From Octopus vulgaris (Eukaryota): a stretch of 64,000 nucleotides of DNA. The translations under genes were made by a program, and so were the position numbers. Shown here piece after piece: positions 1-64,000 of the stretch. Positions within the stretch are counted from its first letter, which is position 1. Every line of letters starts with the position of its first letter. The stretch lies in contig OX597816.1 of NCBI GenBank assembly GCA_951406725.2, positions 171,554,001 through 171,618,000 of the forward strand. Direction: 5' to 3'. The notes below the pieces were generated by a model. The model did no database searches. It was not told the origin of the DNA and was given only the letters and a program-made list of their open reading frames with translations.

Positions 1-134
1 CAAGTTCTTCAAAAGTAAGTTAACCTTTGAGTAAATCAGTTGATATCAAAATATGTATATTTGCTAATAAACTTATTGTTCAAGTTTTGAATTTGCTATT
101 TCCACTTGCATAACTTGCAAATGGAACACTCTGT

Positions 135-440
135 GGAGGCACATGGCCTAGTGGTTAGAGCAGCGGACTCGTGGTCGAGGGATCGTGAGTTCGAATCTCA
201 GATCGGGTGATGTGTGTGTTTATGAGCGAAAACACCTAAGCTCCACGCGGCTCTGGCATAAGGTAATGGCGAACTTCTGCTGACTCTTTCGCCACAACTT
301 TCTCTCACTCTTTCCTCCTGCATCTTGCAGCTTACCTGCGACGGACCGGCGTCCCGTCCAGGTGGGGAACCTATATGCCAAGAAACTAAGAAACTAGCCC
401 TTATGAGCCAGGCATGGCTCAAGAAGGAACAAACAAAAAA
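135..440 (+). mobile_element. tRNA-derived SINE (Arg-like head)
   Basis: A/B-box head TGGCCTAGTGG...GTTCGAATC, A-rich tail, 16-bp TSD aaatggaacactctgt (119-134, 441-456). Confidence 0.85.
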
Positions 441-1022
441 AAATGGAACACTCTGTAATTAGAAGTGAATGTCAGTGTTTATGAGATTAATCAGTAATTT
501 ATTCATCTTCAAAGGATCTGTTATTACCAAATGTCTGTTCTCTGAAGAAAACACTTTTTCTCTCATAAACACTACAGCTCCACCGCCTCCTCATCATTTA
601 GTGTCCATTTTCCATGCTAGCATGGGTTAGATGGTCTGACGGGAACTGGTAAGCTGGAGAGCTTCTACCTGGCTCCAGTCTGGTTTGGCTTGGTTGCTAT
701 GGCTGGATGCCCTTCATAACACCAACTACTCCACAGAGTGTACTGGGTGCCTTTTACATAATCACCAACACAAGTGTCTTTTATGTGTCACCAGCACTGG
801 CCACAACTAATGATTTCATTTAGCTTGACGTGTCTTCTCATGCTGAACAAATTATCAAGTCTCAGTCACTTGTCATCACCTCCATGAGACTCAACATCAC
901 TACCTTATCCCTCATCTTCCTGGGTCTACCTCTTCCACAGGTTCCAAAAATGGTCGAATGGATATTAGGGTTCCAGCTCATACGATTTGAGTTTTAGTGC
1001 ATTGCAAGTATTTTATTATGGA

Positions 1023-2595
1023 CTAGGAGTATCGCCCGGCATTGCTCGGGTTTGTAAGGGAAATAACTATATAAGCATTTTTAGAGAGTTATAGCCAAAA
1101 AATAGCAAAAACATGCATTAAAAATGGAAAGAAAATTATGGTAAATTTTTTAAAAAATCGTTGACTCATCGTAGACATTTTTAGAGAGTTACTTCCCTTA
1201 TATAATAGTGAAAAAAATGCATTAAAATGGAAAGAATGATGGTAAATTTTTTTTTAAATCATTGACTCATCCTAGACATTTTTAGAGAGTTACTTCCCTT
1301 ATATAATAGCGAAAAAATGCATTAAAATGGAAAAAAATGATGGTAAATTTTTTTTAAAATCGTTGACTCATTGTAGACATTTTTAGAGAGTTACTTCCCT
1401 TATATAATAGCGAAAAAATGCATTAAAATGGAAAAAATGATGGTAAATTTTTTTTTAAATCGTAGACTCATCGTAGACGCGCGCTAATACCCAGAAGGGC
1501 TCGATATGAATCATGACTATAAGATACCCGGTTTTGGTTAAACTGCACCACAAAATGTGGGAGTAGTTAGGAATCTAAATCGTAGGAGATAGAAACACAA
1601 CTTCACTTTTATATATAAAGACTAGCAGTATCGCCCGGCGTTGCTCGGGTTTGTAAGGGAAATAACTATAGAAGCATTTTTAGAGAGTTATAGCAAAAAA
1701 AATGCATTCAAAATGGAAAAAATATGATGGTAAATTTTTTTTTAAATTGTTGACTCATCGTAGACATTTTTAGAGAGTTACTTCCCTTATATAATAGTGA
1801 AAAAATGCATTAAAATGGAAAAAATGATGGTAAATTTTTTTAAAAATCGTTGACTCATCGTAGACATTTTTAGAGAGTTAATTCCCTTATATAATAGCGA
1901 AAAAATGCATTAAAATGGAAAAAATGAGGTAAATTTTTTTTTAAATCGTAGACTCATTGTAGACGCACGCTAATACCCAGAAGGGCTCGATATGAATCAC
2001 GACTATAAGATACCCGGTTTTGGTTAAACTGCACCACAAAATGTGGGAGTAGTTAGGAATCTAAATCGTAGGAGACAGAAACACAACTTCACTTTTATAT
2101 ATAAAGACTAGCAGTATCGCCCGGCGTTGCTCGGGTTTGTAAGGGAAATAACTATAGAAGCATTTTTAGAGAGTTATAGCAAAAAAAATGCATTCAAAAT
2201 GGAAAAAATATGATGGTAAATTTTTTTTTAAATTGTTGACTCATCGTAGACATTTTTAGAGAGTTACTTCCCTTATATAATAGTGAAAAAATGCATTAAA
2301 ATGGAAAAAATGATGGTAAATTTTTTAAAAATCGTTGACTCATCGTAGACATTTTTAGAGAGTTAATTCCCTTATATAATAGCGAAAAAATGCATTAAAA
2401 TGGAAAAAATGAGGTAAATTTTTTTTTAAATCGTAGACTCATTGTAGACGCATGCTAATACCCAGAAGGGCTCGATATGAATCACGACTATAAGATACCC
2501 GGTTTTGGTTAAACTGCACCGCAAAATGTGGGAGTAGTTAGGAATCTAAATCGTAGGAGACAGACAGCACACAACCTCACTTTTATATATAAAGA
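1023..2595 (-). mobile_element. Three head-to-tail non-autonomous Helitron copies (1023-1621, 1622-2107, 2108-2595)
   Basis: on the minus strand each starts TC and ends with hairpin CCCGAGCAACGCCGGG + CTAG; A|T insertion site; internal ~120-bp subrepeats. Confidence 0.88.
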
Positions 2596-3417
2596 TATGG
2601 ACTGTACACTTAAACTGTCTGTGCTTCAGTTTACCAAAGTGTAGAATGATTGTCTAAGATAGACTTACATCTCTGATAGGGGAAGATTTATCTCTTGTTA
2701 ATCTGTACCACAAGATTCAAAATACTTGCCAATACAATCCCTCTTGGATTATATTCTCTTTGAAGTATTAATTTTCTCAAAGATTTAATCTCTTGCTTAG
2801 ACTAACAACAGTACTGGCTTTTTTAGTGGAATTTACTTTAGTGCAAGTATTCAGACTAGGTTTCCCTTTTTACTTCCAGTGATGTCGGAGGTCACTGGCT
2901 CTGACAGATGTTTTCTTTCCTGACTAACCCATAAAAGAAAAAAACAAAAAGCAAAACAAAATAAAAATTGTTTTTAAATCTTTTAATTACTTTTTACTTA
3001 TATACTTGTTTCGGTTATTTGACTGCAGTCATGATGGGTCACTGCCTCGAAAGATTTAAGTCATTTGTATCAACATCTGTACCTAATTTTTAGTTTAGTA
3101 CTTTTTACATGCCGCGTAAAAAGCAGCTGTGTTGGCACCATGAAATCGCCCATGCTGGCACCACATAAAAGCACCTGTGTTGAGGCCACATAAAAAGCAC
3201 CCAGCACACCCTGCAAAGTGGATGGTGTTAGGAAGGGCATCCAGCTGTAGAGATCAAGCTGAAACAGACTGAAACCTGGTGCAGCTCTCCTGCTTATTTT
3301 CCATGCAAACATGGGAAATGAACATTAAACAATGATGATGATGATGATGATTTATATTTATCACACAGCTAAATTACTGAACATAAATACAGATACATAC
3401 AAACATACAAGTACATA

Positions 3418-3588
3418 GATGCAGGAGTGGCTGTGTGGCAAGTAGCTTGCTAACCAACCACATGGTTCCGGGTTCAGTCCCACTGCGTGGCATCTTGGGC
3501 AAGTGTCTTCTGCTATAGCCCCGGGCCGACCAATGCCTTGTGAGTGGATTTGGTAGACGGAAACTGAAAGAAGCCCGTCGTATATATG

Positions 3589-3636
<48 letters not shown>

Positions 3637-3855
3637 CGTGTGTGTGTTTGTCCCCCTAGCATTGCTTGACAACCAATGCTGGTGTGTGTTTACGTCCCCG
3701 TCACTTAGCGGTTCGGCAAAAGAGACCGATAGAATAAGTACTGGGCTTACAAAATAATAAGTCCCGGGGGTCGATTTGCTCGACTAAAGGCGGTGCTCCA
3801 GCATGGCCGCTGTCAAATGACTGAAACAAGTAAAAGAGTAAAAGAGTAAGAGTAG
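3418..3855 (+). mobile_element. SINE family A (tRNA-like head, internal (TA)n/(TG)n, (GTAAAAGA)n tail)
   Basis: near-identical copies throughout the window. Confidence 0.85.
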
Positions 3856-4586
3856 ACACATGTACTGTTTCCATCTACCACTTTCACTCACAAGGCATTG
3901 GGGCAGGTAGAGGCTATATTAGGAAACATTTCTCCAAAGTGCAGTATAGTGGAACTGAACTCAGGACCACATGATTGCAAGTGATCGTAACACACAGCCG
4001 AGCTTAAGCTTAATTAAAAACATTTTTTAACATAACTTTTTTTTCTCCCCCTCTTGATTTGTAAAATGATTTTTGTTCAAAAGGCGGTACTCCAGCATGG
4101 CCACAGTCATTGGACTGAAACATATAAGAGTATAAGTTCAAGGAAGCATATATATATTTCTTTACTACCCACAAGGGGCTAAACACAGAGAGGACAAACA
4201 AGGACAGACAAACGGATTAAGTCGACTATATCGACCCTAGTACGTAACTGGTACTTTATTTATTGACCCTGAAAGGATGAAAGGCAAAGTCGACCGGCGG
4301 AATTTGAACTCGGAACGTAATTGAACTGATAGGAATGGTAGGCGTTTAGTTTGGTTCTGTAGCATTTATGTCCAGAATTCTTTCCTGGCATCATACACTT
4401 ATTACTTAACTTCATTATAATAATGATTGTTGTCATGAATTGTTGTTACAACAAACTCACTGACACTTTGTCATCAAATCTGTTTATACCATACATTTCA
4501 GTATATATTTATTTATTTATTTACCTATTTATTTTATATTGAACACATGTTGACGAGTTCTTAAGATTGATCTTTAACTGTTTCAG

Positions 4587-4691
4587 AACACACCTTTTGG
4601 GCCAAGGATATCATTTTCTTGCTGACGCAGCATGAACACATAGGCATTGAAGCATGGCTTGATGGTTATCACCAAGTACAGTCTTCAAAAT
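4587..4691 (+). CDS. GPAA1: GPAA1 internal exon (first in window): [34 protein letters not shown]
   Basis: tttcag acceptor, gtaagt donor at 4692, conserved Gaa1 motifs WAKDIIFL and AWLxxYH; phase 1 to 1. Confidence 0.93.
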
Positions 4692-4867
4692 GTAAGTGCA
4701 CAACTTGTATTTGATTATAAATTTGTTCTATATTCAAGATTATGTGGAGTGAATGAAACCAGTGTTCATTATTATTAAGTGAATGATAATGATATGTTGT
4801 TCCTTTTGATGGAATACATTTTCATTGAAATGAAAGATTCAGTAAATATAAGCAGTAAATACAATCA

Positions 4868-5190
4868 TAGGTGTAGGAGTGGCTGTGTAAGTAGCTTGCT
4901 AACCAGCCACATTCCGGGTTCAGTCCCACTGCGTGGCACCTTGGGCAAGTGTCTTCTGCTAAAGCCCCAGTCCGACCAAAGCCTTGTGAGTGGGTTTGGT
5001 AGACGGAAACTGAAAGAAGCCCGTCGTATATATGTATATATATATGTATGTGTGTTTGTGTTTGTCCCCCTAGCTTGACAACCAATACTGGTGTGTTTAC
5101 GTCCCCATCACTTAGCGGGGTCGATTTGCTCGATTAAAAGGTGGTGCTCCAGCATGGCCGCAGTCAAATGACTGAAACAAGTAAAAGAGT
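4868..5190 (+). mobile_element. SINE family A, internally deleted
   Basis: match to the other family A copies. Confidence 0.8.
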
Positions 5191-5221
5191 CCATTTAGCT
5201 GATAATGATAAGTCCTAGACT

Positions 5222-5438
5222 TATACTCTTTTACTCTTTTACTCTTTTACTTGTTTCAGTCATTTGACTGCGGCCATGCTGGAGCACCGCGTTTAATCGA
5301 GCAACTCGACACCGGGACTTATTCTTTGTAAGCCCAGTACTTATTCTATCAGTCTCTTTTTGCCGAACCGCTAGGTGACGGGGACATAAACACACCAGCA
5401 TTGGTTGTCAAGCAATGCTAGGGGGACAAACAAACACA

Positions 5439-5478
<40 letters not shown>

Positions 5479-5645
5479 TACAACGGGCTTCTTTCAGTTT
5501 CCGTCTACCAAACCCACCCACAAGGCATTGGTCGGCCCGGGGCTATAGTAGAAGACACTTGCCCAAGGTGCCATGCAGTGGGACTGAACCCGGAACCATG
5601 TGGTTGGTAAACAAGCTACTTACCACACAGCCACTCCTGCGCCTA
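5222..5645 (-). mobile_element. SINE family A
   Basis: reverse-complement match to family A. Confidence 0.85.
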
Positions 5646-5865
5646 ATGGGTCAAGTCCATTACTATTTTACTTGTTTATTTCTGACTAGCTGAGGTATCA
5701 CTTAGAAGGCAATTGCCTCAGCCCCAGTTCTTACTTCTAAGTTTGGTATTTATTTTCATCATCTCTATTGAACTGCTTAGTTACAGGACATAAATAATAC
5801 AAGTACAGCCTCACACACACACACACATGCATGACAGGTTTCTGACTGTTTCTACCTGCAAAATT

Positions 5866-6235
5866 TAAAATAATAATGAAATTATTGTATACAGTGCTCA
5901 GGTGCACCACAACTTGTCAGAAAGTGCATATAAAGTACATTCAGTAATGTAGAAATGTTTGGAAAGCGAACAATGTATGAGTCAGATACATGCTTGTGTG
6001 TTTATGGAGGGGAGAAAATCAGGTGTAGTGTTGGCTAATCTCAGAAAGCATGGAAGCTTTGAAGGATGCAGTGCTCCGACAACTAACAACTGATGCCGGC
6101 AGTTTGTTCCATGCTTCAGCAACTCTCAGCGTGAAAAAATGTTTCTTGAAGTCATGGGAGCTGTGCTGTTTTCTGACTTTGTAAATATGTCCACGGGTGT
6201 TAGATGGGTGGAGTTTGAAAAGGTGCTCAGAGTTT
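5866..6235 (-). mobile_element. CR1-like LINE 3' end
   Basis: TRGHxxKxxKxxxxxDxxKHFFxxRVxxxWNxLP C-terminal motif plus (ATT)n tail; related copies near 31800-32130 and 34947-35195. Confidence 0.8.
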
Positions 6236-6344
6236 GGCATTGATCAACCCAAGGCTGTAATAGAAGACACTTGCCCAAGATGTTGCATAGGGGAAACTAT
6301 GTAATTATTAAGCAAATTCTTAATCAAATGTTTGCCTCTATTCT

Positions 6345-6725
6345 TTTATTCTTTTACATGTTTCAGTCATTTGACTGCGGCCATGCTGGAGCACCACCTT
6401 TAGTCGAGCAACTCGACCCCGGGACTTATTCTTTTGTAAGCCCAGTACTTATTCTATCAGTCTCTTTTGCCGAGCCGCTAAGTTACGGGGACATAAACAC
6501 CCCATCATCAGTTGTCAAGGAATGCTAGGGAGACAAACACACACACGCATATACATATATACGGCAAGCTTCTTTCAGTTTCCGTCTACCAAATCCACTC
6601 ACAAGGCTTTAGTCGGCCCGAGGCTATAGTAGAAGACACTTGCCCAAGATGCCACGCAGTGGGACTGAACCCGGAACCATGTGGTTGGTAAACAAGCTAC
6701 TTACCACACAGCCACTCCTGCGCCT
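6345..6725 (-). mobile_element. SINE family A
   Basis: reverse-complement match to family A. Confidence 0.85.
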
Positions 6726-7004
6726 ATGTTTAAGAAAATTGTATTACTGGGTTGGGAATTTTTTCATACAATAATGTGAACTCAAAATATTTATTGAAAT
6801 GTAATTCTGAATATGTGTTCAAATATCTAAATCTATGTTTGGGTTTACATACATAAGTGTGTATATATAGGTGGCAGGTTGACTTCTAATAGACAGACAT
6901 TGTGCAACAATATATTTTATAGATTCATAATAATGAACAATATTCATTTACCCCTGACACTCATTAATTTTTCAATCTGTAATAAAATTTGTATTTTTTT
7001 TTAG

Positions 7005-7201
7005 ATGTTTTTCCAGGAACTTTGTGGGGTCGAAGTGGGTCAATTCAAGCTGCTCTTAATTTAGAGATCCCTCTTGAGAAAGTAGCTTATTATAACATCA
7101 AGATGGAAGGCCTCAATGGTCAATTGCCAAACCTTGATCTGGTCAATCTAGTTGTGCGTCTTTGCCGGCGTGAAGGGGACTCTGTGAGGCTGCACAACCA
7201 G
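7005..7201 (+). CDS. GPAA1: GPAA1 exon: YVFPGTLWGRSGSIQAALNLE...EGLNGQLPNLDLVN...LHNQ
   Basis: polyT-tag acceptor, CAG|GT donor at 7202, Gaa1 signature RSGxIQAA and NGQLPNLDL; phase 1 to 0. Confidence 0.95.
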
Positions 7202-7390
7202 GTATCTTGAAATTCTTCATTCATATTTTGTTCAGTTTTTATTCAAAATAAATTTTATTAAAATTATCATCATCTACCCCTTTAGTACTTCAGCAATTAA
7301 TCTCATCATTGTGTTTCTATTTTCACTGATCTTCTGCTGATATATAAATCCATTGATGAATATAAACTCCAGGCCTTTTTTCCCAATATA

Positions 7391-7623
7391 TATATTTCTT
7401 TACTACCCACAAGGGGCTACATACAGAGGGGACAAACAAGGACAGACAAAGCGATTAAGTCGATTCCATCGACCCCAGTGCGTAACTGGTACTTAATTTA
7501 TCGACCCTGAAAGGATGAAAGGCAAAGTCAACCTCGGCGGAATTTGAACTCAGAACCTAACGGCAGACGAAATACGACTTCGCATTTCGCCCGGCGTGCT
7601 ACCGTTTCTGCCAGCTCGCCGCC
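7391..7623 (-). mobile_element. SINE family B (GGCGGCGAGCTGGCAGAA head; GCCTTTCATCCTT..GGGGTCGATAAA core)
   Basis: 15-bp TSD ttttttcccaatata (7376-7390, 7624-7638); empty site in the duplicate segment near 11783. Confidence 0.88.
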
Positions 7624-8005
7624 TTTTTTCCCAATATAGTTTCAATGCTGTTATTGACCATACCACAACCTTATGGGATAAAAATAACAAACATTAGAAA
7701 CTTACTTATAGACACAAAACTTCTTAATCTGAAACCTATGCAAAATATCTGTCTTTCTGTCTGTCTTTAATTAATTTATTAATTAATTAGAAAATAGCCT
7801 AGTGTAAATAGAAATACAAAAGATAAAGTTAATGCTGTGGAAGACCCACATTTTGTAGCTCATCCTAAAAACTAAGCATGTCACATGTGTTATCTAGAAG
7901 AAGCCTGTACATGAATCGTTTTAATGTCTGGAAACTAGTGAATAAAATTTGTTGCACAGTTTTTGACAGGGGGAGATTTCAATCCACTGGTCAACCCGAG
8001 ACATA

Positions 8006-8387
8006 TCTTTATATATAAAAGTGAGGTTGTGTGCTGTCTGTCTCCTACGATTTAGATTCCTAACTACTCCCACATTTTGCGGTGCAGTTTAACCAAAGCT
8101 GGGTGTCTTATAGTCGTGATTCATATCGAGCCCTTCTGGGTATTAGTGCGCGTCTACGATGTGTCTATGATTTAAAAAAAAATTTACCATAAATTTTTCC
8201 CATTTTTAATGCATTTTTGGCATATATAAGGGAAGTAACTCTCTAAAAATTTATTAAATCTCAGAACGTAAAAAGCTACAGTAACCCCCCCCCCCCCCTT
8301 TGTGGTTAGCCATATTGGGATGGCTATTATACTTTACATCTCTAAAAATGCTTACAAATCCCGAGCAACACCGGGCGATACTGCTAG
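8006..8387 (+). mobile_element. Non-autonomous Helitron
   Basis: A|TC start, 3' hairpin, CTAG|T end. Confidence 0.88.
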
Positions 8388-8449
8388 TCTCTTATAATAT
8401 TTCTTTTTATGGTAAACTGAATTCAATCATATGATTAATTCATTAATCT

Positions 8450-8622
8450 CCACTACACTCACGGAGTGGTTGGCGTTAGGAAGGGCATCCAGCCGTAGAA
8501 ACACTGCCAAATCTGGCTGGGCCTGATGAAGCCTTCCGGCTTCACAGACCCCAGTTAAACCGTCCAACCCATGCTAGCATGGAGAACGGACGCTAAATGA
8601 TAATGATGATGATGATGATGAT
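8450..8622 (+). mobile_element. SINE family C 3' part ((GAT)n tail, GGCGTTAGGAAGGGCATCCAGC core)
   Basis: related copies near 590-800, 3110-3350, 24548-24750, 25876-26190, 27560-27753, 29719-30060, 37586-37825, 46278-46600. Confidence 0.75.
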
Positions 8623-8896
8623 TACACCATACAGCATATAATATAATCTAGTCTTGCTATGAAAATTGCTTTGGCTTAATGCCCAAATTATGAGAGGGTT
8701 TTATCAGGAAATAGATTATCACAATTACAAATCTTCTTAGATCCTCCTGTTGTACTCAAGCCAGGTATCTATAAATTGTCTAAACCTTAATAAAAAGAGC
8801 ATATGAAACAGTATATTGAACCTGACAGCATAGGAAGACAAAGTATGTTCACATAGACTAAGTATATTAATGATTATGTTCAGACACAGATTATGT

Positions 8897-9061
8897 TAGG
8901 CGCAGGAGTGGCTGTGTGGTAAGTAGCTTGCTAACCAACCACATGGTTCTGGGTTCAGTCCCACTGCGTGGCATCTTGGGCAAGTGTCTTCTGCTATAGC
9001 CCCGGGCCGACCAATGCCTTGTGAGTGGATTTGGTAGACGGAAACTGAAAGAAGCCTGCCG

Positions 9062-9108
<47 letters not shown>

Positions 9109-9326
9109 TTGTTTGTGTGTCTGTGTTTGTCCCCCTAGCATTGCTTGACAACCGACGCTGGTGTGTTTACGTCTCCGTTACTTAGCGGTTCGGCAAAAGA
9201 GACCGATAGAATAAGTACTGGGCTTACAAAAAAGAATAAGTCCCGGGGTCGAGTTGTTCGACTAAAGGTGGTGCTCCAGCATGGCCGCAGTCAAATGACT
9301 GAAACAAGTAAAAGAGTAAAAGAGAC
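8897..9326 (+). mobile_element. SINE family A
   Basis: full-length match to family A. Confidence 0.85.
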
Positions 9327-9648
9327 TAAATATATTAATGACACTGTACAAATGACTATAGAATTTCTTTATTCTTTGTCAAGATTTCAAGTGCTACAAA
9401 CTTTACTAACTCTGTTCTACGGAATAGTCAAAAAAAAAAAAAGTTAAAAGGGAAAAAACTAACCCTGTTATCTCTAGAATAGTCTGTGCTGGCTAAAAAG
9501 GAAGTTAATATCATTTGTGAGATATGCTTATTTTTCAGGTAAGTTTAGAAATAAATATGGAGGGGGAATAAAAACAGTGTTAGTTAAGGACTGACGTTAT
9601 TTTAATGGTTTGGCTATTAGAGTAATACGTTGGTCAATAACTATTTTT

Positions 9649-10176
9649 AATTAGAAATATTAAATTTCTAAATGTCTCAGAGAGACATCAGCTGTGGTGG
9701 AGCGATAGAGTGGTTGTATACTGTCAACATAACGTGACAATCCTGTAAGGGAATTACACCACCGCTGTTTAGCCCTAGGAAGCATTGACGTTTCCTGTTG
9801 GCTTTGACACATTTCTTGTGTCCTTATATTTGCGAAGGGGAGGCAAGCACCCCCACCAGCTAGGATTCACACCTGAGGACATGCATGTTTCTGGGTCTTA
9901 CCCGTCGTCAGCCCAGGATAGTGGGATCTGCTGATTGAGATGCCTGTCTAGCCTTCGCAAATATATATATATATTTACAGTGAAATCTATTCACTGGTCA
10001 CCGTAATTAGAAATATTTCATTTCTAAATGTCTCAAAGAGACATGAGCGGCGGTGGAGCGATAGAGTGGTTGTATAAAGTCAACATAACGTGACAGTCCT
10101 GTAGAGGGAATTACATCACCGCTAAGACCGTTAAGACCCAGAAACATGTCATGTTATGTTGACAGTATACAACCAC
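9649..10176 (-). mobile_element. Penelope-like non-autonomous element (direct repeat plus inverted fragments) containing a hammerhead
   Basis: 9649-9766 repeated at 10005-10123; inverted pieces at 10130-10176; flanking repeat actatttttaatt (9640-9652, 10177-10189). Confidence 0.7.
9872..9917 (-). ncRNA. Minimal type I hammerhead ribozyme
   Basis: minus strand CCUGGG-CUGACGA-c GGGU aag ACCC a-GAAAC AUGCAU GUC-CUCAGG; stem I 6 bp, palindromic stem III, GUC cleavage triplet. Confidence 0.75.
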
Positions 10177-10260
10177 ACTATTTTTAATTTGCCTGCCAAG
10201 TATTCTTTCTTCGTTGAATCTCCATAGATTTAATCTTGTCATTTTCTTTATTGTTCACAG

Positions 10261-10460
10261 TATGACTATTATGATCCGGATTCACTAAATGGATTCAAAC
10301 ATTCGTTACTGACTATGCTGCGTATGATGAAAACTCAAGCATCTGGATCTCCTTCTGGCAACCATGGCCTATTTCATCGCTACCATATCGAAGCTGTCAC
10401 TCTTCAAGGTGTCTCACGAGCATTTGGGCAGAAAACATCAGATTTAATGGTAACTGGTCG
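10261..10460 (+). CDS. GPAA1: GPAA1 exon: YDYYDPDSLNGFKHSLLTMLRMMKTQASGSPSGNHGLFHRYHIEAVTLQG...TGR
   Basis: ttcacag acceptor, gtaagt donor at 10461, Gaa1 motif QASGxPxGxHGLFxRYxIEAVTL; phase 0 to 2. Confidence 0.95.
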
Positions 10461-10890
10461 GTAAGTATTTTTATTAAATCATCAGCCTCATTCATTTTTT
10501 TTCCATGGTTGAATTTTTATGTTGAGAGGCCTGCAATGTTGATCTATTCGAATTGTCTCTATTCTTTGCCAATGTTATTTCAATTTCAATTTCAAAATAG
10601 ATTTAACAGCCTTATTCATAATTTTCTTTCACCCACCTGCTTCTAGTTCCTTATTCTCATGTCTACTTTTCCATTGTGACACAAGTTACATAAGACTTAG
10701 TGAGATGGTGTTTTTGATCAGGTGTTCCTTCCTGATGCCAACCTTTTTAGGCGATACTTGTTCTAAAATCTGGATACAAACAGTTGCAATGAAATCATGT
10801 CACTTTTTACCACACTTTAGTTGCGTAACAACAATTCTCAACATTTGGGTGGTGGGGACAAACACTCTTTTGGCCCTCACATTCTAAATA

Positions 10891-11044
10891 CCAGAGGGCG
10901 CACACTCTCCTACCCTGATGTAATCTCCAGGGATACAGGCATCCAGCAACAGGACCTCCGTAATGCCATGATGGACCGTGAAGTCTGGCGTAGCATGGTA
11001 AATTCCATTGTCTCAACCACGGTCGAACAATGATGATGATGATG
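10891..11044 (+). mobile_element. 5'-truncated RTE LINE 3' end
   Basis: matches 16243-16400; (GAT)n tail; 10-bp TSD attctaaata. Confidence 0.8.
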
Positions 11045-11145
11045 ATTCTAAATATCAGGTATGAAACAGGAGCAACTATCTCCCTCTTGCTATGCCTCTG
11101 CCTTGCTTTTGTATATTCTCATCATGTTTGTCTTGTATGCATTTG

Positions 11146-11490
11146 AAGGTGCATGGCTGTGGTTAGAGCATCGGGCTTACAATCATGAGGTTGTGAGTTT
11201 GATTCCTGGTCCAGGCTGCGTGTTGTGTTCTTGAGCAAGACACTTTATTTCACATTGCTCCAGTTCACTCAGCTATAGAAATGAAAGGCAACGTCATTGG
11301 TGTCATGCTGTGTTGGCCTTTCCTTTTCCCTTGGATAACATCGGTGGTGTGGAGAGGCAAGGCTGGTATGCATGGGCAACTGTTGGTCTTCGATAAAAAC
11401 AACCTTGCCTAGACTCATGCCTTGGAGGGGTACTTTCTAGGTGCAATCTCATGGTCATTCATGACCAAAGACAGTCTCTACCCTTACTCT
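11146..11490 (+). mobile_element. Older tRNA-derived SINE
   Basis: degenerate A/B-box head; TGTGTTCTTGAGCAAGACACTT core-like segment. Confidence 0.6.
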
Positions 11491-12171
11491 TTACTCTTTA
11501 TTTGATGAGAGTACATATATTTGATAGATGCAAGTGTGGCTGTGTAGTTAAGAAGCTTGTTTTCCTAACCATATGGTTTCAGGTTCAGTCCCACTGCATG
11601 GCATCTTGGGCAAGTGTCTTCTACTACAACTCTGATTAGGCCAACAGAAACTGAGAAAAGCCCATTGTGTGTGTATGTGTGTATGACTTTCTTTGTTTTA
11701 ATCCAAAATGGAGATAAACACCGATGTTTCCACTGATCTTCTGCTGATATATAAATCCATTGATGAATATAAATCCCAGGCCTTTTTTCCCAATATAGTT
11801 TCAGTGCTGTTATTGACCATACCACAACCTTATGGGATAAAAATAACAAACATTAGAAACTTACTTATAAACACAAAACTTCTTAATCTGAAACCTATGC
11901 AAAATATCTGTCTTTCTGTCTGTCTTTAATTAATTTATTAATTAATTAGAAAATAGCCTAATACAAAAGATAAAGTTAATGCTGTGGAAGACCCACATTT
12001 TGTAGCTCATCCTAAAAACTAAGCATGTCACATGTGTTATCTAGAAGATAATTTCTGAGGTATTCCTTAACATGAAACCAAGCCTTAATACACAATTAAA
12101 GAATCGTTATCCACCAATTTGGTGTTGAGTGCTCATTCTCATCATTGGATGTTTACATATATATATATATA

Positions 12172-12401
12172 TTTCTTTACTACCCACAAGGGGCTAAACG
12201 CAGAGGGGACAAACGAGGACAGACAAACGGATTAAGTCGATTATATCGACCCCAGTGCGTAACTGGTACTTAATTTATCGACCCTGAAAGGATGAAAGGC
12301 AAAGTCGACCACGGCGGAATTTGAACTCAGAACGTAACGGCAGACGAAATATGGCTACGCATTTCGCCCGGCGTGCTAACGTTTCTGCCAGCTTGCCGCC
12401 T
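12172..12401 (-). mobile_element. SINE family B
   Basis: match to family B; further copies at 4155-4320, 16961-17190, 23811-24041, 31288-31515, 52994-53223 and in the 19146-21662 array. Confidence 0.85.
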
Positions 12402-12638
12402 TCCTTACGTATATATATATGTATATGTACATACATGTTTGCGTGTATGCTTGTTCTAACCTTATGCAATGGTTGTAAATGAACACCATGAAAAGAATGT
12501 TCTCTTTTAGTCTTACATGAAATAACATGCCATGGGGAAATGTTGTTTTGCATGGAAACAGATGAAGGTTGGCAACAGAAAGAGTATCTCGCTTTGAAAA
12601 TGTACTTCAATGAATTCTATCTGAGACATGCAAACATG

Positions 12639-12678
<40 letters not shown>

Positions 12679-12836
12679 GTTTAACGTCTGCTTTCCATGC
12701 TAGCATGGGTTGGCAGCTGTTAAAATGAATAAGATGTATTTGAGGAAAATAACTATATTTGTAGGGTGAAAACGCCTCCTGAATGTTGAAACCTTTACTG
12801 CCATGAGTTGCTATTGTTTTTTGTTTATTTTTACAG

Positions 12837-12990
12837 GATTGTGGAAGGCATATTCCGTAGTCTCAACAACCTTCTTGAGAGATTCCATCAATCCTTCTTC
12901 TTTTACTTAATGCCTGCTACCAACCGGTATATCTCCATCGGATTGTATATGCCACCTTTCAGTTTAATGACAGCTGCTGGTTTGATCAAA
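12837..12990 (+). CDS. GPAA1: GPAA1 exon: [52 protein letters not shown]
   Basis: ttacag acceptor; highly conserved [19 protein letters not shown] and SIGxYMP; ends at U12 donor ATATCCTTT. Confidence 0.95.
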
Positions 12991-13939
12991 ATATCCTTTT
13001 CACCACCCTTTATTCAAAAGTGACAAAAAACTTAGATAAAACATAAGTTTTTAATATCAGGTTAATTATCATCACTAACAGTTTTGTCTGTTTTTCTACT
13101 GTTTTTCTACACAGAATGGATTTGATTCTTCTTTTAAATTACATTTTTTCTGTTAACCTCTTCATTACTTTTAACAATATGTTTTCAAGCTTTCCACAAT
13201 GCTCCTCCAAATTCTATTATCATCCCTTTAGAGACAAAGCTTACTTAATGCTTCTGTACAAGCTACAAAAACGAAAATACTTCTTTAAAATTTGAATCTT
13301 AGTTGACATATAAAAGTACATATATTTGTGAAGAGAATGATCTTGTATACCTCTTTTTCTAATATGTTAGGCCAATTTATTTTTCATATATTTTTGGCTC
13401 TCACAACATATCTTGTTATTTAACATTTTTATGTTTTATTGACATTAGTCTGAAGAATAGGTACTCTTTCTACTTGAGTTCTTTGTGACCGAGTTAAGGG
13501 GATTGTAGCTAAGATTTGTATTAAGATGTAAAATTTTCAATTGAAAAGTAAACATCATCATCCATCATTTCGAATCTGGGTTTTGTCCTCGTCAACAGAG
13601 GTGACTGGATCTACCTCAATGCCATAGCAACTGCCCTCACACCATCTTGCTCCCTTCTCAAGCCAACCCTCCCAATCTCCTCCTCCACCTGTCCCCTCCA
13701 CATTTTCCTCAGTCTATCTCGTTTTCGCTGTCCATTTACCTCAAAGTCTAGCACCCTCTTCAGAACATGCTCCTTGCCCCTCCTCAACACATGCCCATAT
13801 CACTGCACTCCATTCACCCTTGTCAGCTGTTACACTGATTCCTCCAACCCCAGCATCCCCATCAAGTCTTCAGTCCCCTTATCAAAGAGCCTCACACCAC
13901 ACATTTCTCTCACCATTGCTCTCTCAGTCCTTCTCAAAG

Positions 13940-13976
<37 letters not shown>

Positions 13977-15207
13977 AAACACCATGTCTCACTCCCATAC
14001 AGCATTGCAGCTCTCACACAACTCCTCTAGACTTTTCCTTTCGTCTTCAATGAGAACCTTTTCCCCTATAACAACGCTCCACATTCCCTGAACTTCACCC
14101 AACCAAGTCTCACTCTTGCTGTCACAGCTGCTTCACATCCACCACTTACATCCACCCTATCTCCCAAATAACAAAACCCTCTCACCATCTCCACCTCATC
14201 ACATAGTATTCCCACTGATTTCGCCAGACCTCCACCTCCTTTCTCACATCTACAAACAAACTCTCTCACCAGTCTTGGGATCACCTTCTTCATTTTTGTA
14301 CATCTACCATGAATCCATTTCTCACATCTCGTACATTTGCCATTACCCTCCTCCCACATACACCACATGGATCCACCTTACTCACTAACACTTCTCCTCC
14401 CACCCCACTCACCATCACCTTTGTCTTCCCGAGGTTTACCTTCAAGCCCTTGCTTTCAAATGCCTTCTTCCATTTCCAAAACTTTTCCCTCAATCCCTAC
14501 ATCGTCTCACTCATCAGAACAATATCATCTGTATACAGTATCTCCATTATCAATCCCTCTCTTGCACTCTCCGTCAACACATCAACCGCTTTTGCAAACA
14601 ACATTGGAGACAACTCAGATCCCTGATGCACACCAACTTTAACTACAAACTCCTCTGACAGCTCTGATACAATTCTCACTTTTGTCTCTACCCCCTCATA
14701 CAAACTGGTCACTGCTCTCACCATTACTTCTAGTACACCTCTCTTCCTCAATGCCCATTCAATCATATTTCTTGGAACCCTATCAAATGCCTTCTCCAGA
14801 TCAATGAAGCATATGTACAACTCCTTCCCATTATCTCGGTATTCCTCCTGTAATCTTCTTACAATGAACACTGCATCTATTGTCCCCGTTCCTGGCATAA
14901 AAGCAAATTGCATCTCATCCACATCTCCTTTGGCAGGATTCAAGTAGGCACAGGTTACAAGAAAGAAGCTAAGTGTGTTTTTATTTTTGTATGTTGAAGA
15001 GAGTTATTTGTACTTTCTTCTCCACTTGATTATGGTAAACATGATCACTGGAAGGCCATTTTTATTCAGACGAACATCATCATCATCATCATCATGATAA
15101 TCATACTCATCATTGATGTGATTTTTTTTTTTTTTGTCTTCTATCATAATTTGCTCAAGTATACATAAGAATGATTTAAAAGATACGTCCACCTTAACAC
15201 ATTTCAT
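12991..15207 (+). other. GPAA1: U12-type (minor spliceosome) intron of GPAA1, predicted AT-AT termini
   Basis: 5' ATATCCTTTT at 12991; branch site CCTTAAC at 15192-15198; frame requires the exon to resume at 15208 (GCC ATT TCT TTG TGG) after ...TTTCAT. Confidence 0.85.
13553..14925 (-). mobile_element. RTE-clade LINE reverse-transcriptase fragment (frameshifted) inside the U12 intron
   Basis: QFAFMPGTGTIDAVF, FIDLEKAFDRVP, GVHQGSELSPMLF, LYTDDIVL, KGLKVNLGKTKVM, FCYLGD motifs; (GAT)n tail. Confidence 0.9.
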
Positions 15208-15480
15208 GCCATTTCTTTGTGGATTGGTTCTGAAAAGCCAAAAGACAAAAATGAAAAGAAGCCACAAAAAAGTGATTTAAATTCTTCCAAGCTAGAAAAA
15301 GATGAAAAAGAACCTGAAACAGAGAAACAAGAGAAAGAAGTAGAGAAAGAAGACAATGAAGTGAGTCAGTCGAAGAAAGAGATTTCTTGTGAGAAGAAAG
15401 AAGAAGATCCACTGGAAAAATTGTCTAAAGATGTAAATGATATTGAAGATGATGACAGTTTGAAAAACGACCCAGATGAG
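15208..15480 (+). CDS. GPAA1: GPAA1 exon: AISLWIG followed by an E/K/D-rich low-complexity loop
   Basis: open frame of 91 codons, GAG|gtaagt donor at 15481, phase 0 both sides; K|AxxLW continuity with the previous exon. Confidence 0.85.
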
Positions 15481-15684
15481 GTAAGTAGCAGGAACCATTT
15501 TGGGTAATAACTGTAATAGCTGGTTTAGCACAGTGACTTGATATCAGAGATCAAATCCACTCTACATCGGTTGGAGTGGAAGCAAAAGACTTCCGTTGCA
15601 AGTCTTTTTGCATTATTGGTGCGGTTGTGTGGTAAGAAGCTTGCTTCCCAACCATATGTGTGTGTCTTGCCTGGAATCGAACTC

Positions 15685-15757
15685 GGGCATATGGCGTAGT
15701 GGTTAAGAGCGCGGGCTACAAACCCCAAGATTCCGAGTTCGATTCCAGGCAGTGACT

Positions 15758-15790
<33 letters not shown>

Positions 15791-15963
15791 GCAATATCGA
15801 AAAATAACTTACGAATGAGAACCCAGGTTCGAAATTTCCTCAAGACGCCTGATGAAGGCTGGAGGGTATATCAGCCGAAACGTGTTAACAAACGAGATGA
15901 GGACATATATCCGTCAAGTGTAAATAATGTAAATAATATCTCATCTCCTAAATAGAGAACTGT
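15685..15963 (+). mobile_element. tRNA-headed short element with (AAT)n and a hammerhead-like tail
   Basis: head TGGCGTAGTGG...GTTCGATTCC; CTGATGA aGGCTG-loop-CAGCC GAAAC at 15849-15881; inverted copy of part of the head at 15668-15687. Confidence 0.6.
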
Positions 15964-16001
15964 ATTTTATCAGGAGTCCTAACCATCCTGTATATTGACA
16001 G

Positions 16002-16400
16002 GAAACCTGGACGTTATCAAAGAAGCTTGAGAGGCGGTTGGATGGAACCTACACTCGCCTCCTTATGAGAGCTCAAAATCTCTCGTGGAAGCGTCATCCA
16101 ACCAAAATGCAAATATATGGGAAACTACCACCTGTGTCATCTCTTGTGAAAGGTAGGAGAGTCCAGTTTGCTGGACATTGTTGTAGAGCTGAAAACAAGG
16201 CAATTTCTACTCTTCTCCTCTGGAAGCCATCTACTCGCGATACCAGAGGGCACACACTCTCCTACCCTGATGTAATCTCCAGGGATACAGGCATCCAGCA
16301 ACAGGACCTCCGTTATGCCATGATGGACCGTGAAGTCTGGCGTAGCATGGTAAATTCCATTGTCTCGATCACGGTCGAACAATGATGATGATGATGATGA
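16002..16400 (+). mobile_element. RTE LINE 3' fragment
   Basis: ETWTLSKKLERRLDGTYTRLLMRAQN...RRVQFAGHC...DREVWR; (GAT)n tail. Confidence 0.85.
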
Positions 16401-17292
16401 TGTGTGTCTTATGTCTGTGTTTGTCCTGCTTGATAACAGGTGTTGGTGTGTTTATGTCTCCCATAACTTAGCGGTTCAGTAGAAGAGACTAATAGAATAA
16501 GTACCAGGCTTATAAAAAAACAAGTACTGAGGTCAATTCATTCAACTAAAAATTCTTCAAAGTGGTGCCCCAGCATGGTCGCAGTCTAATCACTGAAACA
16601 GATAAAAGATAAAAGATATAAAGATAGTATTTACATACAAATATATAATTTGGTTGATTTGAATATAAAAACTGAAACCAAATGTACATAGGGCCACATC
16701 TCAGAAGGTTGGCTCTTCTCTTTGGAGCCAAAAAATACTTTAGCCTCTCACAATTACTGACACTCAAAGTTAACCCCACACTGGAGTATAATTACTGTCA
16801 TATACAGGACTTTGCTATCGTTGTATGCACAAACATTTTAGACTGTATCTGGAGAAAGTGTACTTGACTGATTGGTATTAAGTCACTCCAAGACATGCTC
16901 CAACTTCTGGTCCTCCAGGATGCTCTCTTTTTTCTCCACAGTTTTTCTATTGTTAGTATAGGCGGCGAGCTGGAAGAAACGTTAGCACACTGGGCGAAAT
17001 GCTTAGCGGTATTGCATCTGTCGTTGCGTTCTGAGTTCAAATTCCGCCGAGGTCAACTTTGCCTTTCATCCTTTCGGGGTCGATAAATTAAGTACCAGTT
17101 ACACACTGGGGTCGATGTAATCGACTTAATCCGTTTGTCTGTTCTTGTTTGTCCCCTCTATGTTTAGCCCCTTGTGGGCAATAAAGAAACAGTTAGTATA
17201 ACAGTCTCTGCTTCTTGGAATTGGCTGGTATCGTGACACCTCAACTTGGGCAATCCAGACTCACCTGTCTCTCTCTCTCTACCTCTCATCAC

Positions 17293-18964
17293 GTAAGTTG
17301 TTATTAAGCCCCTCCTGTGGCCTGCACTAACCACTATGCTTAGGCCTTCCAGAACTTTCTCCCTGCTCATGTCTTTGCTGCAGTATCAACTTGCAAAAGT
17401 TGATCCTTTGTTGCATCATTTACACCCATACAACTATAAAGAAGAGATAGACCTAATTCAGTACAAAAAGTTTAAAAAAAAAAAAAACTTTTACATTTAT
17501 CTAAATAATCTGTTATTAATAAATCTTTCCAAAATGTATTCAGTGAAAATTTTGAAGGTTTTTTTAAAAAATTGCTAATATTTGTAAAACTTATTATCTT
17601 TCAATGTAAGTTGTTATTAAGCCCCTCCTGTGGCCTGCACTAACCACTATGCTTAGGCCTTCCAGAACTTTCTCCCTGCTCATGTCCTTGCTGCAGTATC
17701 AACTTGCAAGAGTCGATCCTTTGTGGCATCATTTACACCCACACAAATATAAAGAAGAGATAGACCTAATTCAGTACAAAAATTAAAAAAAAAAAAAAAC
17801 AAACTTTTATAGGCGCAGGAGTGGCTGTGTGGTAAGTAGCTTGCTAACCAACCACATGGTTCCGGGTTCAGTCCCACTGCGTGGCATCTTGGGCAAGTGT
17901 CTTCTACTATAGCCCCGGGCTGACCAATGCCTTGTGAGTGGATTTGGTAGATGGAAACTGAAAGAAGCCTGTCGTATATATGTATATATATATGTGTGTG
18001 TGTATGTGTTTGTGTGTCTGTGTTTGTCCTCCTAGCATTGCTTGACAACTGATGCTGGTGTGTTTATGTCCCCATTACTTAGCGGTTCGGCAAAAGAGAC
18101 CGATAGAATAAGTACTGGGCTTACAAAGAATAAGTCCCGGGGTCGATTTGCTCGACTAAAAGGCGGTGCTCCAGCATGGCCGCAGTCAAATGACTGAAAC
18201 AAGTAAAAGAGTAAAAGAGAGAGAGTTACATTTATCTAAATAATCTGTTATTAATAAATCTTTCCAAAATGTATTCAGTGAAAATTTTGAAGGTTTTTTT
18301 AAAAATTGCTAATATTTGTAAAACTTATTATCTTTCAATGTAAGTTGTTATTAAGCCCCTCCTGTGGCCTGCACTAACCACTATGCTTAGGCCTTCCAGA
18401 ACTTTCTCCCTGCTCATGTCTTTGCTGCAGTATCAACTTGCAAAAGTTGATCCTTTGTTGCATCATTTACACCCATACAAATATAAAGAAGAGATAGACC
18501 TAATTCAGTACAAAAAGTTTAAAAAAAAAAATTAACTTTTACATTTATCTAAATAATCTGTTATTAATAAATCTTTCCAAAATGTATTCAGTGAAAATTT
18601 TGAAGGTTTTTTTAAAAATTGCTAATATTTGTAAAACTTATTATCTTTCAATGTAAGTTGTTATTAAGCCCCTCCTGTGGCCTGCACTAACCACTATGCT
18701 TAGGCCTTCCAGAACTTTCTCCCTGCTCATGTCCTTGCTGCAGTATCAACTTGCAAAAGTTGATCCTTTGTGGCATCATTTACACCCATACAAATATAAA
18801 GAAGAGATAGACCTAATTCAGTACAAAAAGTTTAAAAAAAAAAAATTAACTTTTACATTTATCTAAATAATCTGTTATTAATAAATCTTTCCAAAATGTA
18901 TTCAGTGAAAATTTTGAAGGTTTTTTAAAAAATTGCTAATATTTGTAAAACTTATTATCTTTCA
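17293..18964 (+). repeat. Four ~313-bp tandem copies of the intron end preceding exon 18966; copy 2 carries a SINE A (~17809-18225)
   Basis: units start at 17293, 17606, 18340, 18653. Confidence 0.92.
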
Positions 18965-18965
18965 G

Positions 18966-19165
18966 CAGGAAGATAAGTCCCGAGATTTACTGTCCATCAT
19001 ACCAATGATTATCTTGAGTTTCCTTGTTGGTTTAATGACATATTACCTGCCTGATGTATTCAATAGCCATGCACGTCACTTGAAGATACCAACGGATGAG
19101 GCTATCACATATGGACTCATGGCATTGTTCTCTGCCTGGCTTTTCTTTCCGCGATTCATTTCTAA
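18966..19165 (+). CDS. GPAA1: GPAA1 exon encoding two TM segments: QEDKSRDLLSIIPMIILSFLVGLMTYYLP...FFPRFISK
   Basis: ttcag|cag acceptor (NAGNAG), aa|gtaagt donor at 19166; phase 0 to 2. Confidence 0.9.
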
Positions 19166-21662
19166 GTAAGTTGGTGACAAATTTTGGAAAATCTCAAATG
19201 TTTTCAATGAAAAGTAGATAGGAAGAAAATGTTTTCAGATTTTATATTTCTTTATTGCCCACAAGGGGCTAAACACAGAGGGGACAAACAAGGACAGACA
19301 AAGGGATTAAGTCGATTACATCGACCCCAGTGCGAAACTGGTACTTTATTTATCGACCCTGAGAGGATGAAAGGCAAAGTCAACCCTGGCAGAATTTGAA
19401 CTCAGAACGTAATGACAGACGAAATACTGCTAAGCATTTCGCCCAGTGCGCTATATTTCCGCGATTCATTTCTAAGTAAGTTTGTGACAAATTTTGGAAA
19501 ATCCCAATGTTTTCAATGAAAAGTAGATAGTAAGAAAATGTTTTCAGATTTTATATTTCTTTATTGCCCACAAGGGGCTAAACACAGAGGGGACAAACAA
19601 GGACAGACAAAGGGATTAAGTCGATTACATCGACCCCAGTGCGAAACTGGTACTTTATTTATCGACCCTGAGAGGATGAAAGGCAAAGTCAACCCTGGCA
19701 GAATTTGAACTCAGAACGTAATGACAGACGAAATACTGCTAAGCATTTCGCCCAGTGCGCTATATTTCCGCGATTCATTTCTAAGTAAGTTTGTGACAAA
19801 TTTTGGAAAATCTCAATGTTTTCAATGAAAAGTAGATAGGAAGAAAATGTTTTCAGATTTTATATATATTATATATATTTCTTTATTGCCCACAAGGGGC
19901 TAAACACAGAGGGGACAAACAAGGACAGACAAAGGGATTAAGTCGATTACATCGACCCCAGTGCGAAACTGGTACTTTATTTATCGACCCTGAGAGGATG
20001 AAAGGCAAAGTCAACCCTGGCAGAATTTGAACTCAGAACGTAATGACAGACGAAATACTGCTAAGCATTTCGCCCAGTGCGCTATATTTCCGCGATTCAT
20101 TTCTAAGTAAGTTGGTGACAAATTTTGGAAAATCTCAATGTTTTCAATGAAAAGTAGATAGGAAGAAAATGTTTTCAGATTTTATATTTCTTTATTGCCC
20201 ACAAGGGGCTAAACACAGAGGGGACAAACAAGGACAGACAAAGGGATTAAGTCGATTACATCGACCCCAGTGCGAAACTGGTACTTTATTTATCGACCCT
20301 GAGAGGATGAAAGGCAAAGTCAACCCTGGCAGAATTTGAACTCAGAACGTAATGACAGACGAAATACTGCTAAGCATTTCGCCCAGTGCGCTATATTTCC
20401 GCGATTCATTTCTAAGTAAGTTTGTGACAAATTTTGGAAAATCTCAATGTTTTCAATGAAAAGTAGATAGGAAGAAAATGTTTTCAGATTTTATATATAT
20501 TATATATATTTCTTTATTGCCCACAAGGGGCTAAACACAGAGGGGACAAACAAGGACAGACAAAGGGATTAAGTCGATTACATCGACCCCAGTGCGAAAC
20601 TGGTACTTTATTTATCGACCCTGAGAGGATGAAAGGCAAAGTCAACCCTGGCAGAATTTGAACTCAGAACGTAATGACAGACGAAATACTGCTAAGCATT
20701 TCGCCCAGTGCGCTATATTTCCGCGATTCATTTCTAAGTAAGTTTGTGACAAATTTTGGAAAATCTCAATGTTTTCCATGAAAAGTAGATAGGAAGAAAA
20801 TGTTTTCAGATTTTATAAATATTTCTTTATTGCCCGCAAGGGGCTAAACACAGAGGGGACAAACAAGGACAGACAAAGGGATTAAGTCGATTACATCGAC
20901 CCCAGTGCGAAACTGGTACTTTATTTATCGACCCTGAGAGGATGAAAGGCAAAGTCAACCCTGGCAGAATTTGAACTCAGAACGTAATGACAGACGAAAT
21001 ACTGCTAAGCATTTCGCCCAGTGCGCTATATTTCCGCGATTCATTTCTAAGTAAGTTTGTGACAAATTTTGGAAAATCTCAATGTTTTCAATGAAAAGTA
21101 GATAGGAAGAAAATGTTTTTAGATTTTATATTTCTTTATTGCCCACAAGGGGCTAAACACAGAGGGGACAAACAAGGACAGACAAAGGGATTAAGTCGAT
21201 TACATCGACCCCAGTGCGAAACTGGTACTTTATTTATCGACCCTGAGAGGATGAAAGGCAAAGTCAACCCTGGCAGAATTTGAACTCAGAACGTAATGAC
21301 AGACGAAATACTGCTAAGCATTTCGCCCAGTGCGCTATATTTCCGCGATTCATTTCTAAGTAAGTTTGTGACAAATTTTGGAAAATCTCAATGTTTTCAA
21401 TGAAAAGTAGATAGGAAGAAAATGTTTTCAGATTTTATATATATTATATATATTTCTTATTGCCCACAAGGGGCTAAACACAGAGGGGACAAACAAGGAC
21501 AGACAAAGGGATTAAGTCGATTACATCGACCCCAGTGCAAAACTGGTACTTTATTTATCGACCCCGAAAGGATGAAAGGCGAAGTCGACCCTGGCGGAAT
21601 TTGAACTCAGAACATAACGACAGACGAAATACCGCTAAGCATTTCGCCCGGCGCGCTATATT
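19146..21662 (+). repeat. Eight ~309-322-bp tandem units: exon 3' end + donor + intron + SINE B
   Basis: TTTCCGCGATTCATTTCTAA|GTAAGT recurs with GT at 19166, 19476, 19785, 20107, 20416, 20738, 21051, 21360. Confidence 0.95.
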
Positions 21663-22069
21663 TTGAACTCATTTATCATATGATAACATTTGTTTATGTA
21701 GCATCAATTTTTAAATTAGCTTGCTCATGGATTTTTCATTCATCCCTCACTCCAAAGAGAGAGAGAGGGAGACACACACACACAAATTTTTCTTTTAAAC
21801 CAATTCCATGTAAATATTTTTTGATGATAGAAACAATTTATTTATTTGTGACATAATGCTTAGAATGGCGTATGTGTGTCTAAGTGTTCTGGTTGAGAAA
21901 GAAACGGCAGTTTCTCTTTTCTTCACTCATTTAAGGGTTTTAAGGTAGGCTATCTAAGGTAACTCCCATATGTCAATGGCCCTACTTTTTGTAAACTAAT
22001 TTTGAATGTTAAACTAACTTGTAGACATTTTAACTTAAGTTTATTTATATATATTTTTTTTTCTTTCAG

Positions 22070-22246
22070 AAAACCACATGAATTTGACAATGGTTTTCAA
22101 GTTGACTGGCCCCTGTTAAAATGTGTCACTCTCATCTTCCAGTCCCTTGTTCTTTTTTCAATTGCATTAATGAACATCTCTCTGGCATTTTTCCTTGCTG
22201 CTACAATCATTCCAGTTTCAGTCATTGTACAACCTGTGTCAAACAA
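22070..22246 (+). CDS. GPAA1: GPAA1 exon: KPHEFDNGFQVDWPLLKCVTLIFQSLVLFSIALMNISLAFFLAATIIPV...SNK
   Basis: ttctttcag acceptor, gtaagt donor at 22247; WxLLK and ALxNxSLAF Gaa1 TM motifs; phase 2 to 2. Confidence 0.93.
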
Positions 22247-22328
22247 GTAAGTTCTTCATTTTTCTGTCAGAATCCTGTTTTTGAACAGCAACAGGATTAT
22301 CTGGCACAATCTTTTCGCTGTTATTTAA

Positions 22329-22549
22329 CCCTTTAGCATTCAAACCGGCTATACCCGGCCCAAACATTCTACTTGTTTTATACCCAAATTGGCCAGATCC
22401 AACCTTTCATACCTATCCCACAATGTCATTCTGAAAAATAAGCAATCACATTATTGAAATCTTGAAGCTATGAGACAATGCATGGTTGATTCAAAACAAG
22501 GTGAATAAATAAGCATTAGATTTGACAAAGAAATCTGGATGCTAAAGGG
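22329..22549. mobile_element. piggyBac-like MITE
   Basis: TTAA|CCCTTTAGCAT ... ATGCTAAAGGG|TTAA. Confidence 0.8.
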
Positions 22550-22650
22550 TTAACTACAAATCAGCCCTGATTGAGCAGATCCATGGTCAATGGTATTCCA
22601 GCTATGGCTAATCTTTCTTGAACTACATTATCTTAATCATCCTTTATCAA

Positions 22651-22870
22651 CCCTTTGGTGTTCAAATTTCTCTGTTAAATATAATACTTTTTCACTCAAA
22701 TTGTTTTGAATTAATCATGCATTGTGTTATAGCTTTGAGGTTTCAATGATATGATTGTTTATTTTTAGAATGTCACTGTGGGTTAGGTGTGAGAGGCTAG
22801 ATATGGCCAATTTGAATATAAAACATTTAGAATATTTGGGCCGGATATGGCTGGTTTAAACACTAAAGGG
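22651..22870. mobile_element. piggyBac-like MITE, same family, opposite orientation
   Basis: TCAA|CCCTTTGGTGTT ... AACACTAAAGGG|TTAA. Confidence 0.75.
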
Positions 22871-23689
22871 TTAAAATTATATGATATAAAACTTAGATAA
22901 AAACTTAGATATGTTTCGACCAAAGATTGGTCCAGGCCATGTCTAACTTAATAGCACCACCTGATAGGATTATTTCGAATCCTGTTTAAGTCAAGTTTTG
23001 TTCAAGTAGTGAGTTCTTGTTGGGTGAGTTGTATCAAGTTTTGTTCAAGTAGTGAGTTCTTGTTGGGTGAGTTGTATCCAATTATGGGTGGCTTATCTGG
23101 TATTCTTTGAAGGAATCTATCCAGACTCCGTTTAAAGTTGATGGGATCCTTTTCCTCTTTGATCTCCCTAGGGACAATGTTAGGAAAAGAAATTATGTTG
23201 CAGTGTACATGTATGTTGTGATCTTGAATTGGGCAGGGGACGTATGGCCCGTGGTCCCAGTCTTGGATGAACCTTGAAGCTAAGAAAGATTTGACAGTCA
23301 AGAGGTTCTTTTCATGGTCCATATCATTTTACAGAGGTTCCTTCATTGCCTCTTGGAACTTCCATCTAAATATAGTATTTGACTAGCAACTTTTGGGGTT
23401 GTGAGTTCATGTGTATCACTGCTGTTTTGTTCATTCACTTAGCAGTGAACTTAATTGAATGTGTCTCAATTTAACCTCGATTGTCCGTCTTTTTCTGTTG
23501 AAGTTACATGCATCAGATCAACTTCTTATCCAGAGAAAGATCAACTTCTTATCCATATGAAAGGAGAGGCCACTATATATCCAGTTTTTGTTTCATGCAA
23601 CAACACGGGAGCGGAGACACAACACCACTCATACCCAATAATTTATGAAATATTGCACACAAATCTCAAAACTGATTGTTTCCCATTAA

Positions 23690-24149
23690 CCCTTTAGTAT
23701 TCATATTATTCTATCAAATGCAATGCTTATTGTTTCCACATTGTTTAGAATTAATTATGCATTATCTTGTAACCTCAAGATTTCAATGATGTGACTGTTT
23801 TTAGAATGCCTATTTCTTTATTACCCACAAGGGGCTAAACACAGAGGGGACAAACAAGGACAGACATAGGTATTAAGTCGATTACATTGACCCCCAGTGC
23901 GTAACTGGTACTTAATTTATCGACCCCGAAAGGATGAAAGGCAAAGTCGACCTCGGCGGAATTTGAACTCACAACGTAACGCAGACGAAATACCGCTAAG
24001 TATTTCGCCCGGCATGCTAACGTTTCTGCCAGCTCGCCGCCTGTTTTTAGAATGCCATTGTAAAGTAGGTATTAGAGGCTGAATCTGGCCAGTTTAAACC
24101 TAAAACAGGATGTTTTGGCTTGATATGGCCGGTTTTAAGGGCCAAAGGG
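23690..24149. mobile_element. piggyBac-like MITE with nested SINE B (23811-24041)
   Basis: TTAA|CCCTTTAG start; SINE flanked by 15-bp TSD tgtttttagaatgcc. Confidence 0.75.
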
Positions 24150-24918
24150 ATAATCTATAAAAAACCAAAGATTTTCTATAAATCTTGGTTCTGCTTTTTA
24201 GTGGAAGACAAATCAGCAGCATTGTCATAGGAGAGTAATGGCCTTGATAAAGCAATTAGTCAATCCCAATTACCATATTATGTGATTGAAGACTAAGATG
24301 TTTGCAGATATGACACCCTGGAAAGAGATGCTGGCATAATGCGTGTCCTTCCTTTAGCAAAATTTAGTTATATTGCATGGAACGACAGCTGGAAACAGTG
24401 GATTTTACAACAAAGTGATTGAAATTCGATTGTAAAGATAGTGGAATTCTCACTGATACTACAACGAAGTTGGGAATTCAGTTTTGTGATGTAGAATAAG
24501 TTATTGCATTACCACCTGAAGAATCGTCACCCCCAATCCTCAGTGAATCATCATCATCATCATCATCATCATTTAACGTCCGCTTTTCAATGCTAGCATT
24601 GATTTAGATGATTTAGATGGTATCATCATCATCATCATCATCATCGTCCGATTTCCATGCTGTCATGGGTTGGACGAAATGACTGAGGTCTGGCGAACCA
24701 GACTCCAATCTGATCTGGCAGAGTTTCTACAGCTGGATGCCCTTCCTAACCAAATACGTATATTTATATTCAGATATCCATTCACTTGTGTTACATATCT
24801 TTGTGGAAGTTTAATTTAAAATTTCAAAAATTCTATACACAATGTTCCAAAATTCACCGAAGATAGAATAATATAGATTATATCACAAAATATTATTTAT
24901 ATGGTATATAGTATATGT

Positions 24919-25226
24919 GGCGGCGCAATGGCCCATTGGTTAGGGCAGCGGACTCGCGGTCGTAGGATCATGGTTTCGATTCCCAGACCGGGCGTTGTGA
25001 GTGTTTATTGAGCGAAAACACCTAAAAGCTCCACGAGGCTTCGGCAGGGGGTGGTGATCCCTGCTGTACTCTTTCGCTGCAACTTTCTCTCACTCTTTCT
25101 CCTGTTGGCCTCCTTGCTTAGCCAGCAGGGTGGCGTCATTTGAAGGCTAAAACAATGCGAAGTGCATTGTGACCAGCGATGTGTAGCAACATCTGATAGC
25201 CTGGTCGGTCATGGTGATCACGGTGA
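24919..25226 (+). mobile_element. tRNA-derived SINE (Arg-like head)
   Basis: head related to 135-440; TSD atatagtatatgt. Confidence 0.8.
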
Positions 25227-26412
25227 TATAGTATATGTATTGTTGTTTAGCCGCCGGTCATCTTACTATTGCTATTTGTTCACCCAGGCTATCTCCATGT
25301 ATTGATAGCACTGTAAGCAATGTATGAGACAAAATTTGTTTACAGGAAGTTAATGATATGTATAACATAATTGTCGAGTTGTCCAGTATTATTCATTCTA
25401 GTTTTAGGTAGATCTTAAAAATAGCTAATTAGTAAGAGTCATCTCCCTTGCAGTATCAAAACTTCTTAGATAAAAGTTAAGCCTTTTCTAAGACAGAATA
25501 GTTTCATTTTGATAAATGTGTTATTGTCCTTTGTAATTGGTTTAATATTTGGATGCTTGTTGAATGATAACATACACAGTTCTTATAAACTATTGCCAGA
25601 TTACATATCATAATTGAAAATTAGGAACAGAAATGTAAGAGCATTTTTGGGGAATTGAATTTTATTCCTTCAATTTTTTAAAAGGAAAAGAACAAGTTTT
25701 GTTAAGAAATTTAACCTGTAAAATAAAAATAATAAAATGATGAAATAAAAAGAAAAATGGCAAATTCGCTTTAACTCTTTCAGCATTCAGATTACTCTAT
25801 TAAGTGTAATTCTTATTTATTCACATTATTTGGAATTAATCATACATTATCTTATAGCTTTGAGATTTAGATGGTATCATCATCATCATCATCATCATCG
25901 TCCGATTTCCATGCTGTCATGGGTTGGACGGTGCAACTGGGGTCTGGGAAGCCAGAAGGTTGCACCAGGCCCAGTCTGATCTGGCAATGTTTCTACGACT
26001 AGATGCCCTTCCTAACGCCAGCCACTCCATGAGTGTAGTGGGTGCTTTTTACGTGCCACCGGCACAGGTGCCAGACGAGGCTGGCAAACGGCCACGGTCG
26101 GATGGTGCTTTTTACGTGCCACCGGCACAGGTGCCAGACAGAGCTGGCAAACGGCCACGGTCGGATGGTGCTTTTTATGTGCCACCGGCACGATTGCTTA
26201 TTTTAAGAATGACATTGTAGGGTAAGTGTGAGAGGTTGGATCTGGCCAGTCTGAGCATAAAATAGGTAGAATATTTTGGCTTGATATGGCTGATTTAAAT
26301 GCTAAAGGATTAGGGTTATATCAGATTAAGTTTAGGTATCAAAAGATTTCACAATAACAAAGCATTTGTATTTTAATACTCATCTTCATATTAAGTTTGT
26401 TTTAAAATCTTA

Positions 26413-26853
26413 CCGTAAATCCTCGAGTATAATCTGCATTTTTTCCCCCAAATTAAAGGTCAAAATCTCTAGTGCGTATTATACACGAGGTTAAAAATGA
26501 AAATTATTTTCTAAGCAATGTTCGAGTCTCTATTTGCTGTCAGGCAATGTTTATTCAGATGCATTTTGTGATGTCGGGCGCGAAAATACCTTAAATACCT
26601 TAAATCATACCTTAAATCATCCATAACAAACTGCACAAAAAAGCTACACATTTGCATTATGTTATATATACAATAATAATAAAGTACATTACCGTGTACA
26701 TTTTACAAACCAAGGACGTTATATAGACCTCCTTGACTCAAGTTAGAGAAGGGGTGCGTATTATACACAAGGTTTAGGTTTTTCAGAGGTACAGCCCGCT
26801 AAAAATCCCCTGCGTATTATACTCAAGGGCGGACTATACTCGAGGATTTACGG
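26413..26853. mobile_element. Tc1/mariner (pogo/Tigger-like) MITE
   Basis: TA|CCGTAAATCCTCGAGTATA ... TATACTCGAGGATTTACGG|TA. Confidence 0.85.
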
Positions 26854-27122
26854 TATATATATGAGAGGATATTTGAGTGCATATATCAGATGGCAGATTT
26901 AGTAGAGTTTTCTGCAGAATACCTTCTGATTTTTGATTATGAGCATTCTTTCTGGGTTGACTTTGCGTTTGTGTTTCTGAAGTCAATAAAATAAATGCTA
27001 AAATTGATATTATCGACTGTCGTCATATTGGGACACCTGAATGGCGGTGCCCCAGCATGGCCCCACAGCTCGTGAGCTGAAACTAGATAAAATGAAAAAA
27101 AAAAAAATGAAAAAATATCGAA

Positions 27123-27295
27123 TAGGCGCAGGAGTGGCTGTGTGGTAAGTAGCTTGCTAACCAACCACATGGTTCCGGGTTCAGTCCCACTGCGTGGCAT
27201 CTTGAGCAAGTGTCTTCTGCTATAGCCCCGGGCCAATCAATGCCTTGTGAGTGGATTTGGTAGATGGAAACTGAAAGAAGCTTGTCGTATATATG

Positions 27296-27330
<35 letters not shown>

Positions 27331-27533
27331 CTGTGTTTGTCCCCCTAGCATTGCTTGACAACCGATGCTGGTGTGTTTATGTCCCCGTCACTTAGCGGTT
27401 CGGCAAAAGAGACCGATAGAATAAGTACTGGGCTTACAAAGAATAAGTCCCGGGGTCGAGTTGCTCGATTAAAGGCGGTGCTCCAGCATGGCCGCAGTCA
27501 AATGACTGAAACAAGTAAAAGAGTAAAAGAGAG
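27123..27533 (+). mobile_element. SINE family A
   Basis: full-length match; further copies near 30324-30700(-), 31075-31665(-), 32248-32640, 32645-32992, 38170-38567, 39700-39990(-), 41681-42116, 54565-54790(-). Confidence 0.85.
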
Positions 27534-27851
27534 AATGTAGTAAAAACATATTTATCTAATGTGCTGGTGGCACGTAAAAAACAGCCACTACACTCGCGGA
27601 GTGGTTGGCGTTAGGAAGGGCATCCAGCCGTAGAAACACTGCCAGATCTGACTGGGCCTGACGAAGCCTTCCAGCTTCACAGACCCCAGTTGACCCATCC
27701 AACCCATGCTAGGATGGAAAGCGGACGCTAAATGATGATGATGATGATGATGATGTGCATGTGAAATGAAAAAAATTTGCAATGATTCTCATTATTTTCC
27801 ATTTACTCTGTGTTAGTAATTCACTAATTTATTTCAATTTATCTTTCACAG

Positions 27852-28149
27852 GTTGCTCCGGTGTCTGCAGTCAGTGTTATTGCTCTTGGTATCACCACCT
27901 GTCCTCATATATTTGGCTTCTGTTGTTTCAGTAATAGATGAGCAGAGACCAGATTCCGTGATTGACATAATAGTTAATGCTTGGTCTCAGCTTAAAGATA
28001 CTGTATTATTAAGTATTCTAGACTATTCACTGCTCTCCTGTTGGACATATCCAGTATTTTGCTTTGCTATCTATCCAAACTGGATAATGTTGTGGGGTGT
28101 ATCTCACATGAGACTTGAAAGCGACAGCACTTTATTCCGTTTCAGTTAG
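27852..28149 (+). CDS. GPAA1: GPAA1 last coding exon: LLRCLQSVLLLLVSPP...IYPNWIMLW...FRFS*
   Basis: ttcacag acceptor, phase 2; LLxSP and YPxWxxxW Gaa1 C-terminal motifs; TAG at 28147-28149. Confidence 0.93.
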
Positions 28150-28477
28150 ATCAATTTTTTTTTTTTTGTATTTTATTTATTTATTTTCATGTCAAAGAGG
28201 AACAGTGGCTGTGAATTTCAGCTGCTAGACTACAGACTGGATGGTCACGAGTTCAAGTCTTAGTTTTACTACAGCCATTGAATGGTCCTTCTGAACATGG
28301 CACATAAATCCAGTCTCTGTTATTTCTGAATGATATAAAACAGATTCTGTTCCTATTTCACTGTTGAGTTGTTAGCAGCAACCATCCTTTCTGTAATAGC
28401 AACTGCTCCTGCAATGAACTCATGGGAAAAAAAAAATTAATGTAAAACTTAATTTTTACAATAATAATATTACTATT

Positions 28478-28483
28478 AATAAA
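28478..28483 (+). promoter_or_regulatory. Candidate polyadenylation signal AATAAA for GPAA1
   Basis: AATAAA ~330 nt after the stop codon with T-rich tracts downstream; another AATAAA near 28913. Confidence 0.4.
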
Positions 28484-28981
28484 AAGAAAACTGATTTAAA
28501 ATAAGTCAAAATTTTGAATTTTTATAACACACACGCACACTTTTTTTTTTTGATTTGACAAATATCTGTTGTAAAGTTGTACTGAGCAGGTTAAGAGATG
28601 TGATATTTACATTTACTGAAAAAACAACTTTTTGAGGTAAATATAGAAACGTCATCATCATTATCATCATTGTTTTAATGTCCCCTTTCCAAGCTTGCAT
28701 CAGCTGAATGGAATTCTTTGAAGCAGTTTTTATGATTAGATGCTCTTCTTGTTACCAATATTCACTCATTTCCATGCAAGGTAATATTTCCCTGTGGCCA
28801 GACATATTTGGAAACGACACCACTTGTATGTTGGTGATACTTGTTTACATCTATTTCACAAAGGAAACACACATATGTACATTTATATATATATATAATT
28901 ATTATTTGAGGGAATAAAATCCAAACTTACAAGGAAAAAGAATTCAATTAAGAAATACTAAATCAAATTCCACACAATATG

Positions 28982-29001
<20 letters not shown>

Positions 29002-29012
<11 letters not shown>

Positions 29013-29292
29013 AAAACACCTTTTATCAATTCAAAATGAATTACACCATGTAGAAAATTACATATAATAGAAAAGTTAAAATTAGAATAACAATTAAAAA
29101 GTAAAGATTAAGTAAATTACAAGAATAATGTAATGTATATAATAGGTAGAAATTACATTATTCTTGTAATTTACTTAATCTTTACTTTTTAATTGTTATT
29201 TTAATTTTAACTTTTCTATTAATGTAATTTTCTAGATGGTGTAATTTAATTATTCATTTTGAATTGATAAAAGGTGTTTTTTTGTCTAATAT
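29002..29292. repeat. Long AT-rich inverted repeat (~135-bp arms, 17-nt spacer)
   Basis: 29002-29134 is the near reverse complement of 29152-29292. Confidence 0.9.
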
Positions 29293-31800
29293 TTTATTTA
29301 TATTTATTTATTTATATATATAATGTATACACACATACAACAAGCTTCTTTCAGTTTCCGTCTATCGAACTATGTAGTTGAGAAATGAACTTTTTTAACC
29401 AGATAGTCATACTTTTGCCTCTTTGTTTTCATTAAAAGGTTGTTACTTTTTGGGTGTTATAGAAACAAAAACCATTAACAAAGACAAAAATTGATATAGG
29501 AATTTGCAACTACTCTTACATTGGCCAGCACACTAAAGATGTTAATCCTCAACATTCAAGACTGACTGTTTAGCAAACAGGATTTGTTAAAATAAGGGAC
29601 CAGAAACTCAACTTCAGATCACAGACCCACTTCACTTATGAACAGCTTCCTTTCATCTCAATCTTTTTTTTTTTGCCTGTTACTGAAAATTTTTAATGCT
29701 TATCTTTAGTTTTGCTAGATCATCATCATCATCATCGTTTAACGTCCGTTTTCCGCGCTAGCACGGGTTGGACGGTTCGACCGGGGTCTGGGAAGCCAGG
29801 GGCTGCTCCAGGCTCCAGTCTGATCTGGCAGAGTTTCTACGGCTGGATGCCCTTCCTAACGCCAACCACTCCGCGAGTGTAGTGGGTGCTTTTTACGTGC
29901 CACCTGCACAGGTGCCGTGGGGGAGGGGGCATCCGGCATCGGCTACGATCGGTTGGAGCTTTTAACGTGCCAGCCAGGGCGGCGCTGGCAATGTTCGGAT
30001 GGTGCTTTTTATGTGCCACCAGCACAGAAGCCAGTCGGGGCGGCGCTGGCATCGGATTATTTCAGTCAGGTCTTTTGCAGTGCTTCTTGTATAATTTCCA
30101 TTCCTCTGGCAGCTTTCATTGATCTGTCCAGTTCACATGGCTGTACTGTGTGACTGATATTTCTGAATTAATTCAGAAACAGTGGGCCAGCACAGAGAAC
30201 TTGTCATTCTGCAGATGGTGAAACCTCAATACTCTGGGGATTAAATGACGGTACCTCATCTGAAAGATTCCTAAAGTAACATATGGCCAGTAAGAGAAAT
30301 GCATTGTTTTTGTTAAACTAGTTACTCTCTCTTTTACTCTTTTACTTGTTTCAGTCATTTGACTGCGGCCATGCTGGAGCACCGCCTTTAGTCGAGCAAA
30401 TCGACCCCGGGACTTATTCTTTGTAAGCCCAGTACTTATTCTATCGGTCTCTTTTGCCGAACCGCTAAATGACGGGGACGTAAACACACCAGCATCGGTT
30501 GTCAAGCAATGCTAGGGGGACAAACACAGACACACAAACACACACACACATATATATATACATATATACGACAGGCTTCTTTCAGTTTCCGTCTACCAAA
30601 TCCACTCACAAGGCATTGGTCTGCCCGGGGCTATAGCAGAAGACACTTGCCCAAGATGTCACGCAGTGGGACTGAACCCGGAACCATGTGGTTAGTTAGC
30701 AATGACTGAAACAAGTAAAAGAGTAAAAGAGTATACTCTTAAAACTCATCTGGATAAGATGATATGAAAGGAAAACAATGTAAGAAGGAATTAGAGACTG
30801 ATATTTGTTTCAGGAGGAAATTCCACAATATTCATTATCATGTTGAAACTCTTAAATAAACACTCAGAACTCTTATCATTTTACTACTGCAGTAAAAACT
30901 TCCAATAAAAGAACACTTGATCTAGTCTTGACCTCAGCTGACAAAACTCCTCAAAAAGTGTCACAGAATCTAACGACAATAAAACATACACAACTGTTAA
31001 TGTTTATGTCCCCCTTGAAATTATTGTGGACAAAGATAAAGTCTATTATCTAAATAAAATACTTAGCACTTTTTATATTTTACATGTTTCAGTGCTGGGC
31101 CCCGCCTTGAGGAGTTTTAGTCAAATGGGTTGACCCCAATACTTTTGTTTTAAGGCCTGGTACTTATTCTATCCGTCTCTTTTGCCAAACTGCTAAGTTA
31201 CTGGGACATAAACACACCAGCACCGGTTGTCAAGCAGTGGTGGGGACAAACACAAAGACACATACAATGGGATTCTTTTAGTTTCCTATTTCTTTACTGC
31301 TCACAAGGGGCTACACACAGAAGGGACAAACAAAGACAGACAAATGGATTAAGTCGATTATATCGACTCCAGTGTGTAACTGGTACTTGTTTAATCGACC
31401 CCGAAAGGATGAAAGGCAAAGTCGACCTCGGCGGAATTTGAACTCAGAACGTAGCGGCAGACGAAATACCGCTAAGCATTTCGCCCGGCGTGCTAACGTT
31501 TCTGCCAGCTTGCCTTATTTTAGTTTCCATCTATCAAATCCACTCACAAGGTTTTGGTTGGTCTGAGGCTATAGCAGAAGACATTTGCCCAAGGGGCCAT
31601 GCAGTGGAACTGAACTTAGAACTCTGTGGTTGGGAGGCAAACTTTTTACTACACAGCCACACCTGCATGACTTGAGGAGGAAGGAAGATTGTGATTAACT
31701 GAATTTTAGTTTTGGATGGTTTAAGGTTAGTTTCTTTCTGTTTAGTAAATTCATTGTGTGGAGCTGCTCTTAATGACAGAACCTGATCATGACCATATAA

Positions 31801-31834
<34 letters not shown>

Positions 31835-34445
31835 CATTGTGTACAGTGCTCAGGTGCACTACAACTCATCTAAAGTGTATGTATAGTACATAGGGTAATG
31901 TACAAGTGTCAGGAAAAGAATAGTGCATGAGTCATGACATACACTTATGTGTATGAGTATGGAAGGGGGACAATCAGGTATAGTTTCGGCGGATTTCGGA
32001 AAGCATGAGGGCCTTAAAGGATGCAGTGTCATGGCAGTCAACAACTGACGCAGGCAGTTTGTTCCATGCTTCAGCAACTCTGAGCGTGAAAAAATGTTTC
32101 CAAAAGTCATGTTCTCTGTTTTCTGACTTTTCTGACTAAGTACCTAAAAAAAAAAAAATAGACTACTGTAGAATTCTGAAAGGCACATGAAAACAAGGCT
32201 GTTCATTTTTTTTTAAATATTTGATAAAAATGTAAATTCTTCATGAATAGGGAGGCATAGTTGTGTCATAAGAAGTTTGCTTCCCAACCACATTGTCCTG
32301 GGTTCAGTTCCCCTGTGCGACACCTTGGATGAGTATTTTGCCATAGTTCCAGGCCAACGAAAGTGTGAGTGGGTTTGGCAGGTGGAAACTGAAAGAAGCC
32401 CATCATGTAAATGTGTGTGTGTGTGTGTGTCTTTGTGCCCCATCACCAATGCATGACAACCAGTGTTAGTTTGTTTACAACCCTGTAACTTAGCTGTTTG
32501 GCTAAAGAGGCCACTAGAGTAAGTACCCGGTTTAAAGAAAAAAGTAGGTACTCAGTTCAATTCTTTCAACTAAAACACTTCAAGGTGGTGCCCCAGCATG
32601 GCCTCAGTTCAATAACTGAAACAAATAAAAGAAAAAGGATACTATAGGCGCAGGAGTGGCTGTGTGGTAAGTAGCTTGCTAACCAACCACATGGTTCCGG
32701 GTTCAGTCCCACTGCGTGGCATCTTGGGCAATTGTCTTCTGCTATAGCCTTGGGCCGACCAATGCCTTGTGAGTGGATTTGGTAGACGGAAACTGAAAGA
32801 AGCCTGTCGTATATATGTATATATATATGTGTGTTTGTGTTTGTCCCCCTAGCATTGCTTGACAACTGATGCTGGTGTGTTTACGTCCCCGTTACTTAGT
32901 GGTTCGGCAATAGAGACCGAAAGAATAAGTACTGGGCTTACAAAAGAATAAGTCCCGGGGTCGAGTTGCTCGACTAAAGGCGGTGCTCCAGTATAAGCCA
33001 TAAGCAGAAGACCTACACCACAACATTTAAACATTTATTGCTGGCAAACACTGGGAAATAAATATATCCTCAAATAATTACGTTTTCTGTTTTTTTTTAG
33101 TTCAAATCTTAGAATAGTGAGTGTGAAGGATTAAGGGTTTCCCAAAATGTTTCATAATAGTAAAGTGTTGAGAATCTCTGATGTAGATAATGGTGATGGA
33201 AGTGATTGCCTGCAAAATATTGTAATTTTGAGAAACGTTAGAAAATCAAAGTTAACCACCCCGACTTACACCTCTTTCTGACAGGTGAGCAATAGATCAG
33301 ATAAAATTTAAAACAACTTCAATCTCTCAGTACTAGTCCAATGCATTTCATGTCTAGTTTTTTTAAATTTTTTTTTTTTTTTTTTTTAGCCGAGTTATTT
33401 CATGTTTTGACTGTCATCAACCTTGACAGAATAATGGAAGTCATTTCTTACTCTTTGCCTCTTCGTCTGTCTACCTCTTGTTCTTTGTTGTTTTTTTTTC
33501 TTTCTCTCAGCTATGAAAGTAGTTGGAAAAAAAATAATGTGTCAGATAAATCAAGTAAAGTTAAAGCTGGTAAGTAAGATGTGAAGAGAAACTATGAATA
33601 TGTAGTAAAATCATTAATTAAGTTCAAAAGAAACTGAAGTGGCTTAAGGATGCAAATGTTTGGGATGGATAGGGAAGAAGGACAATCAGTTAAGAGGTCA
33701 GTAGATAAGAATATGTTATTGCTACCATGTTTTCCAAAGCCAATACTATGTTCCTCATTGACTGAGCTTTGCACTGTCAGTAGCAATCACAAACTATTCT
33801 CCTTTACAACTGTAAGCAGTGGTAGCACTGTAAAATTAACAAGTGCTTTGTTACTTTGCCTTGATGAGTTGATATGTGATGATACCTTACGAAAGAATTT
33901 TCAGTAAAAATATAAAAAAGATACTGTAGGAGTCTAAAACACAGAATTGTCTTACATTTCGTTAGTGTTTTAAAATAATTACACTTTATAAAATGATAGG
34001 CTTATGAAAATAAAAATATTTTGAAATGCAGTCTTGTCAAATGGCAATTCCCTTCCAGCTTCCACACATCTGTATCCAATTACCATATTTCACCTCATAT
34101 TCTCCATCGTTCATGCATGCTAACATTATGCATTCATTGAAGCATGCTAGTTTCTCCAATATAAAAATGTTCCCCCACCTCTTCTAATCTCGGTAGACTT
34201 GTTGACTGAAAGTTGTCACAGTCCTGTATACAATACTTTGCTGATAATAGGAGGCACTTATGGTCAGTTGTCCTGTGGCCAATTCATTCAACTACTTTTG
34301 GACATTGGTAAAAAATATGGAAGTAAATTTCTCCTCTGTATTCATTGCATTTCAACGTAACGAAGCGCTGGGTGTCCACTGTGTTTCATGCTTGTACTTG
34401 AAATCTTCTCCCTTGTACCTTACATCTACTTTCTCTTATTATATA

Positions 34446-34844
34446 CTAGCAGTATCGCCCGGCGTTGCTCGGGTTTGTAAGGGAAATAACTATATAAGCA
34501 TTTTTACAGATGTAAAGTATAATAGCCATCTCAATATGGCTAACCACAAAAGATGGGGGGTGTTACTGTAGCTTTTTACGTTCTGAGATTTAATAATAAA
34601 TTTTTAGAGAGTTACTTCCCTTATATATGCCAAAAGTGCATTAAAAATGGGAAAAATTGATGGTAAGTTTTTTTTTAAATCGTAGACTCATCGTAGACAC
34701 GCGCTAATACTCAGAAGGGCTCGATATGAATCACGACTATAAGATACCCGGTTTTGGTTAAACTGCACCGCAAAATGTGGGAGTAGTTAGGAATCTAAAT
34801 CATAGGAGACAGACAGCACACAACCTCACTTTTATATATACAGA
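34446..34844 (-). mobile_element. Non-autonomous Helitron
   Basis: same termini as the 1023-2595 family. Confidence 0.88.
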
Positions 34845-35329
34845 TTAGCTACAGAGACAGTATTAACTCTGAGAAGTAATATTTATTCCCATTTAAATAT
34901 GGATGTTCTGCTAGAACAAACTGACTGAAGCTGAAGCATGGATCAAACTGCCGGCATCAGTTGTTAGTTGTCGGAGCACTGCATCCTTCAAAACTTCCAT
35001 GCTTTCTGAGATTCGCCAACACTACACCTGATTTTCTCCCCTCCATACACACGCAAGCATGTATCTTACTCATACACTGTTTGCTTTCCAGACATTTGTA
35101 CATTACTGCATGTGCTTTATACGCACTTTTTGACAAGTTGTGGTGCACCTGAGCACTGTATACAATAATTTCATTATCATTATTATTTTATTATTACTGT
35201 GGTAGAGACCTTTAGAGAAACTCTCATATAGGCTTTTGGTGCAAAATGCAAGCTTCTAATTTCTCTTATGCTTAGTTTTACTTTCAGTTCATTTGAACTT
35301 TGTTATTCATGCATGCAACAAACATCCAG

Positions 35330-36868
35330 CAAGGAAGATGATAAGCTACAGGAGAGGTACACAGGAGAAGGGAGCAACAGTTCAGTGCTCTGAGTAGAGG
35401 AGCAGAGGAGAGAGAGATTGGAGGGACTGAGGAGAGTGTAACAAGGAGGTAAGGGTACTTCACCAAAGCAGTAGCAGAAGCAAGTGAGGTCCTGGTGCCA
35501 AGGAAAGAGGAAGGAAGGAAGGAACACCAGTTCTGCAGACCCAAAAGTGTGTGCAGCTAGAGAGCATCTGAAAACTGCTAAAGACCAATTCCTTGTTAAT
35601 CCTAGGAATGAGAAGGTGGAGATGGTGAAGGAAGAACTCTGTACCACTTACCCTGAGGCCAGAGAGGATGCACTGATGGAGAAGATCAGAAGTGTGGAGA
35701 GAGAAGTTGACAGGTCTAGGTGTAAATAGAACTGGACGATCATCAATGAGATCACAGGGAGGAAGAGAGGGAATTTGAGTCAGATCCAGGGAACAAACTA
35801 CAGGGGTATCTCACTGATGTCACTCGTGGCAAAGATCCTCAACAGGATGGTTCTTAATGGGATCCAGTCTGAGATGGATAAGAAGCTCAGGGACAACCAG
35901 AACAACCTCAGAGAGGGAAGATCAACCATCTGTCACATTCTAATGCTGAGGAGGATATTAGAGGGAGCTAGAGCAGAGAGCCTTCCTGCTAACATGGTTT
36001 ACATTGACTTTAGGGAGTCCTTTGATTCTGTGGACTGTCATTGCCTGATGAAGATCTTACAGGCTTATTGAATCTCCAAGAAGATAGTGTTCCTGATATT
36101 GCTGCTCTACACCAACGCCAGAGCCAAAGTCATTACACCTGGTGGGATGACGGAGTTCTTTGAGATACTGGCTGGAATGCTTCATGGAGATACATTAGCT
36201 CCCTACCTTTTTATCATTGTATGCATCTTGCATTGGAGAAACACCAGGCTTTACTGTAGTGCTGGCTCAGAACAGGAGGGTCAAGGCTAAAATGATATTA
36301 GATGCTGAATTTGCTGACGACATAGTTCTGGTGACAAACACAGTGAGGGAGGCAGAGGAGTTGATACAGGAGGTGGAGACTGTGTCGATAAGTGTGGAGC
36401 TGAAGGTGAATGAAATTAAGATGTAGTATCTGGTAGAGAACATTAAGAAGCCAGAGGAGATTATGAATGTAGGCGGGAAGCCACTAGAGTTGGTTGAGGA
36501 CTTCCTGTATCTGGGTGCAAAGATTGGGAATACAGAAGGTGATATGGTTGAGAGGAAGAGCAAATCCCGGGTGGCATGCCACATTTTGAGATCTATATGG
36601 GAGTCGGAACTTTGTAAAGACCTGAAGATCCATCTCTTCGCTGCTGCTGCAGTGGAATCTGTGCTGTTGTACAGGTCTGAGACTTGGACACTGACCAAGA
36701 AACTCACTCAGATGGTGGATGGGTGCTACATGAGAATGTTGGGGATGGCTTTGAACATTAATCAGTAAACACTGAGGATGAGAAACTCAGAGCTGTATGA
36801 GAGCCTGTCAATAGTTAGCTTGAAAATAACACAGAGGAAACTGAGGTTAGCTGGATATGCTCACTGTC
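35330..36868 (+). mobile_element. Degenerate RTE/RTE-X LINE ORF fragment
   Basis: NYRGISLMS..AKILNRM, YIDFRESFDSV, GMLHGDTLAPYLFII, FADDIVL, FLYLG, SETWTLTK motifs with stops and frameshifts. Confidence 0.85.
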
Positions 36869-36879
36869 ATTTATATACA

Positions 36880-37283
36880 TCTATATATATAAAAGTAAGG
36901 TTGTGTGCTGTCTGTCTCCCACGATTTAGATTCCTAACTACTCCCACATTTTGCGGTGCAGTTTAACCAAAAGCGGGTATCCTATAGTCGTGATTCATAT
37001 CGAGCCCTTCTGGGTATTAGCGCGCGTCTACGATGAGTCTACGATTTAAAAAAAAATTTACCATCATTTTTTTCTATTTTTAATGCATTTTTTTGCTATT
37101 ATATAAGGGAAGTAACTCTCTAAAAATGTCTACGATGAGTCTACAATTAAAAAAAAAATTTACCATCATTTTTTTCTATTTTTAATGCATTTTTTTGCTA
37201 TTATATAAGGGAAGTAACTCTCTAAAAATGCTTATATAGTTATTTCCCTTACAAACCCGAGCAACGCCGGGCGATACTGCTAG
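36880..37283 (+). mobile_element. Non-autonomous Helitron
   Basis: A|TC ... hairpin CTAG|T. Confidence 0.88.
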
Positions 37284-40200
37284 TACTTTATATATATTAT
37301 GTGGATTTTCTTAGAACGTACAGACACATGGCTAAATGCTAACAACTCATTTTGTACAACTTTCCATTGTGTCTGTCATTCCACTTCCTTTTGTTGTGAA
37401 ATTTCACAATTTTGTAGCAAAAAGGATGGCATAAAGTTGATTAAACTGAGCTTTACTCCTAGTAGTAATTATTTTATTATAGTAGTAATTATTATATTGA
37501 CTCCTTAAGTAGTAATTTAATTTAATTATTTTATTAACTCCTTAGTAGTAATTATTTTATGGGAGTTGAACTCAACATAAAAGAACATCATCATCATCAT
37601 CATCATCATTTAACATCCGTTTTCCGCGCTAGCATGGGTTGGACGGTTCGACCGGGGTCTGGGAAGCCAGAAGGCTGCACCAGGCCCAGTCTGATCTGGC
37701 AGTGTTTCTACAGCTGGATGCCCTTCCTAACGCCAACCACTCCGCGAGTGTAGTGGGTGCTTTTTACGTGTCACCGGCACAGGTGCCAGGGGAGGCTGGC
37801 ATCGGCCACGATCGGTTGGTGCTTTTAATATATTTCATCTGATCCCATGGCTTTTCTGTTTCTGATGTCACTCCTCTTTATTACCACTAAGTCTACTGTT
37901 ATTAAGATATAATAGATGAGTTGAGTTATATTTTTTTATATCAACCTCTAATATCTGAACATAAAAGTCAATCATTGAAACAGTCTTTAGTTTAGTTTGG
38001 CCATCCTTCTGGACGCTTCAGTGGTTTCACTCAAGCACACCATCCATCATGATCCCCGATGCATGTCCTTAATTCATCAACATTTGTCATTCCACTGTCC
38101 TGAAGCAAGTTGTCCACATAGGTTAGACGTTTTCTTCAGGGGGTTAATTTTTCCTTCAACTGACTGTCATAAGACGCAGGAGTGGCTGTGTGGTAAGTAG
38201 CTTGTTTACCAACCACATGGTTCCGGGTTCAGTCCCACAGCATGGCACCTTGGGCAAGTGATCTCTACTATAGCCTCGGGCCAACCAAAGCCTTGTGAGT
38301 GGATTTGGTAGAAGGAAACTGAAAGAAGCCCGTCATATATATGTATATATATGCATGTGTGTGTTTGTGTGTCTGTGTTTGTCCCCCTAGCATTGCTTGA
38401 CAACCGATGCTGGTGTGTTTATGTCCCCGTTACTTAGCTGTTCGGCGAAAGAGACTGATAGAATAAGTACTGGGCTTACAAAAGAATAAGTCCCGGGGTC
38501 GAGTTGCTCGATTAAAGGCGGTGCTCCAGCATGGCCGCAGTCAAAAGACGGAAACAAGAAAAAGAGTATAAGACCAGTTTACACAAGTTCTTCAGTGTGC
38601 TTGACACAATGGTCAGCAGTTCCCATTCTTCTCTGCTGAATCTTCTCAGTCGCTTTGGTTAGATCTTGATAAAGCTGATCGTTAGTTAAACGAGCTCTTT
38701 ATGTAACATTCAAAGCCATTCTTAACATTCTTGTGTAGCAGCCATCTATTTGTTGCACCCAAAGTTTTGAAAAGATGAAATCATGCTATACTTTGCAAAC
38801 AAATTGTTGAATGAGAACTTGAAGCCAAAGTAATTATCAGAGTTGGATCTGCTCCCTATTCCCAAATCAGATCCCACTATGCCAAGAACTATTGAGACAT
38901 TGCATTATCTTCAATAGTAGCCAAACTCATCAACAAAAGGATCCTTAACAGCCAAGCACTGATAAACATCTACGACAAAATCAGAACGGATTCCAAACTA
39001 GTAGATCCTCTGCAATGCACATTCTGACTCTGGGAAGCTTAACTGAAAGAGGTTAAAACACACAATAGGAAAACTGTCATCTTATATGTTGGTTAAAACA
39101 GATCTCACATTAATTCTTTTAACTTACTAATGCTATATAACTTGGGTGCCGATTACTTCAAGAGAGAGAGAGAGAGAGGGAGTGGGGAGAGAAAGGCAGA
39201 CAGAGATGACAAGATAGCCAGAGAGAATCTTCCTGCAAACTTTAATTAGGGTGATGGGGTTAGGGGGATCCTCATAACTCCATTTCACTCATTAGACGAT
39301 TCCATAATTATTTGCTGATGAGTTGGAGAAATAAGTTTAATTTTCTTTTAAATGGCATTGCTCACCTTTTAATTAATTGCTTATTCAAGTAAAACCGTCA
39401 TGAGAAATTTTTCTAAAAACGTGGTCATCCTGCTTGGAAACAAATGTTAAGCCGTTTTATTATTTTTTTCTATTGGTTTGGTTCATATGAAGGGACTGTA
39501 GTCACTGTCTTCACAGGGCTGTCGACAGATGAGTTAGTTTTTGGAAACAGTGGTGATGAGAGACCTGATCTTAGGATGATGGGAAAATCTAGACACAGGA
39601 TCAAAGGAATTTGAGATAAGAATTAATGATAAGCTATGCTGCTGACTAATTCAACTTAACCCATGACAGTATATAAAAATAAACAAAAAGGAGAAAACAG
39701 GGTTTAGTTGAATGAATTGACCCCATTACTAATGTTTCTGAAAGCTTGGTACTAATTCTATCGGTCTCTTTTGCTGAACCAATAAGTTACGGGGATGTAA
39801 ACACACCAACACTAGTTGATATATATGATGGGCTTCTTTCAGTTTCCATTTACCAAATCCGCTCATAAGGCTTTGTATGGCCTGAAGCTATAGTAGAAGA
39901 CACTTAGCCATGGTGCCACATAATGGGACTGAACCCAGAAAATGTGTTTGGGAAGCAAGCTTCTCACCACACAACCATTCCAGTGCCTATAACTGTCTTT
40001 TTTTTGTAAACCTTGAAATTATTTTACTTCACCCATTTTATTTGTTTACACCAGATAAGCCCTGGTCAAGCAGACATTTAGTCAATGGTTTGCAGATGTG
40101 ACCATCCCGTCTTTTTCAACATAGTTTATCACAAACTACATTTTCAAACATGTCCATTCCATTCATTTTCTGTTAGAAGAGCAGAATTTGAAATAAATTT

Positions 40201-41847
40201 TTGGCTGCGAGTCAAGTGACCATGTAGAGGCTCCATTGTTGAATCACTTCATATAGGTGTTTTATATGTCTCTGGGCATAAACTGTAATTAAGGCATGGT
40301 GGCCTTTCAAACTTTGTACATATAAGATAGCAGACTTAATGAAACAAAACTGAAACAGCGAAGGGTAAACAAATAGTCATTAATAAATGTATATGATGTA
40401 TTTCAAATTATATATTTATTTAGTAAGTTAGTAAAATGCAAGTGACTTATTTTGTATTATGTTTTAATTAGTTAGCTGAAATATAATAATGATGTTGGCT
40501 AGTATAATTATTGCTGATTAATGTTGACTATTAATGATCATTCGTTTATCTTTTTGCCATTTAATATGTATAAAGATCACCCATACCCCAGCTTATCAAG
40601 TATTTTGTTACTAGGTATAAGAAATTATGAGAAGGTTAACTAGATCCAAATTGTGTCATATCTAAGCGGAGATTTGTCTCTTATTTACAGAAAATTGAAA
40701 TGCACATCAACTTCATGAACCTCGAAAGTTTAGGCAAGACCCATAACGTCTCTGAACAACTGCCAAAAATTCTGTGTTTATTTTACTTTATTCCCCAGCC
40801 CATTTATTATAAACACTTTATACTGAGTCATTTGTTTAAATCAGTGCGCTTCCATTCAAGTCCCCCGAGGTGCCGCTAACGTTGCCTAATCACGTCAGAG
40901 TGTCAAATATAGAACACTAATCTATTCTAAACTTGAAGCAATGATTCGATAAAAAAATTAACTTCTTGAAGTTTCAGCGGTGATTCAAATAAAGTAATCA
41001 AGAAATTAAGATATATTACACCGTTATATATGTTTGTTGTTGTTTAACCACTGGGCTAACCCTTATTGAATAGATTTATCATCAAAGCAATGGTGGAGCA
41101 AAAGTTTGTGTTGCCTGAGGTGGTCCCTGAGTTTGCAACCCCCCACCCACCCACGAAAAGCACATTATGCATATTACAAGTGGTGGCAATAAATAAATAA
41201 ATACATAAAATAAAAAAAAAATGTTTTCTTTTAGCTAAGCTAGTAGAGTAAAGGTATTCCAGCCATAACCATTCCATCTGTATTCCATATGCAGAGAACC
41301 CATTAATTCAACGTGTCCCTTTCTAACTATAGGGGCAACTTAAGGGAGATTCAGTTGCTATTTCTAGCCTGTCGAGCAACTGTGTCGAAGCTCTCTCATT
41401 GGTCTGACCCTAGTAGAGTTACAAAAACTGCAGTCTGTGTTAGTAAAAGTTATAATGGAAGTAAAATCTTAAAATGTAAAATTCAAATATGATTAACAAA
41501 CCTATTTCATTTGATGTCGTTATCTTCTTGGTCTTCTGTTATGATTTCATTCATTTCAAGGTTCCTTTATAAAAATATTAAATTGAGCTTTGTTTTTGAC
41601 TAGTATTTTAGAGGTATTTGAACCATAATTTAATTATTTCTCATTTATCTAGAATTTTTGTAACACCATACATATATATATAGGCGCAGGAGTGGCTGTG
41701 TGGTAAGTAGCTTGCTAACCAACCACATGGTTCTGGGTTCAGTCCCACAGCGTGGCATCTTGGGCAAGTGTCTTCTGCTATAGACCCGGGCCGATCAATG
41801 CCTTGTGAGTGGATTTGGTAGACGGAAACTGAAAGAAGCCTGTCGGA

Positions 41848-41893
<46 letters not shown>

Positions 41894-42422
41894 TGTGTGT
41901 GTGTTTGTGTGTCTGTGTTTGTCCCCCTAGCATTGCTTGACAACCGATGCTGGTGTGTTTATGTCTCTGTTACTTAGCGGTTCGGCAAAAGAGACCGATA
42001 GAATAAGTACTGGGCTTACAAAAAGAATAAGTCCAGGGGTCGTGTTGCTCGATTAAAGGTGGTGCTCCAGCATGGCCGCAGTCAAATGACTGAAACAAGT
42101 AAAAGAGTAAAAGAGAATATACATTAGGCTTATGACTTTTTCACAACCTAATAACCCTATACTGTAATTTGATGAATAATTTCATGAAAGTGAGAAAACT
42201 AATATTTATTTTGCTTTACTGGCAAAAAATGTCACCCCCCCCCACAAAACTTAAGAAATCTAACACCAGTTTTGACCAAATCCTGCAAAATTCTAGTGGG
42301 GTCCATAATGCCTGCTCAAATTTTTACCAAACTTGGTGTGCTGATTCAATGCAATGCAGAAATAGTATATCTGAAACTTCAGCTTTCTAGTTGAAGTAGT
42401 TTCAGAGTTATAGGCTCTTTAA

Positions 42423-42643
42423 CCCTTTCGTTACTGTATTTATTTTGAGATGTTCTGTGTTTCTTTCAATTACTTTAAATATAACAAAGAATTTAGTAAA
42501 ATAACTTAGTTATCATTCAGCTAGTGTTAGGAACATAAATTGTGACTAAGGTTTGGTGGAAGATTTTAATTGAAACCTTAAGAAAACAAGACATTTGTAC
42601 AACAGAGCCAGAGCTGGTTTCAGCCGGGTTGGTAACAAAAGGG
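42423..42643. mobile_element. piggyBac-like MITE nested in the hAT element
   Basis: TTAA|CCCTTTCGTTAC ... GTAACAAAAGGG|TTAA. Confidence 0.82.
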
Positions 42644-43782
42644 TTAAACTATAATTACTAGATGGCACTGGATTCACACTTTAGTATTTCTGCTGCCTAA
42701 ATCCTTGTAAACGCAAGAGAGATGCGGAATAAAAGTGTATTTATACATTTTTAAGATTACTGAACTGATATTGCTCTATGCAAAGTTTCAAAACTAGACT
42801 ATTTTAAGAGACCACTAAAAACATTTGATAACATATAAAATTAAAAGCAATACATATTTTAAACTTTATAGGTTTAATTCCACTTTTAAATCACTGTATA
42901 AGAAAAAGGGTGCTGAATGTTACTAAATTTTTAAACATAACAAAGAATTAATTTGTTTTGTTAGATAAAATAAACCAAAGCTGAAGTTTCTCCTTCTTTT
43001 TATGAACATCATAAATATCTTGAAGGCATTTGATTATCCATTCTGGACTCTGATTTGTTCTGGGAATTTTCAGATTTGATGGTTCTTGACTCCAAAAGTT
43101 TTTTTTGCAGAGTTCAATGTTTTTTATGAACTTGCAGGCTACTACATAACTTCTGATAATCATATCCATTGATCATTTGGTTAGTTAACCAAAAATCTGC
43201 CCAGCTGAGAGATGAATCGACAAACATTGAGAAGCAAAACTCTTTTCTCTGGTAGAAGAATAAATGCCAAAAGAGCCAGTATTGCTCAAGAATTCCATCT
43301 TGCATGACTTAAGTTGGGTATTTTTTGAAATTTTACAGTAAGAAATTTGCCAGTTTCTTCAAAGAAATGAAAATTTCTAGTCAAATGAAATAGAAATTTC
43401 ATGTCATCTTGCCATCCTGCTGATTCAGTAATCTTTTCTTCACCATTGTTGAAATTAGCCTGGAGTTTCTTGTAATATTCAATATTGGGAGTTGACTTTT
43501 TTCTTCAAGTTCGTTTTCCATCACAACATGAAGGATATCAAGGATATGATACTGACAGCCAATAAACTGCAGCTCTTTCAAACCCTTTTGAGCAAACTGA
43601 ATGACAATGCTATTTCTTTTCCTAGTGTTCACACTTGTTGTATCAGCAACATCTAAAGCAGTTGTTATTCCCTTCACAACAGTATCAGCTTTTCCTTTTG
43701 GTAATTGGAGTGATTCTGAATTAACTTCTCCCTGTTCATTCTTTAAAACTAGCACTTGGTGTTCTTGGTCATCTTGGTCATC

Positions 43783-44377
43783 AAACACCACGATGTTGAC
43801 TGGATGTTTGATTTTTATCACTCTCAGTACATGTTCACAGATTGCCATCCAAACATGTTCATAGAGGAGCTTCCGGCACGAATGCCAAGCAATACAGCAT
43901 GTCATTTCCAAATTTCTGACAGAGTGAATTGCGTCATGGTATTGTTTTTCTCACAGACGGTGTCCAACTGACCCTACGGTATTGTGTAGTCGACAAAATC
44001 AAAAACAAATCATGCACGAAATTAAAAGTGTAAGTTATGCAAAAATGAAAATAACACAGACATCTAATTTTAACAGATATAATTACCAAAATTACATAAA
44101 AATATCTTGAAATACTAAAGAGTAAATTTATCCAATAAAATCGCCATTGGCTTCAGCCATAAACTGCAGACGACTTTGGAATCTCCTGCAACTCTTCTGG
44201 ATAGTCTCCTTGTTTAAGTTGGTGAAAGCTGCCATAATCCTTGCCGTCAGTTCATCTTTGGTGTTACAAGGAGTTTTGTTGGTCTCTTGCTCAGCTGTGC
44301 TCCACACATAATAATCAAGGGGGTTGCAGTCTGGGGAGTTAGGTGACCAGATGTTAGGGGTGATGTGGTTGCAGAAA
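43783..44377 (-). mobile_element. Permuted, TIR-less copy of the Tc1/mariner element at 48176-49026
   Basis: 43783-44033 matches ~48747-48997; 44031-44377 matches ~48202-48546. Confidence 0.8.
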
Positions 44378-44780
44378 ATCTGGATGTTTACCATCAAAAT
44401 GCAATGACCAGTTTTCCTAATGTAGTGTTTTCATCATTTCCTTTTGTAGTTTAACAGATTCTTTGATAGTCAATCTGTAATTATCAGATTGGGAAGGAGT
44501 CTCGGCATTGATTCCATCTTGAGATAATTGTCAACAAACTTTCTGGGTTGATTGCTTGGAAGGTATTATTAACTTGGTTGCAGTTCCAGTTTTGCTATAC
44601 TTCCTCCTTGTTTGTGTTGATTCTTTATCTGATGTTAACAGTGATACTGTAGTTGCTCTGGCTGAAGTTGGCATTAAGGACACTTTTCTTCTTTTGGATG
44701 GATGGATTGTTTTGGAACTGGCTGCCTTTCCAGTTGCATATACAAACTGTCCCTTGCTTTCAATTTGAAGATAATATAAC

Positions 44781-45200
44781 TGTAACAGGATCTGGAATCG
44801 GTATCACTGGAGGGGTGTCCGATCCAATCCCGTCACATACAATTTAGTTAGATATAACAGACGAAGTCAGGTTATCTGGGAAAGACAGCAAATGTTGTTT
44901 ATTACTCGTGATGGTGTACGTATTTTCTGAGGGGAAACGACAGCCGAATCTTTGTACTGCTTCTTGTTGGTTGATTGAAGTGATTCGATGTGGTCCATTG
45001 CTAAGTCGGTGCGTAGTCCTCAGAGACTGCCAATACACGTCTGTTCATGAGGGCTGCTAGGGCCAGAGAGGCTGAGTGAGTGGACCGTGTTTTAGGGGTC
45101 AGTTTCCCGCACATGCGCATGGGGAAGACTTCCGGTTGCCACCCGGAAGTAACCCCATTCTACACATGCGCGCTGAACCTTACACAGCAGCATCACTACA
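44781..45200 (-). mobile_element. Solo LTR (Gypsy-like)
   Basis: TGTAAC...CACTACA termini, 4-bp TSD TAAC; removal restores the hAT frame EDRRL-YYLQIESKG. Confidence 0.8.
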
Positions 45201-46599
45201 TAACCTTCTGTCCTCACTGTACAGCCATTCACCGTTTTCCTTTGTGATGTCAAAAGTTCCTTTCAATGAATCATATTTTCCTTGTTTTACACATTTATCG
45301 TAGGTATTCAGCACTTTTTCTACTTTGGCTTGTACATTTTGAATTGATAGATATGAGAAATTTAATTTCTTTTGCCATAAAAAAGTTACTTCTTTCGAAA
45401 TTTCCTTTGTTTTCCCTTTCCTTCCTTTGATGGTACCTCCAAGGAACAAGTAGCGACCGACAATTTGAAGTTTTATTGGTATCCTGCAGTTGTTTTCCAA
45501 AGAATGCTCTTCCAGAGGAACAGGTCTTCTTTTCCTATGTGAGTCTTGAAATTCCATGAGATTCTTCGTCCAGATTTTTTTGTTTCTTTGAGTGACACAA
45601 GCACTTCTCTTATGAGACATTATTTTAGATACTCCAGTTGGATAAGCCTACTATTCTGAAAAACAGTTAATATAGTCAGAGTTTATAGCATCACAGAAAT
45701 AAAAAGGAGACGAAGAGGATATTTCCTAAAGTAGGGCCTAAGTGGTAACAAATTACAAACTCTATAACTCCTAAACTACTTAAACTTGAAAGCTGAAATT
45801 GGAGATATACTGCTTCTGCATCGCATTAAGTCAGCAGACCAAGTTTGGTAAAAACTTCAGTAGGCATTATGAACCCCACTAGAATTTTGCATGATTTGGG
45901 GCAAAAAGATTTCTTCAGTTGGGGTGAGGTTTTTTTAAAAAATCGGAAAATAAAGGTTATTTTTCCTACTTATATGAAATTGTTCATTGACTTTTGATAC
46001 AGGAAATTATTTACTTTCAAAAAATCTAAAAGTCATAACCCTAATACACATAAATATTATATACCTGTATGCATATAGAGTGGAAAGTTAAGATAAACAT
46101 CAGTATAAATATTTAGTTTCTACATATGTTTCGCCATAACAGTTATTTAGAGATTAGCACTGGATGTTCCAAGAGCATTTGGATGCCTAACCACAATGGA
46201 TCATCAGGGAAACACTATATTGTATTCTGTTACAGAGTGTTAATATTTATGCTGGTGTTTAGTTTAATTTTCCCCTACATCATCATCATCGTTCAACGTC
46301 CGTTTTCCATGCTGACATGGGTTGGACAGTTTGACTGAAGTCTTGAAAGCCAGCGGCTCTACAAGGCTCCAATCTGACCTGGCAATGTTTTTACAGCTAG
46401 ATGCCCTTCTTAACACCAATCACTCCGAGAGTGTAGTGAGTGCTTTTTACATGCCACTGGCACAGGAGCCAGTCAGGTGGCCCTGGCGTCGATCGCGTTT
46501 GGATAGTGCTTTTTATGTGCCACCGGCATAGGAGCCAATCAGGGGACACTAGCATCAGCCACGTTCGGATGGTACTTTTTACATGCCACTGGCTTGGGA

Positions 46600-47430
46600 G
46601 CCAGTCAAGGGGCACTGGCTACAGCTATGATTTTGGCTTTACTTGACTCAGCAGGTCTTCTCAAGCATGTCATATCGCCCAATGCACCAAGGGTACTTTT
46701 AAATGGGCTGCACATGCAACACTGGTATCGGCCATGGCTGCATTCTCACTTTAGTTGCAGGGTCTCCTCAATCACAGCATATCCCCAAAGGTCTCAGTCT
46801 CCTGTCATTGCCTCTGTGAAGCTGAATGTTCAAAGGTCATGCTTCACCACCTCATCCCATGTCTTCCTGGGTCTACCTCTTCCACAGTTATAGTGTGGCA
46901 CTTCCTTACACAGCTGTCCTCATCTATATGTAGCACATGATCATATCAGCACAGTAGCCTCTCTTGCACACCACATTTGATGCTTCTTATGTCCAACATT
47001 TCTCTCAGGGCACTCACACTCTGTCATGTATGCACACTGACATTACACATCCAGTGGAGCATACTAGCTTCATTTCTCTCAAGCCTATGCATGTCCCCTG
47101 CAGTCATGGTCCATGTTTTACTGCTGTGTAGCATGGCAGTTCGCACACATGCATCATACAGTCTACCTTTCATCCTAAGCGAGAGGCCCTAAGTTGCCAG
47201 CAGAGGTAGCAGCTCCCTGAATTTTGCCCAGGCTATTCTTATACTAGCTGCTACACCCTCAGAGCAACCACCCCCACTACAGACTTGATCACCTAGGTAG
47301 CAGAAGTGATCAACTACTTCTAGTTTCTCATCCTGGCATGTGATGGAATCTGTTTTCTGAACATCTTCAGTGTTTATCGCCCATGTGCATCTGCTACGCA
47401 CAAGTACTGTCTTCCCAGTTAGCCTTCCTT
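46600..47430 (-). mobile_element. Degenerate RTE LINE 3' portion
   Basis: LEVVDHFCYLGDQVCSGGGC...IAWAKFRELLPLL motif. Confidence 0.75.
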
Positions 47431-48175
47431 AACATGTTTTGTATATCACGACTAGTAACACTGCTAGGTACAGTGGTTGACCAACCACTGTACTGGAAGC
47501 TGACTGGATAAAAAGCCATGTGTAGCGCTAACTCATATATTGTAGTAAGTCATCCATCTAACACTACATGCAAGTTATGTGTGTGTGTGTATGACAGGTT
47601 TCTTTCTTTTTCCATCAACTAAATGCTCCCAGAGGGCTTTGGGCAGCCTGAGGCAATAGTAGAAAATACTTCTTCAAGGGGCTGCGCATGCCAGACAGAA
47701 CCCATGTAACAAAATGAAAAGTAAAAATTTATACATCAGCTAAACACTAAAAGAGATCTCATTACCTGTGCTCGTGTTCAGCAGAATTGTTTATATTGTT
47801 TTCTTCATATGTGAAATAATTGTATCTAATTGTCTAATCAATAATATTGAATCTAATGAATGAATTTAGCATATTTTTGAGAATGAATTGCTGAAATTGC
47901 TATGCAGAATAACTGTAGTGGTTTAATAAGACTGAAACATGTCTAGAGTTATTACCCGTATTTGCCAAGGTAATTAAAATAACATTAACTATTGACTAAT
48001 ATTTTGTTTTTCACTGTACTGCTATTTCTAATACTTTTTTTAAAAATGTGTTTACTGTATTAAAAAAAGCAGTACCAACTTGACTCTTGCTTCGGGCTGA
48101 CCAAAGCCTTGTGGGTAGATTTGGTAGACGGAAACTAAAAGAAGCCCATCGTACATACATACATATATACATATA

Positions 48176-49026
48176 CAGGGTGCAGTCAATAAATTGTCAT
48201 CTAAGTTATGCAAAAATGAAAATAACAGACATCTAATTTTAACAGATATAATTACCAAAATTACATAAAAATATCTTGAAATACTAAAGAGTAAATCTAT
48301 CCAATAAAATCACCATTGGCTTCAGCCATAAACTGCAGACGACTTTGGAATCTCCTGCAACTCTTCTGGATGGTCTCCTTGTTTAAGTTGGTGAATGCTG
48401 CCATAATCCCAACTTCAGTTCAACTTTGGTGTTACAAGGAGTTTTGTTGGTCTCTTGCTCAGCTGTACTCCACACATAATAATCAAGGGGGTTGCAGTCT
48501 GGGGAGTTAGGTGACCAGATGTTAGGGATAATGTGGTCGCAGAAATTGTCTGACAGCCACGACTGGTTTCTCCTTGTAGCATGGTGCGGAGTCCTGTTGT
48601 CAGACATAGGGTCTTCCAGCAGCCACCCACTTGTCCCAGGGCAGCACTACCTCCTCCAGGCACTTGATGTAGGCCTCCTTGTAGAGTCTGAAGCCGTGTC
48701 GGAAGAAAAATGGAGGCATAACCTCCCCATCACTAGTGATCACTTCAAACACCATGATGTTGACTGGATGTTTGATTTTTATCACTCTCGGTACATGTTC
48801 ACAGATTGCCATCCAAACATGTTTGTAGAGGAGCTTCCGACACGAATACCCAGCAATACAGCATGTCGTTTCCAAATTTCTGAAAGAGTGAATTGCGTCA
48901 TGGTGTTGTTTTTCTCACAGACAGTGCCCAACTGACCCTACGGTATTGTGTAATCAACAAAATCAAAAACAAATCATGCGCAAAATTAAAAATATAAAAT
49001 GGCGACAATTTATCCAATGCACCCTG
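48176..49026 (-). mobile_element. Internally deleted Tc1/mariner element (DD37D/maT-like)
   Basis: TA|CAGGGTGCA..ATAAATTGTC TIRs; remnants KHPVNIMVF, QQDSAP, WSPNSPDCNPLDYYVW; inserted in the TA tract of a SINE A. Confidence 0.85.
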
Positions 49027-49032
49027 TATACA

Positions 49033-49161
49033 ATGTATGTATGTATGTATGTATGTATGTATGTATGTATATATATATATGTATGTATGTGTGTATGTAT
49101 GTATGTATGTATGTATGTATGTGAATATGTATGTATGTATGTATGTATGCATGTATGTATG

Positions 49162-49195
<34 letters not shown>

Positions 49196-49369
49196 TGTGA
49201 ATATGTATGTATGTGTATGTATGTATGTATGTATGTATGTATGTATGTATGTATGTATGTATGTATGTATGTATGTATGTATATATGTATGTATGTATGT
49301 ATATATGTATGTATGTGTATGTGTGTATGTATGTATGTATGTATGTATGTATGTATGTATGTATGTATG

Positions 49370-49403
<34 letters not shown>

Positions 49404-49597
49404 TGTGAATATGTATGTATGTGTATGCATGTATGTATGTATATATGTATGTATATATGTATGTATGTATATGTATGTATGTATGTATGTATGTATATAT
49501 GTATGTATGTATGTATATATGTATGTATGTGTGTATGTATGTATGTATGTATGTATGTATGTATGTATGTATGTATGTATGTATGTATGAATGTATG

Positions 49598-49631
<34 letters not shown>

Positions 49632-49667
49632 TGTGAATATGTATGTATGTGTATGCATGTATGTATG

Positions 49668-49701
<34 letters not shown>

Positions 49702-49841
49702 TGTATGTATGTATGTATGTATGTATATGTATGTATGTATGTATATATGTATGTATGTGTGTATGTGTGTATGTATGTATGTATGTATGTATGTATGTAT
49801 GTATGTATGTATGTATGTATGTATGTATGTATGTATGTATG
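49033..49841. repeat. Imperfect (TATG)n microsatellite, ~800 bp
   Basis: direct inspection. Confidence 0.97.
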
Positions 49842-50567
49842 TTTATGTGTGTCATTGCGTTTGTGCTACAAACACAATGTCCCCCACCACACCGCTTAAC
49901 AACCGGTGTGAGTTTGTTTACATCTCCGTATCAAGCAATTCGGTAAAAGAGACCAACCAAGAGAATAAACAGCAGACTTAAAAGTTTTTTTACTGGAGTC
50001 AATTTTGCTCGACTAAACACTTCAAGGCGGTGATGCCCTCAGCATGCTCGCATTTCCCAGTCACCGAAACAAAGTTGAGATAAAAGACAACCACTTTGAC
50101 AGCTTATTTTATTTAGCGTTCAGTGAATTTGATAGCAGAAACATCCACAGTTTGAACCTACGCTAATTCTCTCCTTGAAACAATATCTAACTAAATACTA
50201 TTGAAATGAGTGGGAAGGAAATGGCATTTCCAGTTTGTCACGATCCTGCAAGTTGTCCATTCACGTGATTTGAGTTAGCTCATTCACTTCTTGAAAAATA
50301 TGAAAGTGAATCATATGATGATATGTATCAGGATGTATAAAAGAAAAAAAGAGAAAATAAAAGCAAATGAAAGAGGAAGGAAACAGAAAGAAATAGAGAA
50401 ATAAGAATTTTGAACTGAGTAGGAAAAGTTAATTTAATGAAAATATAAACATTTGAACGTTTGAAAATATAATTTACTGTCTGCTTGACATAAATTTGTG
50501 AACGTGTGTGTGTGTGTGTGTGTGTGTAAAAATTAATGACGAGAGAAGGAATTGTAAAAAAATTGCT

Positions 50568-50568
50568 T

Positions 50569-50645
<77 letters not shown>

Positions 50646-50681
50646 CATATATATATATTTACATATATATATATATATATT

Positions 50682-50766
<85 letters not shown>

Positions 50767-50852
50767 ATATATATACACACAAATATGTATGTATTTATCT
50801 ATCTATCTATCCATCTATCTAACCATCTATCTATCAATCTATCTATCTAACC

Positions 50853-50911
<59 letters not shown>

Positions 50912-51005
50912 ATACGTACGTACGTACATACATACATACATACATACATACATACATACATACATACATACACACATACATACATACATACATACATGCA
51001 TACAT
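50568..51005. repeat. Compound microsatellite (TG)n(TA)n-(CTAT)n-(CATA)n
   Basis: direct inspection. Confidence 0.95.
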
Positions 51006-51591
51006 AACGCGCATGTGTACATGTGTGTATTCAAAATTAACTGGGGTAAAGGAAGTACTTTCCCTTGGTACTTGTACCCCGACCGATGCCCGGTGGTCCA
51101 GAAATATTCGAAAAATCTGGAACATCTGTGCAGCAGCAATCTTCTAAATTTTCATGTTCCTATTGGAACGTTGTCCAACATGTAATGAAGTTCGTTGCTA
51201 GTGTAGGCCAGGGATGGGTGACAAGGAAAAAAAAAAAATAAACCCCAGCAGTTACAAAACTCTAGTTTCTTTCAAAGCAGAGAACCGCCTTCACCCTATC
51301 TCAAAAGATAAACATATAAATCACAATAACAACAGCAGTCCCTCCTGCAAATGACGTATTTTGTATTCGAGTTGAAACATTTTTTCGATTTTTTTTTTTG
51401 GGCTGCCTTCTGTCACCATCTTGTTCGTAATTGGCTAGAAATAAGGTCGGGCAATAGTAGCGGAGAGAGCGATTACAAGTTCTTATTTCTTTGTTAATTA
51501 CTTCCATATGAGTTTAAAAAACACTTCACTAATAACGTAGTTTCCTTTTAGTTGGGATAATCCGACAACTGCTTTCTGAGAACAAGTTCTG

Positions 51592-51593
<2 letters not shown>

Positions 51594-51669
<76 letters not shown>

Positions 51670-51799
51670 TGCATTAATAGTGCATTTATATGTATAAATA
51701 GTACACTAATATGGATATTGAGTATATATGAATATATTTATGGTACATTTATATATATATATATGTATGTGTGTGTGTATGTATGTATGTATGTATGTA

Positions 51800-51834
<35 letters not shown>

Positions 51835-52251
51835 GTGTGTATGTGTGTGTGTATGTATGTATGTATATATGTGTGTATGTGTGTGTATGTATGTATGTGT
51901 GTATGTGTGTGTATATGTGTATGTATGTATGTATGTGTGTGTATGTATGTATGTATGCATGTATGTATATCTGTATGTACGCATGTATGTATGTATGTGT
52001 ATATGTGTGTGTATATATGTATGTATGTTTGTATGTATGTATATATGTATGTATGTATGTGTGTATGTATGTGTGTATCTGTGTATGTATGTATGTATGT
52101 ATGTATGTATGTATGTATGTATGTATGTATGTGTATATGTGTGTGTATGTATGTATGTATGTATGTATGTATGTATGTATGTATGTATGTATGTATGTAT
52201 GTATGTTTGTGTGTATGTATGTATGTATGTATGTATGTATGTATGTATGTA
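51594..52251. repeat. (TG)n followed by mixed (TATG)n/(TG)n microsatellite
   Basis: direct inspection. Confidence 0.95.
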
Positions 52252-52564
52252 TAAATATTATACACGAAGGGAAAGACACTAAGTGGTTTTCCAACACGCT
52301 AGAAATAGGACTTAAATTCCAAACCACGAAAAAGCTATTCTTATTTTAGCCTGTTGAATGTAGGCGGACAGGACAGTTTAAGAGAATTAAAAAAAGATTA
52401 GTCATTCCCGTACTTCGAAGTTTCACTCTTAACAATTATATACATTAATTAATTAATTAATCAATGCGTTAAACCGTCTATGGCTCATCTGTGAGAATTG
52501 CTTTGGACATATATTGCTCGAATACACACCGCATATTGGGTTTATATCTTTATATATATATATA

Positions 52565-52962
52565 CTAGCAGTATCGCCCGGCGTTGCTCGGGTTTGTAAG
52601 GGAAATAACTATATAAGCATTTTTAGAGATGTAAAGTATAATAGCCATCTCAATATGGCTAACCACAAAGGGGGGGGGTGTTACTGTAGCTTTTTACGTT
52701 CTGAGATCTAATAATAAATTTTTAGAGAGTTACTTCCCTTATATAATAGCAAAAAAATGCATTAAAAATGGGAAAAAATGATGGTAAATTTTTTTTTAAA
52801 TCGTAGACTCATCGTAGACGCGCGCTAATACCCAGAAGGGCTCGATATGAATCACGACTATAAGATACCCGCTTTTGGTTACACTGCACCGCAAAATGTG
52901 GGAGTAGTTAGGAATCTAAATCGTAGGAGACAGACACACAACTTCACTTTTATATATAAAGA
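52565..52962 (-). mobile_element. Non-autonomous Helitron
   Basis: same family termini. Confidence 0.88.
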
Positions 52963-53372
52963 TATCTTTATATATCTTTATATATGTATGTAAGGCGGCG
53001 AGCTGGCAGAACCGTTAGCACGCCGGGCGAAATGCGTAGCCGTATTTCGTCTGTCGTTACGTTCCGAGTTCAAATTCCGTCGAGGTCGACTTTGCCTTTC
53101 ATCCTTTCGGGGTCGATAAATTAAGTACCAGTTACGCACTGGGGTCGATGTAATCGACTTAATTCGTTTGTCTGTCCTTGTTTGTCCCCTCTATGTTTAG
53201 CCCCTTGTGGGTAATAAAGAAACATATCTTTATATATCGAGGAATTCAATTCAAATATCCCACAAACAGCGCCAAAAACCAGAGTAAACGCAGCAGTGAA
53301 GTTTTAAATATAGGGTAAAAATTAAATATCAATTAAAATTTTTTGTATTCATTTTTACCAGTTAAAAAAAAA

Positions 53373-53426
<54 letters not shown>

Positions 53427-53431
<5 letters not shown>

Positions 53432-53630
53432 TAATCCAAACATGAAAGCACAAAAAAACACAGCAACGCGAGGACGTGGAACAAATATAGTATTATTGGA
53501 CGCTCAGGAAAGAAGGAAAGAAGGAGGGTTTAATATTTCGAGCGGAGCTCTTCGTCGGAAACATAGGAGAAGGAAAGATCCAGAGAAGGGAAGACAGAGG
53601 AAAAAAATCGCCAACGGTACACACGTGGTT
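53427..53630 (-). mobile_element. Penelope-like terminal remnant with degenerate hammerhead (53528-53562)
   Basis: minus strand GUUU-CCGACGA-aGAGC ucc GCUC-GAAAUAUU-AAAC next to a (TA)n tract. Confidence 0.5.
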
Positions 53631-53757
53631 GAGGAAACATTCATGAAATTTTATTTACATAAGAGTGAAAAGAAGAGGAAGAAAAACAAAAGAAAAAAAA
53701 GCCAAAACAATTCACCGCCTTAGGCTGAAAATTTTGGGTGCGATGGGAAACCTCTCT

Positions 53758-54540
53758 AATGACTTTTGAAGCACACTTGCAGAGTTGCCGCGGGTGATGG
53801 CGAAGCTGATGCGCTGGAGCAACCAAGCGCCATCACCAGCTTCACCAGTTACCTCTGCTGGGCGAGCTGCCATTGAGGACAGGAATCTCGCAGTCAGTGG
53901 TCCGACCCCACCAAACGTCTCGAACGACACAGGATGGAAAATATAGTTGGTCGACAGATCGCGGGACTTCAGGATTTTGTTCCGCTCGGCCGCAGAAGCT
54001 GTGGAACTCGCCCTGGCCGCAGCATCCAGGATGTGAGGAGAAACAAAGGAGTCGCTAACTGACGTTCCAGACAAGGCAACTACCTCTCGGCCAGGGGCAC
54101 AAGGTGAGGCCGTCAGGTCTTTTTCAATCACATCTGGACAACCCATATGGTTCCAAGATGGAGGGGATGTTTGCTCGGGCCATACTCTTCTTGAGTATAA
54201 AGTTCAACTCTGTGTGACGTGCGAAGCGACCAGCATTCCGGCAGCAAGAAAGATCGTGAAGGCCTGTGGAGTCGAGAAGCTTGTCACAACGACAGCCCAA
54301 ACCCATGCTCCACTCCGAGGGCAATGGAAACACGAAGTTCGTCCAAGCTGTGTAGGCCACCAACGTTAGCCACAGGAATGGCATCAACCCAGTCATCTGA
54401 GTATTTGGCGCCAGCAGACAGTAAGCGGCACCTTGAAAACTGGTCCGACTGGATGAAGAGGGGGTCGAAAGTGGCCTTCGAAATTATGTTGTTCCAAACT
54501 CTCTGACTCCGACTCAGGAGCAGACAAGCCCAATTCACTT
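53758..54540 (-). mobile_element. CRE-clade non-LTR retrotransposon C-terminal fragment (Zn knuckle + restriction-like endonuclease)
   Basis: CxC..HxLSC..GRFARHxxLN, LEPxGL, KRPDG, FxPVSFETFG, QRISxAIxRGN across a frameshift. Confidence 0.75.
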
Positions 54541-54799
54541 TAGTATTGGAGAGCTTCATCCAACTTTTATTCTTTTACTTGTTTCAGTCATCTGACTGCA
54601 GGTATGCTGGAGCACCGCCTTTAGTCGAACAACGATCACAGGTATTATTCTTTGTAAGCCTAGTACTTATTCTATTGGTCTCTTTTGCCGAACCGCAAAG
54701 CTACGGGAATGTAAACATACCAACATCGGTTGTCAAATGATGGTAGCGGGGAATAAACACAGAAACACAAATGTATACATAAATACATATATTGGTGCT

Positions 54800-56034
54800 G
54801 CTGACGGTTTCTTTCACCCTAGTAATGAATCCAGAGTGCAGACCAAGCATGGCTGGAGCTCCATCAGTGTACACACTTAACCAGCGAATCCCACGAAAGT
54901 TGGTTTTCCTGAAAGAAGTTTGATGCTTCACGAAAAATAGCTGTTGCTGTTGTCACTATAGGGTGACAGAACAAAATTTCCTCTTTTACACAGTTGCCTG
55001 ACACAAAAATGAGCATATACCAGTTGCTGAGAACACGATGTCAGTCGTTTCGTCACACAGGATGGCAAAAACAGGAGAATCTCTTACTTGGTCGAGAATC
55101 TTATCTTTGATGTCTTGATACAGGTCGTCGATCCTTCCCATGACTCTATCGTTTGATAGTGAAATCTGGGAAAGCTTGTTTGTACTATCTTTCCTCAGAA
55201 CGATCTCTGCTGCACGTATTAGACAAGGTTTTATGAAAGACTCTCCGATGTTATGGCTTGTAGTGACGCTATCCAACAGCGCGCGCGCGCAACGCCCTCT
55301 CGCGCATACGCGAAGACCGGAAGAGGGAATTTGCTGATGTGGCGTTAGCTGATTAGGCGAAGTGAGCGTGAACCTTAAAAAGACAGAGAGAGATATAGCA
55401 GCAGTCAGCAGAAAGCCTTTCATTGTTGCAGACCACATTATCTTCACTCCCTACGGACGCCATAGAAGACCAGCTCAGTTTGCTGTTGCACTTGTAAAAT
55501 TCTTACAAGCGTTAAAGTTTCAGCTCTGACCAAGCGGAACCAAATAACACCTTATTTCGTACTGTTATAAGAACAATAAAGAATATATATTTTTACTGTT
55601 GCGCTTTGAGTTCTTTGACTGGTAGAATCTGGAAATTTAAGCAACGGAAATTGAATGCACCATTTGCACCCTAAAAGTGCAAGAAGCATCCTATTCCCGT
55701 TACAGGCTCTTCTTGCTCTTTGCAAATCAACAAGGCGATCTCATAGAAAGCCTCAACAACCATTGAAGTTTGTTGCCGAAATGTCCTACTACCGTCCAAC
55801 TTAGCTTGCTTCAAGGAATGTGTTTTTGTTTCAAAGAATGTCTTGGGCTTGTCTGCAAGAGCAGGATGTGTTGTCCTCGAGTGGCGTTCCTAGCGTGAGA
55901 GTCGCATTCCATCATTGCTCAAAGTTTTGTAACATATCACACACACAGAGAGGAACCTCTGTGTCACCATTTCGAAGGGACACGAATCTAAATCGAATAT
56001 ATTCGTCAAGATACTTCCATTTCTTTGCGCTCAT
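54800..56034 (-). pseudogene. hAT Buster/Charlie-type transposase fragment split by a solo LTR
   Basis: MSAKKWKYLDEYIRF..CVICYKTLSNDGM..ERH..HP (BED finger), SHNIGESFIKPC, LSNDxVxxRI, FAILCDETTDI, TDGAPAMLG. Confidence 0.85.
55259..55704 (+). mobile_element. Solo LTR (Gypsy-like)
   Basis: TGTAGTGAC...CCGTTACA, 4-bp TSD GGCT, internal AATAAA; removal restores transposase KSKKS-HNIGE. Confidence 0.85.
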
Positions 56035-56713
56035 TGCGAATTATGTGACGTGCAGTGGACAACACAAACATGTGAACAAAAGATAAGGCGCGTGTAAGTT
56101 AGCCCAAGTTAGAACCATTGGAGTAAAAAGTTCTGAAAACAAAAAAAAAAAAAAAAACTAAAACAAAAATTTGGAAAAGAAGTTAAATTAAAAGAAAAGT
56201 TATACGAAAAATTTGTAGAATAAAATATTGTATTTATTTATACGAAAATATTTTTTAAAATTCTTTAAAAAAAGAAAAGATTTTGCATAGCTTTTAGTTT
56301 TACTTAGTACTTTCTGTAATATTTAGGTCTGAATTTTAGTTTAACACTTGGATTTATATTATAATTTTTTTCTTACAAAAAAAAATCAATTATATTTTTA
56401 ACATATATATTTAATATTAAAGATTTTGCTTTTATTGTTAAAATTTTCTATTTTTCCAATCTGTGTTTTAATTTTTTGAGACTTTATTAAATTGAGCGAT
56501 AGTAGAACCTATCATATTCTTTTTGTTTTATTTGCTATTTTTAAATATATCGTACTTTTTATCATGCTAAAATATTAAAATAGTTTTCAATTTTTTAAAT
56601 TAAGTTAATATTTCTTAGTATGTTACTATAATGATTTAGCATGTCTCTTGATTTTTAAGAACCACATTATTTCATATATATGAAAACTGTGGATCAAACT
56701 TGTTTATAATCTA

Positions 56714-57083
56714 CTAGCAGTATCGCCCGGCGTTGCTCGGGTTTGTAAGGGAAATAACTATATAAGCATTATTAGAGAGTTATAGCCAAAAAATAGCAAA
56801 AAATGCATTAAAAATAGTTGACTCATCGTAGACATTTTTAGAGAGTTACTTTCCTTATATAATAGCGAAAAAAATGCATTAAAAATGGGAAAAATTGATG
56901 GTAAATTTTTTTTTAAATCGTAGACTCATCGTTGACGCGCACTAATAACCAGAAGGGCTCGATATGAATCACGACTATAAGATACCCGGTTTTGGTTAAA
57001 CTGCACCGCAAAATGTGGGAGTAGTTAGGAATCTAAATCGTAGGAGACAGACACTCACACAACTTCACTTTTATTTATAAAGA
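56714..57083 (-). mobile_element. Non-autonomous Helitron
   Basis: same family termini. Confidence 0.88.
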
Positions 57084-57133
57084 TTAACTGAAAAAAATAT
57101 TTGTCTTTACATGATAATATCTAAGCTTTATGC

Positions 57134-57457
57134 CAGTGGTTCTTAACCTGAGTCTTGTAACAAAACAAATTACAAAATAAAGGCAAATGTCAAAGCTACA
57201 ATTCAGAATTAGTGAGGGTTTTGAGGGATATGAAGTGGGAGTCAATAAGTACAGAAAATGGTAAGCGACCCTAAGATAGTAGAATAAGAAAACTAAAAGT
57301 ATAAGGCGATACTTTGGCATTTTTTTCATAGACTTCTTATCATTTGACCATGCTCTCGTTAAGAGAATAGCAAATATAATTTGAGAAATTCCTGCTTTTT
57401 CTCAAGGGCTCGCACCCCACTTTGAAATTTCTGCCGCCCCCAGGTTAAGAACCACTG
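57134..57457. mobile_element. hAT Charlie-type TIR pair CAGTGGTTCTTAACCTG
   Basis: 17-bp inverted repeats; flanks are not a direct TSD, so these may be ends of different elements. Confidence 0.55.
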
Positions 57458-57479
57458 GTCTAAAGATAGATATAATATA

Positions 57480-58982
57480 GAGTGATGGGAGGAGGTGGGA
57501 CAAGTGGGTGGAATGAGAGAAGCAACTCAAAAAAGCAGAGGCTACTCTCGGAGCAGTTGAAAAGACAGTGTTGTGACAACACATCAGCAGGCCACAGGCT
57601 TGAGTGTGTTGGCGAGTAACTCCAAGCAAATCAGTTCGATGACCTTTCTTAGATGCAGTCGAAGATACCTGAATGTGTAGAAACAGCACTGTCACAGCTG
57701 TGTGAGCAATATTCCATTGTGAGTCTCTCCTGAACTTTGTAGAGTATTAGTAGTTGTTAGAGCATAACGTATTTTCTGAAGAGAAAGATCACTCGTTGTG
57801 ACGGTGTCTTTGCTACATTAAGGCTGTACGTTGGCCAAGAGAGACCCTCAGTGGAGATGTGGCCTTTCCCTTCTAGCGAAATTAAGAAGTATTGTTGCAT
57901 GCTATTCATGTTTATAAGTTTTCGTGATATACATAATGATTGTGTTTTTCTGCTGTTGGAAGAAACAACTCTTGAATATCACCATTGGGGGACATTATCA
58001 ATATCTCTAGTCATGGAGTCAATGCGGTTTTTTTTTCGAAGTGTCTAGGTTATGTGTGAATAATGTTTACTTGTGGAAGGGAGGGAAGAGTAGTTTCATT
58101 TGCACAGGCGTAGTGGAGCTGATAGTAAGTAAATTGTTGATATAGAAAGAGAAAAAGCACAGTATATAAAACCAGCGTTGAGAGAGCGTGGGTCAGATAG
58201 AGCTCAGAGAGGCTATGATTGTGGTCCATAGCTGACAGAATACTTAGGAGATTCCCATGCTAAGTACAAGCGAAGATTTGTTGTTGCCAAATACATTTTT
58301 TGGATCTTTTCGGTTTGAACGGCAGTTTTTTCTAGCGGTGTCATATGAAATTGTCAGCCATAATTATGACCCTAGTATCGATCTATTGCATTTCAATTTG
58401 TTTTAGGGTTAGGGGTGGGGGGAAGGGTATCTTTTTTTCTTCACAAATGTAAATAAACCCAATCTGTTTCTTAAACGAGGGACATAGTCATACGGCACAG
58501 AATGTTTTTTTTACCTCAACAGACGTCAGTGATTGGTTGAAATTGCAGAAATTGAAGAAAAAACAACAAATATCTTACAAACTATAGAATTTTCTCAATA
58601 AAGCCAAGAGAAAAAGATGTTTTATAAACACATTCTACCAGTATACGAAGTTTAACATTTTTTAGTTACCTAGAAATTATGTTAAAAATTGCCGTTCAAA
58701 CCGAAAAGATCCCATTTTTTCACTAATTTCCCGTGGCGATGGCCCACTGATGAGCGACAGAGGAGAGTAGGATTCCAGTAGGATTGGTTTTATAGAGACT
58801 GCTCTGGTGGAAATTATGTGGGAAGGAGATTCAATTTATTGAAGAAGAAGGAGATTGTTTAATGACTACCTTCATCATCGAAGTAAGAGCTATAGGTCGA
58901 TCGTCGGCGGGAATCAGTGATGTTGCTCTTCTTGGGAATGTGATATACTGTAGCGTGTTTTAAATATTGAGGTAGATCCCAG

Positions 58983-59023
<41 letters not shown>

Positions 59024-59820
59024 CGAGTTGAAGGATTTGGAAAAGCTCGGGGATGCAGCACTTCAGGTTAATAGAAGGTGTATATTTTTGGAACAGTAAC
59101 CTTGTTGATTCAAAATAACCGGTAGTACTTTTGCACTTGACATACGTTGGTGTGGAGAGGAATAGTTCTGGAGAGGATTCACAAAAAGCGTGCAGTGTGA
59201 AGTTGGAGGCAAAACGGGCAGCAAATGTAGAGGCTTCCTCCAAGAGTACCTCTTGTAGATCCATCATGTTTGAGATATGGAGGAAAGGAAGATGCCACAA
59301 AGTTGGGGGATATACATTTTACAAAAGACCAAAAAGGATTAACTGCAGGGTGGAAGGTGCGAGAACTTGCGGTCTGAGGAACATGAAAGGCATCTTTCGC
59401 ATTTCGGAAGATGGTTTTACCGGAGTTGAGATGGTGAGTAAAAGCCGTCCAATTTGAGGGAGTTAGGGGATTTTGTCTAAGCGTTGTAGGCCTTTTAAAA
59501 ATGTTTAAATAATTTCTGTAGTACAGCTGTAAGTGAACCATTTGTCAGAATTTGGTTTTTATGAAGTTTGATTGTGTATGATGTGGTGAGATATGGCGAG
59601 AAAGCAAGTTCCACTCCTCCACTTAACTGTCTCTGATGGATCGGAGATGAAGCACATGCACTGCCAAAGATAGGACAGGACTGATAGAGTTCTGACCAGT
59701 CAGCTAACTTTATGTGTCATAGGGTCCAAAAAGTCGTCGGGTGGTGATGTGTTTGGGAGTATGTGGCGGATAGTCGAGATAAGACTGTACTGTTATGGTA
59801 ACCTTTCAATTTTTATCTGT
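57480..59820 (-). mobile_element. Old, heavily decayed LINE (CR1/L2-like) ORF2 remnant
   Basis: FWSFVKxISxNF..SSFPP, FAARFASNxTL remnants; many stops. Confidence 0.5.
58302..58712. mobile_element. MITE with GG..CC termini and 8-bp TSD (Merlin-like)
   Basis: TIR GGATCTTTTCGGTTTGAACGGCA; TSD catttttt. Confidence 0.85.
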
Positions 59821-59855
59821 TATTTGGTCAGTAATTTATCTAGTTTCGAGAACTA

Positions 59856-60313
59856 GTTCCTAGCGTGAGAGTCGCATTCCATCATTGCTCAAAGTTTTGT
59901 AACATATCACACACACAGAGAGGAACCTCTGTGTCACCATTTCGAAGGGACACGAATCTAAATCGAATATATTCGTCAAGATACTTCCATTTCTTTGCGC
60001 TCATTGCGAATTATGTGACGTGCAGTGGACAACACAAACATGTGAACAAAAGATAAGGCGCGTGTAAGTTAATGCCAAGGCCCAAGTTAGAACCATTGGA
60101 GTAAAAAGTTCTGAAAACAAAAAAAAAAAAACTAAAACAAAAATTTGGAAAAGAAGTTAAATTAAAAGAAAAGTTATACGAAAAATTTGTAGAATAAAAT
60201 ATTGTATTTATTTATACGAAAATATTTTTAAAAATTCTTTAAAAAAGAAAAAGATTTTGCATAGCTTTTAGTTTTACTTAGTACTTTCTGTAATATTTAG
60301 GTCTGAATTTTAG
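59856..60313 (+). repeat. Near-identical duplicate of 55886-56339 (5' part of the hAT-Buster element)
   Basis: direct comparison. Confidence 0.9.
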
Positions 60314-60549
60314 GAACTACTTATCGAAGTAATATTTTTACTAGGAACTACTTATCGAAGTAATATTTTAAAAAAAAACAAAAAGAAAAAAAAAATATTT
60401 CTAGCAGCCTAAAAGCAACATGTTATCGTTTAACTCCCGATCAATTCTGAGCAGATTAATGTCAGAAAGCATTGCATTCCGTCTTTTTAGAGGTATCTAC
60501 GACTTCGCCATCTTTATTTTTAAAAATCCATTTGAGAGATTATATACGA

Positions 60550-61453
60550 CTAGCAGTATCGCCCGGCGTTGCTCGGGTTTGTAAGGGAAATAACTATACA
60601 AGCATTTTTAGAGAGTTATAGCCAAAAAATAGCAAAAAAATGCATTAAAAATGGAAAAAAAATGATGGTAAATTTTTTTTAAAATCGTTGACTCATCGTA
60701 GACATTTTTAGAGAGTTACTTCCTTTATTTAATAGCGAAAAAAATGCATTAAAATGGAAAAAAAATGATGGTAAATTTTTTTTAAATCGTAGACGCGCGC
60801 TAATACCCAGAAGGGCTTGATATGAATCACGACTATAAGATACCCGGTTTTGGTTAAACTGCACCGCAAAATGTGGGAGTAGTTAGGAATCTAAATCGTA
60901 GGAGACAGACACACAACCTTACTTTATATATAAAGACTAGCAGTATCGCCCGGCGTTGCTCGGGTTTGTAAGGGAAATAACTATATAAGCATTTTTAGAG
61001 AGTTACTTCCTTTATAGATGCCAATTCGGGCTTTCTTAGCCATTTCTGTTTTGGTGTCTTCAAGCCATGAAGTCGTTGTTCTAAAAGAACGCTGGTCTCC
61101 TTGACAACGCATTACGACGTTGATTTCCTTAAACTCCCTTCCCCACAGCTTCACGAGGGAGGGAAGAAGGGGGAGAAGCAAACACAGGTGCAGGTGTTTG
61201 AGCGTGGACGCCAACTCCGCCGCCATCGACACACGAAAAATTATGCATTAAAATAGAATAAAAAAGGATGTTAAATTATTTTTAAAATCGTAGACTCATC
61301 GTAGACGCACGCTAATAGCCAGACGGGCTCGATATTAATCACGACTATAATATACCCGAATTTGGTTAAACTGCACCGCAAAATGTGGGAGGAGTTAGGA
61401 ATCTAAATCGTAGGAGACAGACACTCACACAACTACAGTTTTATATATATAGA
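60550..61453 (-). mobile_element. Two head-to-tail Helitrons (60550-60936; variant 60937-61453)
   Basis: junction AAAGA|CTAG; second copy has a different ~220-bp interior. Confidence 0.85.
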
Positions 61454-61666
61454 TATGTAATTGCAGTTAAATCTTTCCGAAATTACGTACACTACAAATT
61501 TAAGGGAGATTTGCCTGTTATTTCTAACATGTTAGAGCGTCGGACAAAATAACTGCAGTATTTCGTTACAATTCTTTACATGTTTCGTTCAAATCCTATC
61601 GAGATCAACTTTATCTTTCTCCCTTCCATGGTCGATAAAATATAACACCAGTCAAGTACAAGAATA

Positions 61667-62088
61667 GGATCTTTTCAGTTTGTACGGCAGTTTTTCTAGC
61701 GGTGTCATATGAAATTGTCACCCATAATTATGACCCTAGTATCGATCTATTGCATTTCAATCTCTTTTAGGGTTAGGGTTAGTTAGGGTTAGGGGTGGGG
61801 GAAGGGTATTTTTTCTTCGAAAATGTAAATAAACCCAATCTGTTTCTTAAACAAGGGACATATTCATACGGCACATAATGTTGTTTACCTCAATGGACGT
61901 CAGTGATTGGTTGAAATTGCAGAAATTGAAGAAAAAAACAACAAATATCTTACAAACTATAGAATTTTCTCAATAAAGCCAAGAGAAAAAGATGTTTTAT
62001 AAACACATTCTACCAGTATACGAAGTTTAAAATTTTTTTAGTTACCTAGAAATTATGTTAAAAATTGCCGTTCAAACCGAAAAGATCC
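61667..62088. mobile_element. Second Merlin-like MITE
   Basis: same TIRs as 58302-58712; TSD caagaata. Confidence 0.85.
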
Positions 62089-62871
62089 CAAGAATAGATT
62101 TAATATTTCAGTAAAGTATCCCAGGTTTGATTGGAACAATCATATATGAAGACTAAGAGCGCGTAAGTTGCTGCGATTGGAAATCGTTTTCTATTTAATA
62201 TGCAATGGATTTGTAATTTCAATTCTGCATCATATATTGTACAACTAATTATTACTAGCAAGAAAGAAAATTCTATATTTTCTAATTTTAGCACAAATTA
62301 TATTCCATATTTCTCTGTCTCTTGTCAAAACATTGCATTCGCTTCAAACATCGCCTTTGTATTTGTTTTGCACAAACTTGTCCGAAAGAAAGGCCTCAGG
62401 AGCTGACCTCTTCTATCATTATTGAAGAACTGATGGAAGTAGACGTATATCATACTATATAATATATTGGTTAGCATGCTGTTAATTGTGGGAAACAGAT
62501 ATCATTCTCAGTTTGAGCAATGTGAATGTCTAGGCAACAATACTTAACACCAACCATTGAAAATTTTAAAGTTCAGCGTGACACGCTGAAACGATCAGTT
62601 TACCAGCTGCAAACGAGTGGTCTTTGTTCGCAATGCAGCCTCGGAAAGATTATTCTGCTCTCATGTGATTTTTCAGGGTCGTTCATCACCTTACTCCCCA
62701 CCACTACAGACACACTTATTATCTGCAAAGCAGGGCTTTTAATCTCGTATTTGTGCTTGTTATTACAGTGATTTTGATAGTAAAATAACAAAGAAGTCCG
62801 CTTTAAGTAGATATTAACCACTCGTTTAAAGTCTGAAGAAATTTCAAAGTTGTTTTATTTATTTATATATA

Positions 62872-63268
62872 CTAGCAGTATCGCCCGGCGTTGCTCGGGT
62901 TTGTAAGGGAAATAACTATATAAGCATTTTTAGAGATGTAAAGTATAATAGCCATCTCAATATGGCTAACCACAAAGGGGGGGGGTGTTACTGTAGCTTT
63001 TTACGTTCTGAGATCTAATAATAAATTTTTAGAGAGTTATTTCCCTTATATATGCCAAAAATGGATTAAAAATGGGAAAAATTGATGGTAAATTTTTTTT
63101 AAATCGTAGACTCATCGTAGACGCGCGCTAATACCCAGAAGGGCTCGATATGAATCACGACTATAAGATACCCGGTTTTGGTTAAACTGCACCGCAAAAT
63201 GTGGGAGTAGTTAGGAATCTAAATTGTAGGAGACAGACAGCACACAACCTTACTTTTATATATAAAGA
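62872..63268 (-). mobile_element. Non-autonomous Helitron
   Basis: same family termini. Confidence 0.88.
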
Positions 63269-63758
63269 TATTTGATTATTTTTTTTTAAATTTCAGCTTA
63301 TTGGGTACATCACTATTTTCTTTTATGACATCGGCATTATAGCATGTTAACAAAAACAGAGTAATGTGACATACATACTAATTTCAATTTTGGTTCATCC
63401 AAAGGAAATGCTTAGAAAGTAATTCTAAATAATCTTGATGCGTTGATTCTGCAGCGATTGAGCAGATATGTTATGAAAGGCGTCCCAACTCTGGCCATCC
63501 CGTTCTTCTCAGAGGCATTGTGTACCAAGGACTACGTTATCCAATCTGTTCCTCCTCTTCTGACAAATCTAATAAACTAAATTTTAAAAAAAATGTATTA
63601 GCAATATTACCGATAGGTAACATTTATCCCCACTGAAACGTGGATGTTCTGTTAAAAAAAAAACTATACTGTGGTAGATACCAGGAGAGAAACCATCATA
63701 TTCACTTTTTAGTGCAAAATGCACTCTTGCTTAAATCGCTAGCGGGGAGATAAAATCC

Positions 63759-63853
63759 TCGCTACCTCCAGCGCCGAGACCACCAGATCGCCTGATTTCA
63801 ACCTTGTTTAGTCTCGTCAGTGATGGATGCGCGATCGCTAGAGGCGATAGCGA
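63759..63853 (-). ncRNA. Type I hammerhead ribozyme with extended stem I
   Basis: minus strand UCGCUA ucg CCUCUAGCG aucgcgcau CCAUCA-CUGACGA-GACU aaacaa GGUU-GAAA UC aggc GA UC-UGGUGG ucucgg CGCUGGAGG UAGCGA; AUC cleavage between 63786 and 63785. Confidence 0.78.
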
Positions 63854-64000
63854 TTCATTAAAAAATACAGTCGAGCGTATTCTGAGCTAGATTTTACTGC
63901 TATTTATAACAGGACAGGCGATCACGTATTGCAGATGTAGGGTCGGACACGTTGCCTGCATTCAAACTTAAAACTATTTGCAGTGAAGTTTTCATAAACC

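Follow-up and report, generated by a model that had tools for sequence, protein, structure and literature searches.

A 2217-nt intron that begins with AT and ends with AT interrupts the GPAA1 gene of Octopus vulgaris. Both ends are real: the junction from 12990 to 15208 was observed in assembled transcripts and the T at 15207 in independent sequence. Very probably, transcripts are joined across these positions with the whole intron taken out. The minor (U12) spliceosome likely does this, and the intron is likely the same ancient one that ends in AC in human and in AT in mouse. GPAA1 is an essential subunit of the GPI transamidase. The whole stretch of DNA analysed, 64,000 nt in length, is called the window, and coordinates are positions within it, on the forward strand.

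GPAA1 gene structure and evidence for the AT-AT ends

Examination of the window revealed the following features of the gene and of the intron:

4587..28146, forward strand: last eight coding exons of GPAA1 (4587-4691, 7005-7201, 10261-10460, 12837-12990, 15208-15480, 18966-19165, 22070-22246 and 27852 to the stop codon)
12837..12990, forward strand: exon upstream of the intron, ending on a Lys codon AAA in phase 0 (Pfam Gaa1, E 8e-27; 100% match to the O. sinensis RefSeq protein; contigs of runs X6 and X13)
12991..15207, forward strand: AT-AT intron, U12-type by its sequence, 2217 nt; joint 12990 to 15208 in contigs
12991..13000, forward strand: predicted A-type U12 5' splice site ATATCCTTTT (sequence; the joint starts here; 13 of 80 related loci; human and mouse)
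15190..15198, forward strand: predicted U12-type branch site CACCTTAAC (comparison with the consensus TTCCTTRAY), branch A at 15197 or 15196
15206..15207, forward strand: non-canonical AT acceptor, last base T (joint reaches 15208; X4 record 14 and X5 record 22)
15208..15480, forward strand: downstream exon of 273 nt, AISLW followed by an acidic and lysine-rich loop, ending at a GT donor (15481)

The first ~184 codons lie outside the window. The spliced product has 533 residues, 532 of which are identical to the Octopus sinensis RefSeq protein XP_029633709, and the six other introns in the window are of the GT-AG type. Pfam Gaa1 matched five of the six exons scanned, one of them weakly (E 0.0075); the exon that follows the minor intron, with its charged loop, had no Pfam match. 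This exon nevertheless matches the O. sinensis RefSeq residues at 100%, and spliced contigs continue from it into the exon at 18966.

A total of 24 sequencing runs were listed, 20 of them with the stretch and none recorded as RNA, and four of the 24 were compared, all as assembled contigs. Two runs from separate studies, X6 and X13, were guessed to be RNA and judged transcript-like by their exon-to-exon joints; their contigs extend into neighbouring exons and thus represent spliced transcripts. X4, guessed to be DNA, and X5, of unknown kind, come from further studies under two further organism labels. The joint from 12990 to 15208, skipping 2217 nt with ends AT..AT and no ambiguous letters, was present in both transcript-like runs (depth 117.5 in X6 and 154.3 in X13, which is full exon depth in each) and in neither of the two intron-keeping runs. 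One X6 contig (12961-13498) crosses the donor into intron sequence at a depth of 5.8 versus 102-118 for the spliced form; contig depth gives no rate, and DNA is a possible source of this contig. Since contigs lose rare variants, minor acceptors could coexist with the one observed, and isoform shares are unreadable from such data.

A preliminary description of this DNA had proposed AT-AT rather than AT-AC ends and had named, among other checks, spliced RNA-seq reads joining 12990 to 15208 and raw genomic reads at 15207. The joint in X6 and X13 answers the first. For the second, contigs of X4 (depth 52.7) and X5 (7.3) cover 15149-15560, each with a single difference from the window, at 15372. 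Both read T and not C at 15207, so that the T is independent of the assembly and no assembly error, and both show several differences from the window elsewhere, which means that neither is its source haplotype. That the T is an assembly error or private variant of a true AT-AC intron would agree with AC being the commonest end (16044 of 18226 animal AT-AN introns and six of ten orthologous loci), but given this agreement between separate studies and organism labels we consider it extremely improbable.

Several other features of the gene region were recorded. A tandem acceptor CAG CAG lies at 18963-18968, and X6, X13 and the O. sinensis RefSeq model all use its first AG. A 309-nt unit is repeated eight times in tandem (95% match) at 19146-21663; it comprises the last ~20 nt of the exon 18966-19165, the GTAAGT donor and a SINE-like piece, so that decoy 5' splice sites stand in a row. 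Upstream, at 18226-18964, a 313-nt unit is present in 2.4 tandem copies, which contain the pyrimidine tract of the next acceptor and stop before the AG, so that only the last copy has a working acceptor. At 15481-15510 the RefSeq O. bimaculoides models read through the GT donor and are terminated after about 500 residues, possibly owing to a missing exon in that assembly or to an intron-retaining isoform.

Splice signals, competing sites and a retroelement insert

U12-type introns have the donor consensus RTATCCTTT and the branch site consensus TTCCTTRAY (PMC1635337, PMC3584512, PMC8280824). In octopus, ATATCCTTTT at 12991 directly adjoins the phase-0 codon AAA of the Pfam Gaa1 exon and fits the donor consensus in full. 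The sequence CACCTTAAC agrees with the branch site consensus at seven of nine positions; the mismatches are the first two bases, and the core CCTTAAC at 15192-15198 is intact. The AT acceptor is preceded by no polypyrimidine tract. It stands in frame as TTTCAT|GCC at 15207/15208, yielding LIK|AISLW, at 10 nt from A15197 or 11 nt from A15196; a review gives 11-13 nt as the optimum for introns of this type. A scan of the region 4-22 nt past the branch A showed 15206-07 to be its only in-frame AN dinucleotide: the AC at 15197-98 lies within the branch motif and the AC at 15199-200 is out of frame. These placements are as the preliminary description had given them, from the perfect donor to the unusable ACs.

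All other acceptors across 15170-15239 were also scanned. The in-frame ACs at 15186, 15192 and 15198 precede or overlap the branch site, and the AGs at 15182 and 15237 are without any supporting joint.

The motifs are not above chance in the 64 kb: RTATCCTTT occurs twice (1.77 expected from shuffled sequence) and CCTTRAY 25 times (38 expected). The case accordingly rests on placement and reads, and motifs alone were not used as evidence. So placed, the donor, the branch site and the lack of a pyrimidine tract fit a U12-type intron, which the minor spliceosome likely removes. U2-type introns with AT-AC ends do exist (PMC1557818), and the octopus intron could in principle be one of the major spliceosome with odd ends; a full U12 donor, a U12 branch site at a typical distance, the missing pyrimidine tract and the dependence of the human orthologue on the minor spliceosome make this scarcely credible.

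The major spliceosome might instead use a cryptic pair of sites within the intron, the U12 signals being relics:

13020..15182, forward strand: in-frame cryptic GT..AG pair (frame test), which would add 18 residues

An insert of exactly 18 residues is found in the old O. bimaculoides model A0A0L8HK50, and human cells are known to activate major-type sites in the vicinity of A-type introns. However, the corresponding joint, 13019 to 15183, is absent among the 14 joints listed, whereas the AT..AT joint has full exon depth in both transcript-like runs. The cryptic donor GTGACA is weak, the cryptic AG lacks a pyrimidine tract, and the six RefSeq Octopus members of the protein cluster are all without the insert. 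We therefore regard this alternative as very improbable for the main product, and cryptic GT-AG splicing as possible for a minor side isoform.

The preferred AT-AT intron carries a large insert between its donor and its branch site:

13550..14930 (bounds approximate), reverse strand: decayed, 5'-truncated reverse-transcriptase remnant of LINE type (Pfam RVT_1, frame stops, depth in X4 and X5, GC step)

A retroelement of ~1.4 kb had been described here from the outset, and a Pfam RVT_1 match on the minus strand of 14500-14958 (E 3.6e-18), with stops in the frames beyond it, bears this out. The element, a candidate member of the RTE clade, is high-copy, with very high summed depth in X4 and X5 over about 13550-14930. 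The remnant is about 1.4 kb long, its distance exceeding 500 nt to the donor and 250 nt to the branch site, and X4 contigs span both of its borders. A search for a target-site duplication gave only 7-9 nt matches at chance level. Elsewhere in the window, more decayed reverse-transcriptase elements occur at 35730-36770 and 47111-47329, and long arrays of the (TACA)n type near 48900-52350.

Probable counterparts of the intron in mammals and other animals

The preliminary description had pointed to a mammalian minor intron in GPAA1 and the match of K|AISLW to a mammalian K-ALELW; human KALELW is indeed seen in PDB 7w72, where LK-ALELW aligns to octopus IK-AISLW with the lysine at 388, counted back from residue 395. 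Published mammalian minor intron donors, listed in the supplements of PMC6717393, are AAG|ATATCCTCT in human and AAG|ATATCCTCC in mouse, with AAG|ATATCCTC as the common form. The patient variant c.1164+5C>T (PMC10379968) places the exon end at codon 388, with a C at +5 as in the human donor. The human intron is reported to be sensitive to knock-down of U4atac and of U6atac and to loss of CENATAC (PMC11347168) and to be retained in TALS cells (PMC6800510). By this chain of inference, the octopus position is likely that of the human and mouse minor intron, K388|A389; the mammalian ends are those of Table 3 in Sheth et al. 2006 (PMC1557818), AT-AC for human and AT-AT for mouse.

The human intron (chr8:144084876-144085042) thus resembles that of octopus in its K388|A389 position and its AT-type U12 donor, but ends in AC and is short (167 nt). 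The mouse intron (chr15:76333618-76333794) has an AT donor, an AT end and a phase-0 position after Lys, likely the same one, but has only 177 nt compared with 2217 nt and a retroelement remnant in octopus. The octopus donor ATATCCTTTT has the full consensus as compared with ATATCCTCC in mouse, and the branch sites are CACCTTAAC and GGGTCCTTGACT, respectively.

Introns of this kind are catalogued (U12DB, PMC1635337; PMC10639083; the CENATAC paper, PMC8280824). The octopus intron is the same in kind as the AT-AT subtype of A-type (AT-AN) introns, with which it shares the RTATCCTTT donor, a TTCCTTRAY-like branch site near the 3' end, the lack of a pyrimidine tract and a variable last base. Table S1 of Larue & Roy 2023 (PMC10639083) counts 16044 AT-AC, 823 AT-AA, 701 AT-AT and 658 AT-AG introns in animals (total 18226, 12% non-AC). 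The subtype had been called rare, which holds in so far as its 701 cases make up 0.952% of conserved animal minor introns, about 1%; it is also the second commonest non-canonical end in animals. In plants it is almost absent (4 cases). The same dataset includes O. sinensis, treated as bearing minor introns. A literature search found no paper naming the octopus GPAA1 intron. The preliminary description had overlooked that the mouse intron is already published as AT-AT (PMC1557818); the subtype is catalogued, and the RefSeq protein of O. sinensis is already right. The octopus intron is a further case of a catalogued subtype with no new splicing mechanism, and some freshness lies only in the parallel AT state of mouse and octopus and in the occurrence of all four bases at the last position.

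In a scan of metagenomes 277 relatives were confirmed, the best 80 of which were examined. Thirteen have ATATCCTT at exactly the GPAA1 codon boundary, 61 have no intron (transcripts or intron loss) and 6 were unscorable. One of the 13 (L014) ends inside the intron and the other 12 represent 10 distinct sequences, whose acceptors were predicted from branch site, frame and homology; that of L008/9 alone is also backed by an intron-less relative (L007). The predicted ends are AC in six of the ten (L004, L008/9, L010, L025/27, L049, L066), AA in three (L003, nearest to bivalves; L005; L006), AG in one (L011) and AT in none, at branch-to-acceptor distances of 9-18 nt (10 nt in four of the ten). As orthologous introns end in AC, AA or AG, the last base seems free to drift. 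Non-AC ends (4/10) exceed the 12% background with P 0.024, or P 0.083 when the related L005 and L006 are merged (3/9); the background also under-counts odd ends, and the excess is no more than a weak hint. In L066, a distant relative whose identity to the nearest animal proteins is about 37-54%, the position holds an AT-AC intron of 87 nt (1066-1152), which suggests that the minor intron is very old. Six loci (L060, L063, L064, L069, L070, L073) break off or contain an insert after ...YISIG, some 16 codons further upstream, where the same exon is probably interrupted by another intron.

Mis-annotation by standard gene predictors had also been foreseen. Among the best 120 of 498 protein homologues, 119 were scored at the intron register: 90 continue in the correct A/G-[ILVF] register, 21 run on into the donor (19 with IS[FL] or IFF and 2 with VSF), and 8 are other. 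The 19 comprise 10 named genome models (the old O. bimaculoides model, Argonauta and eight others) and 9 ORF calls made on raw contigs, for which reading through is to be expected. K|AISLW is present in each of the six RefSeq Octopus proteins of the cluster, among them those of O. sinensis and O. bimaculoides. Mis-annotation of this intron is thus common, as those named models bear witness, but not universal, as the correct RefSeq models do. The mis-read O. bimaculoides and Argonauta models finish on His and Tyr codons, with which an intron ending in AC is as compatible as one ending in AT. Read-through peptides VSF, VSD and VIV in proteins P0058, P0092, P0055 and P0026 give a hint, at the amino acid level only, of a GT-type U12 form of this intron in a scorpion and of a possible change to major-type in Capitella. 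The Lottia model (P0089) reads K-ISLFQ-AIALW, and with a Gln codon before the exon the intron would end in AA or AG in the limpet.

Tolerance and possible origin of the terminal T

U12-type introns are defined by their donor and branch site, without a pyrimidine tract and with the acceptor chosen by distance, and when the first base is A any last base is tolerated (PMC1635337, PMC3584512, PMC8280824). AT-AN ends splice productively, at an efficiency below that of AT-AC (PMC1557818). In the octopus intron, U11/U12 would recognise the long donor ATATCCTTTT jointly with the branch site CCTTAAC, and the 3' cut would be set mainly by the distance from the branch A (10 nt) and by the A in the penultimate position. 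Since the intron begins with A, its last base would be only loosely checked, as in the AT-AN class, so that a C>T change would be tolerated. The retroelement would have inserted between donor and branch site, touching neither signal. The C-to-T change at the last base proposed in the preliminary description stands as the most parsimonious history, qualified by the orthologous introns that also end in AA or AG.

The next exon begins with GC in the window and in all ten loci, making an ancestral AC|G a CpG, in which decay of a methylated C may have produced AT|G. The exons have a CpG observed/expected ratio of 0.42 (26 seen, 62.6 expected), with GpC at 0.97 and TpG at 1.41, and are thus rich in TpG/CpA; octopus is reported to methylate gene bodies (PMC9476566). 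Against this step, the depletion of CpG extends beyond the gene (0.60 outside versus 0.55 over the gene span), six of the ten loci keep AC|G while the other four, AA or AG, are unexplained by CpG decay, and AT-AT is almost absent in plants. We lean slightly against the step, taken alone. A limited literature search on CpG deamination at AT-AC introns found no treatment of AC>AT in the sources it covered. A broader conjecture, which we consider doubtful, is that the GPAA1 intron forms a natural four-base experiment (AC, AT, AA and AG, with non-AC ends oftener than in minor introns overall) in which AT arose independently in mouse and octopus through the methylated CpG of AC|G. Were this true and general, AT-AT minor introns of animals would stem mainly from CpG decay at the junction of intron and exon.

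With the octopus case, an AT-AT minor intron of an invertebrate has support from reads, at a site where human carries a disease variant. The case also fixes the GPAA1 gene model, to which a predictor restricted to GT-AG introns adds 18 residues or which it truncates. The occurrence of AC, AT, AA and AG at one orthologous site offers a comparative set on the importance of the final base in A-type introns.

What the first reader, a model, noticed from the sequence alone, without database searches (positions are those of the whole stretch)
63759..63853. Complete extended type I hammerhead ribozyme in a CpG-rich patch with no recognisable transposon ORF
Seen in sequence (minus strand): the core CUGACGA (63820-63814) and GAAA (63799-63796); stem II GACU/GGUU; stem III AUC/GAU closed by an AGGC loop; an AUC cleavage triplet. 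Stem I has three helices (CCAUCA/UGGUGG, CCUCUAGCG/CGCUGGAGG, UCGCUA/UAGCGA) with an internal loop placed to dock on loop II. Known: this loop-loop architecture marks hammerheads that cleave efficiently at low Mg2+, as in retrozymes and some domesticated ribozymes. Inference: CpGs are retained in an otherwise CpG-poor window, so this is a young retrozyme-like element or a conserved functional ribozyme, possibly an undescribed cephalopod family.
Basis: partly seen in the sequence, partly recalled or inferred. Interest (0 to 1): 0.8.

Follow-up and report, generated by a model that had tools for sequence, protein, structure and literature searches.

The report
Fossil hammerhead retrozyme with Penelope footprint
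The hammerhead ribozyme motif is really there, but it is one old, shortened copy of a 354-base repeat found at more than a hundred places in this genome, whose mirror-image insertions suggest it was likely copied by a Penelope-type retrotransposon; this is a known kind of element, and this copy is predicted to cut itself poorly.

Summary
The Rfam type I hammerhead match is weak (21.4 bits, cut-off 34). The motif is part of a 275-bp, 5'-truncated solo copy (63584-63858, minus strand) of a non-coding 354-bp repeat seen at about 110 loci. The family is old (median 85% to consensus), and this copy is no younger than average. It has lost G10.1-C11.1, the palindromic stem III loop and two stem I pairs, so 'young' and 'efficient' are not supported. 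The family carries the Penelope-like element (PLE) footprint: all 30 adjacent inverted pairs meet 5'-to-5', 3' ends cluster at two sites 37 nt apart, and in 18 of 18 scorable pairs one arm ends at each site. Ends avoid the ribozyme cut site. Most copies have a U3-A8 core (48 of 80) and few have C3-G8 (5 of 80), so standard descriptors miss them. Verdict: new, extinct family of animal non-LTR retrozymes, likely moved by a PLE. The scan already noted retrozymes with this footprint on other DNA of this and other genomes. Cleavage, circular RNA and the helper element are untested.

The parts
63584..63858 (-). 5'-truncated solo copy of a 354-bp hammerhead repeat (consensus positions 86-368), about 85% identical to consensus
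63759..63853 (-). type I hammerhead motif with extended stem I
63814..63820 (-). core CUGACGA with C3-G8; the family majority is U3-A8
63800..63813 (-). stem II and loop AAACAA; consensus GACC/GGUC has decayed to GACU/GGUU, so G10.1-C11.1 is now G.U (predicted -0.2 vs -4.0 kcal/mol)
63787..63796 (-). 3-bp stem III; the consensus 10-nt palindrome is broken by two changes (predicted dimer helix -2.5 vs -12.9 kcal/mol)
63785..63786 (-). predicted cleavage site after the AUC triplet (untested)
63779..63779 (-). U1.7, expected partner of the last A of loop II (role recalled from hammerhead structures, not from a call)
63584..63613 (-). tail between the family's two 3'-end sites (A about 326, B about 363), with a 12-nt deletion; this copy ends at site B
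63854..63854 (-). tentative transcription start (consensus 90); the promoter-like region upstream of it is missing from this copy
   Evidence: weak, one LINE insertion and a short motif match
63858..63866 (.). candidate AT-rich target-site duplication with 63584-63592; weak, the motif occurs 47 times in the window

Best explanation
This is a decayed, 5'-truncated solo copy of an old 354-bp hammerhead repeat family, likely a non-LTR retrozyme that was likely inserted by a Penelope-like element's enzyme, and this copy is predicted to be unexpressed and to cleave poorly. Inferred cycle of the active ancestors: read-through transcription of tandem units; hammerhead cleavage, helped by dimer pairing through the palindromic stem III; ligation to a rod-like circle. 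A PLE reverse transcriptase/GIY-YIG protein would then nick both strands of AT-rich DNA and start cDNA inside the RNA at two sites 37 nt apart, one per strand. That gives 5'-truncated monomers to 2.7-mers, often as a 5'-to-5' inverted pair with the tail on one arm only. Shown: family, period, age, end clustering, arm geometry, core states, decay of this copy. Inferred: transcription, cleavage, circle, identity of the helper.
For: Period 354. 28 of 125 segments are longer than one unit and continue into the next unit. The consensus circle folds at -144.3 kcal/mol against -91.0 +/- 6.1 for 100 shuffles. Inverted neighbours meet 5'-to-5' in 19 of 19 and 11 of 11 in a separately selected set. 3' ends fall at site A (45 of 123, median 326) and site B (43 of 123, median 363). 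One arm at A and one at B in 12 of 12 and 6 of 6 scorable pairs. Ends at the cut site are rare: 2 of 123 3' ends and 4 of 123 5' ends. These match PLE insertion features in PMC8557442 (passages) and the two internal start sites of an anole PLE in PMC11167929 (passages). Unit size, low GC and lack of ORF match PMC7229834 (sections 13, 14, 17).
Against: No autonomous PLE sharing the tail was found (only the best 40 of 1148 candidates were scored). Covariation among copies is not convincing: a few CpG-linked pairs reach uncorrected p 0.004-0.04 among about 60. Target-site duplications are only slightly enriched (mean shared word 5.5 vs 5.0 shuffled; 5 of 54 at 8 nt or more vs 2.0 expected). No long tandem array was seen (3 of 125 segments exceed two units). 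The A and B windows were drawn from the same data that they describe. 12 of the 30 inverted pairs could not be scored directly because one or both arms end elsewhere.
Confidence: 0.8

Rival explanations
1. The unit is the pseudo-LTR stump of an autonomous PLE, and the copies are 5'-truncated PLE insertions rather than a separate non-coding element.
For: Same insertion footprint; PLE pseudo-LTRs carry hammerheads, including a U3-A8 variant (PMC4209133 passages); many Xenopus retrozymes are homologous to pseudo-LTRs (bioRxiv 10.64898/2026.07.22.740005).
Against: Long copies run into the next monomer, not into an ORF. Among 123 5' flanks, the 16 pairs that share sequence up to the junction join at different consensus positions, and several lie between two pieces of one copy, as later insertions would. 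No GIY-YIG domain in 46 of 118 ORFs scanned; the one RT hit (L006, RT plus PHD) lies 3' of an arm. The motif is the canonical type with a long stem I, not the minimal PLE type.
Confidence: 0.1
2. This particular copy has been domesticated as a working ribozyme in a host transcript.
For: It has a canonical C3-G8 core, which only 5 of 80 pattern hits have, U1.7 and the AUC triplet; all three stems can still pair (19 of 51 ungapped units can); 10 of 13 CpGs are kept (p 0.046 uncorrected).
Confidence: 0.04
3. The family spread mainly as PLE-dependent cargo with a ribozyme already drifting, so cleavage and circles were not needed.
For: All four states of core positions 3 and 8 are common (U3-A8 48, C3-A8 12, U3-G8 11, C3-G8 5, other 4 of 80) and are not significantly linked in that set (p 0.33). 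Insertion ends ignore the cut site. Hammerhead cleavage was not needed for PLE insertion in vitro (PMC11167929 passage).
Against: The consensus keeps all other core bases, G10.1-C11.1, the palindrome and U1.7, and the majority state is a Watson-Crick pair reported as active (PMC3088659 passage). This rival changes the role of the ribozyme, not the class of element, and can hold together with the best explanation.
Confidence: 0.2
4. Copies were made by an ordinary LINE or by DNA-level satellite spreading.
For: 5' truncation and AT-rich ends also occur with LINEs; one LINE 3' fragment sits in a copy (L017).
Against: Two fixed internal 3'-end sites and the strict A/B arm rule are not expected from either (own knowledge); no common poly(A) or simple-repeat tail.
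Confidence: 0.05

Closest known systems
Animal non-LTR retrozymes (Cervera and de la Pena 2020, PMC7229834; mussel units 350-390 bp)
   Same: Type I hammerhead in a non-coding unit of about 350 bp, GC under 50%, tandem and solo copies, strongly self-paired predicted circle.
   Different: Old and apparently extinct family; mostly dispersed 0.5-2.7-mers; majority U3-A8 core; no RNA shown. The sections read propose PLE mobilisation but do not describe insertion-end geometry.
Vertebrate retrozymes as non-autonomous PLE derivatives (Li, Clavereau and Pollet 2026, bioRxiv 10.64898/2026.07.22.740005)
   Same: Same proposed helper; solo monomers read as offspring copies; 8 of 9 tested elements did not cleave.
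   Different: Their evidence is co-occurrence and pseudo-LTR homology; the main text has no match for octop, cephalopod or mollus. Here the evidence is the insertion footprint. Their supplements were not seen.
Insertions of endonuclease-bearing PLEs (PMC8557442) and the anole Poseidon element PAc (PMC11167929)
   Same: 5' truncation, partial tandems, inverted 5'-truncated arm, 30-40 bp tail on one end, two internal start sites, AT-rich targets.
   Different: No ORF here; canonical long-stem hammerhead rather than the minimal type.
U3-A8 hammerhead variants (PMC3088659; Schistosoma Cercyon PLE motifs, PMC4209133)
   Same: The 3-8 core pair is switched to U-A.
   Different: There it is a minority or occurs in minimal PLE motifs; here it is the majority state of a canonical retrozyme family. 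The window copy itself is C3-G8.

Membership tests
Type I hammerhead (Rfam RF00163) | Core CUGANGA, GAAA, NUH with three stems | tested here: met
Type I hammerhead (Rfam RF00163) | Score at or above the gathering cut-off (34 bits) | tested here: not met
   21.4 bits
Type I hammerhead (Rfam RF00163) | G10.1-C11.1 pair | tested here: not met
   G.U in this copy; G-C in consensus and in 61 of 88 units
Type I hammerhead (Rfam RF00163) | Site-specific self-cleavage | not testable with these tools
   needs an in vitro assay
Non-LTR retrozyme | Non-coding repeat unit of about 170-400 bp with one type I hammerhead, GC under 50% | tested here: met
   354-bp period; no ORF of 120 aa or more overlaps the copy
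Non-LTR retrozyme | Head-to-tail tandem units | tested here: met
   family level: 28 of 125 segments exceed one unit, longest 959 nt; the window copy is a solo partial unit
Non-LTR retrozyme | Strongly self-paired predicted circle | tested here: met
   consensus z -8.8
Non-LTR retrozyme | Expression as linear and circular RNA | tested here: inconclusive
   only assembled contigs of runs guessed to be RNA were available
Non-LTR retrozyme | Target-site duplication longer than 4 bp when present | tested here: inconclusive
   slight enrichment only; weak candidate at this locus
PLE-type insertion | Inverted 5'-truncated arm adjoining the 5' end | tested here: met
   family level: 30 of 30 adjacent inverted pairs; absent at this locus
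PLE-type insertion | 30-40 bp tail on one arm only | tested here: met
   sites 37 nt apart; 18 of 18 scorable pairs are A/B
Autonomous PLE (pseudo-LTR of) | Joined to an RT plus GIY-YIG ORF | tested here: not met
   limited to 110 loci of about 3 kb and 46 of 118 ORFs
Domesticated solo hammerhead | Unique locus conserved across species | tested here: not met
   multi-copy and average divergence; cross-species conservation of this locus was not tested

The most novel reading that the evidence does not exclude
An octopus-type retrozyme family amplified mainly with a switched U3-A8 catalytic core, and its insertions record a strict rule in which the Penelope enzyme primes the two DNA strands at two different fixed sites of the retrozyme RNA, 37 nt apart, on a circular or multimeric template that ignores the ribozyme cut. 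This would be genomic evidence for two-site, two-strand PLE priming on a parasite RNA, and a sign that CUGANGA-based censuses miss whole retrozyme families.
Probability: 0.55. Interest if true: 0.45.

Novelty: new member of a known kind. Interest (0 to 1): 0.25.

Why it matters
The copy itself is ordinary fossil repeat DNA. The family is useful in two ways. First, PLE mobilisation of animal retrozymes is proposed in print from co-occurrence and homology; the A/B arm rule gives exact predicted priming sites that can be tested with a purified PLE protein. Second, a majority U3-A8 core means that standard hammerhead descriptors would see fewer than one in ten of these copies (5 of 80 have C3-G8).

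Tried and rejected
Rfam at gathering score: nothing in the window. RF00163 over the genome returned 6 matches from 73 scored of 263,217 candidates, none of them at this family's listed places, so it is no census. Covariation among copies: not convincing. Subfamily sites (loop II AAGGAA vs AAACAA with linked positions) exist but do not explain the core state: U3-A8 is the majority in both, 31 of 51 and 19 of 26. CpG decay as the source of A8 in the copies: rejected, since A8 is in 67 of 89 units and T7 in 11, whereas consensus CpGs decay evenly (376 vs 372 of 1322). RNA editing: rejected as a general cause, since A>G and T>C rates are equal (5.1% each). Promoter test: no significant BLAST match between the unit and U2 or U6 upstream regions; only a short GCTAA motif at -64 vs -65 in one U2 type, and one LINE insertion at about consensus 90; inconclusive. 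Expression: contigs of three runs guessed to be RNA and one metatranscriptome were laid on 62230-65370. The ribozyme bins had next to no depth, the 3' part had low depth (16-88) that may come from other copies, and a neighbouring unrelated repeat had depth of thousands to hundreds of thousands; contigs cannot show absence. Variation of this locus among other individuals and species labels remains unexamined. Search for the helper through the tail found only family members. Literature searches for retrozyme plus octopus or cephalopod found no description of such a family; the library lacks most subscription papers, and bioRxiv supplements were not seen.

Full report
Observation. Statistical support for the motif alone is modest. 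Rfam gives no hit at the gathering score, and RF00163 scores 21.4 bits against a cut-off of 34. A loose descriptor matches 8 times against 9.8 by chance. The stretch folds with z -1.63 and not into the ribozyme shape. CpG density is high: observed/expected 1.39 against 0.58 for the window.

It is a repeat copy. The genome is 2.8 Gb in 227 contigs. I take it to be octopus-like from its size and from earlier scan notes; no call names it. DNA searches gave 653, 1370 and 1148 first-look candidates for three parts of the element, 40 scored each time; these are not copy numbers. An exact 33-place pattern had 80 matches and its control 0. I analysed 85 of 90 loci from the first three searches (5 duplicates or overlaps dropped, and a sixth dropped from then on) and 25 of 30 from the tail search. 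The unit has a 354-bp period. Among 125 segments the median identity to consensus is 84.6% (72.7-94.4); 28 exceed one unit and 3 exceed two. The best pair of copies from different loci is 87% identical, median 78% of 3517 pairs, so no young subfamily was seen. The consensus circle folds at -144.3 kcal/mol against -91.0 +/- 6.1 for 100 shuffles. The window copy covers consensus 86-368 at 63858-63584, has no second unit or inverted arm within 1.5 kb, and has a 12-nt deletion near its 3' end.

State of this copy's ribozyme. The consensus has stem II GACC/GGUC, a 6-nt loop II ending in AA, a 10-nt palindrome as stem III, an AUC triplet, a 6-bp stem I, U1.7 and a 3x1 bulge. That fits the canonical metazoan type I design with dimer-assisted helix III described in PMC4209133 (passages). 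The window copy has two C-to-U changes in stem II, including C11.1, two changes that break the palindrome, and two mismatches in the helix next to the bulge. Predicted energies for copy and consensus: stem II -0.2 vs -4.0, dimer helix III -2.5 vs -12.9, cost to reach the ribozyme fold 6.6 vs 2.7 kcal/mol. Its non-CpG divergence is 10.4% against a median of 9.8%. Of 89 units, 38 keep the core, 21 (this one included) keep the core and pairable stems, and 3 also keep G10.1-C11.1 and the palindrome. In loci not chosen on the ribozyme, core A/T sites have changed at 8 of 147 against 169 of 2451 elsewhere, so there is no sign of selection after insertion. Against my reading: this copy keeps 10 of 13 CpGs (p 0.046 uncorrected; 12 of 87 units do as well) and a canonical C3-G8 pair, and weak cleavage is not excluded.

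Core variant. In the 80 pattern hits, where positions 3, 7 and 8 were free, I counted by hand U3-A8 48, C3-A8 12, U3-G8 11, C3-G8 5 and other 4. The 21 units from 3'-selected loci gave 12 U3-A8 and 4 C3-G8, and the tail set 10 and 2 of 21. A8 is a master state, not decay in the copies: A8 67 and T7 11 of 89, whereas consensus CpGs decay evenly. U3-A8 is a known natural variant reported as active (PMC3088659 passage; PMC4209133 passage). Linkage of positions 3 and 8 is weak: p 0.012 in the set biased by the query and p 0.33 in the unbiased set. Whether the switch was selected or the ribozyme was drifting is unresolved.

Insertion footprint. 5' ends are scattered. 3' ends cluster at site A (45 of 123, median 326) and site B (43 of 123, median 363), 37 nt apart. 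In loci selected on the ribozyme, 50 of 79 ends fall in windows covering 12% of the unit; the windows were chosen after seeing the data. Only 2 of 123 3' ends and 4 of 123 5' ends lie near the cut site. Adjacent inverted segments meet 5'-to-5' in 19 of 19 cases and in 11 of 11 in the tail-selected set. Where both arms end directly at A or B, one ends at each in 12 of 12 and 6 of 6 pairs; the other 12 pairs have an arm ending elsewhere. PMC8557442 (passages) lists 5' truncation, partial tandems, an inverted 5'-truncated arm and a 30-40 bp tail often at one end as PLE features. PMC11167929 (passages) shows a PLE protein cutting and extending both strands at AT-rich DNA and starting at two internal RNA sites that bound the tail, without needing ribozyme cleavage. 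I infer that a PLE enzyme made these copies. Target-site duplications are only slightly enriched.

Rivals. A pseudo-LTR stump is unlikely: long copies run into the next unit, no common upstream sequence joins at one position, and 46 of 118 ORFs scanned (those of 130 aa or more) gave no GIY-YIG domain. The helper itself was not found. Domestication is unlikely for the reasons above, though cross-species conservation of this locus was not tested. Transcription start: one copy (L017) is split by a LINE 3' fragment that is 86% identical over 118 nt to one upstream of a U2 gene (L102). Its junction is near consensus 90, where the unit reads like the first six bases of U2, and a GCTAA motif lies at -64 against -65 in one U2 type. 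This agrees with earlier scan notes but rests on one insertion, and BLAST found no significant promoter match. If right, the window copy lacks its promoter.

Comparison and novelty. The family fits animal non-LTR retrozymes (PMC7229834: abstract and sections 13, 14, 17), for which PLE mobilisation is proposed there and in bioRxiv 10.64898/2026.07.22.740005 (parts 1-3 of 5 and a term search; supplements not seen). Seven searches found no description of an octopus retrozyme family, within the limits of the library. Earlier scan notes report retrozymes with Penelope footprints in this and other genomes; none was returned for this family's sequence or place. Verdict: new member of a known kind; the copy is a fossil; interest 0.25.

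Noticed in passing
window 9665-10130, minus strand: A second, unrelated hammerhead repeat family: about 1.3 units of about 352 bp, core at 9911-9905, palindromic stem III, 1975 first-look candidates, best copies 89-95% identical, some with inverted neighbours. Younger than the family in this report.
   Followed up: partly
window 15849-15887, plus strand: Minimal PLE-type hammerhead motif with a long stem II, in a short element that follows an (AAT)n tract.
   Followed up: no
window 62862-63270, with copies at about 56704, 60540 and 60927: Abundant repeat ending, on the minus strand, in a hairpin plus CTAG, like a non-autonomous Helitron (label recalled). Very high contig depth in runs guessed to be RNA.
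   Followed up: no
L017:1165-1493 and L102:1080-1500: Related LINE 3' fragments sit at about consensus position 90 of this old retrozyme family and directly before a U2 gene, which extends the target pattern noted by earlier agents to this family.
   Followed up: partly
L012, L015, L024, L150, L156, L157, L163-L165, L168: Some units have C at core position 4 or A at position 5, as if a minor master carried a CpG there.
   Followed up: no
L001:2000-3141 (beyond the window end): GC- and CpG-rich stretch (GC 50-58%) with an internal repeat of about 100 bp; unidentified.
   Followed up: no
window about 10260-10455 and 15300-15481, plus strand: Exon-like stretches ending in GTAAGT donors; the one ORF scanned there had no Pfam hit, and it is unknown whether the gene spans the ribozyme.
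   Followed up: partly
L092, L093, L096: Hammerheads with a stem II extended by about 60 nt score above the RF00163 cut-off.
   Followed up: no
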